Shown: positions 1-64,000 of the stretch, one piece after another
How the letters are laid out: each line of letters opens with the position of its first letter
Position numbering within the stretch: position 1 is the stretch's first letter
Assembly: GCA_964621615.1 (NCBI GenBank)
Contig: CAZUMW010000002.1
Coordinates: forward strand, 64,286 to 128,285
Direction: 5' to 3'
DNA length: 64,000 bases
From: an uncultured Thermodesulfobacteriota bacterium
GTDB lineage: Bacteria; Desulfobacterota; WTBG01; CAIYCZ01; CAIRTM01
The notes under the pieces: generated by a model
What the model saw: the letters and a program-made list of their open reading frames with translations, nothing else
The model's database searches: none
Told to the model about the DNA's origin: nothing
Translations under genes and position numbers: made by a program

Positions 1-1
1 G

Positions 2-520
2 GACATGCTCAAGCAGGCCGGCGCTTCGGACGCAGCGGCCGTGCAGATTGGCGGGCCGTCCGGCCAGATGATCTGCAGGGATGCCTTTGCGCGCACCATT
101 TGTTACGACGATCTTGCGACCGGCGGATCGGTTATGGTGTTCGGGCCGCAACGCAACATCCTTGAGGTGGTTGATTACTTTATGGACTTTTTTGTTGAAG
201 AGAGCTGCGGCTACTGCACGCCCTGCAGAGTGGGAAATGTTATTTTAAAGCAGCTGCTTGAGCGCGTGATGGCCGGCAAGGCCGAGCCGTCGGATCTTGA
301 CCGTATGCAGGAGCTTGCCGAAACCGTCAAAGCCACGAGCCGCTGCGGGTTGGGGCAGACCTCACCCAACCCCATACTGACAACGCTTGCCAATTTCCGG
401 TCAACCTATGAGTCTCTTGTGCGCGAGGGGAAAGACGGGCTGCAGGCATCTTTTGATATTCAGGCGGTGCTCCAGGATGCGCAGAATATTACCGGCCGTA
501 AATCGGAATACTTTTCATAA
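2..520 (+). CDS. hoxF: NAD-reducing [NiFe] hydrogenase diaphorase subunit HoxF, C-terminal part (NuoF-like); 5' end lies outside the window
   Basis: NuoF-type 4Fe-4S motif 'ESCGYCTPCRVGN'. Soluble-ligand-binding region. Followed directly by hoxU, hoxY and hoxH. Confidence 0.75.
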   Translation, partial: DMLKQAGASDAAAVQIGGPSGQMICRDAFARTICYDDLATGGSVMVFGPQRNILEVVDYFMDFFVEESCGYCTPCRVGNVILKQLLERVMAGKAEPSDLDRMQELAETVKATSRCGLGQTSPNPILTTLANFRSTYESLVREGKDGLQASFDIQAVLQDAQNITGRKSEYFS

Positions 521-537
521 CAGAAAAAGGATATATC

Positions 538-1251
538 ATGAGCGATACACTGACCTTTACCATTGACGGCGTAGAAGTAAGCGCCCGCAAAGGGCAGACC
601 ATTATGGACGCAGCCGATGATGCGGGAATATATATTCCCCGCCTGTGCGCCTGCAACGACCTGTCGCCGCACGGCAGCTGCAGGGTTTGTACCGTGTTTG
701 TCAACGGCCGGCCTCAGGCGGCATGCACGCAGCCGGCGGCTGAAGGCATGATCGTTGAAAATGATACGGAAAAGCTGACAAAGATACGAAAGCAGATTCT
801 TGAGCTTTTGTTTGTCGAAGGCAATCATTTCTGCATGTTCTGTGAAAAAAGCGGCAGCTGTGAGCTTCAGGCGCTGGCATACCGCTATGGGATAACCGCG
901 CCGACGCTGCCGTATCAGTTTCCCTCCCGAGAGGTCGATGCCTCCCACCCGGATATTTTTATCGACCGCAACCGCTGCATTCTGTGCGGCAGGTGCGTCC
1001 GTGCGTCCCGGGACCTTGACGGCAAAAACGTGTTTGAATTTATCGGGCGCGGCCCCGACAAACGGGTTGCCGTGAACGCCTCCGCACGGCTCGCCGATAC
1101 CAATATCGACATAGCCGACAAGGCTGTCGATATGTGTCCGGTGGGAGCGATTCTGCGGAAGCGCCAGGGCTATACAACGCCGGTCGGCCAGCGGCGGTTT
1201 GATCACACGCCGATAGGGTCTGATATTGAACGCAAAGCCACAACCAAATAA
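538..1251 (+). CDS. hoxU: Hydrogenase diaphorase subunit HoxU (NuoG N-terminal-like 2Fe-2S/4Fe-4S ferredoxin)
   Basis: N-terminal 2Fe-2S pattern 'CACNDLSPHGSCRVC'. Additional clusters 'FCMFCEKSGSCE' and 'CILCGRCVRAS'. RBS-like 'aaaaggatat' upstream. Sits in the operon with hoxF, hoxY and hoxH. Confidence 0.75.
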   Translation: MSDTLTFTIDGVEVSARKGQTIMDAADDAGIYIPRLCACNDLSPHGSCRVCTVFVNGRPQAACTQPAAEGMIVENDTEKLTKIRKQILELLFVEGNHFCMFCEKSGSCELQALAYRYGITAPTLPYQFPSREVDASHPDIFIDRNRCILCGRCVRASRDLDGKNVFEFIGRGPDKRVAVNASARLADTNIDIADKAVDMCPVGAILRKRQGYTTPVGQRRFDHTPIGSDIERKATTK

Positions 1252-1272
1252 GCATACGCAAGGAGCCTGTTA

Positions 1273-1818
1273 ATGGAAAAGCCAAAAATTGCAACTACAT
1301 CGCTGGCAGGCTGTTTCGGCTGTCACATGTCCCTGCTTGATATCGACGACCGGATATTGAATTTAATCGAGCTTGTCGACTTCGATAAGTCGCCAATTGA
1401 CGATATAAAGGAATTTACCGGCCGGTGCCTGGTCGGGCTTGTTGAGGGCGGCTGCTCAAACGATGAAAACGTGCGGGTTCTGCAGGCGTTTAGAAAGCAC
1501 TGTGATATCCTTATTTCTGTGGGCGACTGTGCCACCATGGGCGGCCTCCCGGCTATGAGAAACACCATTCCCCTGAAGGAGTGCCTTGAGGAGGCATTCA
1601 TAAACGGTCCCACGGTATATAACCCCGGCAAGGTTATTCCCTGCGACCGGGAAATACCGCTTTTGCTCGACAAGGTATACCCCTGCCACGAAGTGGTAAA
1701 GATCGATTACCACCTGCCCGGCTGCCCGCCGCCGGCGGATACCCTCTGGGAAACGCTTGTCGCTCTTTTGAACAACAAGCCGATTGATTTGCCCTATGAG
1801 CTGATCAAATATGATTGA
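1273..1818 (+). CDS. hoxY: [NiFe] hydrogenase small subunit HoxY
   Basis: 'LAGCFGCHMSLLD' proximal-cluster motif typical of HoxY/MvhG-type small subunits. 181 aa. RBS 'aaggag'. Confidence 0.75.
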   Translation: MEKPKIATTSLAGCFGCHMSLLDIDDRILNLIELVDFDKSPIDDIKEFTGRCLVGLVEGGCSNDENVRVLQAFRKHCDILISVGDCATMGGLPAMRNTIPLKECLEEAFINGPTVYNPGKVIPCDREIPLLLDKVYPCHEVVKIDYHLPGCPPPADTLWETLVALLNNKPIDLPYELIKYD

Positions 1819-1845
1819 TCTTTATTTTTATGAGGAGACGATATT

Positions 1846-3291
1846 ATGGCAACTGCTTCCGACGGTTTGAAGCGGGTCATCATTGAACCGGTTACCCGTA
1901 TAGAGGGGCACGGCAAGGTGTCTCTGCTGCTCGATGATAACAATCAGGTCAAACAGGCCAGGATGCATATTGTGGAATTCCGGGGCTTTGAGCGCTTTGT
2001 GCAGGGCCGCCCCTTCTGGGAAGCGCCGGTTCTTGTGCAGCGGCTGTGCGGCATTTGCCCGGTCAGCCACCACCTGGCCGGCGCAAAAGCAATGGACCAG
2101 ATTGTCGGCGCTGACACCCTGACGCCCACAGCGGAAAAGATGCGCCGCCTTATGCACTACGGTCAGTTTTTTCAGTCGCACGCGCTGCATTTCTTTCATC
2201 TTGTTTCCCCGGATCTGCTGTTCGGGTTTGACGCAGACCCGGCCGTGCGCAACGTGATCGGGGTTGCCAAGAAGTATCCGGACCTTGCGGTTCAGGGTGT
2301 GATGATGCGCAAGTTCGGACAGGAAATCATCAAGGCGACCGCAGGAAAAAAGATTCACGGCACCGGAGCGATTCCCGGGGGCATTAACAAAAACCTGTCT
2401 ATTGAAGAGAGGGATTTCTTTCTGAAAGACATCGAACAGATGCTTGAGTGGTCGCGCGGCGCCTTGAAAGTCGCCAAAGATTATACCGTCGAGCATCTTG
2501 AGGAGCTCAAGGATTTCGGCTCGTTTGACTCAAGCCACATGAGCCTCGTTCGCGATGACGGTGCCATGGATATTTACCACGGCAGGCTTCGGGTAATCGG
2601 TGCTGAGGGTGATACTATCATCGATGATATCGATTACAACAATTATCTTGACTATGTCGCTGAAGAGGTCCGGGACTGGTCCTACATGAAGTTTCCCTTT
2701 ATCAAATCCCTCGGCCCGGAAAAAGGGTGGTACCGCGTGGGCCCGCTGTCGCGAGTGAACGCCTGCGATTTTATCGACACTCCTGAAGCGGAAGCCGCCC
2801 GCAAAGAATTCATGGCGGTGACCGACGGCAAGCCCAATAACATAACCATGGCCTACCACTGGGCCCGTATGATCGAAACCCTGCACGCTGCTGAAAAAAT
2901 GCGCGATCTGCTGCACGATCCTGATCTGCAGGGCGACGATCTGGTGGTTACCGGACAGCGGCGTGAGGAGGGCGTCGGCCTTCTGGAGGCGCCGCGCGGA
3001 ACGCTGTTTCACCATTACCGGGTAAACGAGAACGATCAGGTGACGATGGCAAATCTTATCGTTGCAACGACAAACAACAACGAGCCCATGAATCAGGCGG
3101 TTAAGAAAATAGCCGAAGATTATATTTCCGGAAAAGAAATTACCGAAGGCCTGCTCAACAGAATCGAAGTGGGCATCCGCGCATACGATCCCTGCCTCTC
3201 GTGCGCGACTCACGCCATGGGCCAGATGCCACTTTCGGTAGAACTGTTTGATCACAACGGGTGCCTGCTTGACAGAAAAGTCAAAAGCTGA
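1846..3291 (+). CDS. hoxH: [NiFe] hydrogenase large subunit HoxH
   Basis: N-terminal 'RIEGHGKV' and 'RLCGICPVSH' (RxCGxC) motifs. C-terminal 'DPCLSCATHA' Ni-binding and protease-cleavage motif. RBS 'gaggagacg'. Confidence 0.85.
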   Translation: MATASDGLKRVIIEPVTRIEGHGKVSLLLDDNNQVKQARMHIVEFRGFERFVQGRPFWEAPVLVQRLCGICPVSHHLAGAKAMDQIVGADTLTPTAEKMRRLMHYGQFFQSHALHFFHLVSPDLLFGFDADPAVRNVIGVAKKYPDLAVQGVMMRKFGQEIIKATAGKKIHGTGAIPGGINKNLSIEERDFFLKDIEQMLEWSRGALKVAKDYTVEHLEELKDFGSFDSSHMSLVRDDGAMDIYHGRLRVIGAEGDTIIDDIDYNNYLDYVAEEVRDWSYMKFPFIKSLGPEKGWYRVGPLSRVNACDFIDTPEAEAARKEFMAVTDGKPNNITMAYHWARMIETLHAAEKMRDLLHDPDLQGDDLVVTGQRREEGVGLLEAPRGTLFHHYRVNENDQVTMANLIVATTNNNEPMNQAVKKIAEDYISGKEITEGLLNRIEVGIRAYDPCLSCATHAMGQMPLSVELFDHNGCLLDRKVKS

Positions 3292-3307
3292 AAGCCCCCG
3301 CACGCGG

Positions 3308-3769
3308 GTGCTGCTGATCGGCTACGGCAACCCCGCACGTGAGGATGACGGGCTCGGCCCGGCAGCTGTCGAAGCGATGCGGGAATATTCGGATGCGGAT
3401 GTAACGATAGATGCCGATTATCAGCTGACGGTGGAGGACTCCGAAGCTGTTTCTCAGCATGATGTTGTGATATTTGTGGATGCTGCGATAGATGGCAGCG
3501 GGCCGTTTTATTTTAAACGGGTTCAGCCGTTGCGCCAGGAAAGCTTCAGCTCGCACAGCGTCAGCCCGGAGGCAGTTCTCGGGCTGGCCCAAGACCTGTT
3601 TCAGGCCGGTGCTGCAGCATATAAGCTCGGCATACGCGGGTACTCTTTTGAGATGTTCTGTGAGCGCATTACCGACGGGGCCTGCGCCAATATGCAGGAG
3701 GCGGTGCGGTTTCTCGAGCGCCTTATCCGTACCAGGGACTTTTCTCAAGCGGCGTGTCCGCCGGAATGA
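3308..3769 (+). CDS. hoxW: Hydrogenase maturation endopeptidase HoxW/HycI family
   Basis: 'VLLIGYGNPAREDDGLGP' start and 'FVDAA' are typical of HybD/HoxW proteases. Start is uncertain: the ORF opens with TTG at 3248 and overlaps the hoxH stop; GTG at 3308 gives ~153 aa. Confidence 0.65.
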   Translation: MLLIGYGNPAREDDGLGPAAVEAMREYSDADVTIDADYQLTVEDSEAVSQHDVVIFVDAAIDGSGPFYFKRVQPLRQESFSSHSVSPEAVLGLAQDLFQAGAAAYKLGIRGYSFEMFCERITDGACANMQEAVRFLERLIRTRDFSQAACPPE

Positions 3770-3796
3770 AACCACTAAGACAAGAGGTGCAGTCAC

Positions 3797-4171
3797 ATGA
3801 AAGACGGAAAACATGTTATTTTGTGTATCGATGATGACCAGGATGTGCTTGATTCGCTGCGCGTCGTTCTTGAAGGCAATGATTATGTGATGGTGGAGGC
3901 ACGCAGTGCGGAAGAGGGGCTCAAGGTATACAAACAAAACAGCCCGGACTTTATTCTGGTTGACCTCATGATGGAGGAGGTCGACGCAGGGCGCAGCCTG
4001 GTTAAGGAATTGCGCCTTCTTGACAATAAAGCGCCGGTATATATGCTTTCATCTGTGGGTGATTCGCTGTCCTCAAACGTTGACTATTCCGAGCTGGGCC
4101 TGAACGGGGTGTTTCAGAAGCCTATAGACTTTACCACGCTGCTGTCCACGCTTAAGGCCAAGCTTGGCTGA
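3797..4171 (+). CDS. Single-domain response regulator (CheY-like receiver)
   Basis: 'ILCIDDDQDVLDSL...FILVDLMM' carries the acidic pocket and the phospho-acceptor Asp. 124 aa with no output domain. RBS 'agaggtg'. Confidence 0.7.
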   Translation: MKDGKHVILCIDDDQDVLDSLRVVLEGNDYVMVEARSAEEGLKVYKQNSPDFILVDLMMEEVDAGRSLVKELRLLDNKAPVYMLSSVGDSLSSNVDYSELGLNGVFQKPIDFTTLLSTLKAKLG

Positions 4172-4211
4172 ACCGGCAGCAGGGCCGCTGAAGCCGCATG
4201 TCTCTGTTGTT

Positions 4212-4577
4212 TCATAGCTCGGCAATGCCGTACAGGCACAGCGCCAGGTTCAGGGACCAGATAACAGCGATAGCGATTATCAGCCGGTGAAAAAGCCGGG
4301 TCCGGCCGCTCAAGCGCACAAACAGGGCGCTTAAAAAGATTACCCAGGTTGACACTCCCAGAAAAATTCCGCAGACGATTGAAGCGCTGAAGTCAATGCC
4401 GATGACAAGTGATTTAAAGCCGGTATGCGGAAGCACGGTTGCAAAAAAGTCAATAATCACTCCGGCGGTCATCAGCCAGAGGGCTGTACGCATATATCGT
4501 CCGGACATATGCAGTATCGTGCCGGCAATGAAAAGGCCAAGTGCAAAAAAATAAACACCATTCTGGAGCAGAAACAT
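4212..4577 (-). CDS. Small integral membrane protein (4 predicted TM helices), hypothetical
   Basis: Hydrophobic ORF of 121 aa with no recognisable motif. Confidence 0.35.
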   Translation of the reverse strand: MFLLQNGVYFFALGLFIAGTILHMSGRYMRTALWLMTAGVIIDFFATVLPHTGFKSLVIGIDFSASIVCGIFLGVSTWVIFLSALFVRLSGRTRLFHRLIIAIAVIWSLNLALCLYGIAEL

Positions 4578-4887
4578 TAAAGCTGCTTTCCTTCCGGGTG
4601 GTTTCAGCTGTTTATGTTATAGCCGGTGTCAGTAGTGCCCAAAATAATGTACGAAGCCGGTTCGGGCGGGGCTCTGCAAAGCCCCCGCAACAAATTCAAT
4701 TTTTAGAATTTTTACACAGTTTTGTTATTTTTTACCTTATGATCTGAGGGCCAGTGTACGATGTCATATATATGAAGGCAACCGTTTTTTATTATTTACT
4801 TTTCGTTGTGTTCAGGTAAAATATTCCCCTCATTTAACCGGAAAGTATAAAAAAACTACCAGACAATATAATGTACAGGTGATTTCC

Positions 4888-6627
4888 ATGCGGCCGATTG
4901 TGAAACTTACAGCATGTTTTTTAGTGCTTCTGACAATTTTTCTGTCAGGGTGTGCTTACACTATATCGAGTACAAGCAAAGAACCCACCCCGAAAACCGC
5001 CTCACCTGAACCGCCGGCACCTGTCCCTGAGGCGGCTGTTTCGCAGGCGCGTTTTGAGGCGATTCCATCGCAGCCAGACGGTGATGCTCCGCAGCAAAGC
5101 CAGCGGCTCATTGATTCCGCACTTGAATTTTATCAGGCGTCCAATGACTTCTGGGAGCAGGGTGAGCTTGAAAACGCCATAGAGGCGCTCGATAAGGCAT
5201 ACTCCCTGATTCTTGATGTGTCAGCAGAGGATGAGCAGACCATCCTTCAGCAAAAGGAGGATCTGCGGGTTACCATCGCCAAGCGCATTATGGAAGTATA
5301 CGCCTCCCGGGCAAAAGTCGCCAACGGCCACCAGCATGCCATCCCGCTGATTATGAATGAGCATGTCCAGAAGGCGCTGAAATCGTTTCAGAACAGGGAG
5401 CGCTCTTTTTTTATAGAATCCTATGTCCGGTCAGGGCGTTACCGACCCTATATTGTACAGCAGCTTAAGGCTGAAGGCATGCCCGAGGAGCTTTCATGGC
5501 TGCCGCTTATTGAAAGCGGATACAAGCTGCGCGCCTATTCGCGCGCGCGCGCGCTGGGCATGTGGCAGTTTATCGCTTCCACCGGATATAAGTTCGGGCT
5601 TGAGCGCACCGCCTGGATCGATGAGCGTATGGATCCCGAGAAATCAACCGCTGCCGCCATTGCCTACCTTAAGGAGCTTCACGGTATTTTCGGCGACTGG
5701 ACAACAGCGCTTGCCGCCTATAATTGCGGCGAGGGCAATGTGCTCAAAGTTATCAGGCGTCAGAAAATAAGCTACCTTGATAATTTCTGGGATCTGTACA
5801 AAAAGCTGCCCTATGAAACCGCGTCCTATGTGCCGCGGTTCCTTGCGGTGCTGCATATTGTGAAAGATCCGGAAGCGTACGGGTTTGACCTTCCGGAACC
5901 TGCCTCCCCGGTTGAAACCGAGATGGTTGAGATAAACAAGCACGTTCACCTGAGAGCAGTAGCCAAAAACATTAACATTCCCTATGACGAGCTTCGGGAT
6001 TTAAATCCGGAGCTGAGAAAAAATATAACCCCCAAGGAAGTCTACCGCATCCGGGTGCCGGCGGGCACGTCGCCGGTGCTTATGGCAAAAATAGACGACA
6101 TGCCGGTGTATGTGCCGCCGTATGTTGTGCACCGGGTCAGAAAGGGCGAGTCGCTTTCCCTGATCGCCGAGCGCTACAGGACCTCAGTGCGAAACATCAT
6201 GGCCGCAAACGGCCTTCGCAGCCGCCATTTCATCCGTGCCGGCTGGAAGCTGAAGATCCCCACAAGCAGCATCATTCCATACAGAAGCTCCTACACCAGA
6301 ACCTCTGCCGGATTGATTAAATATGTTGTCAACCGCGGCGACTCGCTCTGGGAGATCGCCCGGCGGTTTAACACGACCATCAGCGCTATTAAAGCGGCAA
6401 ACCACCTGCGGTCCTCCCGCCTCAGGATCGGTCAGGTGCTGCTCATACCAAAACAGACCCACCATATCTATTCCTCGACAAAAGCCTACACCGTGAAGCA
6501 GGGCGATTCACCCTATCTTATCGCCCGGCGCTACAACATGAATCTCGGCGATTTTCTGCGGCTCAACAACCTGTCGACCGACTGCAGAATTTTTCCGGGA
6601 CAGAACCTGCTGGTGAAGGCGAATTAG
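4888..6627 (+). CDS. mltD: Membrane-bound lytic murein transglycosylase D-like lipoprotein with 3 C-terminal LysM domains
   Basis: Lipobox 'LSGCAY'. SLT domain 'LPLIESGYKLRAYSRARALGMWQF...AAYNCGEGNV'. Three LysM repeats ('HRVRKGESLSLIAERY', 'YVVNRGDSLWEIARRF', 'YTVKQGDSPYLIARRY'). ATG at 4888 is preceded by 'aggtga'. Confidence 0.8.
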   Translation: MRPIVKLTACFLVLLTIFLSGCAYTISSTSKEPTPKTASPEPPAPVPEAAVSQARFEAIPSQPDGDAPQQSQRLIDSALEFYQASNDFWEQGELENAIEALDKAYSLILDVSAEDEQTILQQKEDLRVTIAKRIMEVYASRAKVANGHQHAIPLIMNEHVQKALKSFQNRERSFFIESYVRSGRYRPYIVQQLKAEGMPEELSWLPLIESGYKLRAYSRARALGMWQFIASTGYKFGLERTAWIDERMDPEKSTAAAIAYLKELHGIFGDWTTALAAYNCGEGNVLKVIRRQKISYLDNFWDLYKKLPYETASYVPRFLAVLHIVKDPEAYGFDLPEPASPVETEMVEINKHVHLRAVAKNINIPYDELRDLNPELRKNITPKEVYRIRVPAGTSPVLMAKIDDMPVYVPPYVVHRVRKGESLSLIAERYRTSVRNIMAANGLRSRHFIRAGWKLKIPTSSIIPYRSSYTRTSAGLIKYVVNRGDSLWEIARRFNTTISAIKAANHLRSSRLRIGQVLLIPKQTHHIYSSTKAYTVKQGDSPYLIARRYNMNLGDFLRLNNLSTDCRIFPGQNLLVKAN

Positions 6628-6951
6628 CCCCCGCCTGCCCGGTTAAGCACAGCAAGTCCTTTTAGCAAGCAATAATATTGTCAGAAAAAAGATCAGGGTG
6701 TATGCTGCTGCCTGTGAGAATACGCTTATTTTGTATTTTTCTCATGGGGATCCGGCGATTATTTCAATTTGAATCGACAATACCAAATTGAGGTGTGTTA
6801 CGATAATGTTGAATTGTGGGGCTTTTTGTATTACACCTACGAATATGATGTTTTGCCGGTGCAAGACTGTTACGTATTTATCGCAAAGATGGTATTCCCA
6901 AGCCTAATACCACCACATATAACGAAAAAATTTTACAAGAGGCCCACATGA

Positions 6952-9834
6952 ATGAATTACGAAAATATGACAAAAGAACAGCTCATAGATGAACTTTCGG
7001 CTTTGCGCCAGGGAAACACAGCATCCGAGAAATCAGAACGGGAGTTTCTCGATGCAGTACTCTATACCATTGAAGATGGTATAGTTGCCTGTAACTCTGA
7101 CGGGATCTTAACCCTGTTTAATCGGGCAACAAGAGAATTTCATGGTCTTCCCAAAAAACAAATACCCGCCGAAGAGTGGGCACATTATTATGCTTTATAC
7201 CTCCCTGATGGCAAAACGCAAATGAAGAAAGAACAGGTTCCTCTGTTCCGTGCATTACAGGGTGAGTACGTTAAAAATTGCGAGATGGTGATTGCGCCGC
7301 GGCAAGGCAAGAAACGCTCATTGTTGGCCAGCGGCCAGCCGTTGTTTGACTCAAAAGGAATAAAAATCGGTGCAGTTGTCTCTATGCACGACATTACTGA
7401 CCGTAAATTTAGTGAAAATAAGCTAAAAGAATATAGTAACAAACTTGAACATTTAGTCGAGGAACGCACATGGAAGCTAAAAAAAATTAACGAGGACCTT
7501 AAGAAGGAGATTACCGAACGCAAGTTTGCCGAAGACAAGCTGCGTCAAAATAAGATATTAATTGACATGACGAGCAAGATGGCAAAGGTTGGCGGCTGGG
7601 AATTCGATGTAATAACTCAACGAGTTACATGGACAGACGAGACGTATCGCATACACGAAAAACAGCAATGTGCGGAATATGTTGATCTGGAAGAGGCACT
7701 TAATTCTTTTCATCCTGATGATCAACCGATATTGAAAAAAGCCTTTGAAGAAGCTATCAATCAGGGCAAGCCGTACGACCTGGAACTTCGGCTCATTACA
7801 GCCAGGGGCAACAAGAAATGGACACATACGGTTTGCAAACCTGTAATTATCGATGGCAAAGTTGTCAAACTGCATGGGAGTTTTCAAGACATTACCGAGC
7901 GCAGGCAGGCGGAGGAAGCGCTGCGGGAGAGCGAAGAGAGGTTCAGGTCTCTTGTAGATAATATCCCCGGCACAACCTACCGCTGCGCATTGGACGAACA
8001 TTGGACAATGCACTATATGAGCGATCAAATTGAGCAGATAAGCGGGTATCCTGCAAGCGATTTCATCGGGAATGCGGTTCGCACGTACGAAAGCGTTATT
8101 CATCGAGAAGATAACGGGTATGTTGCCAGAAGTGTTTGCGAAGGGGTTAATGCCGGAAGAGCATGGGAAATCGAATACCGGATCTGCCATAGGGACGGCG
8201 GCGTACGCTGGGTCTATGAAAAGGGCCGGGGCGTCACCGGCAATGATGGAGTAGTTGCTTTTCTCGACGGTTTTATCCTCGAAATCACCGAACGAAAGCA
8301 GACAACTGAAGCGTTGATACAATCAGAAATGATGAACCGCGCACTGCTTGAGGGTTCGCCGGTGTGCAATAAGATCATTGATTTGAATTCCAAGCTCCAA
8401 TTCATGAGTGCCGCAGGTGTGGCGCGTCTCAAGGTTCCCGACGTCAACGAATACTACGGGCAGCCCTATCCTTTTGATTTTTTCTGCGAAGAATCGCGAA
8501 TTGCCATAGCCGAGAAATTGAAAACAGCTTTTGCCGGTGAAACCGCTGAAATTGAATGCGCTACTCACGACACAGAAGGTAATGAACTGTGGTTTTTACA
8601 TACGTTCGTACCCGTTTTTGACAATGATGGTCAGGTCACATTTGTCATCGGCTCATCGGTAGATACCACCGAGCGGAGAGTGGCTGAAAAAAACCTTCTG
8701 CAGGCCCAGAAAATGGAAACAGTCGGCACCCTTGCAGGCGGTGTTGCCCATGAGTTCAACAATATCATCGGTGGCATGATGGGCTATGCGGAAGTGGCAA
8801 AAGACATTATTTCTAAAGACAACCAGGCACGTGACATTCTTGACAGAATACTGAACCTGGGCAGCAGGGCAAGTGATATTGTCAGACAGATGCTTGCCTT
8901 CAGCCGTGAAAAGCAAAGCAGCAAAACACCGCACCAGATACACCTGTCACTAAAAGAACAGATAAAAATGCTCCGGAATATTATTCCTGCCACAATTGAG
9001 ATCAAAGCCAATATAGATAAGAATGCCGGCATGGTTATAGCCGATGCCACGCAAATGCAGCAAGTCGGCGTGAACCTGTGTACCAACGCTGTGCATGCCA
9101 TGGAGGAAAAGGGAGGTGTTCTTGAGATAAACCTTTGCTCTGTCTATCTTGATGGAGAAGCGGCACAGGCATTTCAGGATATTACTCCCGGCAACTATGC
9201 AAAACTCACTGTCTCTGATACCGGCCCCGGAATTGCCCCTGAGATTATTGATCGTATTTTCGATCCGTTTTTCACTACCAAGGAAGTCAACAAGGGAACC
9301 GGACTGGGACTTTCCGTTGTACACGGAATAATAAAGGACCATGGGGGGACAATTTCAGTTGAAAGCGAGGTTGGCAAGGGAACCACATTTACCGTATTAT
9401 TGCCAACAGCAGAATCAAAACAAGCTGAAGAACATGAAGAGAAACCGGTTGACATACCAAAGGGAAAAGAAAGTATTCTGATTGTCGATGATGAGGAGTC
9501 GATTGTATCTACGATGAAGGTTATGCTTGAACGGCTCGGATATCGGGTAACAGCATTGACCAGCAGTGTTAAGGCCCTTCAAACGTTTAGAGAATCACCC
9601 CGTGACTTTGATCTCATTATCACCGATCTTACCATGCCTGTATTTACCGGTGATAAACTTGCTTCTGAAATACTTGCCATGTGTTCCCACATGCCCGTTA
9701 TTCTCATGACAGGCTATAACGATATGGTTGATAGTGAAAAGATAAAATTAAGCGGTATCAAAGCATTCATGCCAAAGCCATGTAAAAAAATTGACTTGGC
9801 AAGCACTGTCAGATGTGTTCTTGATAGGCCGTAA
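6952..9834 (+). CDS. Multi-PAS sensor hybrid histidine kinase (PAS x~4, HisKA, HATPase_c, C-terminal receiver)
   Basis: H-box 'HEFNNIIGGMMGY'. G-boxes 'DTGPGI' and '[18 protein letters not shown]'. Receiver 'ILIVDDEESIVSTM...LIITDLTMP'. Repeated PAS-like segments. Confidence 0.85.
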   Translation: MNYENMTKEQLIDELSALRQGNTASEKSEREFLDAVLYTIEDGIVACNSDGILTLFNRATREFHGLPKKQIPAEEWAHYYALYLPDGKTQMKKEQVPLFRALQGEYVKNCEMVIAPRQGKKRSLLASGQPLFDSKGIKIGAVVSMHDITDRKFSENKLKEYSNKLEHLVEERTWKLKKINEDLKKEITERKFAEDKLRQNKILIDMTSKMAKVGGWEFDVITQRVTWTDETYRIHEKQQCAEYVDLEEALNSFHPDDQPILKKAFEEAINQGKPYDLELRLITARGNKKWTHTVCKPVIIDGKVVKLHGSFQDITERRQAEEALRESEERFRSLVDNIPGTTYRCALDEHWTMHYMSDQIEQISGYPASDFIGNAVRTYESVIHREDNGYVARSVCEGVNAGRAWEIEYRICHRDGGVRWVYEKGRGVTGNDGVVAFLDGFILEITERKQTTEALIQSEMMNRALLEGSPVCNKIIDLNSKLQFMSAAGVARLKVPDVNEYYGQPYPFDFFCEESRIAIAEKLKTAFAGETAEIECATHDTEGNELWFLHTFVPVFDNDGQVTFVIGSSVDTTERRVAEKNLLQAQKMETVGTLAGGVAHEFNNIIGGMMGYAEVAKDIISKDNQARDILDRILNLGSRASDIVRQMLAFSREKQSSKTPHQIHLSLKEQIKMLRNIIPATIEIKANIDKNAGMVIADATQMQQVGVNLCTNAVHAMEEKGGVLEINLCSVYLDGEAAQAFQDITPGNYAKLTVSDTGPGIAPEIIDRIFDPFFTTKEVNKGTGLGLSVVHGIIKDHGGTISVESEVGKGTTFTVLLPTAESKQAEEHEEKPVDIPKGKESILIVDDEESIVSTMKVMLERLGYRVTALTSSVKALQTFRESPRDFDLIITDLTMPVFTGDKLASEILAMCSHMPVILMTGYNDMVDSEKIKLSGIKAFMPKPCKKIDLASTVRCVLDRP

Positions 9835-9880
9835 TTTCCCAACTCAGATATTTCCTGCTAACCTTTAAAATCCCGCCGTC

Positions 9881-12800
9881 TCAAAACTCCGGCTGCATCA
9901 AAGCCGCCGTTAACTTTATGTTGCCGGTAAGCACGCTTTTGATGGTTTCCGCAATGTCTTTCAGCAATACCGGCTTCATAAGAAAGGCCTGTATGCACAT
10001 ATCCCGTGCTTTGTTTTCAGTAACCATTTCGCTGAATCCCGTACAAAGAATAATCGGGATATCCTGCCGTATTCGCTTCATTTCCTGTGCAAGCTCAACA
10101 CCTGTCATATTGGGCATGGTCTGGTCGGTAATGATTAAATCGAACGAGTGTGGCCTGTTGCGAAACACCTCCAGCGCCTCAACACTGCTGGTTCGGGGAG
10201 TTACTGAGTATCCCAGGTGCTCAAGCATTTTTTGCATTATTTTGACTATATTTTCTTCGTCGTCAACCACCAGAATGTTCTCTGTGCCGCCGGTTATTTG
10301 ACTGTGTCCGGTCTCCGGTGCCGTCTCCTGGTGCGTGTTTATAACCGGGAAATATATGGAAAAAGAAGCACCATTTCCCGGCTCGCTGTAGGCGTGGACG
10401 GTTCCCCCATAGCTTTTCACAATACCATGGACAACGGACAGCCCGAGGCCGGTGCCTTTGCCCGGCTCTTTTGTGGTAAAAAAGGGATCAAAAATTTTTT
10501 CGAGCATGGCCTTCTCCATTCCGCAGCCGGTGTCGCTTACACCAAGTTTTACATACGTACCGGGCGTAAGTCCCTGTGAGCGGAAGGCTTCAGAGTCGAT
10601 TTCACAGTTCTCGACGCGAACCTCAAGCACACCAGCCTGTTCCCCTATGGCATGTTTCGCGTTTGTGCACAAGTTCATTATAATCTGGTGTATTTGCGTG
10701 GGGTCAGCCATAATAACATCGTTTGCAGCTTTAAACTGCTGCCGGATCTCAATTACCGAGGGAAACGTAGAGCGTATAAATTTTACCGTTTCTTTAATGA
10801 TGGAAGTGATACTTATGGGTTTAACCCCCTGTTCTGTCTGTCTGCTGAAAGCAAGTATTTGGCGTACCAGGTTTTTTGCTCGCTCACCGGCGGTCATAAC
10901 CTCTGTAAGATTTTCGTGCAGCGGGGTGCCGGCAGCGGCATGATCAAAAGAAATCTCGGTATACCCTAAAATAACACCGAGTATGTTGTTGAAATCGTGG
11001 GCAATGCCACCTGCAAGCGTGCCGATTGCCTCCATTTTTTGTGCTTGGCGAAGCTCCCGCTGAAGCTTGAGCTCATTGGTTATATTCCTGCAGACCGCCA
11101 CGTAATTTGTGACTGCCCCGGTTTCTTCGTTACGGACCGGTGAAATCGTTACCTGCAGCTCGCATGAGGTGCCGTCTTTTTTCCTGTTGGTGATTTGCTC
11201 TTTCCATACGCTGCCGTCCTTGATCCGGTTCCACATATCAGCGTAAGACTCCCGCTCGTGGACGGGATATTGCGGCTTGAAGGGGTTGAGGCCGACCGCC
11301 TCATCCGCTGTGTAGCCGAATACTTTTTCAGCAGCAGGATTTATATACTCAACAGTGCCGTCAGAGGCCATAATAAAAATGGCTTCATCCGTCTGCTCAA
11401 CCACCGAGCTTAATTGTATCCGCTCCTGCTCCAGGCGCTTGCGGTCGGTAATATCCTGACACAGAGAGATGATGCTGATAACACTGCCGGCTTCGTCCGT
11501 AAGTGGGGTGTTGAACCATTCGCATTCTATAATCGAGCCGTCTTTTGTAAGGTTTCTGTTGTTGCTGTATGTAAACTGCTTTTTGTGAACAAGCTCATGC
11601 CACTTTTTGCTGACAAAAGGGCGGTCACTTTCCAGAATAAGTTCAATGCCGTTTTTGCCCAAGGCCTCGCTGCGGCTGTAGGCAAATATTTTTTCAGCAC
11701 CGGGGTTCCATTCCGTTACCGTAAAATCAAGGCCCCATTCTATTACCCCAAGAGGAGTCTGCCGGATGTACAAAGAGAGGCGCTGCTCAGAGGCTCTCAG
11801 TTTGTGAAGGGCTGTTTCGAGCTCTTTGGTGCGCTCATATACCTTATGCTCCAGTTGCTGCGTGTATTCATGTTCAATTTTTTTTGCCTTTTTAAGCCCT
11901 GCCACCATGCCGTTGAATGAACTTGCAAGAACACCGGTTTCGTCATTTCTATGTATATCAACTGCGGTATCAAGATCGCCTTCCTTTACCCTGGTTGCCG
12001 CCCGGGACAGTAATTTTACTGGCTTTACGAAATTTTTGACTAACAAGGCGATCAGCATGCACGAAACCAGCAGAAAAAGGCAGGTAGCCGCGGTAAAGCG
12101 ATGGCCCATTGCCTGCATGGTTGAGGACAGCTTTGACTGTGACTCATGAATTGATTCAAAAACCACAGATTCAGGTATCACGAGGCAGCACCGCCACCCT
12201 GTTGACGGCATGGCATGTGAAGATATGATATAAGGAATCTTGTCTAGGACAAGACTGCTGACCTGAAACCGCCTGCCCAGAATAGCCCTTGCTGTGCTGC
12301 GCACCTGCAGATTTGATGAGTCAAGAAGGCTGTTCACCATTCGTACGCCGTCAATATTTTCCTCAGCGCTCGGTGTGTCGAGCCCCAGCACGTTTTTGTG
12401 TTTATTTTTCATGGCGATAATCACCCCGATGTCATCAAGCAGAAACGGCACCATATGCTGCGAATGTGCGTGTGCATCCGCCTGCGTGAAAATATCGCTT
12501 CGTATCTTATCGAGTGAAATATCGACACAGGCGACTCCAGCGAAATCGACTCGGCTCTCATAGATTGGTGTGCTGGCGGTAATGACAAGCCCCTGGCCCA
12601 TGTCATTTCGGTATATGTTCGTCCAGATGGTTTTTCGTTCAGGGTTCATGGCAGGCCCGGCAAGAGCGTGAAAACTTCTGTTTGTTATATCGTATTCGTC
12701 CGCCGGCGGCATCCGGTCGATACAGTGAAGGTTTGGTGCATACCGCCTGATGCCCGGTTTGGTCACAATATAGCACGCGGCAATTTCAGGGTTTTTTTTC

Positions 12801-13261
12801 TGGATGCTGTCGAGCAGGGGATCGATCGGGGAAAGTGCGGCGAGGCATTGCCTGGTATAAACGGAAAGGTGAGCCGAGCCCCAGTAATGCACCATAGTCA
12901 GCGCGTCAGGGCCGTTTGTATACATTCCGGTGGGTTCATGAAGGCGCAGCCCGCTGGTGTTGGTTGCCCCGGGGGCGATATTCATACGATGCTCGGCCTG
13001 ACCTGCCAGCAGGGCGGAAAACGTCGCCGCTTTCTGGAATATCGTTTCATACCGGTGTGCTTTTTCATGGGTCAGTTTTTCAAGAAACGCATAGGTGTTT
13101 TTTTTAATGCTTTCTTCATTGGCCCGGTTTGAAAATCTGCCGAATTCGGAAAGCAGATGTGAGGCAAGAAAGCGCATCGATAGCATGGACATAAAAAAGA
13201 TAAGTGTAAAGCTCAGGAAAAGCTTGGTTCCGATACGCAGCCGCGGCTTGGGAAAATACAT
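9881..13261 (-). CDS. Hybrid sensor histidine kinase with periplasmic Cache-like domain, HAMP, two PAS, HisKA, HATPase_c and receiver
   Basis: Two TM segments flank a periplasmic region; this is followed by HAMP-like and PAS segments. H-box '[13 protein letters not shown]', '[18 protein letters not shown]' and receiver '[14 protein letters not shown]...LIITDQTMP'. The ORF opens at TTG 13288; the first ATG is at 13261. Confidence 0.8.
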
Positions 13262-13483
13262 GTCGGTACCTTTTCTGAAATGTATCAACTTTGCATAAAC
13301 AAATAATAATTATGTAGTCACGGATTTTACATCACACTGCTGCGCTGCTGGCAGACCGCGGAAACGCCACGGGTTCCGCTTGTGTCTCTCTTTTTCCGCA
13401 CGGGCCTGGATGCGGCTTCCGGTACTGACGTGTTTGGATTATACGTGTGCGGTATGCCCATACATCGTAGACAGAAGCTGCTT

Positions 13484-15683
13484 TTATGTACAACAGCAGC
13501 TTTTCTGCCTGCTTTCTGTGTATACGCGGCCGGCGACAATCGATGCGGTGTGATCTGTTACCTGTTTGCGGGCCTCATTATTCCTCGGGGCTGCTGCGGG
13601 AAAATATTTTTTTGGTGTTCGCGTGGTTTCTTTATGCCCACGTACAATAGTCCCCAGAGTGTGCACAACGTCGGTGAGCCGATTCGCATGTTCAGCAACG
13701 AGGCTGCTTGTGTGCGCAGACTTTTGTGCCTGGTAAGTGGTTTCGGCGGTTATTGACTGCATTTGTTCAATTGAAGCTTTTATGCTGTTTACTCCATCCG
13801 ACTGGTCTTTGCTCGCATAGCTGACCTGATCGCTGTGTGTGGTGATCGTGTGTATGTTGCCGGAAATCTGCTGGAATACCGTTGCCGAGTTTTCTATGAC
13901 GCACACTCCGTTATCAGCCTGCTGGCGTGATTCTTCGATAAGCTTTTCGCTATTGCACGCTGCTTCGGCACACTGTTCAGAAAGGGTGGTAAATTCACGC
14001 GCTACGGTTGCAAAGGCATTTCCCGCCTCACCGGCCCGGGCGGCCTCAATGGTGGCGTTCAGGGCGAGTATTTTAGTGTCTCTTTCGGGGATGGTTAAAA
14101 CCCCTCGCCTTCAGGCGAAGAAAAGTTCCCCCGAAGTCTCCAAAGGAGACAAGGGTTATTGATTTTGAAGGCCTCATTTTGGTTCAATGAGACCAGGTTT
14201 TTTAATCAACACGGGCAAAAGTCGAATTCATTCGACGCCCGTGTCAAACCCCTCGACTTATAGTCGAGGGTAGTTTAGTGTGAAATGCAATGCTGTTAAT
14301 ATTCTGCACAACGGTCGCCGTTTCATCCGCCGATAGCTTTATGCTGTTTATGGCCATCATCATTTTTTCCATTTCGCTGTTGCCGCGACCCGCTGCATGC
14401 CATGCCTGCTGCGCCAATGTTGACATCTCGTCACAACTTTGTGCATTTTCACGTGCGGCTTCAGCTATTTCCTCCAAAGAGATGCTTACCGTCTGCAAGC
14501 GTTCGGTCTGCTCCTGCGCTGCGCCGGCAAGCTGGGTGCTTCGGTTGTCCATATCCTGTGACAGCACCAATAAATCGTGCGAATCGCTTGTCAGGCTGCT
14601 GTTGACTTTCTGCAGAATGCTGGTCGAATACAACGTCAGCAAAATGCCGAATACCAAAGAAGCGGCAGAACCCAGAACGCAGCCGACTGTGGAATTTATT
14701 TTTGCCCAGTGAGCGCTCTGCATGGATGATGCCACCGCCCCGTCAGCCTGTTTGTTATTATAGTCGATAATTTTGTTTACAAGTGCTAGCACGCCCTGCT
14801 GTTTTTCGAAGCACCGTACTTTCGCCTGCGTGTTCATGGCGTTATAGAGGCTTTCTGTTTTTGTTGCCATGGCGCGAAGCTGTTCAAACATGACGAACAT
14901 TTTTTCTGCTGCCGGCACCATATCCTGAAAATATGAAAGCGTGGCATCCTGTATGCGCCCCAGCGTTACCTGTTTGTGAATCGTGTGCACTGCCTCATAA
15001 AATTTTTTATGAAGCGGCACGATATCATTAACCAGCGTCTGCAGCTTTTTATTTTTGGAAGAAAAGGTGTCAACCCACCTGCCGAAGCTCGACTGAACGG
15101 CGCTCCCGGGGTCTTCAAGCCCGCTGTTTGTTTGTATGTAATACCAGACTTCGCTTTTGAGTTTGTAGAGGTCTCCGCGAAACTGCTCGATGTTTTTTTT
15201 GAGCACTACGGGGTTGGCAATATCCATTGTGTCGAGCTTGCATGAAAGCTCGAGAAAACGGCTGTTCTCCCGCTCCCACTGGTCAAGCGCGTTTGTCAGG
15301 TCAGCGAAAAGATTCTTTCCCTCAGTGGTAACCAGCAGCGGCTTATAATCACTGAGCGTTTTTTGATAGCGTTTCCTGAGGTGTTTGATCTGCGTATATT
15401 GTTCAGAGCGCTCACCGGGGCTGACATCAGGATCAAGCAGAACAAACTGCGCAATACGCATCTCCTGAACGATGTCATTTATCTTCATGGTGTAATATAC
15501 ACCGGGAAGCCGAACACGCCCGACCTCATATAGATGAGATTTGAGCTTGCCCGCCACTATCCATCCAACTGACCCCGCAAGCAGTGTGATTGCAGCAACC
15601 AGAAAAAAGCTGGTGAACAGCTTTGTCTGCAACCGCGTATTTTTTACATAGCCATAGACATTCAGTATTTTTTTGACCATCAC
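13484..15683 (-). pseudogene. Methyl-accepting chemotaxis protein interrupted by a 194-bp insertion (N-terminal part 14282-15683, signalling-domain part 13484-14071)
   Basis: The upstream ORF ends '...VVQNINSIAFHTK' and then reads into the insert to a stop. Minus-strand translation just beyond the insert continues 'DTKILALNATIEAARAGEAGNAFATVAREF...', the invariant MCP hairpin tip. The two halves are in different frames and separated by the insert. Confidence 0.75.
14072..14281. mobile_element. MITE-like non-autonomous insertion (~194 bp, no ORF) flanked by an 8-bp direct repeat TTTAGTGT
   Basis: Identical 8-mer at 14072-14079 and 14274-14281. The insert is packed with stem-loops (cgcc-ttca-ggcg; tctcc-aaa-ggaga; cacgggc...gcccgtg; ccctcgact-tat-agtcgaggg). 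The motif AAACCCCTCG occurs twice inside. It splits a conserved MCP coding motif. Confidence 0.6.
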
Positions 15684-15833
15684 AGAGCCCTTTTGCTATA
15701 TATGTCCGGCAATACAATGATGGCCCGCCCCACCGGTTAATGCTTCCTTCAAGGATGATAATTATGTAATGTTTATTATTCATTAATGCTATGTTATTAT
15801 TTTAAAAAAATAATTGACAGAGGATCGCGTATC

Positions 15834-15859
15834 AGCTATAGATATAGCTAAATAGCTAT
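15834..15859. promoter_or_regulatory. Putative ArsR operator: near-perfect palindrome AGCTATA-GA-TATAGCT plus an adjacent third ATAGCTAT half-site, directly upstream of arsR
   Basis: The inverted repeat is visible in the sequence 20-45 bp upstream of the arsR start. A related 'CTATAGCTG...CTATATAG' element lies at 16238-16263 upstream of acr3. Confidence 0.45.
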
Positions 15860-15877
15860 TTGTTTAAGGGTATATTT

Positions 15878-16225
15878 ATGCGTGAGTTAATGGTTGTTTT
15901 AAAGGCAGTATCAGACAAAAACCGTATGCGCATTCTGAAGATGCTTGAGAAAAAAAAGATGTGTGTGTGCGAGCTGTCTGCGGTGCTGAACATTAAGCAG
16001 CCCAGTGTGTCAAAGCACTTGACTATTTTAAAAAACGCAGGGCTTATCCTGGATGAAAGAAACGGGCAGTGGATTGATTATGCTCTGTGTACAGAAAAAT
16101 TCAACCGCTATGCACCGGTTATGCAGGATATGATCAAAACCTGGCTCAACAACGACGCTGTTGTTAAAGCGGACCTGCAAAAGACAAAAACTCTGTGCAG
16201 AGAAGAGCTGTGCAGACGGGAATAA
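15878..16225 (+). CDS. arsR: ArsR/SmtB family metalloregulatory transcriptional repressor
   Basis: 'LKAVSDKNRMRILKML...MCVCELSAVLNIKQPSVSKHLTILKNAGL' contains the wHTH and the 'CVC' metal site. It is followed by acr3 and arsC. Confidence 0.8.
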   Translation: MRELMVVLKAVSDKNRMRILKMLEKKKMCVCELSAVLNIKQPSVSKHLTILKNAGLILDERNGQWIDYALCTEKFNRYAPVMQDMIKTWLNNDAVVKADLQKTKTLCREELCRRE

Positions 16226-16304
16226 ATTTTTTTGGCTTTATCTATAGCTGCATGACTATATAGGCTATTGGCTATTGATAATATTTCATAAAAGGAGGAT
16301 ACAG

Positions 16305-17510
16305 ATGACACATTCAGGGAACGAAAATAATCGCAAAATGACGAGTGTTTTCGAGCGTTATCTTACTCTCTGGGTGGGGCTTTGTATTGTGGGAGGCATT
16401 ATGCTCGGCAGGACAGCGCCCGGCGTGGCTCAAACGCTTGACAGCATGGCAATTTATGTGAAGGGTGCGCCGGTGATATCAATTCCTATAGCGGTGTGCC
16501 TTTTTTTCATGATGTATCCCATTATGGTTAAAATAGATTTTACCCGGGTTGTAAAAGCCGGCAAAAGCGCAAAGCCGGTATTTTTAACCCTTTTCATAAA
16601 CTGGTGTATTAAACCGTTTACGATGTACGGCATTGCCCTGCTGTTCCTCGGTGTTCTCTTTCGGGGCTTTATCGGACCGGAAGCGGTTGATTTCGTCAAG
16701 ATGCCGTTCGGGCTCGATCTACCTGTGGGGGCGATGCACGGCGCCGGCACTGTAGTGCTCCATGAGGGGATAAAGATGCTGGAGATTCCCCTGTGGCGAA
16801 GCTATTTTGCCGGATGCATTCTGCTCGGCATTGCTCCCTGTACCGCCATGGTGCTGGTGTGGAGCTACCTTGCCCGTGGTAACGACGGGTTGACGCTGGT
16901 CATGGTTGCCATCAATTCGCTTACCATGCTGCTGCTGTACGGAGTGCTGGGCGGATTTCTGCTCGGAGTGGGGAGGCTGCCGGTTCCCTGGCAGGCGCTG
17001 CTTTTGTCTGTGGGTGTGTATGTGGCACTGCCGCTTGTAGCCGGTTATTTTTCACGGAAAATAATAATCGGAGCAAAAGGGCAGCAGTGGTTTGAGGAAA
17101 CATTTCTGCATGTTCTCACCCCCATTACCATTGTTGCCCTGCTGACCACGCTCGTTCTGCTGTTCAGTTTCAAAGGCGACGTGATTGTCGCCAATCCGCT
17201 GACGATACTCTGGATTGCCGTTCCCCTTTTTATCCAGACGGTGCTCATTTTCGGTCTCGGGTACTGGCTGGCAAAACTGCTTAACCTGACCTATGAGAAT
17301 GCCGCCCCCTCTGCAATAATCGGTGCGTCAAATCATTTTGAAGTGGCAATAGCAACATCGGTCATGCTGTTCGGGCTGTCATCGGGGGCAGCGCTTGCGA
17401 CCGTTGTGGGGGTGCTGATTGAAGTTCCGGTGATGCTGATGCTGGTGGGGATCTGTAAGCGCACCCGCACCGCCTTCAGGCCGGCTCCGGAGCTGGCAGC
17501 ACCCCGCTAA
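16305..17510 (+). CDS. acr3: Arsenite efflux permease, ACR3 family
   Basis: ~400-aa polytopic membrane protein. The start '[13 protein letters not shown]' and the overall profile match ACR3. Strong RBS 'aaaggagga' before ATG 16305. Sits in an ars context. Confidence 0.7.
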
Positions 17511-17558
17511 TTACTGAAGCGCTCTATGCGTCTACAAAACGAGAGGATTTTTGTAGTT

Positions 17559-18332
17559 ATGAATAAAGAAGAAAAAGCAATAACCCGCAGGCAGTGTATC
17601 TGCGCGGGAGCGGCAGCAATCACCGCAGCGACAGGAGCGGCCGGATGCAGCATGGTGCCGAAGCCTGCACAACCATCATCAATCCAACCGCCATGGCCCT
17701 ACCCGGCGTTTGACGTTGAGCAGGTGCGCCGTCAGGCATATGCATATAAATATGAAAAAGCCTGCATGTATGGGGTTATCAAAGCCATAGCAGTGTCAGC
17801 AGCCGGGAGCTATCCCAATCCGTGGAGCACGCTGCCCTGTGAGGCTTTTCATTATGGCAGGGGAGGTGCTTACGGCTGGGGGACCCTGTGCGGTGCCCTC
17901 AACGGGGGATTGTTTGTTCTGACGCTTGCCCTCGGCAATTGTCCGAAAGCTGCTGATGACCTGATTCGATGGTACACGCAAACGCCGCTGCCCTCACGCA
18001 AGAGTGAATCGTTCTGCCGCGTTCACAATCAGCCCCGCTCTGTCGCCGGGTCACCCCTGTGCCATCAATCTGTTGCAAACTGGATAGCTGCGTCAGGCAA
18101 TGGGGTTCATACTCCTGAGCGAATCGACCGGTGTGCAAAGATTTCCGGAGACACGGCAGCCCGTGTAGCCGAAATACTTAACAGTGTCCGGGAGGGGACC
18201 TATAAACCCGAAGGCGTGTTTCCCTATGCGGTGACAGACTGCCGGGGGTGTCATTTCGGTTCAGAAACGGTTAGAGATGATTCTATATCAAAAATGCAGT
18301 GCCTTGATTGTCATGATGATCACCGGGAGTAA
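17559..18332 (+). CDS. Tat-signal redox protein: C_GCAxxG_C_C-like domain with two C-terminal CxxCH motifs
   Basis: Twin-arginine 'TRRQCICAGAAAITAATG'. 'EKAC...SAAG...CGALNGG' resembles the C_GCAxxG_C_C pattern. C-terminal 'CRGCH' and 'CLDCH' could bind haem c or metal. Embedded between acr3 and arsC. Confidence 0.4.
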   Translation: MNKEEKAITRRQCICAGAAAITAATGAAGCSMVPKPAQPSSIQPPWPYPAFDVEQVRRQAYAYKYEKACMYGVIKAIAVSAAGSYPNPWSTLPCEAFHYGRGGAYGWGTLCGALNGGLFVLTLALGNCPKAADDLIRWYTQTPLPSRKSESFCRVHNQPRSVAGSPLCHQSVANWIAASGNGVHTPERIDRCAKISGDTAARVAEILNSVREGTYKPEGVFPYAVTDCRGCHFGSETVRDDSISKMQCLDCHDDHRE

Positions 18333-18383
18333 TGTTGAGAGCAGCAAATCATCCTTACACTATCGCTGAAAGGAAAACAGTAT

Positions 18384-18812
18384 ATGAAAAAAAAGATCCT
18401 GTTTCTCTGTACCGGCAATTCCTGCCGCAGTCAAATGGCTGAAGGCTGGGCGCGGCACCTGTTGGGTGACCGGCTTGATGCGTATTCCGCCGGTATTGAA
18501 ACACATGGATTGAATTCTCATGCTGTTCAGGTAATGGCTGAAGCCGGGGTGGACATTTCACATCATCGGTCAAAACATATAGATGAGCTAAAAAATATTA
18601 ATTTTGATTATGTGGTTACCGTGTGCGATCATGCGCGTGAATCATGTCCCTTTTTTCCGGGCAAAGCCAAAGCGGCCCATGCAGGTTTTGACGATCCTCC
18701 GAAAATGGCGGCTGCATGTTCCACACAAGAGAAAAAGCTTGATTGTTACCGTGCGGTGAGAGATCAAATCAGAGACTTCGTGAAAACCATTCCTGAATCA
18801 CTGGAAACGTGA
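18384..18812 (+). CDS. arsC: Arsenate reductase, thioredoxin-coupled LMW-PTPase family
   Basis: 'ILFLCTGNSCRSQMAEGW' P-loop CX5R motif. 142 aa. RBS 'aaaggaaaac'. Confidence 0.85.
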   Translation: MKKKILFLCTGNSCRSQMAEGWARHLLGDRLDAYSAGIETHGLNSHAVQVMAEAGVDISHHRSKHIDELKNINFDYVVTVCDHARESCPFFPGKAKAAHAGFDDPPKMAAACSTQEKKLDCYRAVRDQIRDFVKTIPESLET

Positions 18813-19054
18813 TTTCTGAGAAAGAAACAGTTGTTTATACAATGCTGTGCTCCCCTAACGTAAAATCGATATGGTTCGTTGTCAGCGAAGGGGTTATCGT
18901 TTTTGTAATCGAGAAGACTTCGATCAGAGAACGTAAAAAGCGATAACGACAACGATAACGATTAAATAATTATCGTGGATAAACTCGAAATTCCCGCTGC
19001 CTTAAAAAGGTAAGATTTCTGCAGTCTATGTGAACCTGTAGCAAATGTGATGCT

Positions 19055-19080
19055 CCCCGCCTACAAAGCGGGGCTTTCTC
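19055..19080 (+). terminator. Rho-independent terminator-like hairpin (ccccgc-ctacaaa-gcgggg + CTTTCTC)
   Basis: GC stem with a 7-nt loop followed by a T-rich run. Lies ~240 bp after arsC. Confidence 0.35.
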
Positions 19081-19241
19081 GGCACGTTCCGGTAAACATG
19101 AATCAATAAGGACAATTCGCACAGTAAATACTTGTCAGAATAGCTCTGGGGGGATTGACTCCCTTGCTCTGTTGACTCTGCATCCATGTGTGTTTATCAG
19201 AAGAAGAAACACATGATGCCACCACCCGGGAATTGTTCATT

Positions 19242-20042
19242 ATGAAAAAAGCGATTGCGTTTATAGGTGTCTTTGCGGCTTTGGCAGTGTGTGCGTATTG
19301 GTGGAGTATGCAAGACACTCCGGAACAGCCGGCAGGGATGGCATTTCATAAACAGACAAGGCTGACCATCGGTTCAGTACTGCAATCCCTGATCGTTGCA
19401 CAACGAGGTGAATCTGTGGAAAAAAAAACACATGCAGGAGAAACCGTTTCGCTGCCGCAGCCTGATTTCAGCGGCATCACCGTCGAAAAAGCCCTGCGCA
19501 TGCGGCGCTCGGTGCGCTCATATTCAAACCAGCCACTGTCGATGGGTGAGCTTTCCCAGCTTTTCTTTGCCGCCCAGGGCATAACCGGCAAAGAGCAGGG
19601 AATCACCCTGCGCGCCGCACCCTCAGCGGGTGCGCTGTATCCGTGTGAGCTCTATGCCGCTGTGTTCCGGGTCGACGGGCTCGATCCGGGTTTGTACCGG
19701 TATGTGCCGGAAGGGCACTCACTTGTGCTGGTAAACGGCGAAGTGAAAGAAAGCGCCCTTACCGCGGCAGCACTTGGTCAGGAGATGGTCGGTGATGCAG
19801 CGGTTACCTTTATCATAACCGGGGTGTTTCAGCGCTGCACGGGCAAATACGGACAGCGGGGATACCGGTATGTGTACATGGAGGCGGGACATACCAGCCA
19901 GAACCTGTATCTGCAGGCAGCCTCCCTGGGGCTGGGCTCTGTTTGTGTGGGGGCGTTTTTTGATGAAAACCTCAATCAGCTGCTGGGCGTCGACGGTGAG
20001 CGTGAGGCAGCCCTGTATCTGCATGCGGTCGGGGCACAATGA
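19242..20042 (+). CDS. SagB-type dehydrogenase / nitroreductase-superfamily protein with N-terminal signal or TM segment
   Basis: 'RAAPSAGALYPCELY', 'YRYVP', 'RGYRYVYMEAGHTSQNLYLQAASLGLG' and 'GAFFDE' are hallmarks of the SagB/ThcOx nitroreductase fold. N-terminus is hydrophobic 'MKKAIAFIGVFAALAVCAYWW'. Confidence 0.65.
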   Translation: MKKAIAFIGVFAALAVCAYWWSMQDTPEQPAGMAFHKQTRLTIGSVLQSLIVAQRGESVEKKTHAGETVSLPQPDFSGITVEKALRMRRSVRSYSNQPLSMGELSQLFFAAQGITGKEQGITLRAAPSAGALYPCELYAAVFRVDGLDPGLYRYVPEGHSLVLVNGEVKESALTAAALGQEMVGDAAVTFIITGVFQRCTGKYGQRGYRYVYMEAGHTSQNLYLQAASLGLGSVCVGAFFDENLNQLLGVDGEREAALYLHAVGAQ

Positions 20043-20298
20043 GCTCCTCTTTTGCCGTAGCGCGGTTTGTGATTTCTGTTCTGCTGCTGGCGTGCATCGC
20101 TGTCGCCGGCCTCACCGGCTATCTGCAGGTGCGGCTTGATCTGCACCGGTTTGTGCTGCACCGGTATTTTGCCTATGCCGGTCTGCTTCTGACCGCAGTG
20201 CACTGCATGATAAACGGAAGCAGGATCGCGGGATATCTCAGGCTGCTGAGAAAAAAAGTTCAAAGCGAAAAGCAGCCCTGAATACCCAAAAAGCCCGG

Positions 20299-20646
20299 TC
20301 ACCGTTCTTCAAAGGCCTCGAGCGCTTTCATGACCTCGACAACGGCCGACATTCCGGGGCCGCCCTGCATGTTCACCGCGACCGATGCCGCTTCAAGGAT
20401 TTCATCCGAAGTGGCGCCGTGTCCGAGCGCGGCTTTGGTGTGCGCGCAGATACAGGATGAGCACCGCAGCCCCACAGCGATTCCCAGCGCAATAAGCTCT
20501 TTTTCTTTGGCCTTAAGGGCGCCGTCCTGCATAACGTTGCCGGTAAGTGTCATAAAGCTCTGTGCGATGGCCGAATGCTTTTGTGCAAATTTAGCCATAT
20601 ACTCGAAAAATTCATCCAGCTGTTCCTGCGGTCCGGATGTGCTCAT
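20299..20646 (-). CDS. Carboxymuconolactone decarboxylase / AhpD-like family protein
   Basis: 'ELIALGIAVGLRCSSCICAHT' CxxC-His motif of the AhpD/CMD fold. RBS 'aggaga' before the internal ATG at 20646. Confidence 0.6.
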   Translation of the reverse strand: MSTSGPQEQLDEFFEYMAKFAQKHSAIAQSFMTLTGNVMQDGALKAKEKELIALGIAVGLRCSSCICAHTKAALGHGATSDEILEAASVAVNMQGGPGMSAVVEVMKALEAFEER

Positions 20647-20765
20647 GTCTCGTTCTCCTGTTGTGTTTTTATTAAGTAATAAAACCGCCATTGGCAATAA
20701 TTTAAAGATCATGCAATAATGTGTCAACAAAAATGCCGCTCTAAAAGAACACATCTCTACAAAAG

Positions 20766-22088
20766 GTGTACGCCGTGATGCCTGATTCTCCAGAGCCGGT
20801 CATATCGGTCGGCCTTGCAGAAGATGCACAATTGCTGGAAATAGTCATTTCCGATGGATACCGGATTAAGGGGCGGGAGATTCCCCCGGGGCATTACCGT
20901 GCCTATCCTGAAGGGAACAGGATAACGCTGCAGCATGAGACAGGGGGCGAAGTTGCCGGGGCTGAAGAAATTGAGTGTGCACCCGAACAGATTGAACAGA
21001 ATACCTTCACCCTGCTCAATGTCGCGATCGGCCGCTCCTTTCACTGGGAGCGCCTGAGAAATCAGACATTTCACGGCAGTCTGCGGCTGTGCCTGTTCGG
21101 TTCCGGCGGGATAACCGCAATAAACAGTCTGCCGCTTGAAATGTATCTGCAGTCGGTGGTGTGCTCTGAAATGGGTGCCGGCTGCCCTGTAGAATTTCTG
21201 AAAGCACACTGTGTCGTTTCCCGAAGCTGGCTGCTTGCTCAGCTTGAAAACAAAAAGAACACCCTGAATGGCAAAGAACAGTCTGCTGCCTGCTGGACAG
21301 ATGTCTGCGCACATCGGCACTACGATGTCTGTGCGGACGATCACTGTCAGCGGTACCACGGCATCGATCAGATAAACAATGCGGTCAAAAAAGCTCTTCA
21401 GGATACCCGCGGCGAGGTGCTTATGCATGAGGGGGCGGTATGTGATGCGCGCTTTTCAAAATGCTGCGGCGGGATCACCGAGCGGTTTTCAACCGCCTGG
21501 CAGGATAGTGACCCGCCGTATCTGCAGCCGGTAGTGGATGGTTCCGATCGTGCTTCCGGACAAATCGGTCCGGTTGCATCCGAATCCGATGTGCGGCATT
21601 TTATCCGCTCTTTGCCGCCGGTGTATTGTAATGTGCACGATGAATCATTGTTAAGCGCGGTGCTTCCCGATTTTGACCAGGAAACAACGGCCTTTTTCCG
21701 GTGGACGGTGCATCTTTCCCGTGAGCGGCTGCACAATCTGCTGAAGCAAAAGACCGGCATAGATTTCGGACCGGTACGCACGCTTGAGCCGATTGCCCGG
21801 GGCCCGTCCGGACGGCTGTTCAGGCTCAGGGTGTGCGGTGATAAAACCTGCCGGGAATTCGGCAAGGAGCTTGAGATACGCCGCATCCTGTCTGATGCTC
21901 ATCTGTACAGCTCCTGTTTTGTGGCTACCCCGGACCCTGATGGATTTGTGCTTGAGGGAGCCGGCTGGGGCCACGGGGTGGGCATGTGCCAGATCGGTGC
22001 GGCGGTTATGGCACGGCAGGGAATACCATACACCGGTATTGTTTCTCATTACTTCAGAGGCGCAGCCCGTGAAAAACTGTATGCATAA
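20766..22088 (+). CDS. SpoIID/LytB domain protein
   Basis: Central 'LEMYLQSVVCSEMGAGCPVEFLKAHCVVSRSWLL' block typical of the SpoIID/LytB amidase-enhancer domain. 440 aa. Confidence 0.55.
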   Translation: MYAVMPDSPEPVISVGLAEDAQLLEIVISDGYRIKGREIPPGHYRAYPEGNRITLQHETGGEVAGAEEIECAPEQIEQNTFTLLNVAIGRSFHWERLRNQTFHGSLRLCLFGSGGITAINSLPLEMYLQSVVCSEMGAGCPVEFLKAHCVVSRSWLLAQLENKKNTLNGKEQSAACWTDVCAHRHYDVCADDHCQRYHGIDQINNAVKKALQDTRGEVLMHEGAVCDARFSKCCGGITERFSTAWQDSDPPYLQPVVDGSDRASGQIGPVASESDVRHFIRSLPPVYCNVHDESLLSAVLPDFDQETTAFFRWTVHLSRERLHNLLKQKTGIDFGPVRTLEPIARGPSGRLFRLRVCGDKTCREFGKELEIRRILSDAHLYSSCFVATPDPDGFVLEGAGWGHGVGMCQIGAAVMARQGIPYTGIVSHYFRGAAREKLYA

Positions 22089-22608
22089 TAAACTCCCGAT
22101 AGTCGGCGTTATGGGATCAGCCTCTGACCCCTGCCCGGAAAAAGCAGCACCCTTAGGCACTATGCTTGCCCGGCTGGGCGTGCATCTGCTGACCGGCGGG
22201 GGCGGGGGCGTTATGGCTGCGGTGAGCAGAGCATTTTCTGAAACCTCTGGCAGAAAGGGGATGGTTATCGGCATTGTGCCCGGCAGTGTGAGCGACACCG
22301 GCTATGTACCGTTTGCCGGCTATCCGAACCCGTGGGTTGAGATTCCCGTTTTTACGCATCTTCCGCTCAGCGGCGCACAGGGAACAGAGCCGCTGTCGCG
22401 CAATCACATCAATGTCCTAAGCTCGCGTGTGATCGTGGCTCTGCCCGGCTCTCACGGCACCGCAAGCGAGGTTCAGCTGGCCCTTGCCTACGGCCGGCCG
22501 ATTGCGGCGTTTCTTGACCACAGAGATCACATACCGGGACTGCCCGGCAGTGTGCCTGTTGAAAATACGATTGACGGAATACAGGCGTTTGTTTCAGCGC
22601 ATATATGA
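22083..22608 (+). CDS. LOG/SLOG-family Rossmann-fold protein (TIGR00725-like)
   Basis: 'IVGVMGSASD...LLTGGGGGVMAAVSRAF...VIVALPGSHGTASEV' pattern of LOG-like nucleotide-binding proteins. ATG at 22083 overlaps the upstream stop. Confidence 0.5.
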
Positions 22609-22632
22609 TTTCACAAAAAAAGGGGGGATGAC

Positions 22633-22833
22633 ATGGAGAACAATATTACCGACTGGGACCGAAAATTGGCACAGGTGTGCATTCATTGTCCCGTGTGCTC
22701 TTACGCACGCCGGAAGCAGAAAGGCATTGCTTTTTCATTGGTGAAGTTTTTTGAGGGGAAGCTGTGCCCGTTCTGCGCCGCCTATGAGAGGGTTTACGGG
22801 AAAAAAGCCCACGAGCCGAACCCGGATCGGTAA
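22633..22833 (+). CDS. Small zinc-ribbon protein (CPxC...CPxC), hypothetical
   Basis: 'IHCPVCSY...CPFCAAY'. 66 aa. RBS 'aaaggggggatgac'. Confidence 0.35.
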   Translation: MENNITDWDRKLAQVCIHCPVCSYARRKQKGIAFSLVKFFEGKLCPFCAAYERVYGKKAHEPNPDR

Positions 22834-22861
22834 AACAGCAGCTTAAAAAATCAGGTTCGCT

Positions 22862-24163
22862 TCAGGCGAGAATGTCGTCGCTTTTCACCACGTGCACCAT
22901 TGCTGTCAGCAGAGTATCGAGATCATCATCGCCGATCACGTAAGGCGGCATAATATAGACGAGCCTCCCGAAGGGTCTGATCCAGACGCCATGATCGACG
23001 AACCGCTGCTGAATGCGCGCCATGTTAACCGGACGGGTTAACTCAATTACCCCGATCCCGCCAAGCGCGCGAACATCGGCAACATGACCGCAGTCGCGGC
23101 AAGATGTGAGGCGCTCAGTCATCGTGCGCTCTATGTGTGCGATCCGCATCTGCCATGGGCCTTCCTTGAGCAGGCGTATGCTTGCCGCCGCAATTTTGCA
23201 GGCAAGGGGATTTGCCATAAAGGTGGGGCCGTGCATAAAGACGCCGGGGTCTCCGGATGAGATAACCGATGCCACCTGTGCTGTGGTCATCGCTGCGGCA
23301 AGCGTCATATAGCCGCCGGTGAGCGCTTTGCCGACGCACATGATATCCGGTGTGACTGCCGCATGCTCGCAGGCGAACATCCTGCCGGTCCGGCCGAATC
23401 CGGTAGCTATTTCATCGTGAATCAGCAGCACCTTGTGTTCATCGCACAGGCGGCGCACCCTGGCAAGATATTCAGGGGCGTAAAAATACATGCCGCCCGC
23501 TCCCTGCACGATGGGCTCGAGGATGACGGCGGCGAGGCCGCCGGCGTGCTCCTCGATAAGGTTCTTAAACGATTTCAGATCGCGCTCATCCCAGGCCGTG
23601 CCGTAGCGGCATCGGGGCTGATCGGCAAAAAAGTATTCCGGCAGCACCTCCTGAAACAGCGTGTGCATGCCGTTCACAGGATCAGTGACCGCCATGGCGT
23701 GAAAGGTATCGCCGTGATACCCTGAGCGAATGGTTAAAAACCTGGTTTTGTCCGGCGCCCCGGCAGCGTGCCAGTACTGGATGGCCATCTTCATTGCCAC
23801 TTCGACTGAAACAGACCCGGAATCGCAGAAAAATATTTTTTCGATTGCATCCGGTGTTATTCCGTGCAGCAAAGAGCCGAGCTCGACAGCAGGCTCATGG
23901 GTGAGGCCGCCGAACATAACATGTGACATCCGGTCAAGCTGCTCGCGGGCGGCTGCGTTCAGCTGCGGGACATTATACCCGTGTATCGCGGACCACCAGG
24001 ATGACATGCCGTCAATCAGCTCACGGCCGTCGCGCAGTTTGATCCGCACCCCCGCAGCCTCCGCAACAGGATAGACCGGCAGCGGGCGGGTCATCGACGT
24101 GTAGGGATGCCACAAGTGTTCGCGGTCGAACAAAAGCAGGGGGTCTTCGGGGGAATGTGCCAT
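22862..24163 (-). CDS. bioA: Adenosylmethionine-8-amino-7-oxononanoate aminotransferase
   Basis: N-terminus 'LLLFDREHLWHPYTSM' and the class-III PLP aminotransferase profile '...HDEIATGFGRTG...' are characteristic of BioA. Confidence 0.8.
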   Translation of the reverse strand: MAHSPEDPLLLFDREHLWHPYTSMTRPLPVYPVAEAAGVRIKLRDGRELIDGMSSWWSAIHGYNVPQLNAAAREQLDRMSHVMFGGLTHEPAVELGSLLHGITPDAIEKIFFCDSGSVSVEVAMKMAIQYWHAAGAPDKTRFLTIRSGYHGDTFHAMAVTDPVNGMHTLFQEVLPEYFFADQPRCRYGTAWDERDLKSFKNLIEEHAGGLAAVILEPIVQGAGGMYFYAPEYLARVRRLCDEHKVLLIHDEIATGFGRTGRMFACEHAAVTPDIMCVGKALTGGYMTLAAAMTTAQVASVISSGDPGVFMHGPTFMANPLACKIAAASIRLLKEGPWQMRIAHIERTMTERLTSCRDCGHVADVRALGGIGVIELTRPVNMARIQQRFVDHGVWIRPFGRLVYIMPPYVIGDDDLDTLLTAMVHVVKSDDILA

Positions 24164-24496
24164 CGGTATATGTTATGTCGCTGTCGAAACCGTTTTCGTA
24201 CTCTTTTATATTACGTGCTCAGGCAGAGTCTGTCAACGGGCAAAGCCGGAACAACCTTTTCATTGACACAGTGCCAAGCATTTTTTACAGTGAAAGGATG
24301 ACTTGTGAGCATGTCACAAAACAACCATTTGCTGCGATGCAGCGTATCAGACCGCAGGCCGCATTTCTCCGTATAGCGTGCGCTTTGGATCTGAATATTT
24401 TCCAGCGGACTCCGAAAGCACAGGTGTTCCGACAAACTCATAAAGCCCTGAAACGGTAATACACATCGATACATTCATATTTGAGGAATATACCAC

Positions 24497-24727
24497 ATGT
24501 CCGGTTGCCCGCACGAGGTCCTTACGCTTGTGCCCAAAGACAGCAATAAGCTTCGCTGCCGACGGTGTCATCTTACGCTTTCGCCTGACGAGCTTGTGAA
24601 CGGCTGCTGCCCCGAATGCCATGAGGTGCGCGGGGAAAAGCACAGCGATTTTGAAAAAGTAGAAGAGGCAGATGATGCACCCACCCGGTACCGCTGCGAC
24701 CGGTGCGGCATGGTGATAGAGTGCTGA
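24497..24727 (+). CDS. Small double zinc-ribbon protein, hypothetical
   Basis: 'CPH...CRRCH...CCPECH...CDRCG'. 76 aa. RBS 'gaggaatat'. Confidence 0.35.
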   Translation: MSGCPHEVLTLVPKDSNKLRCRRCHLTLSPDELVNGCCPECHEVRGEKHSDFEKVEEADDAPTRYRCDRCGMVIEC

Positions 24728-24758
24728 AAGAAATCGCAGGAACAGCGTCAGGAGCATT

Positions 24759-26423
24759 ATGAGCGAATCGGTCCCTTCCCGATGGAACTGCCTTAAAGCC
24801 AACACGGCTCTTCGGCGTGAGCGCGTTGCCCGGCAGCTTCGCCCGGAAGGAAAGCGTATTTCTCAACAGGATATTGTGCAGCTTCTTGAGCTGGTTATTG
24901 AACCCCATGACCGGGTCTGTATTGAGGGCAACAATCAGAAGCAGGCCCAGGTGCTTGCGCGGTCGCTCTGCAACGTCAGCGTGAAAAAAATACACGGATT
25001 GCACATGGTGCAGTCGGCGGTGTCCCTTGATACCCACCTCGACGTTTTTGAAAAAAAGATAGCCAGGAAGCTTGACTGCGCATATGCAGGCCCGCAGCGC
25101 AACCGCCTTGCAGCGATGGTTTTAAGCGGAGCGGTTGAGCTTGGCGCAATTCATACCTATCTTGAACTGTATGCCCGCTATTTCGTTGACCTGACGCCGC
25201 GCGTTGCCTTGATCGCTGCTGAAAAAGCTGACATCGGCGGCAATCTCTACACCGGACCAAATACCGAGGAAACCCCGCTGATCGTGGAGGCGACAAAAGC
25301 CAGGCAGGGTATCGTTATCGTACAGGTGAATGAGCTGGTGGAGCGGGTTCCCCGGATTGATATTCCGGGCGACTGGATTGATTACATTGTCAAAGCAGAT
25401 GAGCCCTGCCGCTGCACCCCGCTGTTTACCCGCGACCCGGCCCGGATAACGGAATGCAGTATTTTAATGGCTATGATGGCTATTAAGGGGATTTACGGGC
25501 CGCTTGAAATACAGTCGCTGAATCACGGCATCGGCTACGACACTGCGGCCATAGAGCTGCTGCTGCCCACCTACGCTGTAGAGCTCGGGCTCTCCGGCAG
25601 GATATGCACCCACTGGCTGCTTAATCCCCACCCCACGCTTATACCCGCGATCGAGTCCGGTATGGTAAGGTCGGTGTACTGCTTCGGCTCAGAGCCCGGC
25701 ATGGAACGATATATCGCTGCGCGGCCAGATGTTTTTTTTACCGGACCGGACGGCACGCTGCGCTCAAACAGAGCATATGCCCAGCTGGCGGGATTCTATG
25801 GAGCCGATATGTTTATCGGATCGACGCTCGAGATCGATCAGCACGGAAACAGCTCGACCGCAACCGGGGACAGCATCGTCGGATTCGGCGGTGCGCCGAA
25901 CCTGGGGGCAAATGCAGCCGGCCGGCGGCACACGACCGGTGCCTGGAGCGAAGTGGGAATGAACTGCCCGATGCTCCGGAACCTGAACGGGGCGGTGCCC
26001 GCAGGCAAGCGGATAGTTGTTCAGATTGTGCCCACAAGCAGAAACGGCACGCACACGTTTGTTGAGCGGCTGAGCGCGTGGGACCTGGCGGAAAAAACCG
26101 GGCTGGACCTGCCGCCCGTAATGATATACGGCAGCGAAATTACCCACCTTGTTACCGAAGCGGGGCTGGCGCACCTGTACCGCTGCGAGACCCTTGAGCG
26201 GCGAAGAGCCTGTATTGCGGCGATTTCGGGTGATTCGCCACTTAAATCATTTGTTAACGCAGCAGCAGTGAACAATCTGCGGAGGCAGGGGCTGGTTCAA
26301 TATCCGGAAGACCTCGGCATAGACCCTGAAGAAGCAACACGCGACCTTCTTGCGGCCCGCTCCCTGCAGGAGCTGGCAGAGATATCGGGAGGGCTGTATG
26401 TCCCGCCGGGATCAGGCGGATGA
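24759..26423 (+). CDS. mdcA: Malonate decarboxylase alpha-subunit (MdcA)-like acyl-transferase, stand-alone
   Basis: Strong family-typical blocks 'AIHTYLELYARYFVDLTP', 'NTEETPLIVEATKARQGIVIVQVNELV...IDIPGDWIDYIV', 'LNPHPTLIPAIESG' and 'FFTGPDGTLRSNR'. No mdcC, mdcD or mdcE genes adjacent. Confidence 0.65.
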   Translation: MSESVPSRWNCLKANTALRRERVARQLRPEGKRISQQDIVQLLELVIEPHDRVCIEGNNQKQAQVLARSLCNVSVKKIHGLHMVQSAVSLDTHLDVFEKKIARKLDCAYAGPQRNRLAAMVLSGAVELGAIHTYLELYARYFVDLTPRVALIAAEKADIGGNLYTGPNTEETPLIVEATKARQGIVIVQVNELVERVPRIDIPGDWIDYIVKADEPCRCTPLFTRDPARITECSILMAMMAIKGIYGPLEIQSLNHGIGYDTAAIELLLPTYAVELGLSGRICTHWLLNPHPTLIPAIESGMVRSVYCFGSEPGMERYIAARPDVFFTGPDGTLRSNRAYAQLAGFYGADMFIGSTLEIDQHGNSSTATGDSIVGFGGAPNLGANAAGRRHTTGAWSEVGMNCPMLRNLNGAVPAGKRIVVQIVPTSRNGTHTFVERLSAWDLAEKTGLDLPPVMIYGSEITHLVTEAGLAHLYRCETLERRRACIAAISGDSPLKSFVNAAAVNNLRRQGLVQYPEDLGIDPEEATRDLLAARSLQELAEISGGLYVPPGSGG

Positions 26424-26547
26424 TACAGTTTTTGTATGGCTCACCGCTGCAGCGTGTCCCGATGCGTTCGGGGCGTTTATGACAATAAGGAAAGAGTCCC
26501 TTCGGCTTTGTCGACGGGTATGATTACACAACTTTCGTGCCCGGCTA

Positions 26548-26958
26548 TTACCCGAATGCACCGCTTAAATATTCGCGGGTCATGCGCCTGACCGGACCTT
26601 TAAAAGGCGCACGCCGATCAAGGCGAACGGCCCGTGAGGTCTCAAAGAACACCTCGTCGTTACAATATATAATCTCCCCGCCAGCTTTTATCATTTTCAC
26701 CGCAGAAATCCGCCCTTCAGAGTGCGCTTTGTTCCAGTACACGATATTCATATCCACACCGTAAAGGGAAAGATAAAAAAACATGCTGTTCGGCTGTGAG
26801 GCAAGGGCTGCATGCACGATTTGCGGCAAACCGGCATCGACATAGTGAACTTCGATTTCGGAGCCGATATACCGCGACAACAGGCCGATAGGATAAACGC
26901 TCTCCGCCCGGTCGGGAACGGGTGCGGCTTTCTGCTGTTGAGAACCGTCTTTTTTCAT
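26548..26958 (-). CDS. Hypothetical protein (136 aa)
   Basis: ORF with no recognisable motif. Positioned at the distal end of the 27-37.8 kb operon. Confidence 0.25.
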   Translation of the reverse strand: MKKDGSQQQKAAPVPDRAESVYPIGLLSRYIGSEIEVHYVDAGLPQIVHAALASQPNSMFFYLSLYGVDMNIVYWNKAHSEGRISAVKMIKAGGEIIYCNDEVFFETSRAVRLDRRAPFKGPVRRMTREYLSGAFG

Positions 26959-27051
26959 TGCTTCGTCCTCCAGGAATTATTCCTGTGAGCATGTATGTTG
27001 GGTGCAAAAGCAAAAAAGCCAGGTTTATTTATGTGATTCCGGTATAGGCAC

Positions 27052-27362
27052 TTATTCATCATTATCTGTATCCTCAATTTCCTGAACATCACCCTCCGGG
27101 CGCTGTGAGGAGATTTTTATGTCCTCGCCTTCTGCTGCAAGCTGCTGATTGTACCAGCTTATAGACAGAGAAAATTTCTCTTTATCTTTTTTCCGCTTTG
27201 CTTTGGCCTCAACGAAAACCCTGTCCTGGGGGTTCAGCGCAAGGTACTCGGAGCCCTGCTGAATATACACCTCCCCTTTTTCAAGGCTTGTGCAGAGATC
27301 TTTGAGATAGGATATTGCTTCGCTGAGCCCCAATGACTTTTTAATGCCGATTTCTTTTTTGT
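27052..27362 (-). CDS. Amphi-Trp-domain small protein A (C-terminal ...DTDNDE)
   Basis: ~100 aa. '...EVYIQQGSEYLALNPQDRVFVEAKAKRKKDKEKFSLSISW' is shared with the paralogue at 32404-32691. Acidic tail ends in Glu. RBS 'aaggaggaaaca'. Confidence 0.5.
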
Positions 27363-27436
27363 CCATGTCTGTTTCCTCCTTGTGTTTAGAGTTTTTATAA
27401 TTAGCGGCCTGACAAATTTCCCCGGTGTTCATGCCC

Positions 27437-28630
27437 CTATGCAAGAGACAGCAGCACGTCAATTACCTTCTGATCGTCCGCAAGCGGTCTGCTGGCATCG
27501 GTAATAAGGGGGGTGTCGATAATCTGCACCCCCAGTTTTTTTATTTTTTGCAGTTGCATCGGCTGAGGATACAGGCCGCTGCGGGAATCGATGAGCACAA
27601 ATTGAAGCAGTTTTTTCACCGGAGCCGCTGTTCCGCATGAGTGTTTTAGATAGGAGACAAGGGTGTGCACGCAGTCATACAAAGACATGCCGAACTGCTC
27701 CGGATCCGGCGACGGATTCGGTATAAACACTTTGGGGCATTCTGTCTCGCTTATCGCCTGCCCGATACCTCCGGGCAGAAGGGTGGCGATCAAACTGGTA
27801 TAAAAGCTGCCGAACGGATAGCAGATAAGATCCGCGCTTTTAATCAGGTCCTGAATTTTGCGCTTAATGGAAACGGCGGCATGTTTTTTTGACCGAAGGC
27901 TTTTGGTGAGAAAAACAGACGCTACCCGGGACTGCAGCTTTGCAAAGGCAGGACCGGTGAGTAAATGCTGGCCGATAACGGTTTTGCCGGAGTCAAGCTG
28001 AGCGCCAAGGTGATATGACAGCCCGGTGACCGGCCGGACGATGCCGCGGGCTTCAACCAGCTTGGAAAACATATAGATGACCGGCTCGATATGGCGCCGG
28101 TTGTTCAGATACCCGGCTGCAATTAAAATATTGCCGATATTGGCTCCGCGCAGATCAAAACCGTGGGGCATTGTGTCGAGAAAGCTGTGGATGTGATTAC
28201 GGATAATCCGACGCATCGGATTGGGGATACCGGTTACCAGGCTGTCCCTGCCGGTTGCCATGCTGAGCAGCTTTGAGCGCAGCTTTTCGCTGCTTTCTGC
28301 CGCAGGCAGGCGGTACGCAAACAGCGAATATACTTCCGGATTTCCGTGCACTGTCTGGTCGGCAAGCGCGTTCAGCCGGTTTCTTATATCGCCGACCGCA
28401 AGCATGTTAAATGCTTTGCGTATGACAGCGGAGCTGCCCCCGGAATCAAACGGGCAAATAATATGTATTGAGTTATGGGTATACTCGGTGAGGCGCCGCG
28501 ACAGCGAGCGCAGGGATGAGCCTCCGCTGAAAAACAGAATGCGCGGGCCGAGGTCCGGAACTCTTTTGAACCGATCGATTCTTACGGCATCCGGAATACT
28601 AACCGTCCTGGTAACTGATGCCCGGTTCAT
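27437..28630 (-). CDS. CofD/YvcK (UPF0052, 2-phospho-L-lactate transferase-like) family protein
   Basis: 'ILFFSGGSSLRSL' and 'PFDSGGSS' glycine-rich loops plus overall CofD/YvcK-like layout. 4-nt start/stop overlap with the upstream gene. Confidence 0.55.
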   Translation of the reverse strand: MNRASVTRTVSIPDAVRIDRFKRVPDLGPRILFFSGGSSLRSLSRRLTEYTHNSIHIICPFDSGGSSAVIRKAFNMLAVGDIRNRLNALADQTVHGNPEVYSLFAYRLPAAESSEKLRSKLLSMATGRDSLVTGIPNPMRRIIRNHIHSFLDTMPHGFDLRGANIGNILIAAGYLNNRRHIEPVIYMFSKLVEARGIVRPVTGLSYHLGAQLDSGKTVIGQHLLTGPAFAKLQSRVASVFLTKSLRSKKHAAVSIKRKIQDLIKSADLICYPFGSFYTSLIATLLPGGIGQAISETECPKVFIPNPSPDPEQFGMSLYDCVHTLVSYLKHSCGTAAPVKKLLQFVLIDSRSGLYPQPMQLQKIKKLGVQIIDTPLITDASRPLADDQKVIDVLLSLA

Positions 28631-29724
28631 GCAGTTATCCTGTCACGCATGTGTTTGATATTTTCGCACACTTTACACGCCTGACTGAAATCGGCTCCGC
28701 CCTCTATAACATATACAGGACACGGGGAAAGGTGTTTAATGTATACATCCTCGGATACAGCGGCTCCGCTGTCGGCAGCACCTGTTTGATAGAAGATACC
28801 GGGGGATTTGATGAAAATTCGCAGCAGCTCGCGCTGCTCTGCGGGGCGTATGGCGTGGCAGCTGAAGCCTGCCGCAGCGCGGTGCCAGTTGAGAATCACC
28901 AGCGCATGAAGAGGAGAAAAAAGTTCAAACGAACCGCTGCCGAAAATGGACTCTATGTCAACGTCGTATTTATGCTCAAGGGTCCAGAGCTCTTCAGCGC
29001 AGAGCCGCAAAAAGCGGTCGCGCTCCTGTGCGGGGATGACAGAGGACAGACAGGGATTGTACAGCGCGGTGCCGGGATTTATGCGAGGAAGCTTTGCAAC
29101 CCCTGCCATGGAAAGCCCCGCTTTCGTCCTGCGTATCAGCAGGCGGTCGTTCGAGACAAATACGGCTCCGCGCTGCATAAGGTGCAGCGCAAGCGTTGAT
29201 TTTCCTGCTCCTGATATGCCGGCAACGGCGATTCCACAACCGTCAAGCGACACGGCGGCAGCATGGCCAAGAAGCCAGCCTCTGTCGAGTTTCCATTGAA
29301 TAAACCGGTTGTTTATAAAATTGACGACCTGATTCAGGTTCTCCCGGCACGGGCCGATTGCTGCATGCAGGCCGCTGCCAAAAAAGAACAGCATGCCCGT
29401 CAGCCGCTTTCTGACAAGCCGCCCGTCCGTAAACTCAACAAACTCCTCTTTTATTTTTGACTTTCCCGGATCGGGCTGCTTGACGGTAAACGTGTATGGA
29501 AGCGCCGGCGAGGGGCCATCGATAATGAGGACATGCATGACGGGCGTGCCAATGTCTGTCAGAAAGCAGCTGAAATAGGACCGGAGGGCCCCTGCAACGC
29601 CGGGCGCGTTGGTCCTGACTGAAATGATACAGTCGCCAAGGCTCAGCAAAAGCGAGTGGGGACACGCCGTGTTGCCGGCAAGACGATCAAAAGCCTTTTT
29701 CAGCGTTGTAGACTGTTTATCCAT
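28627..29724 (-). CDS. HPr kinase/phosphorylase C-terminal-domain-like P-loop kinase
   Basis: 'GHAAAVSLDGCGIAVAGISGAGKSTLALHLMQRGAVFVSNDRLLI' parallels the HprK Walker-A region and the following 'vadD' block. Confidence 0.55.
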   Translation of the reverse strand: MDKQSTTLKKAFDRLAGNTACPHSLLLSLGDCIISVRTNAPGVAGALRSYFSCFLTDIGTPVMHVLIIDGPSPALPYTFTVKQPDPGKSKIKEEFVEFTDGRLVRKRLTGMLFFFGSGLHAAIGPCRENLNQVVNFINNRFIQWKLDRGWLLGHAAAVSLDGCGIAVAGISGAGKSTLALHLMQRGAVFVSNDRLLIRRTKAGLSMAGVAKLPRINPGTALYNPCLSSVIPAQERDRFLRLCAEELWTLEHKYDVDIESIFGSGSFELFSPLHALVILNWHRAAAGFSCHAIRPAEQRELLRIFIKSPGIFYQTGAADSGAAVSEDVYIKHLSPCPVYVIEGGADFSQACKVCENIKHMRDRITA

Positions 29725-30616
29725 GGTTTAATTTTCTGATAACATATTCTGTGTAGAGGCGAGCAGCATCAATTTTGTTTGCTTCAAAAAGTCCGCGAAA
29801 GCCGCCGAATGCAGAAACCTCAAACACAAGGGGGCCCTCTGGCGCTTCCGCTATGTCAACGCAGGTAAAATCAAGGCCGAAAAGCGATTGCGCGCTGTGG
29901 GCAAGATCGATTAACCGGGGCTTGGGGGTAAAGGGCTCATAGGTGCCGCCGTAATGAGTAGTCGTATTCCATGTGTGTTCGGGAGCGACACGGGCGTATG
30001 TTCCCACATACTCACCACCAAGAAAAACAATGCCGAGGTCTCTGCCCGGAATGCTCACTTTTTTCTGTATATACATTACGGTGTTTTCAGCTTTAAAGTG
30101 CTCTAGGCTGTTTTGGGCGTCCGGTCCATGCTCAACAACAGCCATGCCGCGGGCTTTTGAGGTGAACAGCGGTTTGAGCACAGCGGTGCCGAAACGCTTG
30201 ACAGCCTCAGCGGCAACGGAAACCCGTTCGGTAATGACGGTTTCAGGAATGGGTATGCCCCCTTTTTGCAGCTTCAGGGTGCAGGAAAGCCGGTCCAGAG
30301 CAGACCGTATACGGGCGGGCGGGGAAAACATGCGTATGCCGGCCTGGTGCAGAAAATCAAGCATATCAAGCCTGCTGAGCATGTGGTGAGAATACATGCC
30401 GCCCAGCTTTTTTATGATTATGCCGTCCAGATCCGACAGGTCGGTATTGTTATAATACGCGCGGTTCCGGCTGACATCCAGCATAATATCCTCAACCGAT
30501 ATGAGCAGGCGAAAGCCGGTATGCTCAGATATAATATCAGCAATGTGCTCGGAGGACCATTTTCCGGGAATCCCGATAACGCCTATTTTCTTATGTGAAG
30601 CATCCGTTTTTTTCAT
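29717..30616 (-). CDS. RimK-like ATP-grasp ligase
   Basis: ATP-grasp signature stretches 'AVLKPLFTSKARGMAVV', 'MYIQKKVSIPGRDLGIVFLGGEYV' and 'DIAEAPEGPLVFEVSAFGGF'. The likely start is the internal ATG at 30616 (MKKTDASHKKIGVIG). Confidence 0.65.
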   Translation of the reverse strand: MKKTDASHKKIGVIGIPGKWSSEHIADIISEHTGFRLLISVEDIMLDVSRNRAYYNNTDLSDLDGIIIKKLGGMYSHHMLSRLDMLDFLHQAGIRMFSPPARIRSALDRLSCTLKLQKGGIPIPETVITERVSVAAEAVKRFGTAVLKPLFTSKARGMAVVEHGPDAQNSLEHFKAENTVMYIQKKVSIPGRDLGIVFLGGEYVGTYARVAPEHTWNTTTHYGGTYEPFTPKPRLIDLAHSAQSLFGLDFTCVDIAEAPEGPLVFEVSAFGGFRGLFEANKIDAARLYTEYVIRKLNHG

Positions 30617-30644
30617 AAGCCGTGTGTGCGGGGGCGGTTTCAGG

Positions 30645-32384
30645 TTAATAGGTAAGCACATCCCGGGGGAACACAAAGGTATCCCAGGTGTGTTGCGGGT
30701 GCTCGTTTATCCGCTCAAGCAGGTAAATTGAGCGCAGAAACATTGTTTGTGCGAATTTTTTGTTCAGCTCAAATCGGGTAGATGTTATGAGGGAGCGCGC
30801 TACCGCTATCGCCAGCCGTGCGTCAAAGGTATGGTCGCCGTGGAGCCGGGCAAATCGGCGCGCAAATACATAGAATGCGTTTATGATGGCGGTTATCCGT
30901 TTTCTGAGCCCGGGATCAAAGCCGGGCTGGCGGAAGTTTGAAACCAGAAACACGGCGGTATCCTGTACATAGTCAGAGCGCTCAGACCGGTTCAGATCGA
31001 TAAAGTGAATTCTGCCGCTGCTGCTGTTATAAATTATGTTGTCGATATTAAAATCGCCATGAATGAACACAGAAAAAGGAGCGGAAAGCCTGCGGTCTAT
31101 CTGCTGCGTCTGCTGTATTCTCTGATCAAGGGACAGCACGCTCAGGCCGCCGATTTGACGCTCAGGGATTTTAAATGACGGGTGTATGGAGAAAACGTCC
31201 TGCAGACGAGACGCCAGCTGTTTGCTGTAGTGTGCGTTAACGGCCGTATTTTCTTTGGTTGCATTCCATACACGGAGAAGCGTATGCTGGATATGGTGAA
31301 ACGCCTCTGTAAAAAGCTCATCAGGGGCATGAACCATGATGTGCTGGAAGGTTGTACTGCCCAGATATTCGATAAGCAGAGATGAGTGTCGCCCGTCTTT
31401 CTGGAAGGCTAGCACTTTAGGGGGAAGGCCGGGAACGATCTGCTCCCATTGTTCAATATTTTGCAGCTCCCGCTCGAGCTTTCTGTTGCTTCCTTTTTTG
31501 AAGATCACTTTTTGTGCAGACCCGGAGGGGTTTTTTTCATGTATGTGGCCGACCCGGCAGCCCGACTGTGTTCCCCAGATCGATTCAAAGTGAACGTTGT
31601 CGATGCAGGTGTTCATTTCCGAAGACGCCAGCGTCCCTTCAAGCGCTTTGTACTGATGTACTTTGAGCTTCTGGCCCATGGCGGCAAAAATAATCGCCTC
31701 TCCGATGTTGAGCAGCGCATCGCCGATACGCTCAAGATAGCTGAAGATAAACAGCAGGGTAATTCTGTTTTCTACATTCTTACCCCCTCGAATATCTCCG
31801 ATAATACGCTGAAAGACATCGGTATACCGCTCGTCGAGCTGCTGCTCACACCGGCAGATTTCCATAGCCATGGTGATGTTTCTTTTTTCCAGGGCTTTGC
31901 CGATGAGACGCAGGGGGGCGATTACCTCTTTGAATGAACTTTTGACCGGATATTCATGAAGCAGTCCTGTGTCGGAGAGGTAGGCCATCTGATCGACAAT
32001 GTTAACTGTATAGTCGCCGATACGCTCAAGATTTGCCCCGATAATATTGATAGCCCGCACATGATTAATAGTCTGTTTTGACGTATCGCCTGCAGGGCTG
32101 TGTGTGACTCCGCTGAAGCAGTGGTCCTCAATTCTGCTTTTCAGGTTGTCGATATAATCATCGCGGTTGCATATACGATCCACAAGCGATTCGTCCAGCT
32201 GCAGAAGGAATGTCAGCGTGTCCTCAAGCTGTTTGGTTACTTCAACGATAATGAAGGTCAGATCATTGTTAATTGTGTCCAGCAAAACGATGCACCTCCG
32301 TGGCGCGCGTATGCCTGCTGCTGCCGGCAAACAGGCCGCCCGGAACACAGGGTCTGATGCAGGAATCTGTAACGCGCGCAGCAC
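30645..32384 (-). CDS. Fusion protein: N-terminal PhoU-repeat domain + C-terminal aminoglycoside-phosphotransferase/CotS-like kinase
   Basis: Two PhoU-type helices with 'ERIGDYTVNI' and 'ERIGDALLNIGEAI'. The C-terminal half carries the APH-fold catalytic loop 'IHGDFNIDNIIY' and 'IDLNRS'. Confidence 0.55.
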   Translation of the reverse strand: MLRALQIPASDPVFRAACLPAAAGIRAPRRCIVLLDTINNDLTFIIVEVTKQLEDTLTFLLQLDESLVDRICNRDDYIDNLKSRIEDHCFSGVTHSPAGDTSKQTINHVRAINIIGANLERIGDYTVNIVDQMAYLSDTGLLHEYPVKSSFKEVIAPLRLIGKALEKRNITMAMEICRCEQQLDERYTDVFQRIIGDIRGGKNVENRITLLFIFSYLERIGDALLNIGEAIIFAAMGQKLKVHQYKALEGTLASSEMNTCIDNVHFESIWGTQSGCRVGHIHEKNPSGSAQKVIFKKGSNRKLERELQNIEQWEQIVPGLPPKVLAFQKDGRHSSLLIEYLGSTTFQHIMVHAPDELFTEAFHHIQHTLLRVWNATKENTAVNAHYSKQLASRLQDVFSIHPSFKIPERQIGGLSVLSLDQRIQQTQQIDRRLSAPFSVFIHGDFNIDNIIYNSSSGRIHFIDLNRSERSDYVQDTAVFLVSNFRQPGFDPGLRKRITAIINAFYVFARRFARLHGDHTFDARLAIAVARSLITSTRFELNKKFAQTMFLRSIYLLERINEHPQHTWDTFVFPRDVLTY

Positions 32385-32403
32385 AGCTGATCCCCACGGG
32401 ACC

Positions 32404-32691
32404 TTACTCAGCGGCCGGGTCGGGACCGATTACCAGATCTTCTACTGCTCCTGTCTCCTCCAGCCCGTTTTTCCAGGACAATTCGATCTTCAGCTTGACG
32501 CGATCCCTTTTTTTCTTTGCTTTAAGCGTGAATTTGAGCATGCCGGCGGGGGTGACCGCGAACGCATCCCGATCTGAGCGAAGCTCCAGATGTTTTTTCG
32601 AAAATCCCTCGCACAGCGCCTGCAGATATGAGCAGATTGACTGGCAGTCCTGCACCGACTCAAATTTGAACTCTTCCGCCGGTAAGGTCAT
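32404..32691 (-). CDS. Amphi-Trp-domain small protein B (C-terminal ...PDPAAE)
   Basis: 95 aa. 'LKFTLKAKKKRDRVKLKIELSW' parallels protein A 'VFVEAKAKRKKDKEKFSLSISW'. Also ends in Glu. Confidence 0.5.
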   Translation of the reverse strand: MTLPAEEFKFESVQDCQSICSYLQALCEGFSKKHLELRSDRDAFAVTPAGMLKFTLKAKKKRDRVKLKIELSWKNGLEETGAVEDLVIGPDPAAE

Positions 32692-32718
32692 AATTCCTCC
32701 CTCTTTGTCGTGCCCGTG

Positions 32719-33879
32719 CTATGAAAGCCTGCCGGTATACTCCTTAATGACGCTTTGTATGGTGGTTTGGGCCATGATGAGGCTCTTGCGTATTGTCAGG
32801 TTGTTCCAGGCCGGCTGATAGCCTGCCTCCCGCGCCGCTTTTTCCGGGTCCTGAACTTCCGGGTCCTTGACCTTTTCTCCCATATGGGTGTCATCGCCCA
32901 TGAAGATTAAAATCGGGCGCGCACCGGCGCTGAGCGTTTTGTTGTGCCGGTTTACAACGGTGATAAGAAATTCAGTGTATTGCTGGGACTGCGGGTTCCA
33001 CACCTCATAGCCGTCCACATCGTAATCGGCAAGCAGTATCGGCCAGAACTGCTCCGGGTGCGGAATCACGATACCCCCGCCGTGGAGGCGCGTTTCTTCG
33101 ATAATTTCCTCGGCCCGATAGAAATGACTGAGTGGAAAATGTGATTTCATAATATTTTTAGCCGCTTTTATAAGTATCTGCGCATGGTTTATGAGCGCCC
33201 TGTCATGATCGCTTCTAAGCTCATCGAAAAAGTCTCGCAGCATTTTGTTTTTAATCACCTGGGGCGGGGTTTCGGATTCGTGCTTTTCAAACAATGTAAA
33301 AAATTTTCTGGTCGCCGCGCGCACAAAGCGTATAAGGCTTTCAGTGGCTCCTGTTTCGGCAGCCGCCTGCTGAAGCCTGCTTTCAAGCACCGGATCGATA
33401 ATGGTCGCTATCAGTTCCTGCAGCTGTTTTGAGCGGTAGGTAAACGTGTGACCGAGCATTTCTTTGAGAACGTGGGCATTTTTAATACCCCTGTTTCTAA
33501 AGTGAAGCAGCAGCTGGACTTTCCGGTTAAAGCCGGAGGCGTAGCAGTCAACCTCGACGCCCGAAAATTCATTCCAGGACATAAGTATGTTATGCTGAGT
33601 GGGAATGATGAGCTCGGTCTCCCGGTTGGGAAACATGGCCTTTATCCGTTTTTCAATCAGCGAAAGCGGGATGTGCTCGGGATGAAAATGCGTTGCCAGC
33701 ACAGCGCGCTGTTTGGGGAAAAGGCGGTGCGGGGTGGTGATGATTTCCTGCTGCCGCGGTGTAAGGTCGGTGTTGATAATATTTTTATAGGACTTCTCAT
33801 CACGCTCTGACAGTTCAGCAGAGTATATTTCTGTATTTTCAGCGTTTTTTTTTCGGGTGGACTGAGCCCGGGATTCCAT
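32719..33879 (-). CDS. PHP-domain metal-dependent phosphoesterase-like protein
   Basis: PHP motifs in order: 'HFHPEH' (HxH), 'LHGGGIVIPHP', 'DGYEVWN', 'GDDTH'. RBS 'gggaga' before the ATG at 33879. Confidence 0.5.
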   Translation of the reverse strand: MESRAQSTRKKNAENTEIYSAELSERDEKSYKNIINTDLTPRQQEIITTPHRLFPKQRAVLATHFHPEHIPLSLIEKRIKAMFPNRETELIIPTQHNILMSWNEFSGVEVDCYASGFNRKVQLLLHFRNRGIKNAHVLKEMLGHTFTYRSKQLQELIATIIDPVLESRLQQAAAETGATESLIRFVRAATRKFFTLFEKHESETPPQVIKNKMLRDFFDELRSDHDRALINHAQILIKAAKNIMKSHFPLSHFYRAEEIIEETRLHGGGIVIPHPEQFWPILLADYDVDGYEVWNPQSQQYTEFLITVVNRHNKTLSAGARPILIFMGDDTHMGEKVKDPEVQDPEKAAREAGYQPAWNNLTIRKSLIMAQTTIQSVIKEYTGRLS

Positions 33880-34052
33880 TTCGTTCTCCCTGCTGTCGGC
33901 GAGAAGGATTTTTACGCCCAAAAACAGCATAAAAACATAGCATAAAAATGTTAATATGCAGTTAAATTTCAGTTAATTTGATACCGTCTGGAGAGAGGAA
34001 CAAAAGCCGCCCTTGAGAAAACAGAACGCCGGGCGATGGCGAGCGCTAGTCT

Positions 34053-35510
34053 CTAAAAACGTTTCATTTGCCGGTTGCAGTAGTCATACAGCACGCAGCT
34101 GCCGAGATCTGCGGCATCTGCCATGAACAGCTTTGCCCTGCCGCGGCGGGCCATTTTTTTCATGAAGCCGATGCTGTCGCGCTCGCGGGCAAGCAGAAAA
34201 ATACTCAGCGATATCCGGCTTTGCACGAGCTGCTCCGCAGCATGAAGTGATCGCTGCAGCGTGCACTGGTGCGGCGGGAATTGAAAAAACACCGAGCCGC
34301 GCTCCCGGTGCGCGGTCGGCTCTCCGTCGGTTATAAGACATATGCGGCGGCGGTATCCGCTGAAGCGGAAAAGACGGCGGCGGGCGGCTGACAGCGCCTC
34401 CTCGATATTGGTATAGGGGTTTGATTCATCCCACATCAGAAACGGCAGCTCATCGAGAGGCACAGGCGTAACTGATGTTGAAAAGCCGAAGACATCGATG
34501 CGGTCCTGCGGAAAGCGGCTGCGTATAAGGCCTGAAAGCGCAAGGCTTACCTTTTTTGCCGCACGGTAGCGGTTTTCAAAGCGCATCGATTTGCTCAGAT
34601 CGAGCAGTATTACTGTCGCGCAGCGCATGACCGGCTCGCGCTCATACACCTCGAAATCCCCTTCCCGGACCCTTACCGGCAGCTGCGCGCCGGTTCTTTT
34701 GAGCGTATTCATGAGCGATCGTGCAGGGTCGATGCTCTGTGTGTCGCCGAACCGGTACGCCCGGGTGCCTCTTGTCAGGTACGGCTCTGCAGCGGGCGGG
34801 CTTCTGTGTGCCGGGGGCGGTGTGTGGCGGGCGGGGTCAGCCATCTCGCGCAGCATGTTCCAGGCCGTGCGGTGGAGCCCCCGCGGGGCGAGCTTCAGGC
34901 CTGCACCGGTTTTTATTGCAAAGCCCTGTTCAATGAGATTGTCCGGAAGCCGCTTTATGTGTTCCCAGTGCTGCCGGTCCTCAGAACTCAGGGCCGCTTC
35001 GATGTCGCTGCTGTCAATGCACTCCAGATCGTAGCCCCACCGCGCGCGGTGAAGCTGTTTTTCCACGGAATAGGTGAGAAGCACCTTTTCGGCCAGGCGC
35101 ATCAGGGATTCGTGCGGGATAGCTGATTTGTCGGAAGGGCGAAGTATGCGCGCTATGGCGGCGGCGGCCTTTTTGGTGCCGGGCGAGCCTTTGCTCAGGG
35201 TTCCCCCGGAGCGATCCATTACCGGAAGGGCTTCCAGAATGTGCTGGATGTGCCGTGCCCCATCCTTGTCAGGAGCGGCCTCGCTGATCAGCTCGCAGCG
35301 GCGGCTGTGTGTTTTTTCAAAAAGCTGTTTTATCCCCTCAAAGGTCACCGACCCGTCTGCAGAGGCACTCCCCTCGCGCTGCATATGCAAAACTGCGTCA
35401 TCGAGGCTTTCGTGGGAAACGAGCTCACCTGCTAGCGCATCGAGGTCAGGCCCGCTTCGGATTTGCAGCCGGGTTGGGTCGGGCCGTGAAAAATATCGCC
35501 ATGCTTTCAT
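34053..35510 (-). CDS. von Willebrand factor A domain protein (ChlD/CoxE-like)
   Basis: MIDAS 'ILLDLSKSM...' and 'ITDGEPT'. 4-nt overlap with the upstream AAA+ gene. Confidence 0.6.
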   Translation of the reverse strand: MKAWRYFSRPDPTRLQIRSGPDLDALAGELVSHESLDDAVLHMQREGSASADGSVTFEGIKQLFEKTHSRRCELISEAAPDKDGARHIQHILEALPVMDRSGGTLSKGSPGTKKAAAAIARILRPSDKSAIPHESLMRLAEKVLLTYSVEKQLHRARWGYDLECIDSSDIEAALSSEDRQHWEHIKRLPDNLIEQGFAIKTGAGLKLAPRGLHRTAWNMLREMADPARHTPPPAHRSPPAAEPYLTRGTRAYRFGDTQSIDPARSLMNTLKRTGAQLPVRVREGDFEVYEREPVMRCATVILLDLSKSMRFENRYRAAKKVSLALSGLIRSRFPQDRIDVFGFSTSVTPVPLDELPFLMWDESNPYTNIEEALSAARRRLFRFSGYRRRICLITDGEPTAHRERGSVFFQFPPHQCTLQRSLHAAEQLVQSRISLSIFLLARERDSIGFMKKMARRGRAKLFMADAADLGSCVLYDYCNRQMKRF

Positions 35511-36913
35511 GAGCCTGCGCCGTAACGGGAGCTGTGCGGCAGGGTTTGTTTTGTGATTTTGCCCTGCAGAGCCAGTGATTCAAGAATGAACTCGGAAGCG
35601 GACGCCGCTTCGGACGGCGACGGTGTGTGAGCAAACAGAGTGCGTATCACCTCCTTCAGCTCAGGAAACCGGTCCAGCATGCCGGTGTATGCCGAAGCGG
35701 GCATCAGTTCTGATACCTCCCATGCATAAGAGCCCGCCGTGAAGGATTTCAGAAATTGATCGCAGGCGCCGCGCTCTATTGTGTTCCGGAACACCCGCTG
35801 CACGGCTTCATCTATCAGCGCGGCGGTTTTTGTCTCCTCCTCCTGGTCGTCGGCAAAGCTCCATTCTATTTTTCCCTTCATGCAGGAGCTCAGGTGCAGT
35901 ATGTCGGTGATGCGGGGCACCAGTTCGCTTTCGCCAAGCCGAAGCGCCCTGCGAAACGCATTGCTGACAATGGTTTCCATGTTGTGGATGCTCATGCGCA
36001 CGCTGATTCCTGCATATTGGTTGATGTCGGATTTATTTCTGGCCGAGCGGGATATTTCAGCAATGATAGCCTCGATAAACGGGGGCACGGCACACATGTA
36101 TCCGTCATGGGAAAAGGGGGTCATTTCCTGTCTGACGATCCTGATTTCATCACCGGCCTCCAGCGGGTAGTGCGTTCGCACCTGCGCGCCGAAGCGGTCT
36201 TTCAGCGGGGTGATAATCCGACCCCGGCTGGTATAGTCTTCGGGATTTGCCGTGGCGACAATGAATACGTCAAGGGGCAGCGAAACTTTATGGCCGCGAA
36301 TCTGGACATCGCGTTCCTCAAGCAGGTTAAACATGCCGACCTGTATTTTTTCATGCAGGTCGGGAAGTTCATTTATTGAAAAAATACCCCGGTTCGTTCT
36401 GGGGATGAGGCCGTAGTGAATGGCGGCCTCATCGGAAAGATACCGCCCCTCTGCAATTTTTACGGGGTCGATGTCTCCGATCAGATCCGCTATGGTAACA
36501 TCGGGTGTTGCCAGCTTTTCCCCGTAGCGGCGGGAACGGTGAATCCACTCAATGGGCGTTTGTCCTTCACGGCGGCTGATTGTGGAGCGGCACGGGCTGC
36601 ATATCGGTGAAAGCGGATCATCATTTACTTCACAGCCCGCAACCGCAGGAATATATTCATCCAGCAGGCTGACCAGGCTGCGGATAATCCGGGTTTTTGC
36701 CTGTCCCCGCTCACCCAGCAGAATGATGTCGTGCCCGGCGAGAAGAGCGTTTTCAAGGTCCGGAATAACTGTGTCGCCATAGCCGATAATGCCTGAAAAA
36801 ATTGGCTCGTTTTTTTTGATTTTTTCTATCAGATTTGACCGGATTTCCTGTTTTACCGAGCGGGGTGTCCAGCCGCTCTCTTTAAGGGCTGACAGTGTGT
36901 CGGGTTTGCTCAT
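35507..36913 (-). CDS. ChlI/MoxR-like AAA+ ATPase
   Basis: 'GHDIILLGERGQAKTR' Walker A. 'IFSINELPDLHEKIQVGMFNLLEERDVQIRGHKVSLPLDVFIVATANPEDY' matches the Mg-chelatase subunit I sensor/arginine-finger region. Confidence 0.65.
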   Translation of the reverse strand: MSKPDTLSALKESGWTPRSVKQEIRSNLIEKIKKNEPIFSGIIGYGDTVIPDLENALLAGHDIILLGERGQAKTRIIRSLVSLLDEYIPAVAGCEVNDDPLSPICSPCRSTISRREGQTPIEWIHRSRRYGEKLATPDVTIADLIGDIDPVKIAEGRYLSDEAAIHYGLIPRTNRGIFSINELPDLHEKIQVGMFNLLEERDVQIRGHKVSLPLDVFIVATANPEDYTSRGRIITPLKDRFGAQVRTHYPLEAGDEIRIVRQEMTPFSHDGYMCAVPPFIEAIIAEISRSARNKSDINQYAGISVRMSIHNMETIVSNAFRRALRLGESELVPRITDILHLSSCMKGKIEWSFADDQEEETKTAALIDEAVQRVFRNTIERGACDQFLKSFTAGSYAWEVSELMPASAYTGMLDRFPELKEVIRTLFAHTPSPSEAASASEFILESLALQGKITKQTLPHSSRYGAGS

Positions 36914-36943
36914 AAGCGGTTTTTCCTGATATGCGATGTTTTG

Positions 36944-37780
36944 TTAACCGTGCGCATGGCGTGATACAAGCGACGTACATATGTGCTGTGCCTGTATCAG
37001 CAGCCCGGGAGTCAGCTCCCAGGGGGGGAGGTTCTGCATGTCGGCCGTCATCAGCTGCTCATCAAACGGTAAAAAGCCGAGGGCCGGGATGCCGCCGGAC
37101 TGCTGTTCAATAAATTCCCGGTCCGCCTCACTTCTGATTTTATTGCCGACAAGGCATACGCGGCTCAGCTTGATGTCTGCAGCAAGCTCCCTGATTTTAA
37201 GGGCGGTGTCTATGCTGCGGCGGCCCGGCTCGACCACCACAATCAGCGAGTCGACCGCCTGTGCCGTTGCCCGCCCCAGATGCTCTATGCCCGCTTCCAT
37301 ATCCAGGATGACAGCCTCTTTCCGGTACAGCAGCAGATGCTGGACCAGACTTTTGAGCATTGCGCTTTCGGGGCAGATGCACCCCCCCCCGCCCTTTTTG
37401 ACGGTTCCCATGCGAAGAAGCCGGATACCGTCCTTTTCTCTCCAGAGCTTTTCGGGCAGATCGTCGACTTTTGGGTTGAGCTTGAAAAAGGATCCGCTTG
37501 CTCCCGGCTTTGCACCGGTTCGCTCCTCGATAAGATCCTGCATTTCAACAAGAGGTGTTATGTCGCCGTGACCGGGCACGGCCAGGGCGGATCCAAGATT
37601 TGCGTCAGGGTCGGCATCCACTGCAATGACGCTGTAGCCCTCCTGGCTGAATGCCTTGCATAAAAGAGCGGCAAGGGTGGTTTTCCCGACACCGCCTTTT
37701 CCGGTCACGGCTATTTTTATTGAATCGGTCACGGTTCGTGCCTCCTTTGAGCATACAGATGCGGTATTAAAAATAAACAT
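36944..37780 (-). CDS. CooC/AcsF-type (MinD/ParA superfamily) Ni-insertion ATPase-like protein
   Basis: Deviant Walker A 'AVTGKGGVGKTT'. 'GGGCICPE' CxC metal motif characteristic of CooC. Confidence 0.6.
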   Translation of the reverse strand: MFIFNTASVCSKEARTVTDSIKIAVTGKGGVGKTTLAALLCKAFSQEGYSVIAVDADPDANLGSALAVPGHGDITPLVEMQDLIEERTGAKPGASGSFFKLNPKVDDLPEKLWREKDGIRLLRMGTVKKGGGGCICPESAMLKSLVQHLLLYRKEAVILDMEAGIEHLGRATAQAVDSLIVVVEPGRRSIDTALKIRELAADIKLSRVCLVGNKIRSEADREFIEQQSGGIPALGFLPFDEQLMTADMQNLPPWELTPGLLIQAQHICTSLVSRHAHG

Positions 37781-38098
37781 TGTGCCTCGGCGCTGCTGCG
37801 GCCTGTGCCGGCGGTTCGGCCGCTAACCTGATTGTAAGCAAACACGGGCTAAAATGCAATATGCATTCGGCTGAAGGGGCCCGGGGTGGGACAGAGATGA
37901 TGAAATTCCAGCGGCACAGCGGCTGGGCTGTTGCGGTGGAGCGCGCTTCTCATTGACACGTGCCCGCAGATACTTTATACTGCGCAGTACAAGCTGACCC
38001 AACGCGACGCTCGCCTGCATATACATGCGGGGTTATCCCGGTAAAACCTGTGCGAAAGTGCTTTTGTACAGCTTAAACCTGTCCGTAAGGCGATTTCC

Positions 38099-38563
38099 AT
38101 GTTCATTTTTAGGTTAAAAAAAGCTTTTGTGATCGGGTGTACTCTCGGACTGATTATCCCGGGATGCACGCGGTTTATGCCGACGATTATGGTCAAGGGG
38201 TCGGAAATACGGGCAGTCCGTCCGCTGGATAATGAAACGCTTATGACCGAAGACGAGGCCCTGAAATATATAATTCAGCAGCTCAACGCCACAAAACACG
38301 GGCTCTGCCTGCAGCATACCGCGTCGCGCGTAAAAAAAATCTTTCCGTTTGACAGCCTTTCTGTAACGATGATTGAGAAGCAGGATAAAAAAGTGTACGG
38401 GCTGATCAGCGGCAGGGTAACCCCCGGCATAGTGGCGTCAAGCGCGTGCAGCACGTCGGCCTCCTATGCAAACATGTACTACTTTCCCCTCGAGAAAGCA
38501 GAAAAGATCTGGCACGCCCTTGTTGCTCTTGGTGCCGAACCCTGCTCTGTTTTGCCGCAGTAA
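38099..38563 (+). CDS. Hypothetical lipoprotein
   Basis: Lipobox 'LIIPGCT'. 154 aa. No other motif. Confidence 0.3.
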   Translation: MFIFRLKKAFVIGCTLGLIIPGCTRFMPTIMVKGSEIRAVRPLDNETLMTEDEALKYIIQQLNATKHGLCLQHTASRVKKIFPFDSLSVTMIEKQDKKVYGLISGRVTPGIVASSACSTSASYANMYYFPLEKAEKIWHALVALGAEPCSVLPQ

Positions 38564-38684
38564 ATCTTCGCCCATGAGACAGCCTCAGCCCATGGCTTGA
38601 GGTTGCCGTGCCTGCCGCAGGCAGCCAATTAAACATATGCGCTAAGTACAGCCTCTGTTAATCGAAGCTCAAGCAGACGCTCCC

Positions 38685-39656
38685 CTACTCTCGAAGAAGT
38701 ACTTTGAGCATCAAATCCCCCCGTGTTCCGTCAGGCAGGCGCCTCCCAAGGCCCTGGAGGCGCAGGATCGTGCCTGATGCGGTGCCGGGCGGTACGGTTA
38801 CCCTGTAGAGCCGGCGCTGAAATCCTCGGGGTATGTTGACCACCTTTTTTGTTCCGGTAAAGGATTCAAACGGCGTAATAGTAATGGCGCCGTACATATC
38901 GGGATCATCAGCCCGGCTTACCGGCCTGATGACCTGAAGCCGGTCGGATTTCCGCTTTTCGGTGAACCGTCTGACCTTGCCGGTCAGCCCCATATCCGGG
39001 ATGATGCCGATCCCTTTCAGGAGCACGATTCCGCACACAAAGCCGCCGATGTGCGCCCACCAGGCAATTCCTGTGGCGGACGAGGCGGTGCCGGCCGCAT
39101 TGACAAACTGCAGCAGAAACCACACCCCAAGAAACAAAAATGCGGGAACCTCGATAAAATACGGAATAAAAAATATGGGAATAAAAGTAAGTATTTTTGC
39201 GTGGGGAAACAGCATGAAATAGGCCCCCATAACCCCGGCAATTGCCCCGCTTGCCCCGATTATAGGTGCGTTAGCGCTCATGTTGAGCAGAAGATGGAAT
39301 GCCCCCGAGGCAACCCCGCACAGCAGGTAAAATATCAGATAGCGAAGAGGGCCGAGGCGGTCTTCGATATTGTCACCGAAAATATACAGCATCCACATGT
39401 TAAGCAAAAGATGCATGACGCCGCCGTGGAGAAACATAAATGATAGAAAAGAAAAAACCTGAAAAAAAAGGGGGATCTGTGAAGCGATGTCGCCGGCAAA
39501 GTAGCGTGCGGGCACCAGTCCGTAGAGATAAAAAAAGCGGCTGATATCGGGCCCCTTTGACAGCTCTATCAGGAAAACCCCCACGTTGGCGGCTATAATG
39601 CCCGTGTTGACGACCGGATAGTTTTTGCGAGGGGTGGTGTCCCTGAGCGGTATCAT
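38685..39656 (-). CDS. Rhomboid-family intramembrane serine protease fused to a DnaJ C-terminal-like domain
   Basis: Rhomboid 'GASGAIAGVMGAYF' (GxSG) and a downstream His within ~6 TM helices. The C-terminal ~90 aa 'RLYRVTVPPGTASGTILRLQGLG...GDLMLKV' resembles a DnaJ C-terminal peptide-binding domain. Confidence 0.55.
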   Translation of the reverse strand: MIPLRDTTPRKNYPVVNTGIIAANVGVFLIELSKGPDISRFFYLYGLVPARYFAGDIASQIPLFFQVFSFLSFMFLHGGVMHLLLNMWMLYIFGDNIEDRLGPLRYLIFYLLCGVASGAFHLLLNMSANAPIIGASGAIAGVMGAYFMLFPHAKILTFIPIFFIPYFIEVPAFLFLGVWFLLQFVNAAGTASSATGIAWWAHIGGFVCGIVLLKGIGIIPDMGLTGKVRRFTEKRKSDRLQVIRPVSRADDPDMYGAITITPFESFTGTKKVVNIPRGFQRRLYRVTVPPGTASGTILRLQGLGRRLPDGTRGDLMLKVLLRE

Positions 39657-39814
39657 GGCTTGTGGTGTATGTTTGAGCTGCTGCCGAAGATTTCAGAGGG
39701 CGAGCCAGTTACGCTGCGTCGTCCGGCGGAATAATGGAGCTCTGCTTATGGTTATACTGTGCCGGAAGCCGGTTATGGGTGCCTGCAAACAGTGCGGTCT
39801 GAAGATACGTGGTG

Positions 39815-40075
39815 CTATTCACCCATGCTGTTGAGATCTTCGACACGCCGGCGCGCCTGTTCTTCTATCTTTCTGGCTTTTTCTACAGGCTTTTGAATAT
39901 AATCGACTCCTTTTTGTGCGGCGCGCTTCCGCATTTTTTCAATGGCACCCTCTTCATTTTGTGCTGTTTCGTTTTGCGGGCCCTCTTTTTGAGACACGTC
40001 CCCTGAGGGACCGCAGCTATACAGAAGCACTGCAGAAGCAAGAATTAAAAAAAACACATACGCTGTTTTTTTCAT
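39815..40075 (-). CDS. Small secreted lipoprotein, hypothetical
   Basis: 'MKKTAYVFFLILASAVLLYSCG' signal and lipobox followed by a charged helical tail. Confidence 0.35.
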   Translation of the reverse strand: MKKTAYVFFLILASAVLLYSCGPSGDVSQKEGPQNETAQNEEGAIEKMRKRAAQKGVDYIQKPVEKARKIEEQARRRVEDLNSMGE

Positions 40076-40330
40076 GGCGCCCCTCATGAATCAGAAGTTA
40101 AAAAAAAACCGGTCCTTAAGGCCGATAAAGGGTATCCCTCACCGTGGAAAACATACCCATAATATAAGAAAACATACCGGATAATCAACCACTAAAAAGT
40201 CATCTGCCACAGTACTGCCAGTGCCGGCTCTCAAAACAATCTATTGAATAATTGCACTTTTTTCAGGTAAGATTGATGCATGTATTACTGTACGTCGTTA
40301 TAACAGAACAACCGTTCGGAGGCGCTGCTC

Positions 40331-41530
40331 ATGTTTACCGAAAAACAGCTTCAAAAATATGCTGAAGTTCTCTTCTGGGGCCTGCAAAAAGCAAGAACCG
40401 ACAGATTCAAAAAAGGCGATATCATACTGATACGCTACGATGCAGCTGCGCGCCGGCTCGCTGAAATACTTCAGGGCGTGTTAATTGAGCGGCGCATGCA
40501 TGTTGTTATGCGCGCGCTTTCAAGCCCGGGCATGGAGCGCACCTTTTTTGAAAAAGCCAACAGGCCGCAGCTTGAATTTGAGCCGCCGGGAGAGCGGAAG
40601 CTGATGCAAAGCCTCAACGGAAGCATTTTTTTGAGCGCGCCCGAATCGCTCACCCATCTGCAGGGGATTGATTCCTCAAAAATAGCCCGGGCAGCTATTG
40701 CCCGCAAGCCGCTCAGGGACATCATTTTCAAACGCGAGGACCGCGGGCTGTTCGGCTGGACCCTGTGCTCACTGACCACCGATGCGCTGGCACAGCATGC
40801 CGGCCTTACACCGAAGCAGTACAGCGGACAAATCATCAAAGCCTGTTATCTGAGCAAACCCGACCCGGTGGGGGTCTGGGAGGATATTTACAAGCAGGCC
40901 CGGGAAATAAAAAAGTGGCTCACGCGCATGGATGCCCACACCTACCACGTGGAATCAGAAAGCGTGGATTTAACTGTCAGACGCGGGGACCGGCGGCGCT
41001 GGATCGGTATTTCAGGCCACAATATCCCGAGCTTTGAGCTGTTTATCTCGCCCGACTGGCGCGGGACGGAGGGCGTGTACTTTGCCGATTTTCCCTCATA
41101 CCGCAACGGCAATTACATTAAGGGCATACGGCTTGAGTTCAAGCGGGGCCGGGTGAAAAAGATCGATGCGGAAACAGGGCGCGATTTTGTCAAAAATCAG
41201 CTGTCAATGGATGAAGGGGCGGCACGGCTTGGCGAGTTTTCACTGACCGATACCCGCTTTTCCAAAATCGACCGGTTTATGGCCGATGTTCTGTTTGATG
41301 AAAATTTCGGCGGACGCTACGGAAATTGCCACGTGGCATGCGGTGCATCGTATTCGGATACCTATGACGGCGATCCATTGCGCTTGACCAAAAAGCGCAA
41401 GGAGGCTCTCGGGTTCAACGATTCGGCACTTCACTGGGACATGGTCAATACCGACAACAAAACCGTTACCGCACACCTTCGCGGCGGCAAAAAGGCCGTT
41501 ATTTATGAGAAAGGGCGGTTTAAGATTTAG
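40331..41530 (+). CDS. Aminopeptidase, M29 (AmpS/PepS/aminopeptidase T) family
   Basis: ~400 aa. N-terminal 'LQKYAEVLFWGLQKARTDRFKKGDIILIRYDAAARRLAE' and the overall profile match the thermophilic-metalloprotease M29 family. Confidence 0.55.
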   Translation: MFTEKQLQKYAEVLFWGLQKARTDRFKKGDIILIRYDAAARRLAEILQGVLIERRMHVVMRALSSPGMERTFFEKANRPQLEFEPPGERKLMQSLNGSIFLSAPESLTHLQGIDSSKIARAAIARKPLRDIIFKREDRGLFGWTLCSLTTDALAQHAGLTPKQYSGQIIKACYLSKPDPVGVWEDIYKQAREIKKWLTRMDAHTYHVESESVDLTVRRGDRRRWIGISGHNIPSFELFISPDWRGTEGVYFADFPSYRNGNYIKGIRLEFKRGRVKKIDAETGRDFVKNQLSMDEGAARLGEFSLTDTRFSKIDRFMADVLFDENFGGRYGNCHVACGASYSDTYDGDPLRLTKKRKEALGFNDSALHWDMVNTDNKTVTAHLRGGKKAVIYEKGRFKI

Positions 41531-41532
41531 CT

Positions 41533-42177
41533 ATGAAGCCAGCTAACAAGGATGCCGGCGGTATAAAACTTGTCCTGTTTGACTATGGCGGGGTGCTTGC
41601 CGAGGAGGGGTTCCGCAACGGCCTCAAAGCCATTGCGAACAAACACGGCCAGAATCCGGAGCGGTTTTTTGCCGAAGCACAGGATCTTATTGCCCGCTGC
41701 GGATATCTGACCGGGCAATCATCCGAAGCCGTGTTCTGGGACGAGCTTAGAAAAAGCTGGAATATTGATGATTCCGACGAGGAGATGCGCGCAGAGCTTT
41801 TTTCGCGCTTTATTTTGCGGGGCTGGATGATAGAGCTGGTGAGCGCGCTGCGCCGCATGAGCCTTCTCACCGCAGTCCTGAGCGATCAGACAAACTGGCT
41901 GGATGAGCTTGATAAGCGCGACGGGTTTTTCGGCAGGTTTGACCGGGTGTTTAACAGCTACCATCTGCACAAAACCAAGCATGACCCGTCAGTCTTTGCC
42001 GATGTAACACGAGCGATGGGCGTCCTTCCGGAGCACACCCTTTTTATTGACGACAGCCCGGGCAACGCCGAGCGTGCGCGATCCCGGGGGCTGCATGTCA
42101 TTATGTATCAGGGCCGCGCGCAGCTTGAGTGTGAACTGGGAGTCTATATCTCCGGTATACGGGAGTGTAAGATCTGA
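41533..42177 (+). CDS. HAD-superfamily hydrolase (subfamily IA-like)
   Basis: Motif I 'LVLFDYGGVL'. Later motifs 'SDQTN' and 'FIDDSPGN'. Confidence 0.6.
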   Translation: MKPANKDAGGIKLVLFDYGGVLAEEGFRNGLKAIANKHGQNPERFFAEAQDLIARCGYLTGQSSEAVFWDELRKSWNIDDSDEEMRAELFSRFILRGWMIELVSALRRMSLLTAVLSDQTNWLDELDKRDGFFGRFDRVFNSYHLHKTKHDPSVFADVTRAMGVLPEHTLFIDDSPGNAERARSRGLHVIMYQGRAQLECELGVYISGIRECKI

Positions 42178-42501
42178 GCTCTTTTGATGGTGCGCCTTTC
42201 ACGGCGCGATGATTTCGCCGACCCCGTATTCGATAAAACGCGTTTTTCACTCACCGCCCGTTCAGCACCTTCCCCGCCGGTAAAGCCAGGGTCGTAAAGG
42301 GTGCCAAATCCCATCAGGCGAAGCTTTTGTACCAGTATGCCCGGATCTGCATCGGTAGCACATGCTCATTGCCGCAGGAGGGTGGATTTTTTATTGGCAT
42401 CAGCGCGCAGGATTCCAGGCTGCCGGGAACGACTGTTCCTGAAAGTGATCCCCCAGAATTAATTTGTATACTATGCCGCAAACAGATACAATCCATTTAT
42501 T

Positions 42502-42939
42502 ATGATACACATGAAACATGGTCAGAAACGGGAGCTTATCGGCTTCATACGCACCGTGCTTGGCTGCGGATGCCCTGATGAAGTCCTTTCAGACCTGAAG
42601 CTTTCAGAGCCTCTTGACGCATTCAGCGATATGCCCGTTGATTTTCTGGTGAATGCCGGGGGTCGCCTTCTTGTCGCGCTGTGCATATGCCACAGACAGA
42701 CGGCGCTGGAGCAGCAGCTCAGCCGGTGTTTTGAAACAGGCAGGCGTATGAGGGACGAGGAAGGGTTTAACCGGTTCCGCTTTGTTGCGGCGGTAAACGA
42801 CCCGGAACGTTCTGCCCCGTCTCTGCAGGACCGTTTCGACAGCCTGCAGGGCTCTGATGACAGGCTGCACCTTCATATAGTCGATCCCTCAGCGCTGCCG
42901 GGCTTTTTCGCTGAGTTGCAGCGATCACACCTTTCATAA
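42502..42939 (+). CDS. Hypothetical protein
   Basis: ORF with no recognisable motif. Confidence 0.25.
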   Translation: MIHMKHGQKRELIGFIRTVLGCGCPDEVLSDLKLSEPLDAFSDMPVDFLVNAGGRLLVALCICHRQTALEQQLSRCFETGRRMRDEEGFNRFRFVAAVNDPERSAPSLQDRFDSLQGSDDRLHLHIVDPSALPGFFAELQRSHLS

Positions 42940-43029
42940 TATTATCATAATATGGTGTCCGGCCACACCGCATCTGATCGCGTGAATATGTTCATATTAC
43001 GCATTGTTGGGGGGGGAGGAAAAGCCCAG

Positions 43030-43587
43030 ATGATCAGGCGGAAAAATCACGTATGTCCTGTTGAGCGTGCAGGAAGCCTTGACGGCAGGCTTCGGCAATG
43101 GATACACAGGCCCGAAAAAATACTGAGGCCGTATGTAAAAGAAGGAATGACCACGCTTGATCTCGGCTGCGGGCCGGGCTTCTTTACTGTTGCCATGGCA
43201 CATATGGTTGGTGCACAGGGACGCGTTATTGCAGCGGACCTGCAGAAGGGAATGCTTGATAGGCTCAAAAATAAGGTATCCGCAACGGCGCTGGAGCACC
43301 GTGTTGTTTTCCACCTGTGCGAGCGGGAAACAATAGGCGTATCGGAGAGCGTGGATTTTACCCTGGCGTTTTATGTGGTTCATGAAATTCCCGACCAGTC
43401 GGCTTTTTTTGGAGAATTAGCATCTATAATGCAGCCGGGCGGATATGCCCTTGTTGTTGAGCCCCCGCTTCATGTGTCCGGGTCGGCTTTTGATGAAATG
43501 ATCCGGATCGCTGGTGGTGCCGGATTTTCATCGTCAGAGGGTCCGAAAATATTTTTTGGCAAAAGCGTTATCTTGAAAAATTTGTAG
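43030..43587 (+). CDS. Class I SAM-dependent methyltransferase
   Basis: Motif I 'TLDLGCGPGFF' and motif post-I 'VIAADL'. RBS 'ggaggaaaagccc' before ATG 43030. Confidence 0.6.
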   Translation: MIRRKNHVCPVERAGSLDGRLRQWIHRPEKILRPYVKEGMTTLDLGCGPGFFTVAMAHMVGAQGRVIAADLQKGMLDRLKNKVSATALEHRVVFHLCERETIGVSESVDFTLAFYVVHEIPDQSAFFGELASIMQPGGYALVVEPPLHVSGSAFDEMIRIAGGAGFSSSEGPKIFFGKSVILKNL

Positions 43588-43660
43588 CACATGCAGGTCT
43601 TTCGTGCGTCCGCTCGGCAATCGAAAGCCTCCGCAGAGCGTGAACAGGTGACCGAACACT

Positions 43661-44158
43661 GTGAATATATTTATCCTTGACCGCGACATTAAAACCTGCG
43701 CGCGGTATCATGCGGATCAGCATGTAATTAAGATGATACTCGAAAGCGCACAAATGCTCTGCACGGTTATTAACGAAAGCGGCGGGTCAGCTCCCTACCG
43801 TTCAACCCACTGGAACCATCCCTGCACGCTCTGGGCGGCTGCGTCACTGTCAAACTGGCAGTGGCTCAGGAGCCTGGCTGTGGCGCTGAACGATGAATAT
43901 CGCTATCGGTTCCAGGCTGCTTCAGATCATGAATCAGCACGTGTGGTGCGCGCGCTTACCCTTCCCGCTATAACGGACAAAGGGATTACTGAGTTCGTCC
44001 AGGCTATGCCTGAAAAATACCGGGTGCCGGGCGATGCGGTGCAAGCCTATCGCCGCTTCTATATCGGTGAAAAAGCCCGGTTTGCAAAATGGTCCCGGCG
44101 CAGGCCGCCGAAATGGTTTGCGAACAGTGCGTGGGCTCATGTAAAAAATGATAGCTGA
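43661..44158 (+). CDS. Possible pyrimidine-dimer DNA glycosylase (DenV/EndoV-T4-like), low confidence
   Basis: N-terminal 'MNIFILDRDIKTCARYHADQHVIKMILESAQML' loosely parallels the T4 endonuclease V N-terminus. Otherwise a hypothetical. Confidence 0.3.
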   Translation: MNIFILDRDIKTCARYHADQHVIKMILESAQMLCTVINESGGSAPYRSTHWNHPCTLWAAASLSNWQWLRSLAVALNDEYRYRFQAASDHESARVVRALTLPAITDKGITEFVQAMPEKYRVPGDAVQAYRRFYIGEKARFAKWSRRRPPKWFANSAWAHVKNDS

Positions 44159-44317
44159 CCGCTTCGCTTTTGTGCCGAAGCGCCGCGCCGCACGGAAGCG
44201 GAAGGCTTTATTTTTGTCCTGTGCGCACAGCGCTCGGGAAACCGCAAACAAAAAAGCAAAACAGTGGTTAGCAGCACATAGGGGTAGCGTCAAAAACAGG
44301 TGCTTTTTTTGAGAGAC

Positions 44318-45607
44318 TTACCGAATCACCCTGGCCTGTGTGCGCGCAAGCGTTTCAAGCAGTGTCGCCCCTGCTGAGCCGGCATCGGTATTGCGGTACA
44401 CTGCCTGCAGCCGCTGTGCATTTTCGAGAATGGTTCGGTCGGTGAGGGCTGTTGTGAGCGCTGCCCGGAGGCGGTCGGCTGTGAGCCGCCGGTAGGGAAC
44501 CCTTACGGAAACGCCCGCAGCAACGCATCTGCTTGCAGTTTCGTACAGATCCTGCGTAACGGGAACAACCACTGACGGCAGCCCGTGTCTGATTGTGTCC
44601 TGGGCTATGCCCTGCCCGCCGTGATGGATAACCGCCGCTGCGCGGGGAAGGATTCTGGCGTGCGGAACAAACTGCTCCACGCGCAAGTTGTCTGGAACGC
44701 TTCCCAGCGCGGCAGTGTCTATATTTCTTCCCACGGCCATGACCACCTGATAGGGCTCATTTTTCAGGGCGTCCCGAACGACCGTGAAATAGGAAAGCGA
44801 ACGGAATATCTGCACGGTTCCCAAGGTAGCGTATATGAGCGGCCTGTCCTCCGGCAGTGTATCGATCCAGTCAAATGCCGCCTCATCGGTCAGGCTTTTG
44901 CCCCAGGACGCGGGGCCTACCAGGTGTGCTTGAGCCGGCCAGTCGGAGCGCTTGTATTCGAATCCCTCACAGGTGAAAACGAGAATCAGATACGGGGAAA
45001 GGGGCCCGTACAGCACACAGCGCCTGGATGGGGCCAGGTTTAAGGATGCGCGCACCCGGTTAAAGTCTGCATCGAAAGCGCGAAGAAACAAATCCTGACC
45101 GGCGCGTATGATACCGTAACAGAAGCGTGCCAGCGGGCTATTAGAGGGCGGCAGCCCCCATGTAGTGAACGGCGGCGCGTCGCGGGTTGGGATAAAGCCG
45201 GGTATCGGGCAGGAGGTTGCCCACAGCAGGCCGCAGGCTTCAGCAACAAACGCTCCGGCATAGGTTATCGAGTCGGTAACAACGGCGTCAGGGACAAAGC
45301 GCTCAACAGCATTTCTCAGATCACCAACCGTTTCCCCGGCGTGCTCAGCGAGCACCTTGATGCCGTAGTAATTGCCCCGCATCCCTTTGTGGCGGAGCAT
45401 TTTATTTGTCAGGCTGCTCATGCGGGAATGCCAGCCGGGAGGGCCGGCGGAAAAAAATTCAAGGCCGGCCGATTCGATGCTGTAGCGGAAATCAGACCCG
45501 GTAGCAACAACAACATGATGGCCGCGGCCCGCAAGCTCCACCGCCGAAGGCAGCATCGGATTTATATGCCCCAGCTGAGGCACAACGGAAAAAAGAAATC
45601 GCGCCAC
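44318..45607 (-). CDS. UDP-glycosyltransferase (GT1/MGT family)
   Basis: N-terminal 'FLFSVVPQLGHINPMLPSAVELAGRGHHV' and C-terminal 'HHGGQGIAQDTIRHGLP' donor-binding motif. Confidence 0.65.
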   Translation of the reverse strand: MARFLFSVVPQLGHINPMLPSAVELAGRGHHVVVATGSDFRYSIESAGLEFFSAGPPGWHSRMSSLTNKMLRHKGMRGNYYGIKVLAEHAGETVGDLRNAVERFVPDAVVTDSITYAGAFVAEACGLLWATSCPIPGFIPTRDAPPFTTWGLPPSNSPLARFCYGIIRAGQDLFLRAFDADFNRVRASLNLAPSRRCVLYGPLSPYLILVFTCEGFEYKRSDWPAQAHLVGPASWGKSLTDEAAFDWIDTLPEDRPLIYATLGTVQIFRSLSYFTVVRDALKNEPYQVVMAVGRNIDTAALGSVPDNLRVEQFVPHARILPRAAAVIHHGGQGIAQDTIRHGLPSVVVPVTQDLYETASRCVAAGVSVRVPYRRLTADRLRAALTTALTDRTILENAQRLQAVYRNTDAGSAGATLLETLARTQARVIR

Positions 45608-45622
45608 AGGAAATTCTCCGGG

Positions 45623-46267
45623 TCAGACTTTTATGAGTATCGCTTCTGCATCAACGCCGCCGAAAAGCCCCATGAAGGTGCGCTCCCTTTTTGTAATCCG
45701 GAAATCAGTCAGCCGGAGGCCGCTGCTTTCGCCCAGCGCCCGTACCCTGTTTAAAAATGTTTCATTGCCCAGAAGCCATATCGGTCCGTCACAGGGGTGA
45801 TTTACTATCCTGTTGGGTGCCTTGTGCTCTTTTGCTCCGACAATGTCGAAAATAACAAAAGCGCCGCCCGGCTTGAGAACTCTGGACACCTCACCAAAAA
45901 GACGTCCGTGATCAAGCAAATGATGAAAAGCGTCAGCAACGACAACCTTGTCAAAAGTCCGGTCTCGAAAGCACAGCCGGTACGCTGTGCCGGCGACGCC
46001 GTTTTTTATTCGTCCCTTTTTCCTGCCGAATGCAACAAAGCGCGGATTAATATCCAGGCTGACTGTGCGGAGGCCCGCCTTGTCGTTAAATAGCCGTGAG
46101 CAGCGGCCGGTGCCGCACCCGAGCTCAAGAACCAGCCCGTCCCCGGCCGAAATACTGACTTTGCGGAAGCGTTTGAGCAGGATATCGGGAAAATGCCCTA
46201 TAAAATCAAGAAGTTCATAAGCCCGCGCGTAGCGGTAATTTATGCGTGCGTAAAGTGAAGGTTTCAC
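45623..46267 (-). CDS. Class I SAM-dependent methyltransferase
   Basis: 'VLELGCGTGRCS' motif I and 'LKPGGAFVI' motif III. Confidence 0.6.
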   Translation of the reverse strand: MKPSLYARINYRYARAYELLDFIGHFPDILLKRFRKVSISAGDGLVLELGCGTGRCSRLFNDKAGLRTVSLDINPRFVAFGRKKGRIKNGVAGTAYRLCFRDRTFDKVVVADAFHHLLDHGRLFGEVSRVLKPGGAFVIFDIVGAKEHKAPNRIVNHPCDGPIWLLGNETFLNRVRALGESSGLRLTDFRITKRERTFMGLFGGVDAEAILIKV

Positions 46268-46475
46268 CGTTGCGGGACTCTCAGCTTGATGGTGGAAACC
46301 GTTTCTTTATATGATATCTCAGTGGGAGTGTCAACAAATGAACAGGACCGCCGGGGATGTTTGTGCTGTTCGAGAAGTAAAAAGTATTTCAAAATACAAA
46401 TTATTTTGATAACATAATATCCCATAAGTTATGTTTTTCCGGTATTACCTTTAGGCGGTATTTGAAGGAGAAACG

Positions 46476-47483
46476 GTGAATCAAAGCAGTCGCTGTCTGC
46501 AATGCGTTATGCCGGAGGTCACTGGGCATGTTGATTTTGACGAAGGCGGTGTGTGCAGTATGTGCCGCCGCCTGGCAGAAAACACACACCGGAGCCCAGA
46601 CCCGGAGCCCGGCGGCATTGAGGCGCTTCGTGAGGCAGTGGCGTGTATCAAGCGGGATTATCCCTGCAGCGGCGATTATGACTGTATCGCTGCCGTTTCC
46701 GGCGGCAAAGACAGCACCATGGCCCTGCATATTGTAAAAAAGCAGCTGCGCCTGAGCCCTCTGGCCGTGTTTGTGGACAACGGCTTCTGCAGCGACACCA
46801 TGTACCGGAATGTTATCAGCGCAACCGACATACTTGACGTTGACCTGATTATAATCAAGCCCCGCCTCATAAAAGCCCTGTTCAAATATCTGCTGCCATT
46901 GAAAAAGCCTATATATTACTGTAGGGTCTGTAATGCCCTGATTGACAGATACCTGCGCGAAACCGCAGCCCGCCATGGTGTGACCCTTTTGGTTGGCGGC
47001 TATACAAAGGGACAGGATTTTCTTAAAGGCAGGGAGCTGTTCTGGATATACAGGACTTCTGATGAGCAGCTGTGCGAGGCTACTGCGGGCCTTGCCGATT
47101 TCAGAGAGGTTCATGAAATGTTTCAGAGCCTGTCGCTTTATTTTCATAAGACGTTTAATGACGTATGTCTGGTTTCACCCTTTCAGTATGTGGATTATAA
47201 TGAGCGTGAGATTCTCGAAACTATTTCGCGCGATCTTAACTTTCAGCTGCCGTCAGACAGCTGGCCGGCCGGATCGACAAACTGCCTGTTCAATGTTGTG
47301 TCACAATTTTTGGCCGTAAGCTTTTTCGGCTACTCTCAGCATGAGGTGGAAATCAGCATGCTGGTCCGTAACGGAGAGATGACCAGGCAGCGGGCGCTTG
47401 AAATTGTCAACACCCCCATGCCTCAGGAACACATAAACATGGTGCTGGGAAGGCTCGGCCTTGTCAGTCATCAAATACTGTAG
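46476..47483 (+). CDS. N-acetyl sugar amidotransferase-like PP-loop ATP pyrophosphatase (WbpG/LPS-biosynthesis-like)
   Basis: N-terminal Cys-rich 'CLQC...CSMC' zinc ribbon followed by the PP-loop 'AVSGGKDST'. Confidence 0.55.
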   Translation: MNQSSRCLQCVMPEVTGHVDFDEGGVCSMCRRLAENTHRSPDPEPGGIEALREAVACIKRDYPCSGDYDCIAAVSGGKDSTMALHIVKKQLRLSPLAVFVDNGFCSDTMYRNVISATDILDVDLIIIKPRLIKALFKYLLPLKKPIYYCRVCNALIDRYLRETAARHGVTLLVGGYTKGQDFLKGRELFWIYRTSDEQLCEATAGLADFREVHEMFQSLSLYFHKTFNDVCLVSPFQYVDYNEREILETISRDLNFQLPSDSWPAGSTNCLFNVVSQFLAVSFFGYSQHEVEISMLVRNGEMTRQRALEIVNTPMPQEHINMVLGRLGLVSHQIL

Positions 47484-47794
47484 AACAAGCGTGTCCAGAG
47501 TAAATTAAAGCAATTGAGCAAAAGCCGGTCCGGGCGGGCCTCTGGGCAGCCTCCGCCACATGAAGCCTCACTTCATGAACGGCACTATGCTGCCCAATGA
47601 AATATGTTACAGGCATTGTGCAGGGATTGCCCCGGGCAGCGCCTTCCGCCGGGCCGTGTGTGTGATGAATAGTAACGGCACGTACCGCTGCATAACCTCT
47701 TGAAGCTGGTGCGGGGGCATTGCAGAGCCCCGCCCGAAACGGCTTCGTTAGATTATTGTGGACACCAGTGACTGTAGAATAACAAGAGGCTAAA

Positions 47795-50700
47795 ATGTCC
47801 GGACAAAAAAAGTTCAGCTGCGTTCTGTTTGGAACCACAAGTCTTCTTATCCGCTGCGGCGATCTTATCAAACACCGCGGCCACACGATTACGGGAGTTG
47901 TTTCGTCCGACCCGGCGGTGTGCTCGTGGGCTGAAAAAAATTCGATTGCCTGCATTGCTCCCGGGGAAGATCCGGCCGGTTTTCTTGCCCGGGACCCTTT
48001 TGACGTGCTGTTCAGCATTATCAACCCGGCAATTCTGCAGCCGCCGATTCTGGACTTGCCTCGTAAGTATGCGATCAACTATCACGACGCCTTGCTGCCC
48101 CGGTATGCAGGCATGCATGCCACTTCCTGGGCACTCCTGAACCGGGAGCCGCAGCACGGCGTAACCTGGCACATTATGGAGCCGGGCGTCGACACGGGCG
48201 CTGTTTTGAAGCAGCGCTGCGTAACGGTAGGTGAGCGCGATACCGCCTTCAGCCTCAACCTTAAATGCTTTGAGGCTGCGATAAGCTCATTTTCAGAACT
48301 GCTGGAAGAGCTTGCAGCCGGCCGGGAAAAGCCCGTAGTACAGAAGAAGGATGAACGGTCCTACTTCGGCAAATATCGGCGCCCCGAGGCAGGGTGCGTG
48401 CTTTCATGGCGCCGAGGCCATGCAGAGATTGACGCCCTTGTCAGGGCGCTGGATTTCGGTTACGTGGAAAATCCTGTCGGGGTTCCTAAAATAGCAGTTG
48501 AAAACAGCTTTGTTATTGTTTCTAAATCACACATAGCAGGATCATCATCAGGCGCTGCACCCGGCACAATTGTAGCCTGTGATGATCGATCGGTGCAGGT
48601 GGCCACGGCCGGGCGCGATCTTGTTCTTGATCGTTTGCACGAACTCGATGGATCCCCGCTTCCCCTTCATGATTTTATGACCAGGTACCGGCTCAGCACA
48701 GGGGCCCGTCTTCCGGGACTTACCCCTGATACAGAGCACAGGCTTACAGCACTCTACAGTGATACCTGCAGGCATGAGGCCTACTGGGCCGAACAGCTGC
48801 TGCATGCGAGCCCGGTTTCGCTGACAGCAGATCGTTTGCTTTCGCCCTCCTGCCCGCAGCACCGGCTTGCCAGCGTTCTGCTGCGGGTGCCGAAACCGTT
48901 TATTCGTCTGAGCGAATCGGCCGGCGGCCCTGATCGCTGTCGGCAGCTGATTGCAGCATTTGCCGCATACATATCACGAGTCACCGAAGCTGATGATTTT
49001 GCCCTGGGATATATGCATGAGCAGCTGAGCGGCAGAATAGACGGTTTGGAAGCTTTTTTTGCATCGTGTGTGCCCCTTGTGCTGAAAGCCGGGCAGCAGG
49101 CATCCTTTGTAAATAGGATGGAACAAACGGCCGCAAGTGTTGCTGAGGCCGAGCGCCGCATTACCTATCCCAATGACCTGTTTGCCCGCTATCCTTGGCT
49201 GGAGCAGGCGGAGCCGGCTGTGCGGCGGGCCGCATTCCCGATCGCGGTGAGCAGGGTTCGCAGCCTCGATGACTATACAGCACCGCCGAACAGCCAGTGC
49301 GCGCTGGTTGTTTCCGACGATGTACGCGCCTGCCGGCTGGTGTTTGACACAAGCGTATTCAGCCGGGATTTTATGTACCGCATGCGGGAGCATCTTTGCT
49401 CTTTTATGCAGGCTGTCGGGGATAATCCCGACAGGCCAGTTGAAACACTTCCTCTTCTGACACCCGGCGAGCGCCAGAAAATAATAAACGAGTGGAACAG
49501 CACTGCAGCGGATTATGACCGGGGCGCCTGCATACACAGGCTTTTTGAAACACAGGCCTCTCGAAGCCCCCGCAATATCGCAACCGTGTTTGGCGGCACG
49601 GCGTTAACCTATGAGGAGCTTAACAAAAAAGCAAACCAGATTGCCTGGCACCTGCACAAAAAGGGGGTCGGACCCGGTGCGCTTGTCGGCATCAGCCTTG
49701 ACCGGTCTCATGAAATGATTATCGGTTTGCTGGCGATACTGAAAGCAGGGGGCGCCTATGTCCCGCTCGAGCCCTCATTTCCCCGTGAGCGGCTGCTGTC
49801 AATCGTGCGCAGTGCCGGAATCAGGAACATTCTCACGCAGAAAAAACACGCCGGTCTCTTTGCCGGGGCCGATGCCGTGCTGATTGAAACAGATCGTGAA
49901 GCAGAAACAATTGCACAGGAGAATACCGGGGAGGGCCCCTCGTGTGCAGCAGCGCCTGATACCACCGCCTATGTTATTTTCACCTCAGGCAGCACAGGTA
50001 AGCCGAAGGGCGCTGTTGTCGCACACCGGCCCGTTATAAACCTTATCCAGTGGGCACACAGAACCTTTTCGTTTTCTGAAAGAGATTCCGTTCTGTTTGT
50101 CACAGCGCTCAGCTTTGACCTGTCTGTTTTTGATGTATTCGGCCTGCTTGCCTGCGGCGGAACCATACACATTGTGAGCGACGAGCGCCGTAGAGATGTC
50201 AACTATCTTGTCGATATGATGCTGGAGGGGCGGATAACATTCTGGGATTCAGCGCCGGCAGCTCTTGATATGCTTGTTCCTGCTTTGCGGTCCAGGCAGC
50301 AGCTTTCAGATCCGGCTCTCAGGCTGGTTTTTCTAAGCGGGGACTGGATTCCTCTGTCATTACCCGATACGATAAGGCGGCATTTCCCCCGGGCAGAGGT
50401 AGTTGCGCTGGGCGGCGCGACAGAAGCAACGGTGTGGTCGAACTTTTTTCGCTTCGATGCAGTGGACCCGGCCTGGAAGAGCATTCCCTACGGGCGCCCT
50501 ATTCAGAACGCGCGCTATTATATCCTGGACCGGCGCCTTAACCCGTGTCCTGTCGGCGTTGCAGGAGATTTGTACATAGGCGGCGAGTGTCTGAGCAGCG
50601 GCTACCTCAACGAGCCGGAGCTGACAGCACAGAGCTTCCTGCATGATCCCTTCGCCGATCTGCCGGATGCACGAATGTACCGGACCGGAGACAGAGCCCG

Positions 50701-53161
50701 GTTTTATCCCGACGGCACAATAGAGTTTCTGGGAAGAAAAGACTTTCAGGTAAAAATCCGCGGCTATCGCATTGAGCTCGGCGAAGTGGAGTATGCGCTG
50801 AAAAGCCACCGTGGTGTGGCCGATGCCGTTGCTGCTGTCAGGAAAGACAGCGCGGGGGATCAAAAACTTGTTGCGTATGTCGTACCCCGCAGGGAAGCGC
50901 TTACAACGGCAAAGGGCCTGAAGGCACATGTGGGGGACTTTTTGCCTGATTATATGATACCCAACAGCATTGGATTCGTCGATGCGCTCCCGCTCACTGC
51001 AAACGGTAAAATCGATCGCAATGCACTCCCCTGGCCGGTACCCGCCCCGGCAGGCAGGACTGCCGGCTCCGCTCAGTCCGGACCGCACAGTGAAAACGCC
51101 AAGCGTGAAGCGGTGCTTTCCGTCATCAGGCAGGTGCTGCAGACAGAGGATATCGGACCTGACGATGATATGTTTGATTTCGGGGTCACCTCGTTGAATC
51201 TGATACAGATAGCAGAGATGCTCAAGGAGCGGTTCGGCGCCGCAGTCAGCGCGGAGACATTTCTGGATGCCCCGACGGCAGCGGGTATTGCCGCCCGGCT
51301 GGGAAACGGAAAGGCAGACGATGCGCCCCGGCCCTGTTGCGAGAAGCCCGGGGAGATTCGTGGCAGGGAGCCGGAGTTAGCGGTGAGCGCAAAAGCCGGC
51401 ACAGGAACCCAGGAAGTACTTTCCGTGATCAAGCAGGTGCTGCAGACAGAGGATATCGGACCTGACGATGATATGTTTGATTTCGGGGTCACCTCGTTGA
51501 ATCTGATACAGATAGCAGAGATGCTCAAGGAGCGGTTCGGCGCCGCAGTCAGCGCGGAGACATTTCTGGATTCCCCGACGGCAGGGGGTATTGCCGCCCG
51601 GCTGCAGCCTGCGGCGCCTGTAGCAGTTTCTTCGCCCGTTGCGCGGCATACCGCTGCGGCCGCTCCCGCCTCAATCCCGCTTGAGCACACCCTGCTGGAT
51701 CGAAATGCATATGTTCTCAGGGCAAGCAACCGCACTTTTTCTCCGGGAGGCCTTTCCCGAAAGAGCGTGGGGCGGCTCCTCTACCTTCTCCACCAGAAGG
51801 AAATCAACGGGGAGAAAAAATATCTATACCCTTCGGCCGGAGGGCTTAATGCAGTGCAGACATATCTGTATGCACACAAGGGCCGCATAGAGGGTATCCC
51901 TCACGGAATTTACTATTATCACCCTGTCGAGCATGCGCTGTACCGGATAACCGGCGATCCGGACATATCCCCCGCTATACATTTCCCCTTAAACCGGGAT
52001 AGCTTCGATGCGGCTGCGTTTTCTGTTTATTTCATCGCGCAGCTTGATGCAATAGAGCCTGTCTATACGGTCATGAGCAGAGAGCTGGTTACTCTTGATG
52101 CAGGATATATGACCCAGCTGCTGCAAAGCAGGCAGGAGGACATAGGGGTTAGACTTTGTCCGGTGAGCGGGGTTGACTTTGAGAGCATACGGCACTTTTT
52201 CCGGCTGAGCCCGGCACATATGTTTGTCCAGTGCCTCCTTGGCGGCCCTGCCGACTCATCCGCTCACCGCGCACAAGCACAAGATATAAAAACATATATA
52301 AAGACTACTGGGAGAAAGATACACGCTCACTTTCGCGAAGCCGACGGAGACCGGACATATCTGGACACCGACAGGATTGTTCAGTTTGAGCGCCTGAACG
52401 CCCTTTCCGAGGAGGAGCATGTATTGCTGCACCGCCGCCGGCTTCACCTGAGGACATTTACCAACGGCGCCCTTGGGCTAAAGCTTCCCCAGGGCCGTAT
52501 AGATGATGCAGAGTATATACTGCGGTCCACGCAGCGCAGCTACGAAAGCCGAACGGTGCCTTTTGTCTCCTTCAGCAGGTTCATGAAACTGCTTGGGCAG
52601 GAATCAATTGACGGCAAAGCCAGGCGCCTGTATCCTTCTATCAGCGGAACATATGCAGTGCACGCATATGTTTTTGTTAAGGAAAACGGTGTCGAGAATG
52701 TCGCCTCGGGCATATACCGCTATGAACCCGTTGAGCATTCGCTGCAGGCTGTCACGACTGGGCCTGCCTGCGACATTAAGGCGGCCCACTTTCCCGGAAA
52801 CCGGTCCTACTATAATCAGTCCAGATTTTCTCTTTTTCTCATTGCCGACCTGGAAAAGCTGCGGCCGAGCTTCGGCGAGGAGGCGCTCCACCTTGTAACG
52901 CTTGAAGCGGGGTGCATAGGGCAGCTGCTTCTGGACAGGCAGGCTGAATTTGATATGGGTGTTTGCTCCATCGGGGGCATGCGCTTTGATAAGATCAGAG
53001 ACGCCTTCAAGCTGAGCCGGGGGCAGATGCTCGTTCACAGCTTTGTGTGCGGTCCGGTCAGCCGGCTGCTTGCGGTCCCTGCCCACCGGAGGCTTATACC
53101 CCCGGCAGCGCCTCTTAAACACGGCATGCTGTCGCACTGGCTCAGGGGGCTTCGCTTGTGA
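47795..53161 (+). CDS. NRPS-like megaenzyme: formyltransferase (F), partial condensation-like region, adenylation (A), two tandem carrier domains (T-T), two tandem SagB/ThcOx-like nitroreductase (Ox) domains
   Basis: F domain: 'HDALLPRYAGMHATSWALLNRE...IMEPGVDTGAVL' (Fmt fold). C-A linker: 'LPLLTPGERQKIINEWNST'. A-domain cores: 'LTYEELNKKAN', 'YVIFTSGSTGKPKG', 'YRTGD', 'GRKDFQVKIRGYRIELGEVE', 'LPLTANGKIDR'. Two near-identical carrier domains carry 'DMFDFGVTSLNLIQIAE'. Two SagB-like repeats carry 'LYPSAGGLNAVQTYLYA' and 'LYPSISGTYAVHAYVFV'. Confidence 0.8.
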   Translation: MSGQKKFSCVLFGTTSLLIRCGDLIKHRGHTITGVVSSDPAVCSWAEKNSIACIAPGEDPAGFLARDPFDVLFSIINPAILQPPILDLPRKYAINYHDALLPRYAGMHATSWALLNREPQHGVTWHIMEPGVDTGAVLKQRCVTVGERDTAFSLNLKCFEAAISSFSELLEELAAGREKPVVQKKDERSYFGKYRRPEAGCVLSWRRGHAEIDALVRALDFGYVENPVGVPKIAVENSFVIVSKSHIAGSSSGAAPGTIVACDDRSVQVATAGRDLVLDRLHELDGSPLPLHDFMTRYRLSTGARLPGLTPDTEHRLTALYSDTCRHEAYWAEQLLHASPVSLTADRLLSPSCPQHRLASVLLRVPKPFIRLSESAGGPDRCRQLIAAFAAYISRVTEADDFALGYMHEQLSGRIDGLEAFFASCVPLVLKAGQQASFVNRMEQTAASVAEAERRITYPNDLFARYPWLEQAEPAVRRAAFPIAVSRVRSLDDYTAPPNSQCALVVSDDVRACRLVFDTSVFSRDFMYRMREHLCSFMQAVGDNPDRPVETLPLLTPGERQKIINEWNSTAADYDRGACIHRLFETQASRSPRNIATVFGGTALTYEELNKKANQIAWHLHKKGVGPGALVGISLDRSHEMIIGLLAILKAGGAYVPLEPSFPRERLLSIVRSAGIRNILTQKKHAGLFAGADAVLIETDREAETIAQENTGEGPSCAAAPDTTAYVIFTSGSTGKPKGAVVAHRPVINLIQWAHRTFSFSERDSVLFVTALSFDLSVFDVFGLLACGGTIHIVSDERRRDVNYLVDMMLEGRITFWDSAPAALDMLVPALRSRQQLSDPALRLVFLSGDWIPLSLPDTIRRHFPRAEVVALGGATEATVWSNFFRFDAVDPAWKSIPYGRPIQNARYYILDRRLNPCPVGVAGDLYIGGECLSSGYLNEPELTAQSFLHDPFADLPDARMYRTGDRARFYPDGTIEFLGRKDFQVKIRGYRIELGEVEYALKSHRGVADAVAAVRKDSAGDQKLVAYVVPRREALTTAKGLKAHVGDFLPDYMIPNSIGFVDALPLTANGKIDRNALPWPVPAPAGRTAGSAQSGPHSENAKREAVLSVIRQVLQTEDIGPDDDMFDFGVTSLNLIQIAEMLKERFGAAVSAETFLDAPTAAGIAARLGNGKADDAPRPCCEKPGEIRGREPELAVSAKAGTGTQEVLSVIKQVLQTEDIGPDDDMFDFGVTSLNLIQIAEMLKERFGAAVSAETFLDSPTAGGIAARLQPAAPVAVSSPVARHTAAAAPASIPLEHTLLDRNAYVLRASNRTFSPGGLSRKSVGRLLYLLHQKEINGEKKYLYPSAGGLNAVQTYLYAHKGRIEGIPHGIYYYHPVEHALYRITGDPDISPAIHFPLNRDSFDAAAFSVYFIAQLDAIEPVYTVMSRELVTLDAGYMTQLLQSRQEDIGVRLCPVSGVDFESIRHFFRLSPAHMFVQCLLGGPADSSAHRAQAQDIKTYIKTTGRKIHAHFREADGDRTYLDTDRIVQFERLNALSEEEHVLLHRRRLHLRTFTNGALGLKLPQGRIDDAEYILRSTQRSYESRTVPFVSFSRFMKLLGQESIDGKARRLYPSISGTYAVHAYVFVKENGVENVASGIYRYEPVEHSLQAVTTGPACDIKAAHFPGNRSYYNQSRFSLFLIADLEKLRPSFGEEALHLVTLEAGCIGQLLLDRQAEFDMGVCSIGGMRFDKIRDAFKLSRGQMLVHSFVCGPVSRLLAVPAHRRLIPPAAPLKHGMLSHWLRGLRL
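51097..51612 (+). repeat. Tandem direct repeat (~195 bp units, >95% identical) encoding the duplicated carrier domain
   Basis: 51112-51306 and 51418-51612 are nearly identical at the nucleotide level (gtgctttccgtcatcaggcaggtgctgcagacagaggatatcggacctgacgatgatatg...). Confidence 0.8.
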
Positions 53162-53165
53162 TCCG

Positions 53166-53993
53166 TTACAGCCTGCCGTCGGGATTTTCCGCAATATGCT
53201 TCAGGCTTTGCCCGAACCGGTATGAGTGCAGGCCATAGACAAGGCGGTGGTCGGTTGTGGCGAACAACGAAAGCGCCGCCCTGGCTGTTACTGCGTCTTT
53301 GTCAACGGCCGGCTGCACGGCAGGGCCGCTTAAATGAAATTTGTTTCCCATATTGATAGCCGGCAGGATATCCTTGCGCATTACAAAGTTAGCGGGTGTG
53401 GAATAGACGTGGCTTGAAAGCGTTATATTGGAAATCAGCCCGCGCTCAAACGCCAGGGTAAAGGCGACCCGCTGTCCGACAAGCCGATACAGGCCCCACC
53501 TGTAGGATATATTAGTTAAAAAGGTCAGCACGGGGCTTTGCCGGGCTGAAAGGTGTCGGCTTTTCGTGCTTTCAATGCCCGAAAACAGCTCCTGCTGAAT
53601 GAGCTCCAGCGGTTTTGTGTGCGGGTTTTCCAGCATGACGTATGTTGCGATATCGGTACCCGGCACCAGTACGGTATTTGCAATGTGTATTTCTTCAAGC
53701 TGATATGCGCTGCTTCCGAAAACGATCTGGTTGAATTCCGGGTTTTCCGCTATGGCAAGCGCCAGCAGCTTATTTGCAACCGGCGAAAAGGTGATCCTTC
53801 TGCCGGTACGGGAGCTGTATTCGCGCACGAACCGGCTCAGGTTCCCGGCTGCGATAGTATATTCAACGGAAGCGAACGGATCACAGGATTTTCTAAGCAG
53901 GCTGAGCATCTCAACTTTGTGCTGCCCGATGTGTTCGGCTTTCAGCCGATGCATTTTCAGTTTTTTTTCAGGCCTTTGAAAAAAAGTATGCAT
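53166..53993 (-). CDS. Free-standing 2-oxoacid-dehydrogenase-E2/CAT-fold acyltransferase (condensation-domain superfamily)
   Basis: Catalytic 'DHRLVYG' (DHRxxDG-type His-Asp) near the C-terminus, as in E2 lipoamide acyltransferases and NRPS C domains. Confidence 0.5.
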   Translation of the reverse strand: MHTFFQRPEKKLKMHRLKAEHIGQHKVEMLSLLRKSCDPFASVEYTIAAGNLSRFVREYSSRTGRRITFSPVANKLLALAIAENPEFNQIVFGSSAYQLEEIHIANTVLVPGTDIATYVMLENPHTKPLELIQQELFSGIESTKSRHLSARQSPVLTFLTNISYRWGLYRLVGQRVAFTLAFERGLISNITLSSHVYSTPANFVMRKDILPAINMGNKFHLSGPAVQPAVDKDAVTARAALSLFATTDHRLVYGLHSYRFGQSLKHIAENPDGRL

Positions 53994-54044
53994 GCCTCAC
54001 TCCGGGGATAATAATAACTTTTCTCTAGCATAAATAATGGTTTT

Positions 54045-57000
54045 TTAGATTTCTTCGAACCTGCCGTCACTGAGCGCGCAGGCGGGTACGGTTCTGTCCA
54101 CATTTCGCATAAGCTCCACCGTCGGGGGATGGCAGGTAAAAAGCAAAATCTGCAGGGAGCGGGAAAGCTCAACAATGGTTTCCGCAGCTGCGCGGGCCCG
54201 GTGCGGATCAAAATTTACCAATATATCGTCGAAAACCAGCGGGAGGGCCTCAGAGCGGCTGACAAATTCCTTCGCAAAACCGAACCGCAGCGACAGGTAC
54301 AGCTGCTCCGCCGTTCCCCGGCTGAGCTGATCGATCTCACGGGTGGAGCCGTCGGGAGCAATAACAACAATCTGATCCCGGCCGGCAGGCGCGCGGATTT
54401 CCGTGTAGCTTCCCCTGGTAAAAGAGGTGAAATAGCGCTCGGCCTCTTTCAGGACTGCCGGCCGGCGCTCGCGCTCGTATTTTTCCCGGGCCCTGTCAAT
54501 AAGGTGCTCTGCGATTTTCAGGACCGCCCATTGCTCGGCGGCGGACTCCACCCCGGCCCGGCAGGACCGGCCTTCAATAAGCAACCGGGAAAGCTCCTGT
54601 GAATTTTCCAGCTGCTCCAGCTGCGATCTGAGCTGACCGCCGTTGTCTATAGCATATCTTTGCTCCTGCTCTCTTTGATCTATCGCCTCCTCCAGCTCTT
54701 TGAGCTCGCAGGTCAGATCCTCAGACGTTGTGCTTTCAAGCTCTCTTTCCAGGTGCTCGAGCGCATCACCGCTGCCGGTGAGCTGTCGAAGGCGCGTTTC
54801 AAGAGTGTGAACAGCGCTCTCCAGCTCTTTTCGCCGCTCATAGTCGGAAGCCCTGAGCCTGAACGCTTCCTCATCGGTTACAGATGCTGCCTCAAACAGG
54901 TCGCTGATCTCTTTCCGGCGCTTTTCAATCTGGCTTTGCAGCGGCCGGATCTGATCGTTGCAGTCTTTCATGCGGCGTTTCAATTCATCTGCCCGGCTGC
55001 GGACTTTTTCTGCCTTTTCGAGTCGGGCGTGAAGAGCTGAAACGCATTTTGATACATCATCATTTGCCGGCTTTTCCCAGCCGGCTGCTTGTGCAATTGA
55101 GCGGACCTCACTGCAAAAGGAATCTATAAACTCCTGCAGGATTTGCAACTGCCTGCGGTGCCGGTCAACCTCGGCAAGCTGACCGCGGGCCTTTTCAACA
55201 GCCTGAAGCATCTGAGGAGCGCTTTCAGCAGAAAGGGTGGTCCGCAGGCCTGTCCGCTGCAGAAGGGCTTTCCACCGGCGCATGCAGTCCTGCAGCTCAG
55301 CCTGCGCGTGCAGGTAGTGCTGCTCAGCATCGCCGACCCTGCGTTTTGCCTGCTCAGTGTGCTTTCCGGCTTCTGCGAGTATCTTTTCTGCATGTTCCCT
55401 GTCGCGTGTAATCCGCTCATGCTGCTCAAGGCGGCTGAAAAGAGCATCAAGGAGTGCTGCAGGGTCATCCGGCGCAGCTTTCCCGATATCGCACTGCTTT
55501 GCTGCACAGAGCGCTTTTTCTTCATATGCGGCAATGGTTTCCGCCATCCTGCTGATCCGCATGCAGTCGCTCTCGATGGACTTCAGCTGCTCCCGGGCTG
55601 TTTCCAGCGTGGAAAGGGTGGTTTTAGCGCTTTCCGGGGTAAGGGTGTCAGGCAGCCCTGCAACAGACAGCCAGCCCCGCCACTGCCGGGTGACGGCATC
55701 CAGCTGCTGTTCGGCATGCGCTTTTTCGGCTTCAGACCGCTGCCGTCTTTCCTGTGCGGCTTTCAGGTGTTCGGCTGCGTCGTCCCGCCTTTGCTCCGCT
55801 ATCCGGAAGCGCTGCAGATTCTGCTGCTCCTGCTCTGTCAGCTCTTCCGCATCGTCAATGCTTTTTTCATCGCACGCATGATCAAAACCCAGTGCCCGTG
55901 CTTCTTTTTGAATCTGCGCATCTGTTTCTGCACGGCGGCTGTGTAATGCGTCGATTTCCTGCTGAAGCTTATAAATACTATTCTCGAGCTCTTTTATTTC
56001 CTTCTCTGATTCTGCTGCTCTTTTTTTCGTGCGGGCAGCCGAAGCTTTCAGGAGCAGGGCCGGCAGAACGGCAATTATTGCTGAAAGCCCGAGGATGAGG
56101 CATGCGAACACCCAGTCGCCGTGACGGATTCCTGCTGCAAGAAAGCCTGCAAGGCCGAGCGCGAGCACCAGGGCGGCCGACCAGGCAGGAACGGATGCCG
56201 TAGCGTGGGCGGGCCGGGCTTTTAACCGCGCGGCGCGTGCTTCAAGATCATGCTTTTTTTCTTCGCTGAAGCTGTGCATGAACAGATGCTGCCGGCGGGT
56301 GTTCAGCAGAGATCGCAGCCGGCGCAGCGAATCCTTCCGGCGGGCAAGCTCTTTGCTGTCTTTTGCTCCCGGCTCAGGTATCTCTGCGAGGGCTTTTTCC
56401 ATCCGGGCAAGATCAGCTTCGGCATCGGCAACAGCCTGTTGTGCATCACGGAGCCGCCGATCGGCGTCTTTCACCTCTGACCGGCATTCGGAAATACGGC
56501 GCTGATATTCAGACACCTGCTCCTGGACGGCAAGAGATGTGTCGAATGCTTTAAGGCGCTGTTCGGTCCAGTCAAGCCCGACATTTCGCAGCGTGTCGGA
56601 AAGGTGCTCTCGGCGGGTTTCGCACTGCTTTTCTATACCGGGCAGATCCCGCCGGGCATTTTCATAGGTTTCTCGGCCAAGCTTCAGCCTGCCAATGGCG
56701 TCTGTATCCATGTTTTCAAAGGGCCGGGGGAGCTGTTCGAGCCCGGTTTGTGCGCGGTGCTCATTTGTTTGAGCATCCTGCAGCAACCGCTTTTGCTGGC
56801 TCAGCTCAAGCTCCCGGTCGTGCACAGCCGCCTTTGCCGCGTCGACCATCCTGATATGCGCCTGTATCTCCTCCCTGACCGGCACGGACATATCAAAAAC
56901 TCTCAGATTTTCTTCATCCCATTCATCCCCGATATTATAAAGCATGTCAACGAGCTGCTTTTCAGCAAGTGAGAGGCTTTTTTGTGTATCCACGCAATTT

Positions 57001-58004
57001 TGCCGGTTTTTCTCGAAAAGCTGCAGGCTGCGGTCAAGGCGGTGAATATCATCAGCTGAGGAAAGCAGTATCGGCTCTTCCTGCAGAGCGACGAGCTCCT
57101 TCTCCGCGGTTTCTTTCTGAGAGCCAATGTCTTGCATACGATCCTCGATGCTGCGCTTTTCCGCGTTGAGGACATCAAGGCGGCTGACCCCCTCTTCGGG
57201 AAAGCGTTCAACTGCAGGAAGCATGAGCAGCTGATTCCGGCTGTCGCACAGGGCTATCCAGTCCTCCCGGGCCCCCAGGAGCAGCCGCACCCGCTCCAGC
57301 CGCTGCCGGGAGGTTTTCAGCTCTGCCGAAATATCCTGTATGGATAATTCGCATGATTGCAGCGCCGCATAAATGCGCTCGTACTCATCCTGGTCTTTTT
57401 CATGGGCTTTGATCTGCTGGTCAATGGTTTCTATGCGGCTGAGAAGCGCGTTTATTACCGGCTTTGATGCCTGGGGCGCAAACAGCTCGCCTGATTGCTT
57501 TTTCAGCTCCCGGGTGATGTCGGTTATTGTCCGGCGCCCGAACCCTGTGCCCGCGCTGTAAATCGCATCGCGCACCTTCTCTGTTTTAAGCGAATCAAAT
57601 GTCTGGAGCTCTGACAGGCTGAAGGCGAAAATGTTGTTGTACAGGTCAGCGGTCGCGGAGCCGATAAGCCGGTGAAATTTCTCTTCACCGCCCTGGGAGC
57701 CGTCGGGGAAGGTGACCGTGAACTGACCGGTTCCCTTGCCGGCGAAGCGCTCAACAATAACCCGGCCCTCGCTGCCGTCATACAGCACAACGCGGCCCCC
57801 TTTCCGGCCTCCTCTGAGCGGAGGATAAAACTCCTTTTGCCTGCGGGAGGGAAGTCCGAAAAGAACAGAGCGGAGAAACGCAAGCAGGGTTGACTTGCCG
57901 GCTTCGTTGTCGCCCAGCACAACAGTCAGACCAGGCGGTATGTTTTCAAACGACAGGTCTGCAAACCGGCCGAAGCCATCGATATGAAATTCAGCCATCC
58001 GCAT
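54045..58004 (-). CDS. YhaN/SbcC-like AAA ATPase with long coiled coils and a central TM hairpin
   Basis: N-terminal 'HIDGFGRFADLSFENIPPGLTVVLGDNEAGKSTL' Walker A. C-terminal 'LPLVFDDILVNFD' Walker B/D-loop. A hydrophobic stretch 'ALVLALGLAGFLAAG...LILGLSAIIAVLPALLL' sits mid-protein. Confidence 0.7.
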   Translation of the reverse strand: MRMAEFHIDGFGRFADLSFENIPPGLTVVLGDNEAGKSTLLAFLRSVLFGLPSRRQKEFYPPLRGGRKGGRVVLYDGSEGRVIVERFAGKGTGQFTVTFPDGSQGGEEKFHRLIGSATADLYNNIFAFSLSELQTFDSLKTEKVRDAIYSAGTGFGRRTITDITRELKKQSGELFAPQASKPVINALLSRIETIDQQIKAHEKDQDEYERIYAALQSCELSIQDISAELKTSRQRLERVRLLLGAREDWIALCDSRNQLLMLPAVERFPEEGVSRLDVLNAEKRSIEDRMQDIGSQKETAEKELVALQEEPILLSSADDIHRLDRSLQLFEKNRQNCVDTQKSLSLAEKQLVDMLYNIGDEWDEENLRVFDMSVPVREEIQAHIRMVDAAKAAVHDRELELSQQKRLLQDAQTNEHRAQTGLEQLPRPFENMDTDAIGRLKLGRETYENARRDLPGIEKQCETRREHLSDTLRNVGLDWTEQRLKAFDTSLAVQEQVSEYQRRISECRSEVKDADRRLRDAQQAVADAEADLARMEKALAEIPEPGAKDSKELARRKDSLRRLRSLLNTRRQHLFMHSFSEEKKHDLEARAARLKARPAHATASVPAWSAALVLALGLAGFLAAGIRHGDWVFACLILGLSAIIAVLPALLLKASAARTKKRAAESEKEIKELENSIYKLQQEIDALHSRRAETDAQIQKEARALGFDHACDEKSIDDAEELTEQEQQNLQRFRIAEQRRDDAAEHLKAAQERRQRSEAEKAHAEQQLDAVTRQWRGWLSVAGLPDTLTPESAKTTLSTLETAREQLKSIESDCMRISRMAETIAAYEEKALCAAKQCDIGKAAPDDPAALLDALFSRLEQHERITRDREHAEKILAEAGKHTEQAKRRVGDAEQHYLHAQAELQDCMRRWKALLQRTGLRTTLSAESAPQMLQAVEKARGQLAEVDRHRRQLQILQEFIDSFCSEVRSIAQAAGWEKPANDDVSKCVSALHARLEKAEKVRSRADELKRRMKDCNDQIRPLQSQIEKRRKEISDLFEAASVTDEEAFRLRASDYERRKELESAVHTLETRLRQLTGSGDALEHLERELESTTSEDLTCELKELEEAIDQREQEQRYAIDNGGQLRSQLEQLENSQELSRLLIEGRSCRAGVESAAEQWAVLKIAEHLIDRAREKYERERRPAVLKEAERYFTSFTRGSYTEIRAPAGRDQIVVIAPDGSTREIDQLSRGTAEQLYLSLRFGFAKEFVSRSEALPLVFDDILVNFDPHRARAAAETIVELSRSLQILLFTCHPPTVELMRNVDRTVPACALSDGRFEEI

Positions 58005-59281
58005 CAGTCATCATCCTCTATGAACATATCGACGCAGAGGCTTTCCGCCCGGTCAAGAAGCGATCGCATCATGCTGTCATCCGTCCTGCGTAAGATTTTG
58101 CCGGCTCTTTTATATTCATACAGCTCGGCAAGGACGCTTTGCAGCGCATCTGTTTCTGCAGGCGAGCGCCGTATCGATTCGATAAGGCGCAGCAGATCGC
58201 CGAGAAAGTCCTGCGCGCCTCGCCTTGCATCCAGGTCAACCTCCGGGCGGGTGCGGACACGCAGCTTTTCCACCCAGACGAACGGGGTCCGGTCGATGCC
58301 GAGCAGGTGCAGCGCATCAAGCAGGTCCTGTGCAGCATTGGGCCTGGTCAGCGAGCGATGAAGAGGGCCGCGGCCGCGGACAGTGACCCGGCAGATCACA
58401 TGGCGCCCCCCGGCGCTCCCGGCCAGCTCGCCCATCTGTTCCTCTATGCAGGCAATAAGCTTTTCCATGCTGTCAATCCGGGATATGTCCACCTCGCACG
58501 TCAGCCAACGCAGGCTGTCTGTTGCGATAAATTCCGGCTCCGCATCGAGGCTGCCCCCGGAGTTGACGCGCACAAAAAAACACCCGCGCGGGCCGGGCTC
58601 GTTAATGTGGCGTCCCTGCGTGTTTCCCGGATAGCCGATAAACGGGCTGCCGGGCCGCAGCACGGCAGATTCGTGAATGTGGCCGAGCGCCCAGTAATCA
58701 AGGCCTGCAGCAGCCAGTTCATCCACTGAGCGCGGAGCATACTGTTCGTGTCGCTGATTGCCGCCGGCATTGCAGTGGAGCAGGCCGATCTGGAAGGCCT
58801 CCTTGCCCTGCCGCTTAAAGCCTCTGCCGAAGCGCTTTCCGATTTTCCGTGTCGGGTAGCTGATTCCGTGTATGCGGGCCACCGGCACACCCTGCTTTTT
58901 GAACACGACGGATTCCAGGTCCGAGCCGAAGCTGTGTACGCTGTCCGGCATGGTTATCGCGTCGGCCCAGCCGTCGAGCGGATCATGATTGCCATGCACG
59001 ATATAGGCAGGGATACCGGCTTCAGCGAGCCTGCGCAGGCCGTCGCGAAACCGCAGCTGAGCCCGCAGGCTGCGGTCAGCGCCGTCATAAACGTCGCCCG
59101 CTACAAGTAAAAAATCAGCTTTTCTGTGTATGCACAGATCGATAACGGCATCAAATGCTGTAAATGTTGCCTCCCGGACCTCCTGAACAACACGGCTCTG
59201 ATCCTCAGGCAGGCGGCTGAGGCCGAGAAAAGGGCTGTCGAGATGAAGATCTGCTGCATGAACAAACGAGAAAGCGGGCAT
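58004..59281 (-). CDS. YhaO/SbcD-like calcineurin-type metallophosphoesterase nuclease subunit
   Basis: 'FVHAADLHLDSPF', 'LLVAGDVYD' and 'YIVHGNHDP' phosphoesterase motifs. 1-nt overlap with the ATPase gene. Confidence 0.7.
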   Translation of the reverse strand: MPAFSFVHAADLHLDSPFLGLSRLPEDQSRVVQEVREATFTAFDAVIDLCIHRKADFLLVAGDVYDGADRSLRAQLRFRDGLRRLAEAGIPAYIVHGNHDPLDGWADAITMPDSVHSFGSDLESVVFKKQGVPVARIHGISYPTRKIGKRFGRGFKRQGKEAFQIGLLHCNAGGNQRHEQYAPRSVDELAAAGLDYWALGHIHESAVLRPGSPFIGYPGNTQGRHINEPGPRGCFFVRVNSGGSLDAEPEFIATDSLRWLTCEVDISRIDSMEKLIACIEEQMGELAGSAGGRHVICRVTVRGRGPLHRSLTRPNAAQDLLDALHLLGIDRTPFVWVEKLRVRTRPEVDLDARRGAQDFLGDLLRLIESIRRSPAETDALQSVLAELYEYKRAGKILRRTDDSMMRSLLDRAESLCVDMFIEDDD

Positions 59282-59804
59282 GGCTACGTGTATGTTTTGT
59301 TTACGATGTTGTGCGGAAACTGTATGGAAGGGGTAAAATAAGTAACGCGTGTGTTGTCAGACTGCAATGTATCGATATCCTGCGGCTGAATTGTTATCTC
59401 TGATACCGGCCAGTGGCAGCTGCTTTTCCAATTTTAATATAAAGAGTGTAGGCCGGGGCAGTTTGGATGATTCCCTCTCAGGAAAAAGTATTACGATATT
59501 TTTTTTGTTCGTTTCTGGCTGTTATTAAAATATGATTTTATCAATTCTAAAGAGGAATATGTTTTTATGCAAGACAATTTGTTCGAAAGTTCAAGGGCCC
59601 GGTTGAGTTGTGTAGTGAATCGTTGCGGGCCTGCCGCGGTTCATGAAAAGGTGCTATGCATCTTTTACCGTATTCTCAATTGTGACATATGATCCCCTTA
59701 GATTCGCGATTGTTTTTTATGCTGAGGTGGTTATCTTTCAACAAAGATAATGTGTAACGGGTATATGTCTTTCCTCAAGAATATGAAATAATGGATGCTG
59801 AGCC

Positions 59805-60749
59805 ATGACACAGATACCCGAACCGGAGGATCGGCATAACCGTGCCGGTACCGCAGGGCGCCTTAAAGGAAATCTGGCGGCCCTTTTCCGCCGAAAACCG
59901 AAACAAAAGGTGCTGGTTGTGGAAGGCGGTGGCATGCGTGCGATATTTGCCATCGGCGTGCTGCAGGCATTTCATGATGCGGGGTTTTTCCCCTGGAAGC
60001 TTATTCTCGGCACGTCGGCCGGCGCTATGGCGGCGGTCGCCTATGCCGCCAGGAAAATACAGGTTGTACGGGATGCGATGTTCATGCACCTGCTTTCCGG
60101 TGAATTTATAACGGTTTCGAACCTGCTGCGCCCGTCCAGGCATGTGATCGATCTTGACGGTATCATCGAATGCATTTTTGAAGCAGGGGACTCTTTCCAG
60201 CCCGCACTGAAAAAAAGCTGCCCGGTTTTGATCTCGGCCACCTGTTTTTATGATGACCGCCCCCCCGGGGTTTTGTTTCTGAACAGCAGGAACGATGACC
60301 TGAGGGCCGCCTTGAAATCCACATCCGCCCTGCCGGTTTTATATAAGGAATTTGTCCACTACAAAGGGCATCAACTGCTGGACGGGGGCATCGTTGCACC
60401 CGTTCCCTACCCAAAAGCCGTCGAGCTCGGCTTTCGCGAAAAAGACATTGTGGTAATAACAACGAGAAAAAAAGGCTACAGAAAAAAAACGGTTTCCTTC
60501 AGCGAGCGGATTATCTATGAGACCTTTTTTAAAGACGACCAATACCGCTTCCTGCTCAAAGCGCTCTATGAGCGTCCCGCTGCATATAACAGCGCGCTCG
60601 ATGATCTTGAACAAAACCACGTCGATATAAGGGTGATTTACCCCCCGGCTGATTTTTCCGTAGAGCGACTTACCAAAGAGGCCGGCAAAACCATGGCAGG
60701 ATTTGTCCAGGGCGTGCAGGCAGGGAACCGGTTTCTTCAAAATTTATAG
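59805..60749 (+). CDS. Patatin-like phospholipase
   Basis: Oxyanion 'VEGGGMRAIFAIGVL', nucleophile 'GTSAGAMAAV' (GxSxG) and 'DGG' catalytic Asp motif. Confidence 0.7.
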   Translation: MTQIPEPEDRHNRAGTAGRLKGNLAALFRRKPKQKVLVVEGGGMRAIFAIGVLQAFHDAGFFPWKLILGTSAGAMAAVAYAARKIQVVRDAMFMHLLSGEFITVSNLLRPSRHVIDLDGIIECIFEAGDSFQPALKKSCPVLISATCFYDDRPPGVLFLNSRNDDLRAALKSTSALPVLYKEFVHYKGHQLLDGGIVAPVPYPKAVELGFREKDIVVITTRKKGYRKKTVSFSERIIYETFFKDDQYRFLLKALYERPAAYNSALDDLEQNHVDIRVIYPPADFSVERLTKEAGKTMAGFVQGVQAGNRFLQNL

Positions 60750-61221
60750 TGACGGAACTTGAATTGTGTAAAAATTTGGAGGAAACAAAGGATCTCTGGT
60801 GATTTACAATACTTCATTTTTTTTGCAAGGCTGGATCTGCGGTCTGTTTCTCTCAAAAATGTGCACAATTCAAGAACTGGATCTGTTTGGAACATCTCAT
60901 AGATAAGGAAGAGGCACACTTTTCTTATTGTAAGGATTTAAAAAAACGAGATTGCTTCATCGTTACACTCCTCGCAATGACGGTTTTTTTTGACTTTTTA
61001 TGACGTTAAAAAATATCAGTTACTTTAGAAAAGGGGTCATTTTGTAATCTCCGGAAAAGCCCATATTCGATGCGCTTCTTTGCGTTGTATAAAAAATTAT
61101 TTTGACATGGCTGCCCCCTGGTTTTACACATATTGACTGAAAGCCTCTGCTGGTATATGCTGTTCAGCATAAAACCGTCATAACCGCACAGCCCAAAATT
61201 ACAGCACGCTCACCTATCGGA

Positions 61222-63999
61222 ATGCCGCTGCAACTATATACCAGCAACAGGCTTGAAGCGCTTGCCCGACGTCTGGCAGATGTGCTCAGCACGCCGCCGG
61301 GAAGGGTTTTTGAGCCGGAATGTATTGTTGTGCAGAGCAAAGGGATGCAGCGCTGGCTTTCTCTGCAGATAGCCGGATACAGTGGAATCTGTGCCAACGT
61401 CGAATTTCCGTTTCCCAAAGCATTTGTTTCACGTATGTTTTCCCGCCTGACCGGTGCTTCGGAAGAGATGCCGTTTGCCCCCCCGATTATGACCTGGCGC
61501 ATTATGAAACTGCTCCCCCAGATTATAGACCATAAGGACGGCGCCCCGCTTAAACACTATCTTGCCGGAGATGCCGGCGATGTAAAGCTCTATCAGCTGA
61601 GCGAAAAAACGGCATCGGTGCTGGACGATTATCTGGTATACCGCCCCGATATCATTACTGCATGGGAGCGCGGCGAAAGCACCGCTTCCGCCGGGGAGCA
61701 TGAGCGGTGGCAGTCCCGCCTGTGGCGTCTGCTCGTCGAAGACACACGGCAAACCGGAGCAGATCCCCTGCACCATGCAGCAATAAAGCAGCGCTTTGTG
61801 GAAGCGCTGCAGAATCCCGAAGCCCTCCGTCAGCTTCCCGAGCGGGTGTCCGTGTTCGGCATACCTGCCCTCCCCCCCTATTATCTGGAAGTGCTGCTTG
61901 CTCTTGCCGAACACATACCGGTTTATCTGTTTTACCTGAACCCCTGCAGCGAATACTGGCAATTTGCCTATCCGGAAAAGAAAATAATCAAGCAGCAGCC
62001 GGAACCAGGCCCCGAACATGACCTGCACCTTGAAACGGGCAACAGCCTTCTTGCCTCGTTAGGGGAAAGCGGCAGGGAATTTTTTACTCTGGTAATGTCT
62101 GCTGTCGGCGATACGGGAGAGCAGCTGTTTGAAGACCCGGGCAGGACAACCCTTCTTGCACAGGTCCAGTCAGACATTCTGAGGATGCGCAACCCGGCAC
62201 AGGAAGGCATCGGCCCCAGAACGATAAACAGCGATGACCGGAGCGTGCGGGTGTACTCATGTCACACCCCCATGCGGGAAGTGGAAGTGCTGCACGACAC
62301 ACTCCTGTATCTGTTTGAAACCTGCCCGGAGCTGAGACCCAACGACATCGCGGTAATGATGCCCGACATACATACGTATGCCCCGCTGGTACAGGCTGTT
62401 TTTGATACCCCCGAACAGTCACACGCGCGCATACCCTATACCATTGCCGACCGCGCTCTGAAAAACACAAGCACGGTTGCCGACGCATTTCTGAAAATAC
62501 TGACACTTGACCGGGAACGATTCCGGGCGACAGCGGTTCTCGACATACTGGAAACCGCTGCCGTCAGGAAAAAATACGGCCTGTCTGAAACCGATCTTCC
62601 ACTGATTGCCGGCTGGGTTGAGAAAACGGGTATACGATGGGGGGCCGATGCAGACTATAAGCAATCCCTGGGGCTGCCGTCGTTTCATGAGAACACCTGG
62701 CGCTTCGGACTTGAGCGGATGATTCTCGGACACGCCCTGCCCGAGGCAGACCCGCCGCAGGTTTTTTCAGGGGTGCTTCCCTACGGTGATATTGAAGCAG
62801 AAAGCGCGCTGGTGCTCGGCCGCTTTGCGGCCTTTGTGGATGACATGATCGATATCGCCCAAAGGGCCGCTGAAAGCCGGTCCCCGGCGGGATGGCAGGA
62901 TTTTTTAACCGATGTGCTCAGCCGCGTTTTCACGGACGATAGCGCTACAGAGCAGGAAACCGGCAGAATACGCGCGGCGCTTGAACAAAACGGTTTTGCA
63001 GGCAGCGCCCGTGCGGCCGGTTTCTCCGATCCGATATCAAGTGACGTTATGCTGACCAGGCTTTCCCGGTGCTTTGAGGACAGCGCTGCCCCGCGCGGGT
63101 TCATAAGCTCGGGTGTGACGTTCTGCACCATGCTTCCGATGCGCAGCATTCCGTTTAAGGTGATCTGTGTGCTGGGGATAAACGACGGCGATTACCCGAG
63201 GCAGGCGCAGCGATGCGGATTTGATCTCATGGAGCGGGAGCACCGGCTATGTGACCGGTCAAAACGACTTGAGGACCGGTACCTGTTTCTTGAAATACTG
63301 CTTTCAGCCCGGGAAAAACTGATTCTGAGCTATCTGGGACAAAGCATCAAGGACAATACGCCGATGCCGCCGTCCCCGGTTGTTGCCGAGCTGCTCGATT
63401 ATATAGACATCCATTACCGCTTCAGCGACGGAAAAGCGCCGCGGCGGCGTGTGCTGGTACCGCAGCCTCTTCAGCCGTTCAGCAGGCGCTGCTTTTCAAA
63501 AAATGCGGATGTACCCGGGTACTCAGCAGAGAATTTCAGAGCCCTTACAGCAGTACAGCAACAGGGATCAGGGCACGGAGCGTTTGCTCCGGAACCGGTG
63601 CCCACAGGTGCCGACAGCTCCGGAGAACAGGTAACGATTAAACAGCTTCTTTCGTTTTTTTCAAATCCGGCCGCCTTTTTTGTCCGCACCCGCCTCAATG
63701 CGCGAATGGATCTGGATGAGCAGTCGCCGTTTGAAGACAGCGAGCCCTTTGCTCTGGAAGGGCTTGAGCGATATGGCCTCGGTCAGGATCTGCTTGAGCG
63801 CTGCCTGAGCGGGCACTCCATAGAACAGATTGCACCGGTAGTAAAAGCCGCGGGCATTCTTCCGCACGGTTCTCCGGGGGATACGGAGTTCCGGCGCATG
63901 GTTCATGAGATAACGCATTTTGCCGATCTGGTGAAAACCATGACTGCCGGGGGCCGCCCGGCGCCGCAGGAGGCTGACGCGGTGTGTGACCGTGTTGGA
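61222..63999 (+). CDS. recC: Exodeoxyribonuclease V gamma subunit RecC, N-terminal ~925 aa (continues past the window end)
   Basis: 'LQLYTSNRLEALARRLADVL...FEPECIVVQSKGMQRWLSLQIAGYSGICANVEFPFP' matches the RecC N-terminus. The reading frame stays open to 64000. Confidence 0.7.
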   Translation, partial: MPLQLYTSNRLEALARRLADVLSTPPGRVFEPECIVVQSKGMQRWLSLQIAGYSGICANVEFPFPKAFVSRMFSRLTGASEEMPFAPPIMTWRIMKLLPQIIDHKDGAPLKHYLAGDAGDVKLYQLSEKTASVLDDYLVYRPDIITAWERGESTASAGEHERWQSRLWRLLVEDTRQTGADPLHHAAIKQRFVEALQNPEALRQLPERVSVFGIPALPPYYLEVLLALAEHIPVYLFYLNPCSEYWQFAYPEKKIIKQQPEPGPEHDLHLETGNSLLASLGESGREFFTLVMSAVGDTGEQLFEDPGRTTLLAQVQSDILRMRNPAQEGIGPRTINSDDRSVRVYSCHTPMREVEVLHDTLLYLFETCPELRPNDIAVMMPDIHTYAPLVQAVFDTPEQSHARIPYTIADRALKNTSTVADAFLKILTLDRERFRATAVLDILETAAVRKKYGLSETDLPLIAGWVEKTGIRWGADADYKQSLGLPSFHENTWRFGLERMILGHALPEADPPQVFSGVLPYGDIEAESALVLGRFAAFVDDMIDIAQRAAESRSPAGWQDFLTDVLSRVFTDDSATEQETGRIRAALEQNGFAGSARAAGFSDPISSDVMLTRLSRCFEDSAAPRGFISSGVTFCTMLPMRSIPFKVICVLGINDGDYPRQAQRCGFDLMEREHRLCDRSKRLEDRYLFLEILLSAREKLILSYLGQSIKDNTPMPPSPVVAELLDYIDIHYRFSDGKAPRRRVLVPQPLQPFSRRCFSKNADVPGYSAENFRALTAVQQQGSGHGAFAPEPVPTGADSSGEQVTIKQLLSFFSNPAAFFVRTRLNARMDLDEQSPFEDSEPFALEGLERYGLGQDLLERCLSGHSIEQIAPVVKAAGILPHGSPGDTEFRRMVHEITHFADLVKTMTAGGRPAPQEADAVCDRVG

Positions 64000-64000
64000 G

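What the first reader, a model, noticed from the sequence alone, without database searches (positions are those of the whole stretch)
13484..15683. Chemoreceptor gene split exactly inside its invariant signalling hairpin by a 194-bp MITE-like element with an 8-bp target-site duplication
Translation across both sides reconstructs '...SIAFHTK | ILALNATIEAARAGEAG...'. The insert is bounded by direct TTTAGTGT copies, carries no ORF and is almost entirely stem-loops; the same 10-mer (AAACCCCTCG) precedes two of the hairpins. This looks like a miniature non-autonomous transposon, or possibly a structured RNA-encoding insertion, that has made the MCP a pseudogene. A self-splicing element is unlikely at this size.
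Basis: seen in the sequence. Interest (0 to 1): 0.6.

Follow-up and report, generated by a model that had tools for sequence, protein, structure and literature searches.

The report
Mini IS200-type transposon splits chemoreceptor gene
A 202-bp gene-less derivative of an IS200/IS605-type (ISDra9-like) insertion sequence has landed in the tip-coding part of a chemoreceptor gene. It is an ordinary member of a known class of single-strand transposons, and the flanking 8-bp repeat is its target and end motif, not a target-site duplication.

Summary
A minus-strand chemoreceptor (MCP) gene is interrupted exactly at ...AFHTK|ILALNATIEAARAGEAG by 194 bp lying between two TTTAGTGT copies. The rebuilt protein is colinear with intact homologues.

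The insert is not a MITE with inverted repeats and an 8-bp target duplication. It is a PATE, a non-autonomous IS200/IS605-family element.

- Its left end and right end match the ends of 535-540-bp autonomous elements in many phyla. These encode a 146-aa Y1 transposase (Pfam Y1_Tnp 4e-41; NCBIfam IS200/IS605 6e-42; PGAP name 'ISDra9 family').
- Across 51 left and 78 right junctions of one relative, and five identical copies of another, the left TTA(A/G)TGT and the right GTTTAGT never vary. The DNA beyond them is random.
- So the 'duplication' is a target motif (TTAGT) next to the element's start (GT), and the element's own terminal motif (TTAGT) next to flank.
- The repeated 10-mer AAACCCCTCG is a guide tetranucleotide (AAAC) plus the foot of the hairpin at each end.

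Likely mechanism: peel-and-paste single-strand transposition, with the window + strand as top strand, no duplication and scarless excision. No transposase gene and no second copy lie in the window. New member of a known kind; low interest.

The parts
14280..15683 (-). Native 5' part of the chemoreceptor (MCP) gene: 4HB_MCP sensor, transmembrane segments and the first half of the signalling domain. The ORF reads on into the element and stops at 14244.
   Evidence: (P0001, 478 aa, PF12729)
13484..14077 (-). Native 3' part of the MCP gene (TK ILALNATIEAARAGEAG... to its stop codon). No further stop or frameshift.
14073..14077 (+). Target motif (TAM, or left cleavage site) TTAGT in the left flank. 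The T at 14072 extends it to TTTAGT.
   Evidence: Invariant TTA(A/G)T followed by GT at 51 + >25 other left junctions. The insertion-3'-of-target rule is from PMC5027513.
14078..14279 (+). The element itself: a 202-nt PATE (non-autonomous IS200/IS605, ISDra9-like). The top strand is the window + strand. Boundaries are uncertain by about 1 nt.
   Evidence: Left end and right end are homologous to autonomous elements. RE conservation ends 9 nt after the hairpin. Exactly 202 bp must be removed to restore the reading frame.
14080..14090 (+). Left-end 5' mini stem-loop CTC-TTTC-GGGG. It is kept in relatives with changes (CCCC-GAC-GGGG, CCCG-TT-CGGG, CCCT-TTC-AGGG).
   Evidence: read from sequences
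14098..14120 (+). Left-end guide AAAC (14098-14101) plus the left-end hairpin CCCTCGCC-TTCA-GGCGAAG. The hairpin carries a conserved C.A mismatch on the top strand.
14136..14150 (+). Internal hairpin GTCTCC-AAA-GGAGAC. Equivalent hairpins occur in L125 (GTCCC...GGGAC) and L127 (GTCCCC...GGGGAC). It occupies the position of the start-codon hairpin GTCGC-TAT-GCGAC of the autonomous elements.
   Evidence: read from sequences; the functional equivalence is inferred
14170..14194 (+). Internal hairpin GGCCTCATT...AATGAGACC, specific to this copy. The interior varies among PATE subfamilies.
   Evidence: (no other copy of this 20-mer in JGI metagenomes)
14210..14243 (+). Right-end proximal hairpin. 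The inner part GTCGAA-TTCA-TTCGAC is conserved in all relatives and lies inside the tnpA 3' coding region of autonomous copies. The outer stem CACGGGC/GCCCGTG is replaced by different complementary arms in related PATEs.
14246..14270 (+). Right-end guide AAAC (14246-14249) plus the right-end hairpin CCCTCGAC-TTATA-GTCGAGGG.
   Evidence: compensatory changes in 3 of 8 pairs, 96.6% paired, 0/500 shuffles
14275..14279 (+). Transposon-encoded end motif (TEM, or right cleavage site) TTAGT, the last bases of the element. With the T at 14274 it reads TTTAGT.
   Evidence: Invariant T.GTT(T/C)AGT in 78 + >30 right junctions; the next base is variable.

Best explanation
The insert is a PATE (palindrome-associated transposable element): a 202-nt, gene-less derivative of an IS200-group insertion sequence of the IS200/IS605 family. 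Its nearest named relative is the 'ISDra9 family'.

**Shown:**
- Its two ends are the left and right ends of that family.
- Each end has a subterminal hairpin preceded by the tetranucleotide AAAC.
- The element is preceded by TTAGT in the flank and itself ends in TTAGT.

**Inferred from the family's established mechanism:**
- A Y1 (HUH) transposase TnpA, supplied in trans from an autonomous copy elsewhere in the genome, excised the top strand (window + strand) of a donor copy as a single-stranded circle.
- TnpA pasted the circle 3' of a TTAGT on exposed single-stranded DNA, probably the lagging-strand template at a replication fork.
- The target pentamer here is the antisense of the codons ACT AA(A), Thr-Lys, in the MCP hairpin tip.
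- TnpA reads the target and the right end through non-canonical pairing with the AAAC 'guides' at the hairpin feet. This is why target and element terminus carry the same motif and mimic a direct repeat.
- Nothing is duplicated.

**Consequences:**
- The insertion truncates the MCP after residue 471-472 of about 664, inside the invariant signalling tip, so the receptor is inactive.
- Excision in this family is scarless, so the gene could be restored exactly if a cognate TnpA is present. This is not shown.
For: 1. **Homologous ends.**
   - BLASTN of the insert against 119 loci found with the right-end hairpin pattern shows 84-93% identity over window 14071-14127 (left end), and a separate match over the right end.
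   - 18 more loci were found with the left-end 20-mer.
2. **Autonomous relatives.** Elements of 535-540 bp carry the same ends and encode a 146-aa protein.
   - It matches Pfam Y1_Tnp at E = 3.8e-41 and NCBIfam NF033573 (IS200/IS605 transposase) at E = 6.2e-42 (142.8 bits, cut-off 55).
   - Its closest solved structures are ISDra2 and IS608 TnpA.
   - A 68%-identical copy on a Rickettsia-endosymbiont plasmid, with the same ends, is annotated 'ISDra9 family'.
3. **No TSD.**
   - 51 distinct left junctions in one genome have invariant TTAATGT and random sequence from -8.
   - 78 right junctions have invariant TGGTTTAGT and random sequence from position 11; position 10 is T71/G6/A1.
   - Five otherwise 100%-identical copies in an Arenicellales MAG differ only from -8 leftwards and from position 10 rightwards.
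   - Other lineages show TTAGT + GT on the left and TT(T/C)AGT on the right.
4. **Geometry typical of the family and of PATEs.**
   - No terminal inverted repeats.
   - The hairpin is farther from the 5' end (about 24 nt) than from the 3' end (9 nt).
   - The two hairpins share sequence (PMC3119063).
5. **Guide rule.**
   - IS608 uses target TTAC with guide AAAG (PMC5027513). Here it is TTAG with AAAC at both ends.
   - Three lineages with target TTAAT have left-end guide AAAT: Desulfobacterium, L087, and the Rickettsia plasmid.
   - Guide RAA pairs with TTY of the end motif: G-C in three PATEs, A-T in the window.
6. **Hairpin under selection.** The right-end hairpin keeps pairing through compensatory changes.
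7. **Other gene-less relatives.** Elements of 176-296 bp with the same ends and different hairpin-rich interiors exist.
8. **Strand composition.** The + strand has positive GC skew through most of the window. This is expected if the top strand sits on the lagging-strand template.
9. **Literature.** The family makes no target-site duplication, has near-identical TAM and TEM, excises scarlessly and spawns PATEs (PMC10055086, PMC5027513, PMC3119063).
Against: - No tnpA and no second copy of the element occur in the 64-kb window. So mobilisation in this host is unproven.
- The interior 20-mer of this particular copy was not found in JGI metagenomes.
- The exact cleavage register cannot be fixed. 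The 8-nt repeat allows nine registers, and the first base of the right flank is strongly T-biased in the Desulfobacterium family. The boundary could therefore be 1 nt off.
- Guide/target covariation has exceptions: L073 and L133 have TTAAT with AAAC, and many right ends have A opposite C.
- GC skew is weak (0.00 to 0.06).
Confidence: 0.9

Rival explanations
1. Classical MITE: a deletion derivative of a DDE-transposase insertion sequence, which cut the target with an 8-bp stagger and so created an 8-bp target-site duplication.
For: A perfect 8-bp direct repeat sits exactly at the insert boundaries, and removing one copy restores the gene. The insert is small and has no ORF.
Against: - The ends are not inverted repeats: CTCTTTCGGGG... 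versus the reverse complement CTACCCTCGAC....
- The 'duplicated' bases are the same at more than 100 other insertion sites in many genomes, while neighbouring bases vary.
- The ends belong to elements encoding a Y1/HUH transposase, not a DDE enzyme.
Confidence: 0.02
2. REP/BIME-type repeat handled by a domesticated, single-copy REP-associated tyrosine transposase (RAYT), rather than by a mobile IS200-type TnpA.
For: RAYTs are relatives of IS200/IS605 TnpA and act on hairpin repeats. Single-hairpin derivatives of about 55-65 nt exist in this family (L049, L073, L077, L026). The source genome's transposase is unknown.
Against: - The related transposase scores 142.8 bits on the IS200/IS605 model but only 25.3 bits (cut-off 80) on the RAYT model.
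- In relatives, tnpA lies inside the left-end/right-end pair and is multi-copy. There are five identical copies in one MAG and 20 matching places on one plasmid.
- The window element has distinct left and right ends, not an inverted REP pair.
Confidence: 0.04
3. An RNA-level element: a small intron, a translational-bypass ('hop') cassette using ACACUAAA as take-off and landing sites, or an inserted structured-RNA gene such as a guide (omega) RNA for a TnpB/IscB nuclease.
For: - The fold is very stable, and more so on the mRNA-sense strand (z = -7.35; several G.U pairs there are A.C on the other strand).
- A hairpin starts 3 nt after the first ACACUAAA.
- PATEs 'often encode omega RNAs' (PMC10055086).
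Against: - No Rfam family matches, even at E <= 10 (best E = 0.51).
- The same ends occur mostly outside genes and in either orientation at other sites.
- The conserved parts are exactly the TnpA-type left-end and right-end hairpins, while the interior is not conserved among relatives.
- The autonomous relatives carry tnpA only, with no tnpB or iscB.
- 202 nt is far beyond any known bypass gap (own knowledge: 50 nt in T4 gene 60).
- The element's top strand is antisense to the MCP gene.
Confidence: 0.03

Closest known systems
ISDra9-like IS200-group insertion sequences (IS200/IS605 family)
   Same: Left end (GT-CYCTTTCGGGG-ATGGTTRAAAC-CCCTCGCC hairpin), right end (GTCGA..TCGAC hairpin, AAAC-CCCTCGAC hairpin, T.GTTYAGT terminus), target TTA(G/A)T..
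   Different: The window element has no tnpA. About 90 nt of unrelated hairpin-rich sequence replaces the roughly 440-bp gene. It depends on a transposase in trans that was not located.
PATEs (palindrome-associated transposable elements; Haloquadratum walsbyi, PMC3119063; Geobacillus stearothermophilus, PMC10055086)
   Same: No inverted terminal repeats, near-terminal palindromes similar to each other, no target duplication, too short to encode a transposase, ends shared with IS605-type elements, and a conserved terminal oligonucleotide. 'Terminal-only' derivatives of about 52 nt also exist in this family.
   Different: Bacterial, IS200-group (tnpA-only) parentage rather than IS1341/TnpB-type. 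No evidence for an omega RNA.
IS608 (Helicobacter pylori) and ISDra2 (Deinococcus radiodurans), the mechanistic models
   Same: Y1 TnpA homology (PDB 2A6M, 2VHG, 2XM3 at E = 1e-20 to 1e-25). Subterminal hairpins. A guide tetranucleotide at the hairpin foot: IS608 TTAC/AAAG, here TTAG/AAAC.
   Different: Those carry tnpB and are 1.3-1.8 kb (own knowledge). The target here is TTAGT. TAM and TEM are identical in this copy, which produces the pseudo-duplication.
IS200 of Salmonella (707 bp)
   Same: tnpA-only organisation. Left-end hairpins, one of which overlaps the translation start in the autonomous relatives (GTCGC-TATG-CGAC; compare the IS200 5'UTR stem-loop, PMC4513863).
   Different: The relatives found here are about 170 bp shorter. 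There is no sequence similarity of the ends to IS200 and no match to IS200-related Rfam families.
MITEs of DDE-type insertion sequences
   Same: Small, non-coding, non-autonomous, able to disrupt genes.
   Different: MITEs have terminal inverted repeats and create site-specific target duplications. This element has neither.

Membership tests
IS200/IS605-family non-autonomous element (PATE) | No terminal inverted repeats | tested here: met
   The ends CTCTTTCGGGG... and ...GTCGAGGGTAGTTTAGT are not reverse complements of each other (no inverted-repeat pair reported for the termini).
IS200/IS605-family non-autonomous element (PATE) | Subterminal hairpins at both ends, similar to each other, farther from the 5' end than from the 3' end | tested here: met
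   Left-end hairpin 14102-14120 (24 nt from the start); right-end hairpin 14250-14270 (9 nt from the end); shared AAACCCCTCG. The right-end hairpin keeps pairing through compensatory changes. Geometry as described in PMC3119063.
IS200/IS605-family non-autonomous element (PATE) | Ends homologous to those of autonomous elements that encode a Y1 (HUH) TnpA | tested here: met
   PF01797 at 3.8e-41; NF033573 at 142.8 bits against a cut-off of 55.
IS200/IS605-family non-autonomous element (PATE) | Insertion 3' of a fixed 4-6-nt target, no target-site duplication, conserved terminal oligonucleotide | tested here: met
   Left TTA(A/G)T+GT and right TT(T/C)AGT are invariant at more than 100 junctions while the flanks are random. 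In the window copy alone the two readings cannot be told apart.
IS200/IS605-family non-autonomous element (PATE) | Too short to encode a transposase; no ORF | tested here: met
   The element is 202 nt; no ORF of 40 aa or more lies within it.
IS200/IS605-family non-autonomous element (PATE) | Guide sequence at the hairpin foot that covaries with the target and end motifs | tested here: inconclusive
   TTAG/AAAC mirrors IS608 TTAC/AAAG. TTAAT goes with AAAT in three lineages. GAAC goes with TTCAGT against AAAC with TTTAGT. Exceptions are L073, L133 and many A.C cases.
IS200/IS605-family non-autonomous element (PATE) | Top strand on the lagging-strand template | tested here: inconclusive
   GC skew of the + strand is +0.01 to +0.06 over 1-52 kb. 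The direction agrees, but the signal is weak and the origin of replication is unknown.
IS200/IS605-family non-autonomous element (PATE) | A cognate TnpA in the same genome; precise excision and a single-stranded circle junction | not testable with these tools
   No tnpA in the window.
MITE of a DDE-type IS | Terminal inverted repeats matching a parental IS | tested here: not met
   the parental elements encode Y1 TnpA.
MITE of a DDE-type IS | Target-site duplication whose sequence differs from site to site | tested here: not met
REP/BIME with RAYT | The transposase is a RAYT (NCBIfam NF047646), single-copy and flanked by the repeats | tested here: not met
   25.3 bits against a cut-off of 80. 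In relatives, tnpA is multi-copy and lies inside the left-end/right-end pair. Not testable for the source genome itself.
Known structured RNAs or self-splicing introns (Rfam 15) | Match to a covariance model | tested here: not met
   Best hit E = 0.51, far below any gathering score.
Methyl-accepting chemotaxis protein (host gene) | 4HB_MCP sensor plus MCPsignal domain with the EAARAGE tip, colinear with homologues | tested here: met
   (homologues carry PF12729 and PF00015; invariant N474 A475 E478-G486).

The most novel reading that the evidence does not exclude
The element is more than a dead insertion. One version: scarless, replication-coupled excision by a resident ISDra9-like TnpA makes it a reversible on/off switch of this chemoreceptor. 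The other: the hairpin-rich interior, whose stems are maintained in related gene-less copies (L125, L137, L138), encodes a trans-acting RNA, for example a guide RNA for a TnpB/IscB-type nuclease or an antisense regulator. The intact state of both gene halves is compatible with the switch version but equally with a recent insertion.
Probability: 0.07. Interest if true: 0.45.

Novelty: new member of a known kind. Interest (0 to 1): 0.2.

Why it matters
Mostly as a correction and an annotation lesson.

- An IS200/IS605-type element whose target motif equals its own terminal motif looks exactly like a MITE with a target-site duplication. Automated or by-eye calls of a 'TSD' can therefore misassign the transposition mechanism.
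- For this genome it identifies one chemoreceptor as inactivated by a potentially reversible (scarless-excision) insertion.
- The by-product may interest mobile-DNA specialists: a very compact (535-540 bp), phylogenetically widespread ISDra9-like family with abundant gene-less and single-hairpin derivatives.
- It does not open a new question.

Tried and rejected
- **Rfam scan** of 13900-14450 at E <= 10: nothing credible.
- **Repeats within the window:** no second copy, and no left-end or right-end motif even with 6 mismatches.
- **tblastn** of the related TnpA against the window: no hit.
- **Pfam** on 20 large window ORFs: no transposase or nuclease of any kind.
- **blastn** of the insert against PLSDB plasmids: no match.
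- **Two-10-mer pattern** in viral contigs: two chance hits only.
- **Interior 20-mer** in JGI metagenomes: no hit.
- **Exact look-ups** of the 479-aa ORF and of the ACR3 ORF failed because of start-codon choice. The 478-aa version (P0001) led only to a 2.8-kb Logan contig.
- **L088**, with an apparent 2.1-kb left-to-right spacing, is a scaffold gap of Ns and not a tnpB-carrying element.
- **Promoter/terminator scan:** uninformative.
- **Considered and rejected:**
  - Group I/II intron: no ends or domains fit, and no Rfam match.
  - Integron attC: the core sites do not fit.
  - IS110/bridge-RNA, IS91 or Helitron ends: no supporting feature.
  - Simple Watson-Crick pairing of AAAC with GTTT in the right-end tail: this pairing is not conserved in relatives.
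Full report
**1. The observation.**

The region holds one methyl-accepting chemotaxis protein gene on the minus strand. The upstream ORF (15683->14244) ends ...VVQNINSIAFHTK and then reads LPSTISRGV-stop inside the insert. Translation from 14077 down to 13484 gives TKILALNATIEAARAGEAGNAFATVAREF..., 197 residues to a stop, with no further damage.

TTTAGTGT lies at 14072-14079 and again at 14274-14281, with 194 bp between the two copies. Joining the halves with one octamer gives a 664-aa protein. A search of 5.8 billion proteins found the truncated 478-aa product itself (P0001, 100% identity). It also found intact MCPs of 46% (P0002), 39% (P0003) and about 31% identity. In the alignment there is no gap anywhere near the junction: AFHTK-ILALNATIEAARAGEAG against SFKTK-MLSLNASIEAARAGEAG and AFQTN-LLALNAAVEAARAGEAG.

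The insert is also present, base for base, in an independent Logan contig. AAACCCCTCG occurs exactly twice in 64 kb, both times in the insert. The insert folds far better than shuffled sequence on either strand, as RNA or as DNA.

**2. What the insert is related to.**

- Nothing in Rfam matches.
- The window has no second copy.
- Plasmids and viral contigs gave nothing.
- One scan of 185,579 species genomes was run with the hairpin nearest 14281 (AAACCCCTCGAC-N5-GTCGAGGG).

A handful of those loci are perfect palindromes that look like terminators. The rest share much more than the pattern:
- The hairpin is followed by T(G/A/C)GTT(T/C)AGT and then by unrelated DNA.
- It is preceded by a second small hairpin (GTCGA-TTTNAAA-TCGAC).
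- In many loci it is also preceded by the end of an ORF...QEYIQEQEGEP..DDSRF.IDP*.

BLASTN of the insert against these loci also matched its other end (window 14071-14127) at 84-93% identity, in the same orientation and a few hundred bases upstream of the hairpin. So both ends of the insert are the two ends of a repeated element found in:
- Desulfobacterium (dozens of copies)
- Syntrophales
- Arenicellales
- Burkholderiales
- Salinibacter
- Verrucomicrobia
- Nitrospinota
- Chitinispirillaceae
- other lineages

**3. The autonomous form.**

Copies of 535-540 bp (L069, L074 and its four twins, L087, L096, L131) contain one ORF of 146 aa between these ends.
- It matches Pfam Y1_Tnp ('Transposase IS200 like') at 3.8e-41.
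- It matches NCBIfam NF033573 (IS200/IS605 family transposase, equivalog) at 6.2e-42. The RAYT model scores only 25 bits against a cut-off of 80.
- Its solved relatives are the TnpA proteins of ISDra2 and IS608.
- A 68%-identical copy on a Rickettsia-endosymbiont plasmid has the same end architecture. PGAP annotates it as 'IS200/IS605-like element ISDra9 family transposase'.

The window insert keeps about 50 nt of the left end and about 62 nt of the right end and has about 90 nt of unrelated hairpins in between. Other gene-less versions of 176-296 bp with the same ends and other interiors are common in metagenomes. L125, L137 and L138 have the same overall layout as the window copy. This is what the literature calls a PATE: no inverted terminal repeats, near-terminal palindromes, no target duplication, too short to encode a transposase, ends shared with IS605-type transposons (PMC3119063; also PMC10055086).

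**4. The '8-bp target-site duplication'.**

If it were a duplication, its sequence would change from site to site. It does not.
- In the Desulfobacterium genome, 51 different left junctions all read TTAATGT immediately before CCCTTTC. Information drops to about 0.1-0.6 bit from position -8 outwards.
- There, 78 different right junctions all read TGGTTTAGT after the hairpin. Position 10 is T71/G6/A1 and everything beyond is random.
- Five copies in one Arenicellales MAG are identical from TTAGTGT through ...TCGTTTAGT. They differ only outside that block, including at position 10 (G, A, T, T, T).
- Other lineages have TTAGT+GT or TTAAT+GT on the left and TTTAGT or TTCAGT on the right.

Hence the left motif is the family's target (the transposon-adjacent motif) plus the first bases of the element, and the right motif is the element's own terminus (the transposon-encoded motif). 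This is the published behaviour of the family:
[quoted passage not shown] In the window, conservation of the right end stops 9 nt after the hairpin, and exactly 202 bp must leave to restore the frame. The best register is therefore:
- target TTAGT at 14073-14077;
- element 14078-14279 (GTCTCTTTC...TAGTTTAGT);
- right flank starting GTGAAATGC.

Of the eight repeated bases, six (TTTAGT) follow from TAM equalling TEM. The remaining GT is the element's start on one side and flank on the other. A 1-nt shift of the register cannot be excluded.

**5. The repeated 10-mer and the stem-loops.**

AAACCCCTCG is AAAC plus the 5' arm of the hairpin, at the left end (14098) and the right end (14246). In IS608 the target TTAC is read by the 'guide' AAAG located 5' to the hairpin foot (PMC5027513). 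Here TTAG goes with AAAC, the same pattern with the G/C pair swapped.

- Three separate lineages whose target is TTAAT have AAAT as the left guide, while their right guide stays AAAC with TTAGT. These are Desulfobacterium, L087 and the Rickettsia plasmid.
- RNAalifold on four PATEs pairs guide RAA with TTY of the end motif: G-C in three of them, A-T in the window.
- There are exceptions (L073, L133, many A.C cases), so I call this suggestive, not proven.
- The right-end hairpin itself keeps pairing through compensatory changes: 3 of 8 pairs, 13 cells, 96.6% paired, 0 of 500 shuffles.
- The inner GTCGAA...TTCGAC hairpin is conserved, and its outer stem is rebuilt from different sequences in L125 and L137.

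The structure is thus explained by the single-stranded DNA hairpins that TnpA recognises, plus interior hairpins of unknown (possibly no) function. The slightly better fold of the mRNA-sense strand comes from G.U pairs that are A.C on the top strand. One of these, in the left-end hairpin, is a family-wide conserved irregularity.

**6. Mechanism (inferred from the family).**

A Y1 TnpA made elsewhere in the genome excises the top strand as a single-stranded circle and pastes it 3' of TTAGT on exposed single-stranded DNA. The second strand is filled in by replication. The top strand is the window + strand, antisense to the MCP gene. The + strand has positive GC skew over most of the window, which fits, weakly, a top strand lying on the lagging-strand template.

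The MCP here has the unusual tip sequence H-T-K (CAC ACT AAA) where homologues have Q-T-N. The antisense of those codons supplies the TTTAGT target. The receptor is cut in its invariant signalling hairpin and must be inactive. Both halves are otherwise intact, so the insertion is recent or reversible. Excision in this family is scarless (PMC10055086). Whether this host has the transposase is unknown: none is in the window. No intact allele of this MCP is in the protein database, although the organism occurs in at least three sequencing runs.

**7. Rivals.**

- A DDE-type MITE with a true duplication is contradicted by the absence of inverted repeats and by point 4.
- A REP/RAYT system is unlikely because the related transposase is a clear IS200/IS605 equivalog. 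It is also multi-copy inside its own ends.
- RNA-level readings (intron, bypass, guide RNA) have no positive support.

**8. Novelty and score.**

This is a new member of a known kind. Interest is low (0.2). The useful points are:
- the pseudo-TSD pitfall;
- the compact, widespread ISDra9-like family uncovered on the way.

Noticed in passing
L069:2664-3198; L074, L067, L076, L084, L106; L087; L096; L131: The autonomous relatives are only 535-540 bp, shorter than the 707-bp IS200 that PMC4513863 calls the smallest autonomous IS. The tnpA stop codon overlaps the right-end guide, and one right-end hairpin lies inside the coding region (..DDSRF.ID..). Five 100%-identical copies at different sites in one Arenicellales MAG suggest recent activity. 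Not checked against ISfinder.
   Followed up: partly
L004-L122 (LT984854-LT984881, 'uncultured Desulfobacterium sp. TRIP AH-1'): There is a massive expansion (at least 78 distinct right junctions among the loci returned) of a 307-bp internally deleted derivative. It keeps only the first ~35 and last ~25 codons of tnpA. Many scaffolds end about 60 nt inside it, so it breaks the assembly.
   Followed up: partly
L049:6820-6890, L073:160-240, L077, L026: Single-hairpin mini-elements of about 55-65 nt: the 5' part of the left end is fused directly to the right-end hairpin through the shared AAACCCCTCG. This is as expected from repeat-mediated core deletion (compare the 52-bp terminal-only PATEs of Haloquadratum, PMC3119063). 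They look like REP sequences.
   Followed up: no
window 14072-14077 / 14274-14282 (minus-strand codons CAC ACT AAA): This MCP has H-T-K at the hairpin tip where five of the six aligned MCPs have Q-T-N or K-T-K. The antisense of these unusual codons is what creates the TTTAGT target for the element.
   Followed up: partly
window 4651-4699 and 47700-47748: A 49-nt inverted repeat, 90% complementary, with arms 43 kb apart. Each arm lies just upstream of a long ORF (the LysM/SLT protein at 4879; the NRPS-like ORF at 47795) and contains a GC-rich hairpin. It may be another small repeated intergenic element.
   Followed up: no
window 47795-53161 (+), repeats at 51113-51301 and 51416-51604: A 1788-aa NRPS-like ORF carries formyltransferase, condensation, AMP-binding, two PP-binding and nitroreductase domains. 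The 189-nt direct repeat (97% identical) falls in the region holding the two carrier-protein (PP-binding) domains.
   Followed up: partly
L141 (SRR7048224), L001 (SRR7048225), L142 (SRR7048228): The same organism, with identical proteins, appears in at least three runs of one sequencing project. The interrupted MCP contig was seen in two samples, and no intact allele is in the protein database.
   Followed up: partly
L143 (AP029036.1 38888-39822) and 19 more places in that plasmid: Plasmids of a Rickettsia endosymbiont of Nesidiocoris tenuis carry many copies of the same IS family (20 and 12 matching places on the two plasmids). The target is TTAAT and the left-end guide is AAAT.
   Followed up: partly

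What the first reader, a model, noticed from the sequence alone, without database searches (positions are those of the whole stretch)
27052..32691. Two paralogous ~100-aa amphi-Trp-like proteins, both ending in Glu and bracketing the enzyme genes
The paralogues share a conserved basic stretch plus 'L(S/K)IxxSW', which is the single Trp that gives the family its name, and each has a short acidic C-terminal tail ending in Glu. Duplicated small proteins flanking modifying enzymes is the typical layout for substrate or carrier proteins, such as RiPP precursors, Pup/ubiquitin-like tags and RimK substrates.
Basis: inference. Interest (0 to 1): 0.6.

Follow-up and report, generated by a model that had tools for sequence, protein, structure and literature searches.

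The report
GAK-operon amphi-Trp partner protein pair
The two small genes are real paralogues, the "amphi-Trp" proteins of a widespread but uncharacterised enzyme operon that NCBI calls the GAK system, but the shared terminal glutamate is a local coincidence and not a conserved modification site.

Summary
Genes 32404-32691 (95 aa) and 27052-27366 (104 aa), both on the minus strand, are paralogous amphi-Trp proteins. They flank four enzyme genes: a PhoU+APH-like kinase, an ATP-grasp, HprK-related kinase B and a CofD-like protein.

NCBIfam already models this set as the "GAK system" (TIGR04354-04357), so the association is known at database level. No paper describes a function.

In 80 related genome loci the order X403, amphi-Trp A, kinase, ATP-grasp, HprK-B, CofD-like, amphi-Trp B recurs. 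The two copies belong to distinct orthologous classes.

- Class A: S 18, E 10 of 60.
- Class B: K 15, E 7 of 48.
- 150 family representatives: K 47, E 22.

Tails vary from acidic to Lys/Ala/Pro-rich. This argues against RimK-, LysW- or Pup-like C-terminal chemistry.

What is conserved is:
- a helix plus four-strand core with an invariant Trp and a basic hairpin;
- a class A N-terminal FxhESxQD motif;
- a short post-Trp strand (class B "KISSxEP").

Most likely these are dedicated protein partners or acceptors of the enzyme set, recognised through internal features. That mechanism is inferred, not shown.

The parts
32404..32691 (-). Amphi-Trp protein, class A (95 aa, stop included). N-terminal motif FKFESVQD at 32647-32670, invariant Trp73 at 32473-32475, post-Trp strand LVIGP at 32422-32436, ends ...PDPAAE.
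   Evidence: TIGR04354 at 65.5 bits against cut-off 31. PF20068. GGGAGG Shine-Dalgarno sequence followed by ATG. Class A conservation: F 58/60, E 49/60 (Asp or Glu 56/60), S 55/60, Q 58/60, D 59/60, W 60/60. Motif coordinates.
27052..27366 (-). Amphi-Trp protein, class B (104 aa, stop included). Trp71 at 27154-27156, conserved post-Trp motif IKISSQRP at 27097-27120, acidic disordered tail at 27055-27096 ending ...DTDNDE.
   Evidence: TIGR04354 at 54.3 bits. AAGGAGG Shine-Dalgarno sequence followed by ATG. AlphaFold2 model with pLDDT 82: helix 14-30, strands 33-37, 40-44, 50-59, 62-71, low confidence from residue 72. Motif conservation.
30645..32384 (-). Kinase with two N-terminal PhoU domains and a C-terminal APH/choline-kinase-like domain. 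Catalytic HGDFNIDN at residues 442-449 and FIDLN at 461-465 are intact.
   Evidence: PF01895 PhoU E = 1.6e-24 and PF01636 APH E = 3.6e-8. Motifs located. Present in 77 of 81 loci.
29717..30676 (-). GAK-system ATP-grasp enzyme. The likely start is the ATG at 30616 (299 aa).
   Evidence: TIGR04356 at 420 bits against cut-off 300. The next best families, MptN at 154.5, RimK family at 105.5 and LysX at 95.5 bits, are all below their cut-offs.
28627..29724 (-). HprK-related kinase B, with P-loop GISGAGKST at residues 169-177.
   Evidence: TIGR04355 at 440 bits against cut-off 200. Motif located. Its start overlaps the ATP-grasp stop and its stop overlaps the CofD-like start.
27437..28630 (-). GAK-system CofD-like protein (YvcK/CofD superfamily).
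   Evidence: TIGR04357 at 513 bits against cut-off 340, and PF01933 CofD E = 2.6e-34.
32719..33930 (-). X403, a conserved 403-aa protein with no family model and the first gene of the unit. It has 64 invariant columns, many of them His, Asp or Glu. Inferred to be a phosphoesterase-type component.
   Evidence: No Pfam, NCBIfam, PDB or PADLOC hit. Present in 56 loci, where the amphi-Trp gene that follows it is class A in 51 and another amphi-Trp copy in 3. Never co-occurs with the His_Phos_1 plus Metallophos pair that occupies the system in 10-11 proteobacterial loci.

Best explanation
The two genes are the class A and class B amphi-Trp subunits of a GAK-system operon: X403, amphi-Trp A, PhoU/APH-like kinase, ATP-grasp, HprK-related kinase B, CofD-like, amphi-Trp B.

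Shown:
- Each protein has a small folded core, one helix packed on a four-stranded antiparallel sheet, with a Lys-rich hairpin and an invariant Trp.
- After the core come a roughly 10-residue linker, a short conserved strand-like motif, and a disordered tail that is free to vary in length, charge and last residue.
- The A and B copies are separate orthologous lineages that travel with the enzyme genes across many phyla.

Inferred:
- They are the dedicated non-catalytic protein partners of the enzyme set, most likely the protein acceptors or docking targets of a phosphorylation/dephosphorylation-centred modification cycle.
- That cycle would involve two kinases, a phosphoesterase-type protein, a glutamate-ligase-like ATP-grasp and a CofD-like phosphotransferase.
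- Recognition would be through the folded domain and internal class-specific motifs (class A N-terminal FxhESxQD, class B KISSxEP on the flexible arm), not through the C-terminal residue.
- The terminal Glu shared by the two window proteins is a by-product of acidic tails in this lineage.
For: Identity:
- All four GAK models pass their curated cut-offs.
- Both small proteins pass TIGR04354 and PF20068.

Linkage:
- 554 of 600 pattern-matched stretches in a species-level genome collection encode an ATP-grasp relative. The 80 best come from Thermodesulfobacteriota, Nitrospinota, Planctomycetota, Zixibacteria, Ignavibacteria, Spirochaetia, SAR324, and Alpha- and Gammaproteobacteria.
- Gene order is conserved.
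- Of 49 well-flanked loci, class A is present in 45 and class B in 33.
- One Nitrospina MAG has HprK-B and class B in a single stop-free ORF.

Architecture:
- AlphaFold2 gives 64 residues with pLDDT of 90 or more in the core and low confidence after the Trp.
- Class-specific conserved motifs were found.

Enzymes:
- The kinases look active, with intact catalytic motifs.
- X403 is replaced by two phosphatase genes in proteobacterial loci. This indicates that a phospho-cycle is part of the system.

Expression:
- Both small genes have their own strong Shine-Dalgarno sequences, while the enzyme genes overlap one another.
- In the one published mention, an amphi-Trp domain protein is among the 20 most abundant proteins of Dissulfuribacter thermophilus (PMC13490349).

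Precedent, from my own knowledge and not tested here: HprK family kinases phosphorylate the small proteins HPr and Crh, and in Bacillus subtilis crh lies in the same operon as the CofD-like yvcK.
Against: - No modification has been observed, and there is no literature on the system.
- The candidate acceptor residues are not invariant. The class A Ser is Ala in 3 and Phe in 1 of 60. The class B motif Ser/Thr is present in about two thirds of 48, and the corresponding position in the window's own class A protein is Gly-Pro.
- ESxQD could simply be a helix N-cap.
- Desulfonatrono* loci lack HprK-B next to class B, yet keep the motif in 2 of 3 cases.
- The nearest characterised relatives of the ATP-grasp (MptN) and of CofD act on small-molecule cofactors, so the enzymes may not touch the proteins at all.
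- The amphi-Trp fold did not match HPr or any other solved structure.
Confidence: 0.4

Rival explanations
1. The amphi-Trp proteins are C-terminal substrates or carriers. The RimK-like ATP-grasp would extend or load the terminal Glu, as RimK does on ribosomal protein S6, LysX on LysW, or the Pup ligase on Pup.
For: Both window proteins end in Glu after acidic tails. The ATP-grasp is related to the RimK, LysX and MptN glutamate ligases. Terminal Glu occurs in 15-17% of family members, against about 3% for long ORFs in the same loci.
Against: - The terminal residue is not conserved in either class or in 150 family representatives. Lys is the commonest ending in class B.
- The closest relatives end in S, D and E.
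- Proteobacterial class A tails are basic, for example ...KPLTVKT and ...GNLSIG.
- Tail length is 2-128 residues and net charge runs from -18 to +17.
- The ATP-grasp scores far below the RimK (58 against 331) and LysX (95.5 against 275.6) equivalog cut-offs.
Confidence: 0.04
2. Non-substrate adaptor, regulator or scaffold. The amphi-Trp proteins would bind and organise or regulate the enzymes, or self-assemble through edge-strand or donor-strand pairing of the post-Trp strand. The variable tails would act as spacers or polyanion/polycation-binding bristles. The enzymes themselves would make a small molecule.
For: - Conservation is concentrated in the folded core and in a strand-like [LIF]-x-[IV] element, not in any single reactive residue.
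- The post-Trp strand does not dock confidently onto its own domain in the monomer model, with pLDDT about 63.
- Tails are hypervariable, including histone-H1-like Lys/Ala/Pro-rich repeats.
- Some loci carry several copies, up to four.
- A family member is very abundant in one proteome.
- The closest enzyme relatives, MptN and CofD, act on small-molecule cofactors.
Against: - No oligomer or complex prediction could be run.
- No fold match to any known scaffold or adaptor.
- The tight and ancient linkage to kinases and phosphatases is equally expected for substrates.
Confidence: 0.35
3. RiPP-type precursor peptides matured by the ATP-grasp, in the manner of graspetides.
For: Small duplicated genes sit next to an ATP-grasp. 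There is a weak hit to the ATP-grasp ribosomal peptide maturase family (TIGR04187, E = 1.4e-6).
Against: - That hit scores 27.8 bits against a cut-off of 350 and is far weaker than the RimK and MptN hits.
- The proteins have a confidently folded 70-residue domain conserved across phyla, not a leader-plus-variable-core layout.
- No protease, exporter or PqqD-like gene is conserved in the loci.
Confidence: 0.02

Closest known systems
NCBIfam/TIGRFAMs 'GAK system' (TIGR04354 amphi-Trp, TIGR04355 HprK-related kinase B, TIGR04356 ATP-grasp, TIGR04357 CofD-like, TIGR04358 XXXCH domain) and Pfam PF20068
   Same: All four core models are matched above their curated cut-offs, and the gene neighbourhood is the one the family names imply.
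   Different: - The database families carry no function (model type 'hypoth_equivalog') and no paper exists.
- The window lacks the XXXCH-domain paralogue found in 26 loci.
- X403 and the PhoU-kinase are conserved members without a GAK-specific model.
- The split into class A and class B is not captured by the single amphi-Trp model.
RimK and ribosomal protein S6 (C-terminal poly-glutamylation)
   Same: A RimK-family ATP-grasp is encoded near small proteins that, in this genome, end in acidic tails with a terminal Glu.
   Different: The terminal Glu and the acidic tail are not conserved. The ATP-grasp is closer to MptN than to RimK and is well below the RimK equivalog cut-off.
LysW/LysX amino-group carrier protein system
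   Same: It combines an ATP-grasp, a kinase and a small protein with a flexible C-terminal arm. LysX is a detectable relative of the ATP-grasp (E = 3e-27).
   Different: From my own knowledge, LysW is a zinc-ribbon protein of about 54 aa with a conserved C-terminal EDWGE. The amphi-Trp proteins have a different predicted fold, no Cys4 cluster and no conserved C-terminal residue.
HPr/Crh with HPr kinase/phosphorylase, and the Bacillus subtilis yvcJ-yvcK-whiA-crh operon
   Same: An HprK-family P-loop kinase and a CofD/YvcK-family protein are encoded with a protein of about 90-100 aa that has an antiparallel four-stranded sheet plus helix. The operon analogy comes from my own knowledge.
   Different: No sequence or Foldseek similarity to HPr was found. 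The candidate Ser is not invariant. GAK adds an ATP-grasp, a PhoU-kinase and X403.
Cofactor tail-building enzymes CofD, CofF and MptN (F420 and tetrahydrosarcinapterin)
   Same: The closest characterised relatives of two GAK enzymes are a phospho-alcohol transferase (CofD) and alpha-L-glutamate ligases acting on cofactor tails (MptN E = 3e-45, CofF E = 1e-5).
   Different: Scores are far below the equivalog cut-offs. No CofC-type nucleotidyltransferase or other cofactor genes are conserved in the loci. The small proteins have no counterpart in those pathways.

Membership tests
GAK system (NCBIfam) | ATP-grasp matching TIGR04356 above its cut-off | tested here: met
   420 bits against cut-off 300.
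GAK system (NCBIfam) | HprK-related kinase B (TIGR04355) and CofD-like protein (TIGR04357) in the same gene cluster | tested here: met
   440 bits against 200 and 513 bits against 340. The genes are adjacent and overlapping.
GAK system (NCBIfam) | One or more amphi-Trp domain proteins (TIGR04354) in the cluster | tested here: met
   65.5 and 54.3 bits against cut-off 31. W is invariant in 60/60 class A and 47/48 class B homologues.
GAK system (NCBIfam) | XXXCH-domain protein (TIGR04358) | tested here: not met
   No window ORF falls in the XXXCH cluster. That cluster is present in only 26 of the 56 X403-bearing loci, so the component is optional.
RimK substrate type (S6-like) | Conserved C-terminal Glu or acidic terminus across orthologues | tested here: not met
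   Terminal E in 10/60 class A, 7/48 class B and 22/150 representatives. 20 of 48 class B proteins have net-positive last 15 residues.
RimK substrate type (S6-like) | Ligase is a RimK equivalog | tested here: not met
   PRK10446 at 58.2 bits against cut-off 331.
LysW-type amino-group carrier protein | Conserved C-terminal Glu attachment site, with a LysX-equivalog ligase | tested here: not met
   The C-terminus is variable. LysX model at 95.5 bits against cut-off 275.6. The predicted fold is helix plus four strands.
Pup/ubiquitin-like tag | Conserved C-terminal Gly-Gly-Gln/Glu or Gly-Gly, with a Pup-ligase or E1-like enzyme | tested here: not met
   No such terminus in either class. The operon enzymes are kinases, an ATP-grasp and a CofD-like protein.
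RiPP precursor (graspetide type) | ATP-grasp of the peptide-maturase family, and a precursor with a leader plus variable core | tested here: not met
   TIGR04187 at 27.8 bits against cut-off 350. The precursor candidate has a conserved folded domain with pLDDT above 90.
HPr/Crh phosphocarrier family | HPr fold and sequence family with a conserved phospho-Ser site | tested here: not met
   No HPr family hit in Pfam or NCBIfam. No Foldseek or profile hit to any HPr structure.
Covalently modified substrate of the GAK enzymes (any site) | Enzyme-dependent mass change on the protein | not testable with these tools
   This needs mass spectrometry or an in-vitro assay.

The most novel reading that the evidence does not exclude
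The amphi-Trp proteins are swinging-arm carrier or acceptor proteins for a previously unknown protein-linked modification built with cofactor-tail chemistry.

In this reading, a hydroxyl on the flexible post-Trp arm or on the N-terminal motif is phosphorylated, or receives a phospho-alcohol group from the CofD-like transferase. That chemistry is analogous to phosphopantetheinylation of ACP. The group is then capped with glutamate by the MptN-like ATP-grasp and removed by X403 or the phosphatases.

This would be a new kind of reversible phosphodiester/glutamyl protein modification, present in more than ten bacterial phyla.
Probability: 0.1. Interest if true: 0.85.

Novelty: new member of a known kind. 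Interest (0 to 1): 0.4.

Why it matters
The GAK system is a widespread operon, with relatives confirmed at 554 places in a collection of 185,579 species genomes across many phyla. It has curated family models but no experimental or published functional information.

This work removes an attractive but wrong lead, C-terminal glutamylation. It also sharpens what an experiment should target:
- two distinct amphi-Trp classes with different conserved motifs;
- a conserved unmodelled protein (X403) that is interchangeable with a pair of phosphatases;
- a universal core of ATP-grasp, PhoU-kinase and class A amphi-Trp.

If the small proteins prove to be covalently modified, that would reveal a new protein-modification pathway. 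If not, they are a new family of enzyme adaptors or scaffolds.

Tried and rejected
- The word-indexed homologue search with class A alone returned only itself. An alignment query was needed.
- X403 as a PHP-type phosphoesterase. I suspected this from its HxH...H...E...H...H...DxH pattern. The hhalign comparison of the X403 profile with E. coli YcdX gave probability 0.3%. No member hit any relevant Pfam family even at E = 10, and the profile matched nothing in the PDB. The idea is unsupported.
The single-sequence run gave pLDDT 34.5 and is unusable.
- Foldseek of the amphi-Trp model against the PDB gave nothing better than E = 2.
- The amphi-Trp profile against PDB sequences matched only de novo designed Ig-like beta proteins (E = 7e-5). 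I read this as idealised beta-meander sequence resemblance, not homology.
- Anti-phage defence role: no operon gene hit PADLOC. Only the upstream ParA-like gene gave three weak hits.
- Structured RNA in the window: none above the Rfam gathering thresholds.
- Promoter and terminator scans were at or near the numbers found in shuffled sequence.
- MoxR/VWA as part of the system: not conserved in the other loci.
- Literature searches for amphi-Trp, GAK system and the TIGR/PF accessions found only one incidental proteomics table entry.


Full report
**What is there**

The minus strand of the window between 33930 and 27052 carries a compact gene row:
- X403 (32719-33930).
- A 95-aa gene (32404-32691).
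- A 579-aa protein with two PhoU domains and an APH-like kinase domain (30645-32384).
- An ATP-grasp (29717-30616/30676).
- An HprK-like P-loop kinase (28627-29724).
- A CofD-like protein (27437-28630).
- A 104-aa gene (27052-27366).

The enzyme genes overlap or abut one another. The two small genes each have their own strong Shine-Dalgarno sequence followed by ATG.

The ORF list extends the downstream small gene to 136 aa from a TTG. The ATG at 27366 fits the ribosome-binding site and fits the conserved Met-x-Lys-Lys-Glu start seen in homologues.

**Check of the observation**

The two small proteins align at 30% identity over 56 residues, E = 9e-10. Both pass the curated thresholds of the amphi-Trp models TIGR04354 and PF20068.

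Each has a single Trp, a Lys-rich stretch before it, and an acidic tail ending in Glu. They flank four enzyme genes. The only imprecision is the register of the quoted motif in the downstream copy.

**It is a named database system**

NCBIfam calls the ATP-grasp, the CofD-like protein and the P-loop kinase 'GAK system ATP-grasp enzyme', 'GAK system CofD-like protein' and 'HprK-related kinase B'. All score far above their cut-offs.

The association of amphi-Trp proteins with these enzymes is therefore already recorded. It is recorded only as hypothetical equivalogs. Full-text searches found no paper on the system or the domain, apart from one proteomics table that lists an amphi-Trp domain protein among the 20 most abundant proteins of Dissulfuribacter thermophilus.

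**Comparative anatomy**

A scan of one genome per species with an ATP-grasp alignment confirmed relatives at 554 places. I analysed the 80 best loci, which span at least ten phyla or classes.

I called ORFs in all of them. I then searched with an iterated amphi-Trp HMM and with the window's other proteins.

The order X403, amphi-Trp, PhoU-kinase, ATP-grasp, HprK-B, CofD-like, amphi-Trp recurs. Among 49 loci with enough flank:
- 45 have a class A copy, and 39 of these have it directly upstream of the PhoU-kinase.
- 33 have a class B copy.
- 24 show the same bracketing arrangement as the window.

The two window proteins belong to different orthologous classes.

Class A is about 90-100 aa. It has a nearly invariant N-terminal F-x-h-E-S-x-Q-D motif (F 58/60, E 49/60 with Asp or Glu in 56/60, S 55/60, Q 58/60, D 59/60). 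It often ends within a few residues of a [LIF]-x-[IV] strand.

Class B starts M-x-K-K-E. After the Trp and a roughly 10-residue acidic linker it carries a [LF]-K-I-S-S-x-E-P-E motif, followed by a tail.

A third amphi-Trp-like paralogue with a C-terminal XXXCH domain (TIGR04358) lies upstream of X403 in 26 loci. It is absent from the window.

**Test of the terminal-Glu idea**

It is not conserved:
- Class A proteins end in S 18, E 10, T 6, G 6, A 5, R 4, K 4, D 3 and others of 60.
- Class B proteins end in K 15, E 7, A 6, G 4 and others of 48.
- An exhaustive HMMER search of 1.84 billion representative proteins found 2189 family clusters. The 150 best end in K 47, E 22, A 17, S 12, D 10.
- The nearest relatives of the window (L001 and L002, 62-64% ATP-grasp identity) end in S or D for class A and E or D for class B.

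Tails after the domain run from 1 to 128 residues. They range from strongly acidic to Lys/Ala/Pro-rich, with net charge from -18 to +17. Proteobacterial class A proteins have basic ends such as ...KPLTVKT.

Terminal Glu is enriched, at about 15-17% against about 3% for long ORFs in the same loci. This is what acidic tails would produce without a fixed reactive residue. C-terminal chemistry of the RimK, LysW or Pup kind is therefore not supported. In addition, the ATP-grasp is far below the RimK and LysX equivalog cut-offs and is closest to MptN.

**Structure**

With a 43-sequence alignment, AlphaFold2 models class B with mean pLDDT 82. There are 64 residues at pLDDT 90 or more: helix 14-30 and strands 33-37, 40-44, 50-59 and 62-71, the last strand ending at the invariant Trp.

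Confidence falls to about 63 over the linker and KISS motif and to about 50 in the tail. The protein is thus a small folded domain with a flexible arm.

Foldseek found no solved structure better than E = 2. A sequence profile matched only de novo designed beta proteins. The other structure libraries were unavailable.

**The rest of the system**

The PhoU-kinase keeps the HxDxxxxN and downstream Asp motifs. HprK-B keeps its P-loop.

X403 is present in 56 loci and has 64 invariant columns rich in His, Asp and Glu. It matches nothing in Pfam, NCBIfam, PADLOC or the PDB. My PHP-phosphoesterase guess was not supported by hhalign, and single-sequence AlphaFold2 failed.

In 10-11 proteobacterial loci X403 is absent, and a histidine-phosphatase gene plus a metallophosphoesterase gene sit in the operon instead. 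The two sets never overlap. I infer that X403 fills a phosphoesterase-type role and that the system includes a phosphorylation/dephosphorylation cycle.

One Nitrospina MAG encodes HprK-B and class B amphi-Trp in one stop-free ORF. This is weak evidence of physical association.

The MoxR/VWA pair upstream in the window is not conserved with the system.

**Mechanism**

Shown:
- The family identity of both small proteins.
- The A/B class split.
- The conserved linkage to the enzymes.
- The folded core with a flexible, variable tail.
- The non-conservation of the C-terminus.

Inferred:
- The amphi-Trp proteins are the dedicated protein partners of the enzyme set.
- I favour the reading that they are acceptors or docking targets of the kinase/phosphatase/ligase chemistry, recognised through the domain and the internal class-specific motifs (confidence about 0.4).
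- The main rival is that they are non-substrate adaptors or self-assembling scaffolds while the enzymes make a small molecule (about 0.35).

Against the acceptor model:
- No candidate residue is invariant.
- ESxQD may be a helix cap.
- The window's own class A protein has Gly-Pro where class B has Ser-Ser.
- Loci lacking HprK-B keep the KISS motif.
- The closest enzyme relatives act on cofactors.

The data cannot separate these readings. Mass spectrometry after co-expression and complex prediction would.

**Verdict**

This is a real feature, correctly spotted. It is a new member of a database-defined but experimentally untouched system.

Interest is moderate. The locus itself is ordinary for its family, but the family is widespread functional dark matter with an unusual enzyme combination.

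Noticed in passing
window 32719-33930 (-): X403 is a conserved 403-aa protein with 64 invariant columns, many of them His, Asp or Glu, and no hit in Pfam, NCBIfam, PADLOC or the PDB. It is present in 56 loci, and in 54 of these it is the gene just before an amphi-Trp gene (class A in 51). It never co-occurs with the His_Phos_1 plus Metallophos gene pair in proteobacterial GAK loci.
   Followed up: partly
L052:7224-7814, L053:274-786, L062:6075-6623, and a cluster of 26 loci about 3.8 kb upstream of the ATP-grasp: A third amphi-Trp-like paralogue has a C-terminal XXXCH domain (TIGR04358) ending in ...C-H-x-x-[HY]-K. It is encoded just upstream of X403 and is absent from the window.
   Followed up: partly
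L006:1010-2443 (Nitrospina sp. MAG): HprK-related kinase B (residues 9-359) and a class B amphi-Trp domain (379-444) lie in one stop-free ORF. This is either a natural fusion or a lost stop codon.
   Followed up: partly
L035:7926-8203: The class A amphi-Trp gene is split into two overlapping ORF fragments of 52 and 71 aa. This is a frameshift, pseudogene or assembly error.
   Followed up: no
L020, L036, L041, L046, L057, L060 (mostly Desulfonatronovibrio/Desulfonatronospira MAGs): These loci have ATP-grasp followed directly by CofD-like, with no HprK-B between them. Class B still keeps a KISS or EIST motif in two of the three loci where it is present.
   Followed up: no
L048, L063, L069, L037, L053 class B genes: Some class B tails are long Lys/Ala/Pro-rich repeats resembling histone H1 or AlgP, instead of acidic tails.
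   Followed up: no
window 34053-36913 (-) and 36944-37780 (-): A MoxR-like AAA+ ATPase, a VWA-domain protein and a ParA/MinD-like ATPase lie directly upstream on the same strand. This trio does not accompany the GAK genes in the other loci.
   Followed up: partly
window 24497-26423 (+): A malonate decarboxylase alpha-subunit-like gene scores 779.7 bits against the TIGR01110 cut-off of 789.15. It is preceded by a 76-aa ORF with two CxxC pairs and no family hit.
   Followed up: no
window 38685-39656 (-): A rhomboid protease domain is fused to a DnaJ C-terminal-like region.
   Followed up: no
window 26548-26958 (-): A 136-aa ORF just downstream of class B on the same strand has no Pfam or NCBIfam hit. 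It is unclear whether it is a gene or belongs to the unit.
   Followed up: no

What the first reader, a model, noticed from the sequence alone, without database searches (positions are those of the whole stretch)
47795..53161. NRPS-like enzyme with rare F-(C*)-A-T-T-Ox-Ox architecture: N-terminal formyltransferase and C-terminal tandem SagB/ThcOx-type dehydrogenase repeats
Formylation domains at NRPS N-termini are rare; the LgrA linear-gramicidin type is the known example. Tandem SagB-like nitroreductase repeats are characteristic of the stand-alone azoline oxidase ThcOx from cyanobactin pathways. They are not normally found fused in cis to an A-T-T module that lacks any heterocyclisation (Cy) domain. 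The region between the F and A domains looks like only the C-terminal half of a condensation domain. The enzyme could make an N-formyl-aminoacyl thioester that is oxidised (alpha,beta-dehydrogenation or azoline to azole on a trans-supplied substrate). Together with its neighbours it looks like an uncharacterised biosynthetic cluster.
Basis: partly seen in the sequence, partly recalled or inferred. Interest (0 to 1): 0.75.

Follow-up and report, generated by a model that had tools for sequence, protein, structure and literature searches.

The report
Formyl-cysteine thiazole-forming NRPS cassette
This single-module peptide synthetase and its two conserved neighbour genes most likely build a small thiazole acid from cysteine and a formyl group, without the ring-closing domain that such enzymes normally use; nobody has tested this combination.

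Summary
ORF 47795-53161 (+) encodes a 1788-aa protein with the domain order F, half-C, A, T, T, Ox, Ox. The interpretation missed the key partners.

- **Conserved cassette.** In 11 related loci that extend far enough, two flanking genes are always present. One is an upstream PP-loop ATPase (46476-47483) with the ATP and [4Fe-4S] motifs of CtaC. The other is a downstream 275-aa E2-core-like acyltransferase (53166-53993, minus strand).
- **Substrate.** The A-domain code DLFDFSLVWK is cysteine-like. The same code occurs in a Cy-A-T-Ox-Ox module elsewhere.
- **PP-loop relatives.** At about 44% identity they sit beside F-A(Gly)-PKS loaders, the arrangement of the oxazole-forming ozmO/ozmP pair.
- **Oxidase.** The Ox domains are closest to BmdC, the NRPS thiazoline oxidase. 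They form an asymmetric pseudo-dimer with one composite active site.

Best model, at confidence 0.45:
1. Cys is loaded on T.
2. It is N-formylated.
3. The formamide is activated by the PP-loop enzyme and the ring closes to a thiazoline.
4. Ox-Ox oxidises it to thiazole-4-carbonyl-S-T.
5. The acyltransferase offloads it.

The half-C domain is the usual linker of this F-loader class. ThcOx is not a tandem oxidase. I rate this a new variant of known kinds. It is untested and known only from uncultured Thermodesulfobacteriota-type genomes.

The parts
46476..47483 (+). PP-loop (AANH) ATP pyrophosphatase, 335 aa. It carries an N-terminal Zn ribbon (C7, C10, C27, C30), the motif SGGKDS (75-80) and three invariant Cys (C149, C152, C270). 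I read it as a CtaC/OzmP-type enzyme that activates an amide oxygen.
   Evidence: - TIGR03573 scores 131 bits, below its cut-off of 203.
- The AF2 model has pLDDT 92.7. Its best fold match is 8wex, at E 3e-14 and TM 0.64, followed by TtuA, NcsA and LarE.
- The motif positions match CtaC residues D77/S78 and C154/C157/C284 (PMC6772006).
- It is 43-44% identical to WP_090933233.1, which is listed as a CtaC homologue.
- It lies directly upstream of the NRPS in every related locus that extends far enough.
47795..48694 (+). F domain: N10-formyl-THF-dependent formyltransferase, N- and C-terminal subdomains, residues 1-300.
   Evidence: - Pfam PF00551 and PF02911.
- FMT and ArnA match at E about 1e-19; the LgrA F domain matches at E 2e-6.
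- N95, H97 and D133 are invariant.
48764..49483 (+). C*: the C-terminal half of a condensation domain, residues 324-563, with no HHxxxDG motif. It is probably a structural F-A linker or platform.
   Evidence: - Pfam Condensation, profile positions 191-455 only.
- Txo1 chain positions 191-455.
- The F-to-A gap is about 273 aa in nearly all of the 80 F-starting homologues.
49544..51028 (+). A domain, residues 584-1078, with specificity code DLFDFSLVWK (cysteine-type).
   Evidence: - TIGR01733 scores 443 bits.
- The code was extracted.
- It is identical in all cassette orthologues and in a Cy-A-T-Ox-Ox module, L024.
51110..51301 (+). T1 carrier domain (Ser1133).
   Evidence: PP-binding hit. It is one copy of a 189-nt direct repeat.
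51416..51604 (+). T2 carrier domain (Ser1234), 97% identical to T1 at the DNA level.
51680..52249 (+). Ox1: the first nitroreductase/SagB-type repeat, residues 1296-1485. It keeps the catalytic Tyr1424. Its FMN-contact residues are kept in part (R1309, S1311, R1313, N1400).
   Evidence: - BmdC matches at E 4e-22.
- Alignment.
- Family-wide counts.
52250..52504 (+). Linker between the Ox repeats, residues 1486-1570. Model confidence is low here. It is probably a wrapping segment.
   Evidence: Residues 206-254 of the AF2 model have low pLDDT. BmdC and McbC have wrapping loops (PMC8795117).
52505..53059 (+). Ox2: the second nitroreductase/SagB-type repeat, residues 1571-1755. It keeps all FMN-contact residues (R1577, T1579, R1581, N1669, G1727). 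Phe1693 stands in place of the catalytic Tyr.
   Evidence: TIGR03605 best stretch at 1603-1753. The tandem model matches the single-chain tandem nitroreductase 3eo7 over 474 columns.
53166..53993 (-). Stand-alone E2-core-like acyltransferase, 275 aa, with an invariant DHR...G motif (D248-H249-R250). I propose it offloads the T-bound product.
   Evidence: - PF00198 is hit by all 10 family members.
- A family profile matches E2 catalytic domains along their length; 3mae scores E 6e-10.
- It is conserved next to the NRPS in 9 loci.

Best explanation
Three genes form one thiotemplated pathway that makes a thiazole-4-carbonyl unit with no substituent at C2. The pathway has no condensation or heterocyclisation domain.

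**Steps**
1. The A domain activates L-cysteine and loads it on T1 or T2. The domains are shown; the substrate is inferred from the specificity code.
2. The F domain transfers a formyl group from N10-formyl-THF to the amine, giving N-formyl-Cys-S-T. The domain and catalytic triad are shown; the reaction is inferred from LgrA and OzmO-type loaders.
3. The separate PP-loop enzyme adenylates the formamide oxygen. The side-chain sulfur then closes the ring with loss of AMP, giving thiazoline-4-carbonyl-S-T. This could happen directly, perhaps with the thiolate held on the unique iron of a [4Fe-4S] cluster. It could also happen by way of a transient thioformamide. This step is inferred.
4. The fused Ox-Ox didomain oxidises the thiazoline to the thiazole. 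It is a single-chain pseudo-dimer. Its one composite active site has FMN held by Ox2 and the catalytic Tyr supplied by Ox1. The fold and residue pattern are shown; the reaction is inferred from BmdC and Cy-A-T-Ox modules.
5. The E2-core-like acyltransferase moves the acyl group from the phosphopantetheine thiol to an acceptor such as CoA. This step is inferred and the acceptor is unknown.

In this model the F domain and the PP-loop enzyme together do the job of the upstream acyl donor plus the Cy domain of ordinary thiazole modules.
For: **Architecture and catalytic residues**

**Conserved cassette**
- PP-loop, NRPS and E2AT co-occur in L001-L004, L006, L008, L013, L049, L071 and L073.
- L007, L012, L014, L029 and L072 are cut by contig ends or assembly frameshifts and show part of the cassette.
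- No other gene is universal.

**A-domain code**
- DLFDFSLVWK is identical in all orthologues.
- It matches 10 of 10 positions of the A domain of a Cy(DMLIIDGES)-A-T-Ox-Ox module (L024).
- It matches 9 of 10 positions of Cy-linked DLFNFSLVWK modules.
- In the same data set, single-Ox Cy modules carry the canonical Cys code DLYN[LM]SLIWK.

**Oxidase**
- The best solved relative of Ox1 is BmdC, which oxidises PCP-bound thiazoline (E 4e-22; rmsd 1.6-2.0 A; PMC8795117).
- The window's Ox1 and Ox2 are 42-59% identical to the Ox-Ox of Cy-containing Ser, Thr and Cys modules. That is as close as to their own orthologues.

**PP-loop enzyme**
- It has the fold of the amide-to-amidine enzyme 8wex.
- It has the CtaC-type ATP and Fe-S motifs (PMC6772006).
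- These Cys are present only in thiotemplate-associated members, not in sugar amidotransferases.
- Homologues at 44-47% identity sit next to F-A(Gly code DILQLGMIWK)-KS loaders (L062, L077, L079, L086). This mirrors ozmO/ozmP, congA/congE and ptxE/ptxD, which are proposed to make the oxazole from formyl-glycine (PMC4504003, PMC5764310).

**Co-variation**
- A Gly code goes with a PKS and no oxidase.
- A Cys-type code goes with fused Ox-Ox and no PKS.
- This is what ring closure followed by a required oxidation predicts.

**Release**
- There is no TE, C or R domain.
- The E2-like enzyme has the invariant catalytic DHR...G motif.
Against: - Nothing here is biochemical.
- The code has Asp at position 278 where Cys codes have Asn, so the substrate could differ.
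- CtaC, the only characterised enzyme tied to this PP-loop family by a published homologue list, is a thioamide synthetase, not a cyclodehydratase (PMC6772006).
- The link to OzmP, CongE and Itm15 rests on gene context and shared motifs. I did not hold those sequences, so there is no direct alignment.
- A distant family member (L028, 20% identity) co-occurs with a Cy-containing NRPS, where a cyclodehydratase would be redundant.
- The E2-like family also occurs in unrelated lipid-type clusters, so its role here is generic and its direction is unknown.
- The library I could search turned up no natural product with this origin.
Confidence: 0.45

Rival explanations
1. The thioamide is the end point. 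The PP-loop enzyme acts as CtaC does and turns the T-bound formamide into a thioformamide that persists. Ox-Ox then carries out a different oxidation, such as C-alpha/C-beta dehydrogenation or S-S or ring formation. The product is an N-thioformyl (dehydro)amino acid, perhaps a metal-binding molecule.
For: - The CtaC-type D/S and CxxC...C motifs fall at matching positions (PMC6772006).
- P0183 is on the published list of CtaC homologues.
- Hosts are mostly anaerobes, and the published list likewise reports a majority in anaerobes (PMC6772006).
- Nitroreductase-fold enzymes can carry out alpha,beta-dehydrogenation, as AlbA and the OxzB oxidase domain do (10.1101/2020.06.11.147165).
Against: - The Ox-Ox lineage is otherwise found only after T domains of Cy-containing modules. 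Its nearest solved relative is a thiazoline oxidase.
- A thioformamide beside a free Cys thiol would be expected to cyclise.
- The Gly/PKS versus Cys-type/Ox-Ox co-variation is not explained.
Confidence: 0.2
2. The logic is the same but the amino acid differs. The A domain loads serine or 2,3-diaminopropionate rather than cysteine. The cassette then makes oxazole-4-carbonyl or imidazole-4-carbonyl.
For: - Asp278 is unusual for Cys codes. Acidic residues at 278 occur in codes for amino acids with basic side chains (established Stachelhaus codes, from my own knowledge).
- The code shares 6 of 10 positions with the Ser code DVWHFSLVDK, the same number as with DLYNLSLIWK.
- Tandem Ox-Ox is the form that accompanies Ser and Thr modules.
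Against: - Ser and Thr modules in the same data set use the canonical Ser and Thr codes.
- The window code differs by one residue from DLFNFSLVWK and shares the LxxxSLxWK pattern of Cys codes.
- The same code sits behind a Cy domain in L024.
- No Dap-synthesis genes are conserved in the cassette.
Confidence: 0.15
3. This is an ordinary formylating starter module. The protein only supplies a formyl-aminoacyl starter to an assembly line encoded elsewhere, and the neighbours are incidental.
For: F-C*-A-T loaders are common starters of larger NRPS/PKS lines.
Against: - No C, KS or TE gene lies near the cassette in any locus.
- The PP-loop and E2AT genes are conserved across loci at 44-64% identity, while everything else varies.
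- The Ox-Ox fusion would have no substrate.
Confidence: 0.08
4. The oxidase acts in trans. Ox-Ox oxidises azolines on a separately made peptide (RiPP-like).
For: SagB/TIGR03605 similarity.
Against: - No YcaO, precursor peptide or RRE is present.
- Ox1 is closest to an NRPS-dedicated oxidase.
- The didomain is always covalently downstream of T domains.
Confidence: 0.03

Closest known systems
OzmO/OzmP, CongA/CongE, PtxE/PtxD and Itm15: the formyl-glycine oxazole starter cassettes of oxazolomycin, conglobatin, phthoxazolin and inthomycin
   Same: - An F-(linker)-A-T loader sits next to a PP-loop protein of about 335-360 aa with SGGKDS. This protein is proposed to activate the formamide oxygen for ring closure (PMC4504003, PMC5764310, PMC8706051).
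- Homologues of the window's PP-loop protein sit in exactly this arrangement, with Gly-code A domains and KS genes.
   Different: - In the known cassettes the substrate is glycine, the nucleophile is the enol of a PKS-extended beta-keto group, and the product is aromatic without oxidation.
- Here there is no PKS, the A domain is Cys-type, an FMN oxidase didomain is fused, and an E2-like acyltransferase is present.
- I could not measure sequence identity to OzmP, CongE or Itm15 because I did not hold those sequences.
CtaC, the closthioamide thioamide synthetase (a [4Fe-4S] AANH enzyme)
   Same: - It acts on carrier-protein-bound amides.
- SGGKDS and CxxC...C fall at matching positions.
- It has an N-terminal Zn finger.
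- The published survey found most of its homologues in anaerobes.
- A 43-44% identical relative of the window protein is on the published list of CtaC homologues (PMC6772006).
   Different: CtaC replaces O by S in beta-alanyl amides of a non-NRPS thiotemplated pathway. Here the amide is an N-terminal formamide next to a thiol, and an azoline oxidase is fused to the carrier. Identity to CtaC itself was not measured.
BmdB/BmdC (bacillamide) and Cy-A-T-Ox modules (EpoB, BlmIII, MtaD type)
   Same: An FMN-dependent nitroreductase-fold oxidase acts on T-bound thiazoline. Ox1 matches BmdC at E 4e-22 and rmsd 1.6-2.0 A.
   Different: Those systems form the ring with a Cy domain from an upstream acyl-Cys, and they use a homodimeric or single Ox. 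Here there is no Cy and no upstream acyl other than formyl, and the Ox is a fused asymmetric tandem.
LgrA initiation module (linear gramicidin)
   Same: An N-terminal formyltransferase domain formylates a T-bound amino acid.
   Different: The LgrA F domain joins A directly; F-A-PCP is 776 aa in 5es5. Its similarity to the window F domain is weak, at E 2e-6 against 1e-19 for FMT and ArnA. The window protein has a half-C linker of about 270 aa.
ThcOx, SagB and McbC, the RiPP azoline dehydrogenases
   Same: The same nitroreductase/SagB superfamily, with a TIGR03605 hit and fold matches.
   Different: The similarity is distant, at sequence E 0.18-0.25. ThcOx has RRE domains plus one Ox domain, not a tandem (PMC8795117). 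Those enzymes act on ribosomal peptides.
3eo7 (Ava_2154), a single-chain tandem nitroreductase of unknown function
   Same: It is the best whole-didomain fold match, over 474 aligned columns at E 8e-20. The pseudo-dimer sits within one chain.
   Different: It is a stand-alone protein of unknown function, only 16% identical.
E2 catalytic cores of the 2-oxoacid dehydrogenase complexes
   Same: PF00198, the DHR...G catalytic motif, and collinear alignment. The chemistry is acyl transfer between a swinging-arm thiol and CoA.
   Different: There are no lipoyl or subunit-binding domains. The protein is a 275-aa stand-alone from a narrow family of 58 clusters, found in thiotemplated clusters.

Membership tests
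NRPS initiation module with formylation domain (OzmO/PtxE class) | N-terminal formyltransferase fold with the Asn-x-His...Asp triad | tested here: met
   PF00551 and PF02911 hits. N95, H97 and D133 are invariant and align to FMT.
NRPS initiation module with formylation domain (OzmO/PtxE class) | F, then a linker of about 270 aa, then A and T in one chain | tested here: met
   The half-C linker spans 324-563. The gap is about 273 aa in 80 F-starting homologues. PtxE, at 1154 aa, is consistent in length only (PMC5764310).
NRPS initiation module with formylation domain (OzmO/PtxE class) | Hands the starter to a downstream C or KS domain | tested here: not met
   No C, KS or TE lies in the protein or in the conserved neighbourhood.
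CtaC-type Fe-S AANH enzymes (upstream PP-loop protein) | PP-loop SGGxDS with the catalytic Asp and Ser | tested here: met
   S75-G-G-K-D79-S80 is invariant, matching CtaC D77/S78 (PMC6772006).
CtaC-type Fe-S AANH enzymes (upstream PP-loop protein) | Three Cys ligands of a [4Fe-4S] cluster (CxxC plus a distal Cys) | tested here: met
   C149, C152 and C270 are invariant in 33 sequences and absent from sugar amidotransferases. The CtaC ligands are C154, C157 and C284 (PMC6772006). Whether a cluster is actually bound is not testable here.
CtaC-type Fe-S AANH enzymes (upstream PP-loop protein) | O-to-S exchange on a carrier-bound amide | not testable with these tools
   This needs anaerobic reconstitution with sulfide and ATP.
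N-acetyl sugar amidotransferase (TIGR03573, WbuX/PseA) | Score above the curated cut-off | tested here: not met
   131 bits against a cut-off of 203.
N-acetyl sugar amidotransferase (TIGR03573, WbuX/PseA) | An ammonia-supplying HisH/HisF2 partner and a sugar-pathway context | tested here: not met
   No such genes lie in the window or in orthologous loci. They are present beside a true member, L070.
NRPS azoline oxidase (Ox) domains | Nitroreductase fold with FMN-contact Arg, Arg, Asn and Gly and a catalytic Tyr | tested here: met
   The features are split between the repeats. Ox2 has R1577, R1581, N1669 and G1727. Ox1 has Y1424. The fold is confirmed.
NRPS azoline oxidase (Ox) domains | Lies in a module that also has a Cy domain | tested here: not met
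   There is no Cy domain. In the model the PP-loop enzyme supplies ring closure.
ThcOx/SagB RiPP dehydrogenases | Partner YcaO cyclodehydratase, precursor peptide and RRE | tested here: not met
   None lies in the window neighbourhood or in the orthologous loci. Sequence similarity is E 0.18 or weaker.
2-oxoacid dehydrogenase E2 acyltransferases (downstream gene) | Catalytic domain with DHRxxDG-type His | tested here: met
   PF00198 is hit in 10 of 10 members, and DHR...G is invariant.
2-oxoacid dehydrogenase E2 acyltransferases (downstream gene) | Lipoyl and peripheral-subunit-binding domains, and E1/E3 partners | tested here: not met
   The 275-aa protein is a catalytic core only, and no E1 or E3 genes are adjacent.

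The most novel reading that the evidence does not exclude
A [4Fe-4S] PP-loop (AANH) enzyme acts as a heterocyclase on a carrier-bound N-formyl-cysteine. With a formylation domain and a single-chain asymmetric FMN oxidase, it would be a third route to thiazoles on thiotemplates, independent of both Cy domains and YcaO enzymes. Its product would be a thiazole-4-carbonyl building block with hydrogen at C2, made by uncultured sulfate-reducer-type bacteria.
Probability: 0.4. Interest if true: 0.8.

Novelty: new variant of a known kind. Interest (0 to 1): 0.62.

Why it matters
Thiazoles and oxazoles in non-ribosomal peptides are attributed to Cy domains, and in ribosomal peptides to YcaO enzymes. 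This cassette points to a different solution: a formyl donor, an ATP-dependent enzyme that activates an amide oxygen, and an oxidase.

- It is compact, with three genes and one amino acid, so it is directly testable and potentially useful for making azole acids enzymatically.
- It links two enzyme groups that have been discussed separately: the proposed oxazole cyclodehydratases OzmP, CongE and Itm15, and the thioamide synthetase CtaC. It raises the question of whether the anaerobe F-A(Gly)-PKS cassettes make oxazoles or thiazoles.
- The complementary decay of residues in 32 tandem Ox-Ox didomains shows how a dimeric flavoenzyme was turned into a one-site single-chain domain that suits a monomeric assembly line.
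- The small E2-core-like protein may be an unrecognised offloading enzyme for thiotemplated pathways that lack a thioesterase.

Tried and rejected
- **Exact-sequence look-up of the NRPS.** It is not on record. The best full-length relatives are 53% identical. The window genome is not among the GTDB representatives, where the best match is 52%.
- **P0006, 2980 aa, F...Ox.** It belongs to an ordinary multimodular line with a Ser-code loader and a single Ox after a Cys module. It is not an orthologue.
- **Glycosyltransferase (44318-45607) and methyltransferase (45623-46267) as cluster members.** They are not conserved in any orthologous locus.
- **ORF 46401-47147 (minus strand).** It has no family hits and overlaps the PP-loop gene, so I treated it as spurious.
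- **ORF 43661-44158 as a TusE-like sulfur carrier** (NCBIfam E 0.05). Rejected, because Pfam points weakly to a pyrimidine-dimer glycosylase instead.
- **Amidine formation by the PP-loop enzyme.** Unlikely. There is no HisH/HisF partner, and the Fe-S Cys are absent from true amidotransferases.
- **Rfam scan of the whole window.** No riboswitch or other RNA family.
- **Promoter and terminator scan.** Uninformative.
- **Literature searches** for formyl-cysteine, thiazole-4-carboxylate, thioformamide, and F-domain plus nitroreductase. No description of this pathway turned up.
- **Obtaining OzmP or CtaC sequences.** The plasmid collection and the paper's supplement did not supply them. The alignment figure is held only as an image.
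Full report
**1. The observation**

The window holds one uninterrupted ORF at 47795-53161 (+), 1788 aa.

Pfam finds these domains:
- Formyl_trans_N (80-161) and Formyl_trans_C (202-298)
- a Condensation match restricted to profile positions 191-455 (residues 324-563)
- AMP-binding and AMP-binding_C (584-1072)
- two PP-binding domains
- two Nitroreductase stretches

NCBIfam's SagB-family model TIGR03605 scores 129 bits against a cut-off of 78.4, in two stretches.

The formyltransferase triad (N95, H97, D133) and both carrier serines (S1133, S1234) are present. They are invariant in the three full-length homologues. The architecture F, half-C, A, T, T, Ox, Ox is real.

**2. How unusual each part is**

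*The half-C linker.* A search of 5.8 billion proteins returned hundreds of F-starting NRPSs but only three clusters with the full architecture, at 45-53% identity. In all 80 F-starting hits the F and A domains are separated by about 273 residues. The half-C region is therefore the standard linker of this loader class. Lengths of about 1150-1220 aa for F-linker-A-T fit PtxE, at 1154 aa (PMC5764310). LgrA lacks the linker, and its F domain matches only weakly, at E 2e-6 against 1e-19 for FMT and ArnA.

*The tandem oxidase.* A scan of one genome per species (GTDB) with an Ox-Ox alignment found 54 loci. These fall into two groups:
- Nine loci in eight MAGs, labelled Thermodesulfobacteriota, Proteobacteria or delta-proteobacterial, carry the same cassette as the window.
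- About twenty carry a tandem Ox-Ox inside large Cy-containing NRPS or NRPS-PKS proteins of many phyla. Examples are Desulfocucumis, Paenibacillus dendrobii, Sulfidibacter, Fulvivirga, Rapidithrix, Ruminiclostridium sufflavum, and Verrucomicrobia and SAR324 MAGs.

Fused tandem Ox-Ox is thus uncommon but not unique. What is particular here is its combination with an F loader and the absence of Cy.

**3. The conserved neighbours**

Across the related loci only two genes accompany the NRPS everywhere the contig allows:
- an upstream PP-loop protein (window 46476-47483)
- a 275-aa PF00198 protein (window 53166-53993, minus strand)

The glycosyltransferase and methyltransferase upstream in the window are not conserved. 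The SbcCD genes downstream are also unrelated.

**4. The amino acid**

The Stachelhaus code is DLFDFSLVWK in the window and in every orthologue. The loci supply internal controls:
- Modules with a single Ox carry the canonical Cys code DLYN[LM]SLIWK.
- Tandem Ox-Ox modules carry the canonical Ser code (DVWHFSLVDK), the Thr code (DFWNIGMVHK) or DLF[ND]FSLVWK.

The exact window code occurs in L024 behind a Cy domain with the DxxxxD motif (DMLIIDGES). DLFNFSLVWK occurs behind Cy domains in L019 and L038. The A domain therefore belongs to the cysteine-type group that feeds heterocyclisation. Asp278 in place of Asn remains unexplained.

**5. The oxidase**

Ox1 matches BmdC, the bacillamide oxidase that acts on PCP-bound thiazoline, at E 4e-22 (PMC8795117). 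ThcOx and McbC match only at E about 0.2.

The AF2 model of the didomain has pTM 0.84. It superposes on the single-chain tandem nitroreductase 3eo7 over 474 columns, and each half superposes on BmdC at 1.6-2.0 A.

I counted BmdC's functional residues in 32 tandem didomains:

| Repeat | Catalytic Tyr | FMN contacts |
|---|---|---|
| First | 32/32 | Arg 9/32, Arg 15/32, Asn 11/32, Gly 1/32 |
| Second | 11/32 | all four in 31-32/32 |
| Single Ox domains | kept | kept |

The tandem is thus an asymmetric pseudo-dimer with one composite active site. This arrangement suits a monomeric synthetase. By contrast, the BmdC dimer forces its NRPS to dimerise (PMC8795117).

In the window protein the key residues are Y1424 in Ox1 and R1577, R1581, N1669 and G1727 in Ox2, with F1693 at the Tyr position of Ox2.

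**6. The PP-loop enzyme**

*Sequence and fold.* It has SGGKDS and an N-terminal CxxC...CxxC motif. It scores 131 bits on TIGR03573 (N-acetyl sugar amidotransferase), below the cut-off of 203. Its AF2 model has pLDDT 92.7. The model matches the Legionella amidotransferase 8wex best, at E 3e-14 and TM 0.64, and then the Fe-S sulfurtransferases TtuA, NcsA and LarE.

*Cys motif.* Thirty-three family members share invariant C149, C152 and C270. These Cys are present in every thiotemplate-associated relative I could align, including plasmid genes from Bacillus thuringiensis, Streptomyces and Roseovarius. They are absent from true sugar amidotransferases, which instead have HisH/HisF2 partners.

*Link to CtaC.* Dunbar et al. 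showed that CtaC is a [4Fe-4S]-dependent, carrier-protein-dependent thioamide synthetase. Its essential residues are D77 and S78, and C154, C157 and C284 (PMC6772006). The window protein has D79 and S80, and C149, C152 and C270. P0183 is 43-44% identical to the window protein. It is WP_090933233.1, one of the 100 CtaC homologues in that paper's Table S5.

*Link to the oxazole starters.* That same gene lies directly upstream of an F-A protein and a trans-AT PKS. Three metagenome contigs repeat the arrangement, and all four A domains carry the Gly code DILQLGMIWK. This is the layout of ozmO/ozmP, congA/congE and ptxE/ptxD. There the PP-loop protein is proposed to activate the formamide oxygen and close the oxazole after one PKS extension (PMC4504003, PMC5764310). 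Itm15 is reported as the inthomycin cyclodehydratase (PMC8706051).

**7. The model**

The steps are:
1. Cys is loaded.
2. It is formylated.
3. The formamide oxygen is adenylated.
4. Sulfur closes the ring to a thiazoline.
5. Ox-Ox aromatises the ring.
6. The E2-like enzyme releases the acyl group.

The strongest comparative argument is a co-variation within one PP-loop subfamily:
- Where the loader is Gly-specific, a PKS follows and no oxidase is present, because ring closure on an enol gives an aromatic ring directly.
- Where the loader is Cys-type, there is no PKS and an azoline oxidase is fused to the carrier.

I cannot decide whether the Fe-S enzyme closes the ring directly or first makes a thioformamide. 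With cysteine, both routes lead to the thiazoline.

**8. The acyltransferase**

All ten family members match PF00198. A family profile aligns along E2 catalytic cores, and DHR...G is invariant. The family is small, at 58 clusters. It also occurs beside stand-alone C/PapA, AMP-ligase, SDR and type II FAS-like genes. Since the NRPS has no TE, C or R domain, offloading by thioester exchange is the simplest role. The acceptor is unknown.

**9. Rivals and limits**

The rivals are:
- The thioamide may persist, with Ox-Ox acting as a different dehydrogenase.
- The substrate may be Ser or Dap.
- The protein may be a plain starter for a remote assembly line.
- The oxidase may act in trans.

The evidence for and against each is given in the rival entries. 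None of the steps is biochemically shown. The links to OzmP, CongE, Itm15 and CtaC are through context, motifs and a published homologue list, not a direct alignment. All known carriers are uncultured.

**10. Verdict**

The finding is real and worth attention, but it should be reframed. The protein is not an LgrA-like or ThcOx-like oddity. It is a three-gene cassette that recombines a known F-loader and PP-loop pair with a known NRPS oxidase to make an azole without a Cy domain. I rate it a new variant of known kinds, with interest 0.62.

Noticed in passing
window 51113-51301 and 51416-51604: The two T domains are a 189-nt direct repeat that is 97% identical at the DNA level. This suggests recent duplication or gene conversion. 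The orthologues L001, L006 and L071 have three T domains.
   Followed up: partly
L005-L059 (GTDB loci): Single Ox domains accompany canonical Cys codes. Tandem Ox-Ox accompanies Ser, Thr or DLF[DN]FSLVWK codes. In 32 tandems the first repeat keeps the catalytic Tyr (32/32) and loses the FMN contacts. The second repeat keeps the FMN contacts (31-32/32) and often loses the Tyr (kept in 11/32).
   Followed up: yes
L063 10001-10795; L064 10001-10828: The 275-aa E2-core-like acyltransferase family also lies beside a stand-alone C/PapA-type protein, an AMP-ligase, an SDR and a small ORF. In L064 it also lies near type II FAS-like KS, FabA and ACP genes. It may be a general offloading or transfer enzyme of thiotemplated lipid pathways.
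   Followed up: partly
L060/L061 8052-19894 (Clostridium botulinum and C. sporogenes): A widely conserved clostridial cluster holds a 42% identical PP-loop homologue. It also holds a PPTase, an aaRS-like ligase, a GNAT, an A-T protein, a TE, a KASIII, an AMP-ligase, an ACP and a PEP-utilising enzyme. Its product is unknown. Here the N-acyl group may be acetyl rather than formyl.
   Followed up: no
L062 10001-20993; L077, L079, L086: In Pelosinus propionicus and three metagenome contigs, a PP-loop gene is followed by F-linker-A (Gly code DILQLGMIWK) and a trans-AT PKS. These look like anaerobe counterparts of the oxazolomycin-type starter. Because the PP-loop protein has Fe-S ligands, the ring could be a thiazole rather than an oxazole.
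   Followed up: partly
L068 1856-4134 (Agrobacterium sp. MA01 plasmid): An FMT-like formyltransferase gene lies directly upstream of an annotated N-acetyl sugar amidotransferase. This suggests that the pairing of a formyl donor with a PP-loop enzyme also occurs in a sugar pathway, perhaps to make a formamidino sugar.
   Followed up: no
L066 8932-11112; L067 6415-14463: In plasmids of Streptomyces sp. NBC_01216 and Roseovarius pelagicus, the PP-loop module is fused into NRPS proteins, with its CxxC...C motif. In Streptomyces it is fused to a condensation domain.
   Followed up: no
L004 17286-20438; also L008, L012, L029, L049: A gene for an LVIVD-repeat beta-propeller protein of about 1050 aa accompanies five of the cassettes. 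It is absent near the window's cassette.
   Followed up: no
L065 (JGI metagenome 3300037504, contig of 4306 nt): This contig carries the acyltransferase at 97% and the Ox-Ox region at 93-97% amino-acid identity to the window. A near-identical organism is therefore present in that sample.
   Followed up: no
window 54045-59281 (minus strand) and 44318-46267 (minus strand): SbcC/SbcD-like genes lie immediately downstream of the cassette. A macrolide-type glycosyltransferase and a DVU_1556-like methyltransferase lie upstream. None of these is conserved with the cassette elsewhere.
   Followed up: partly
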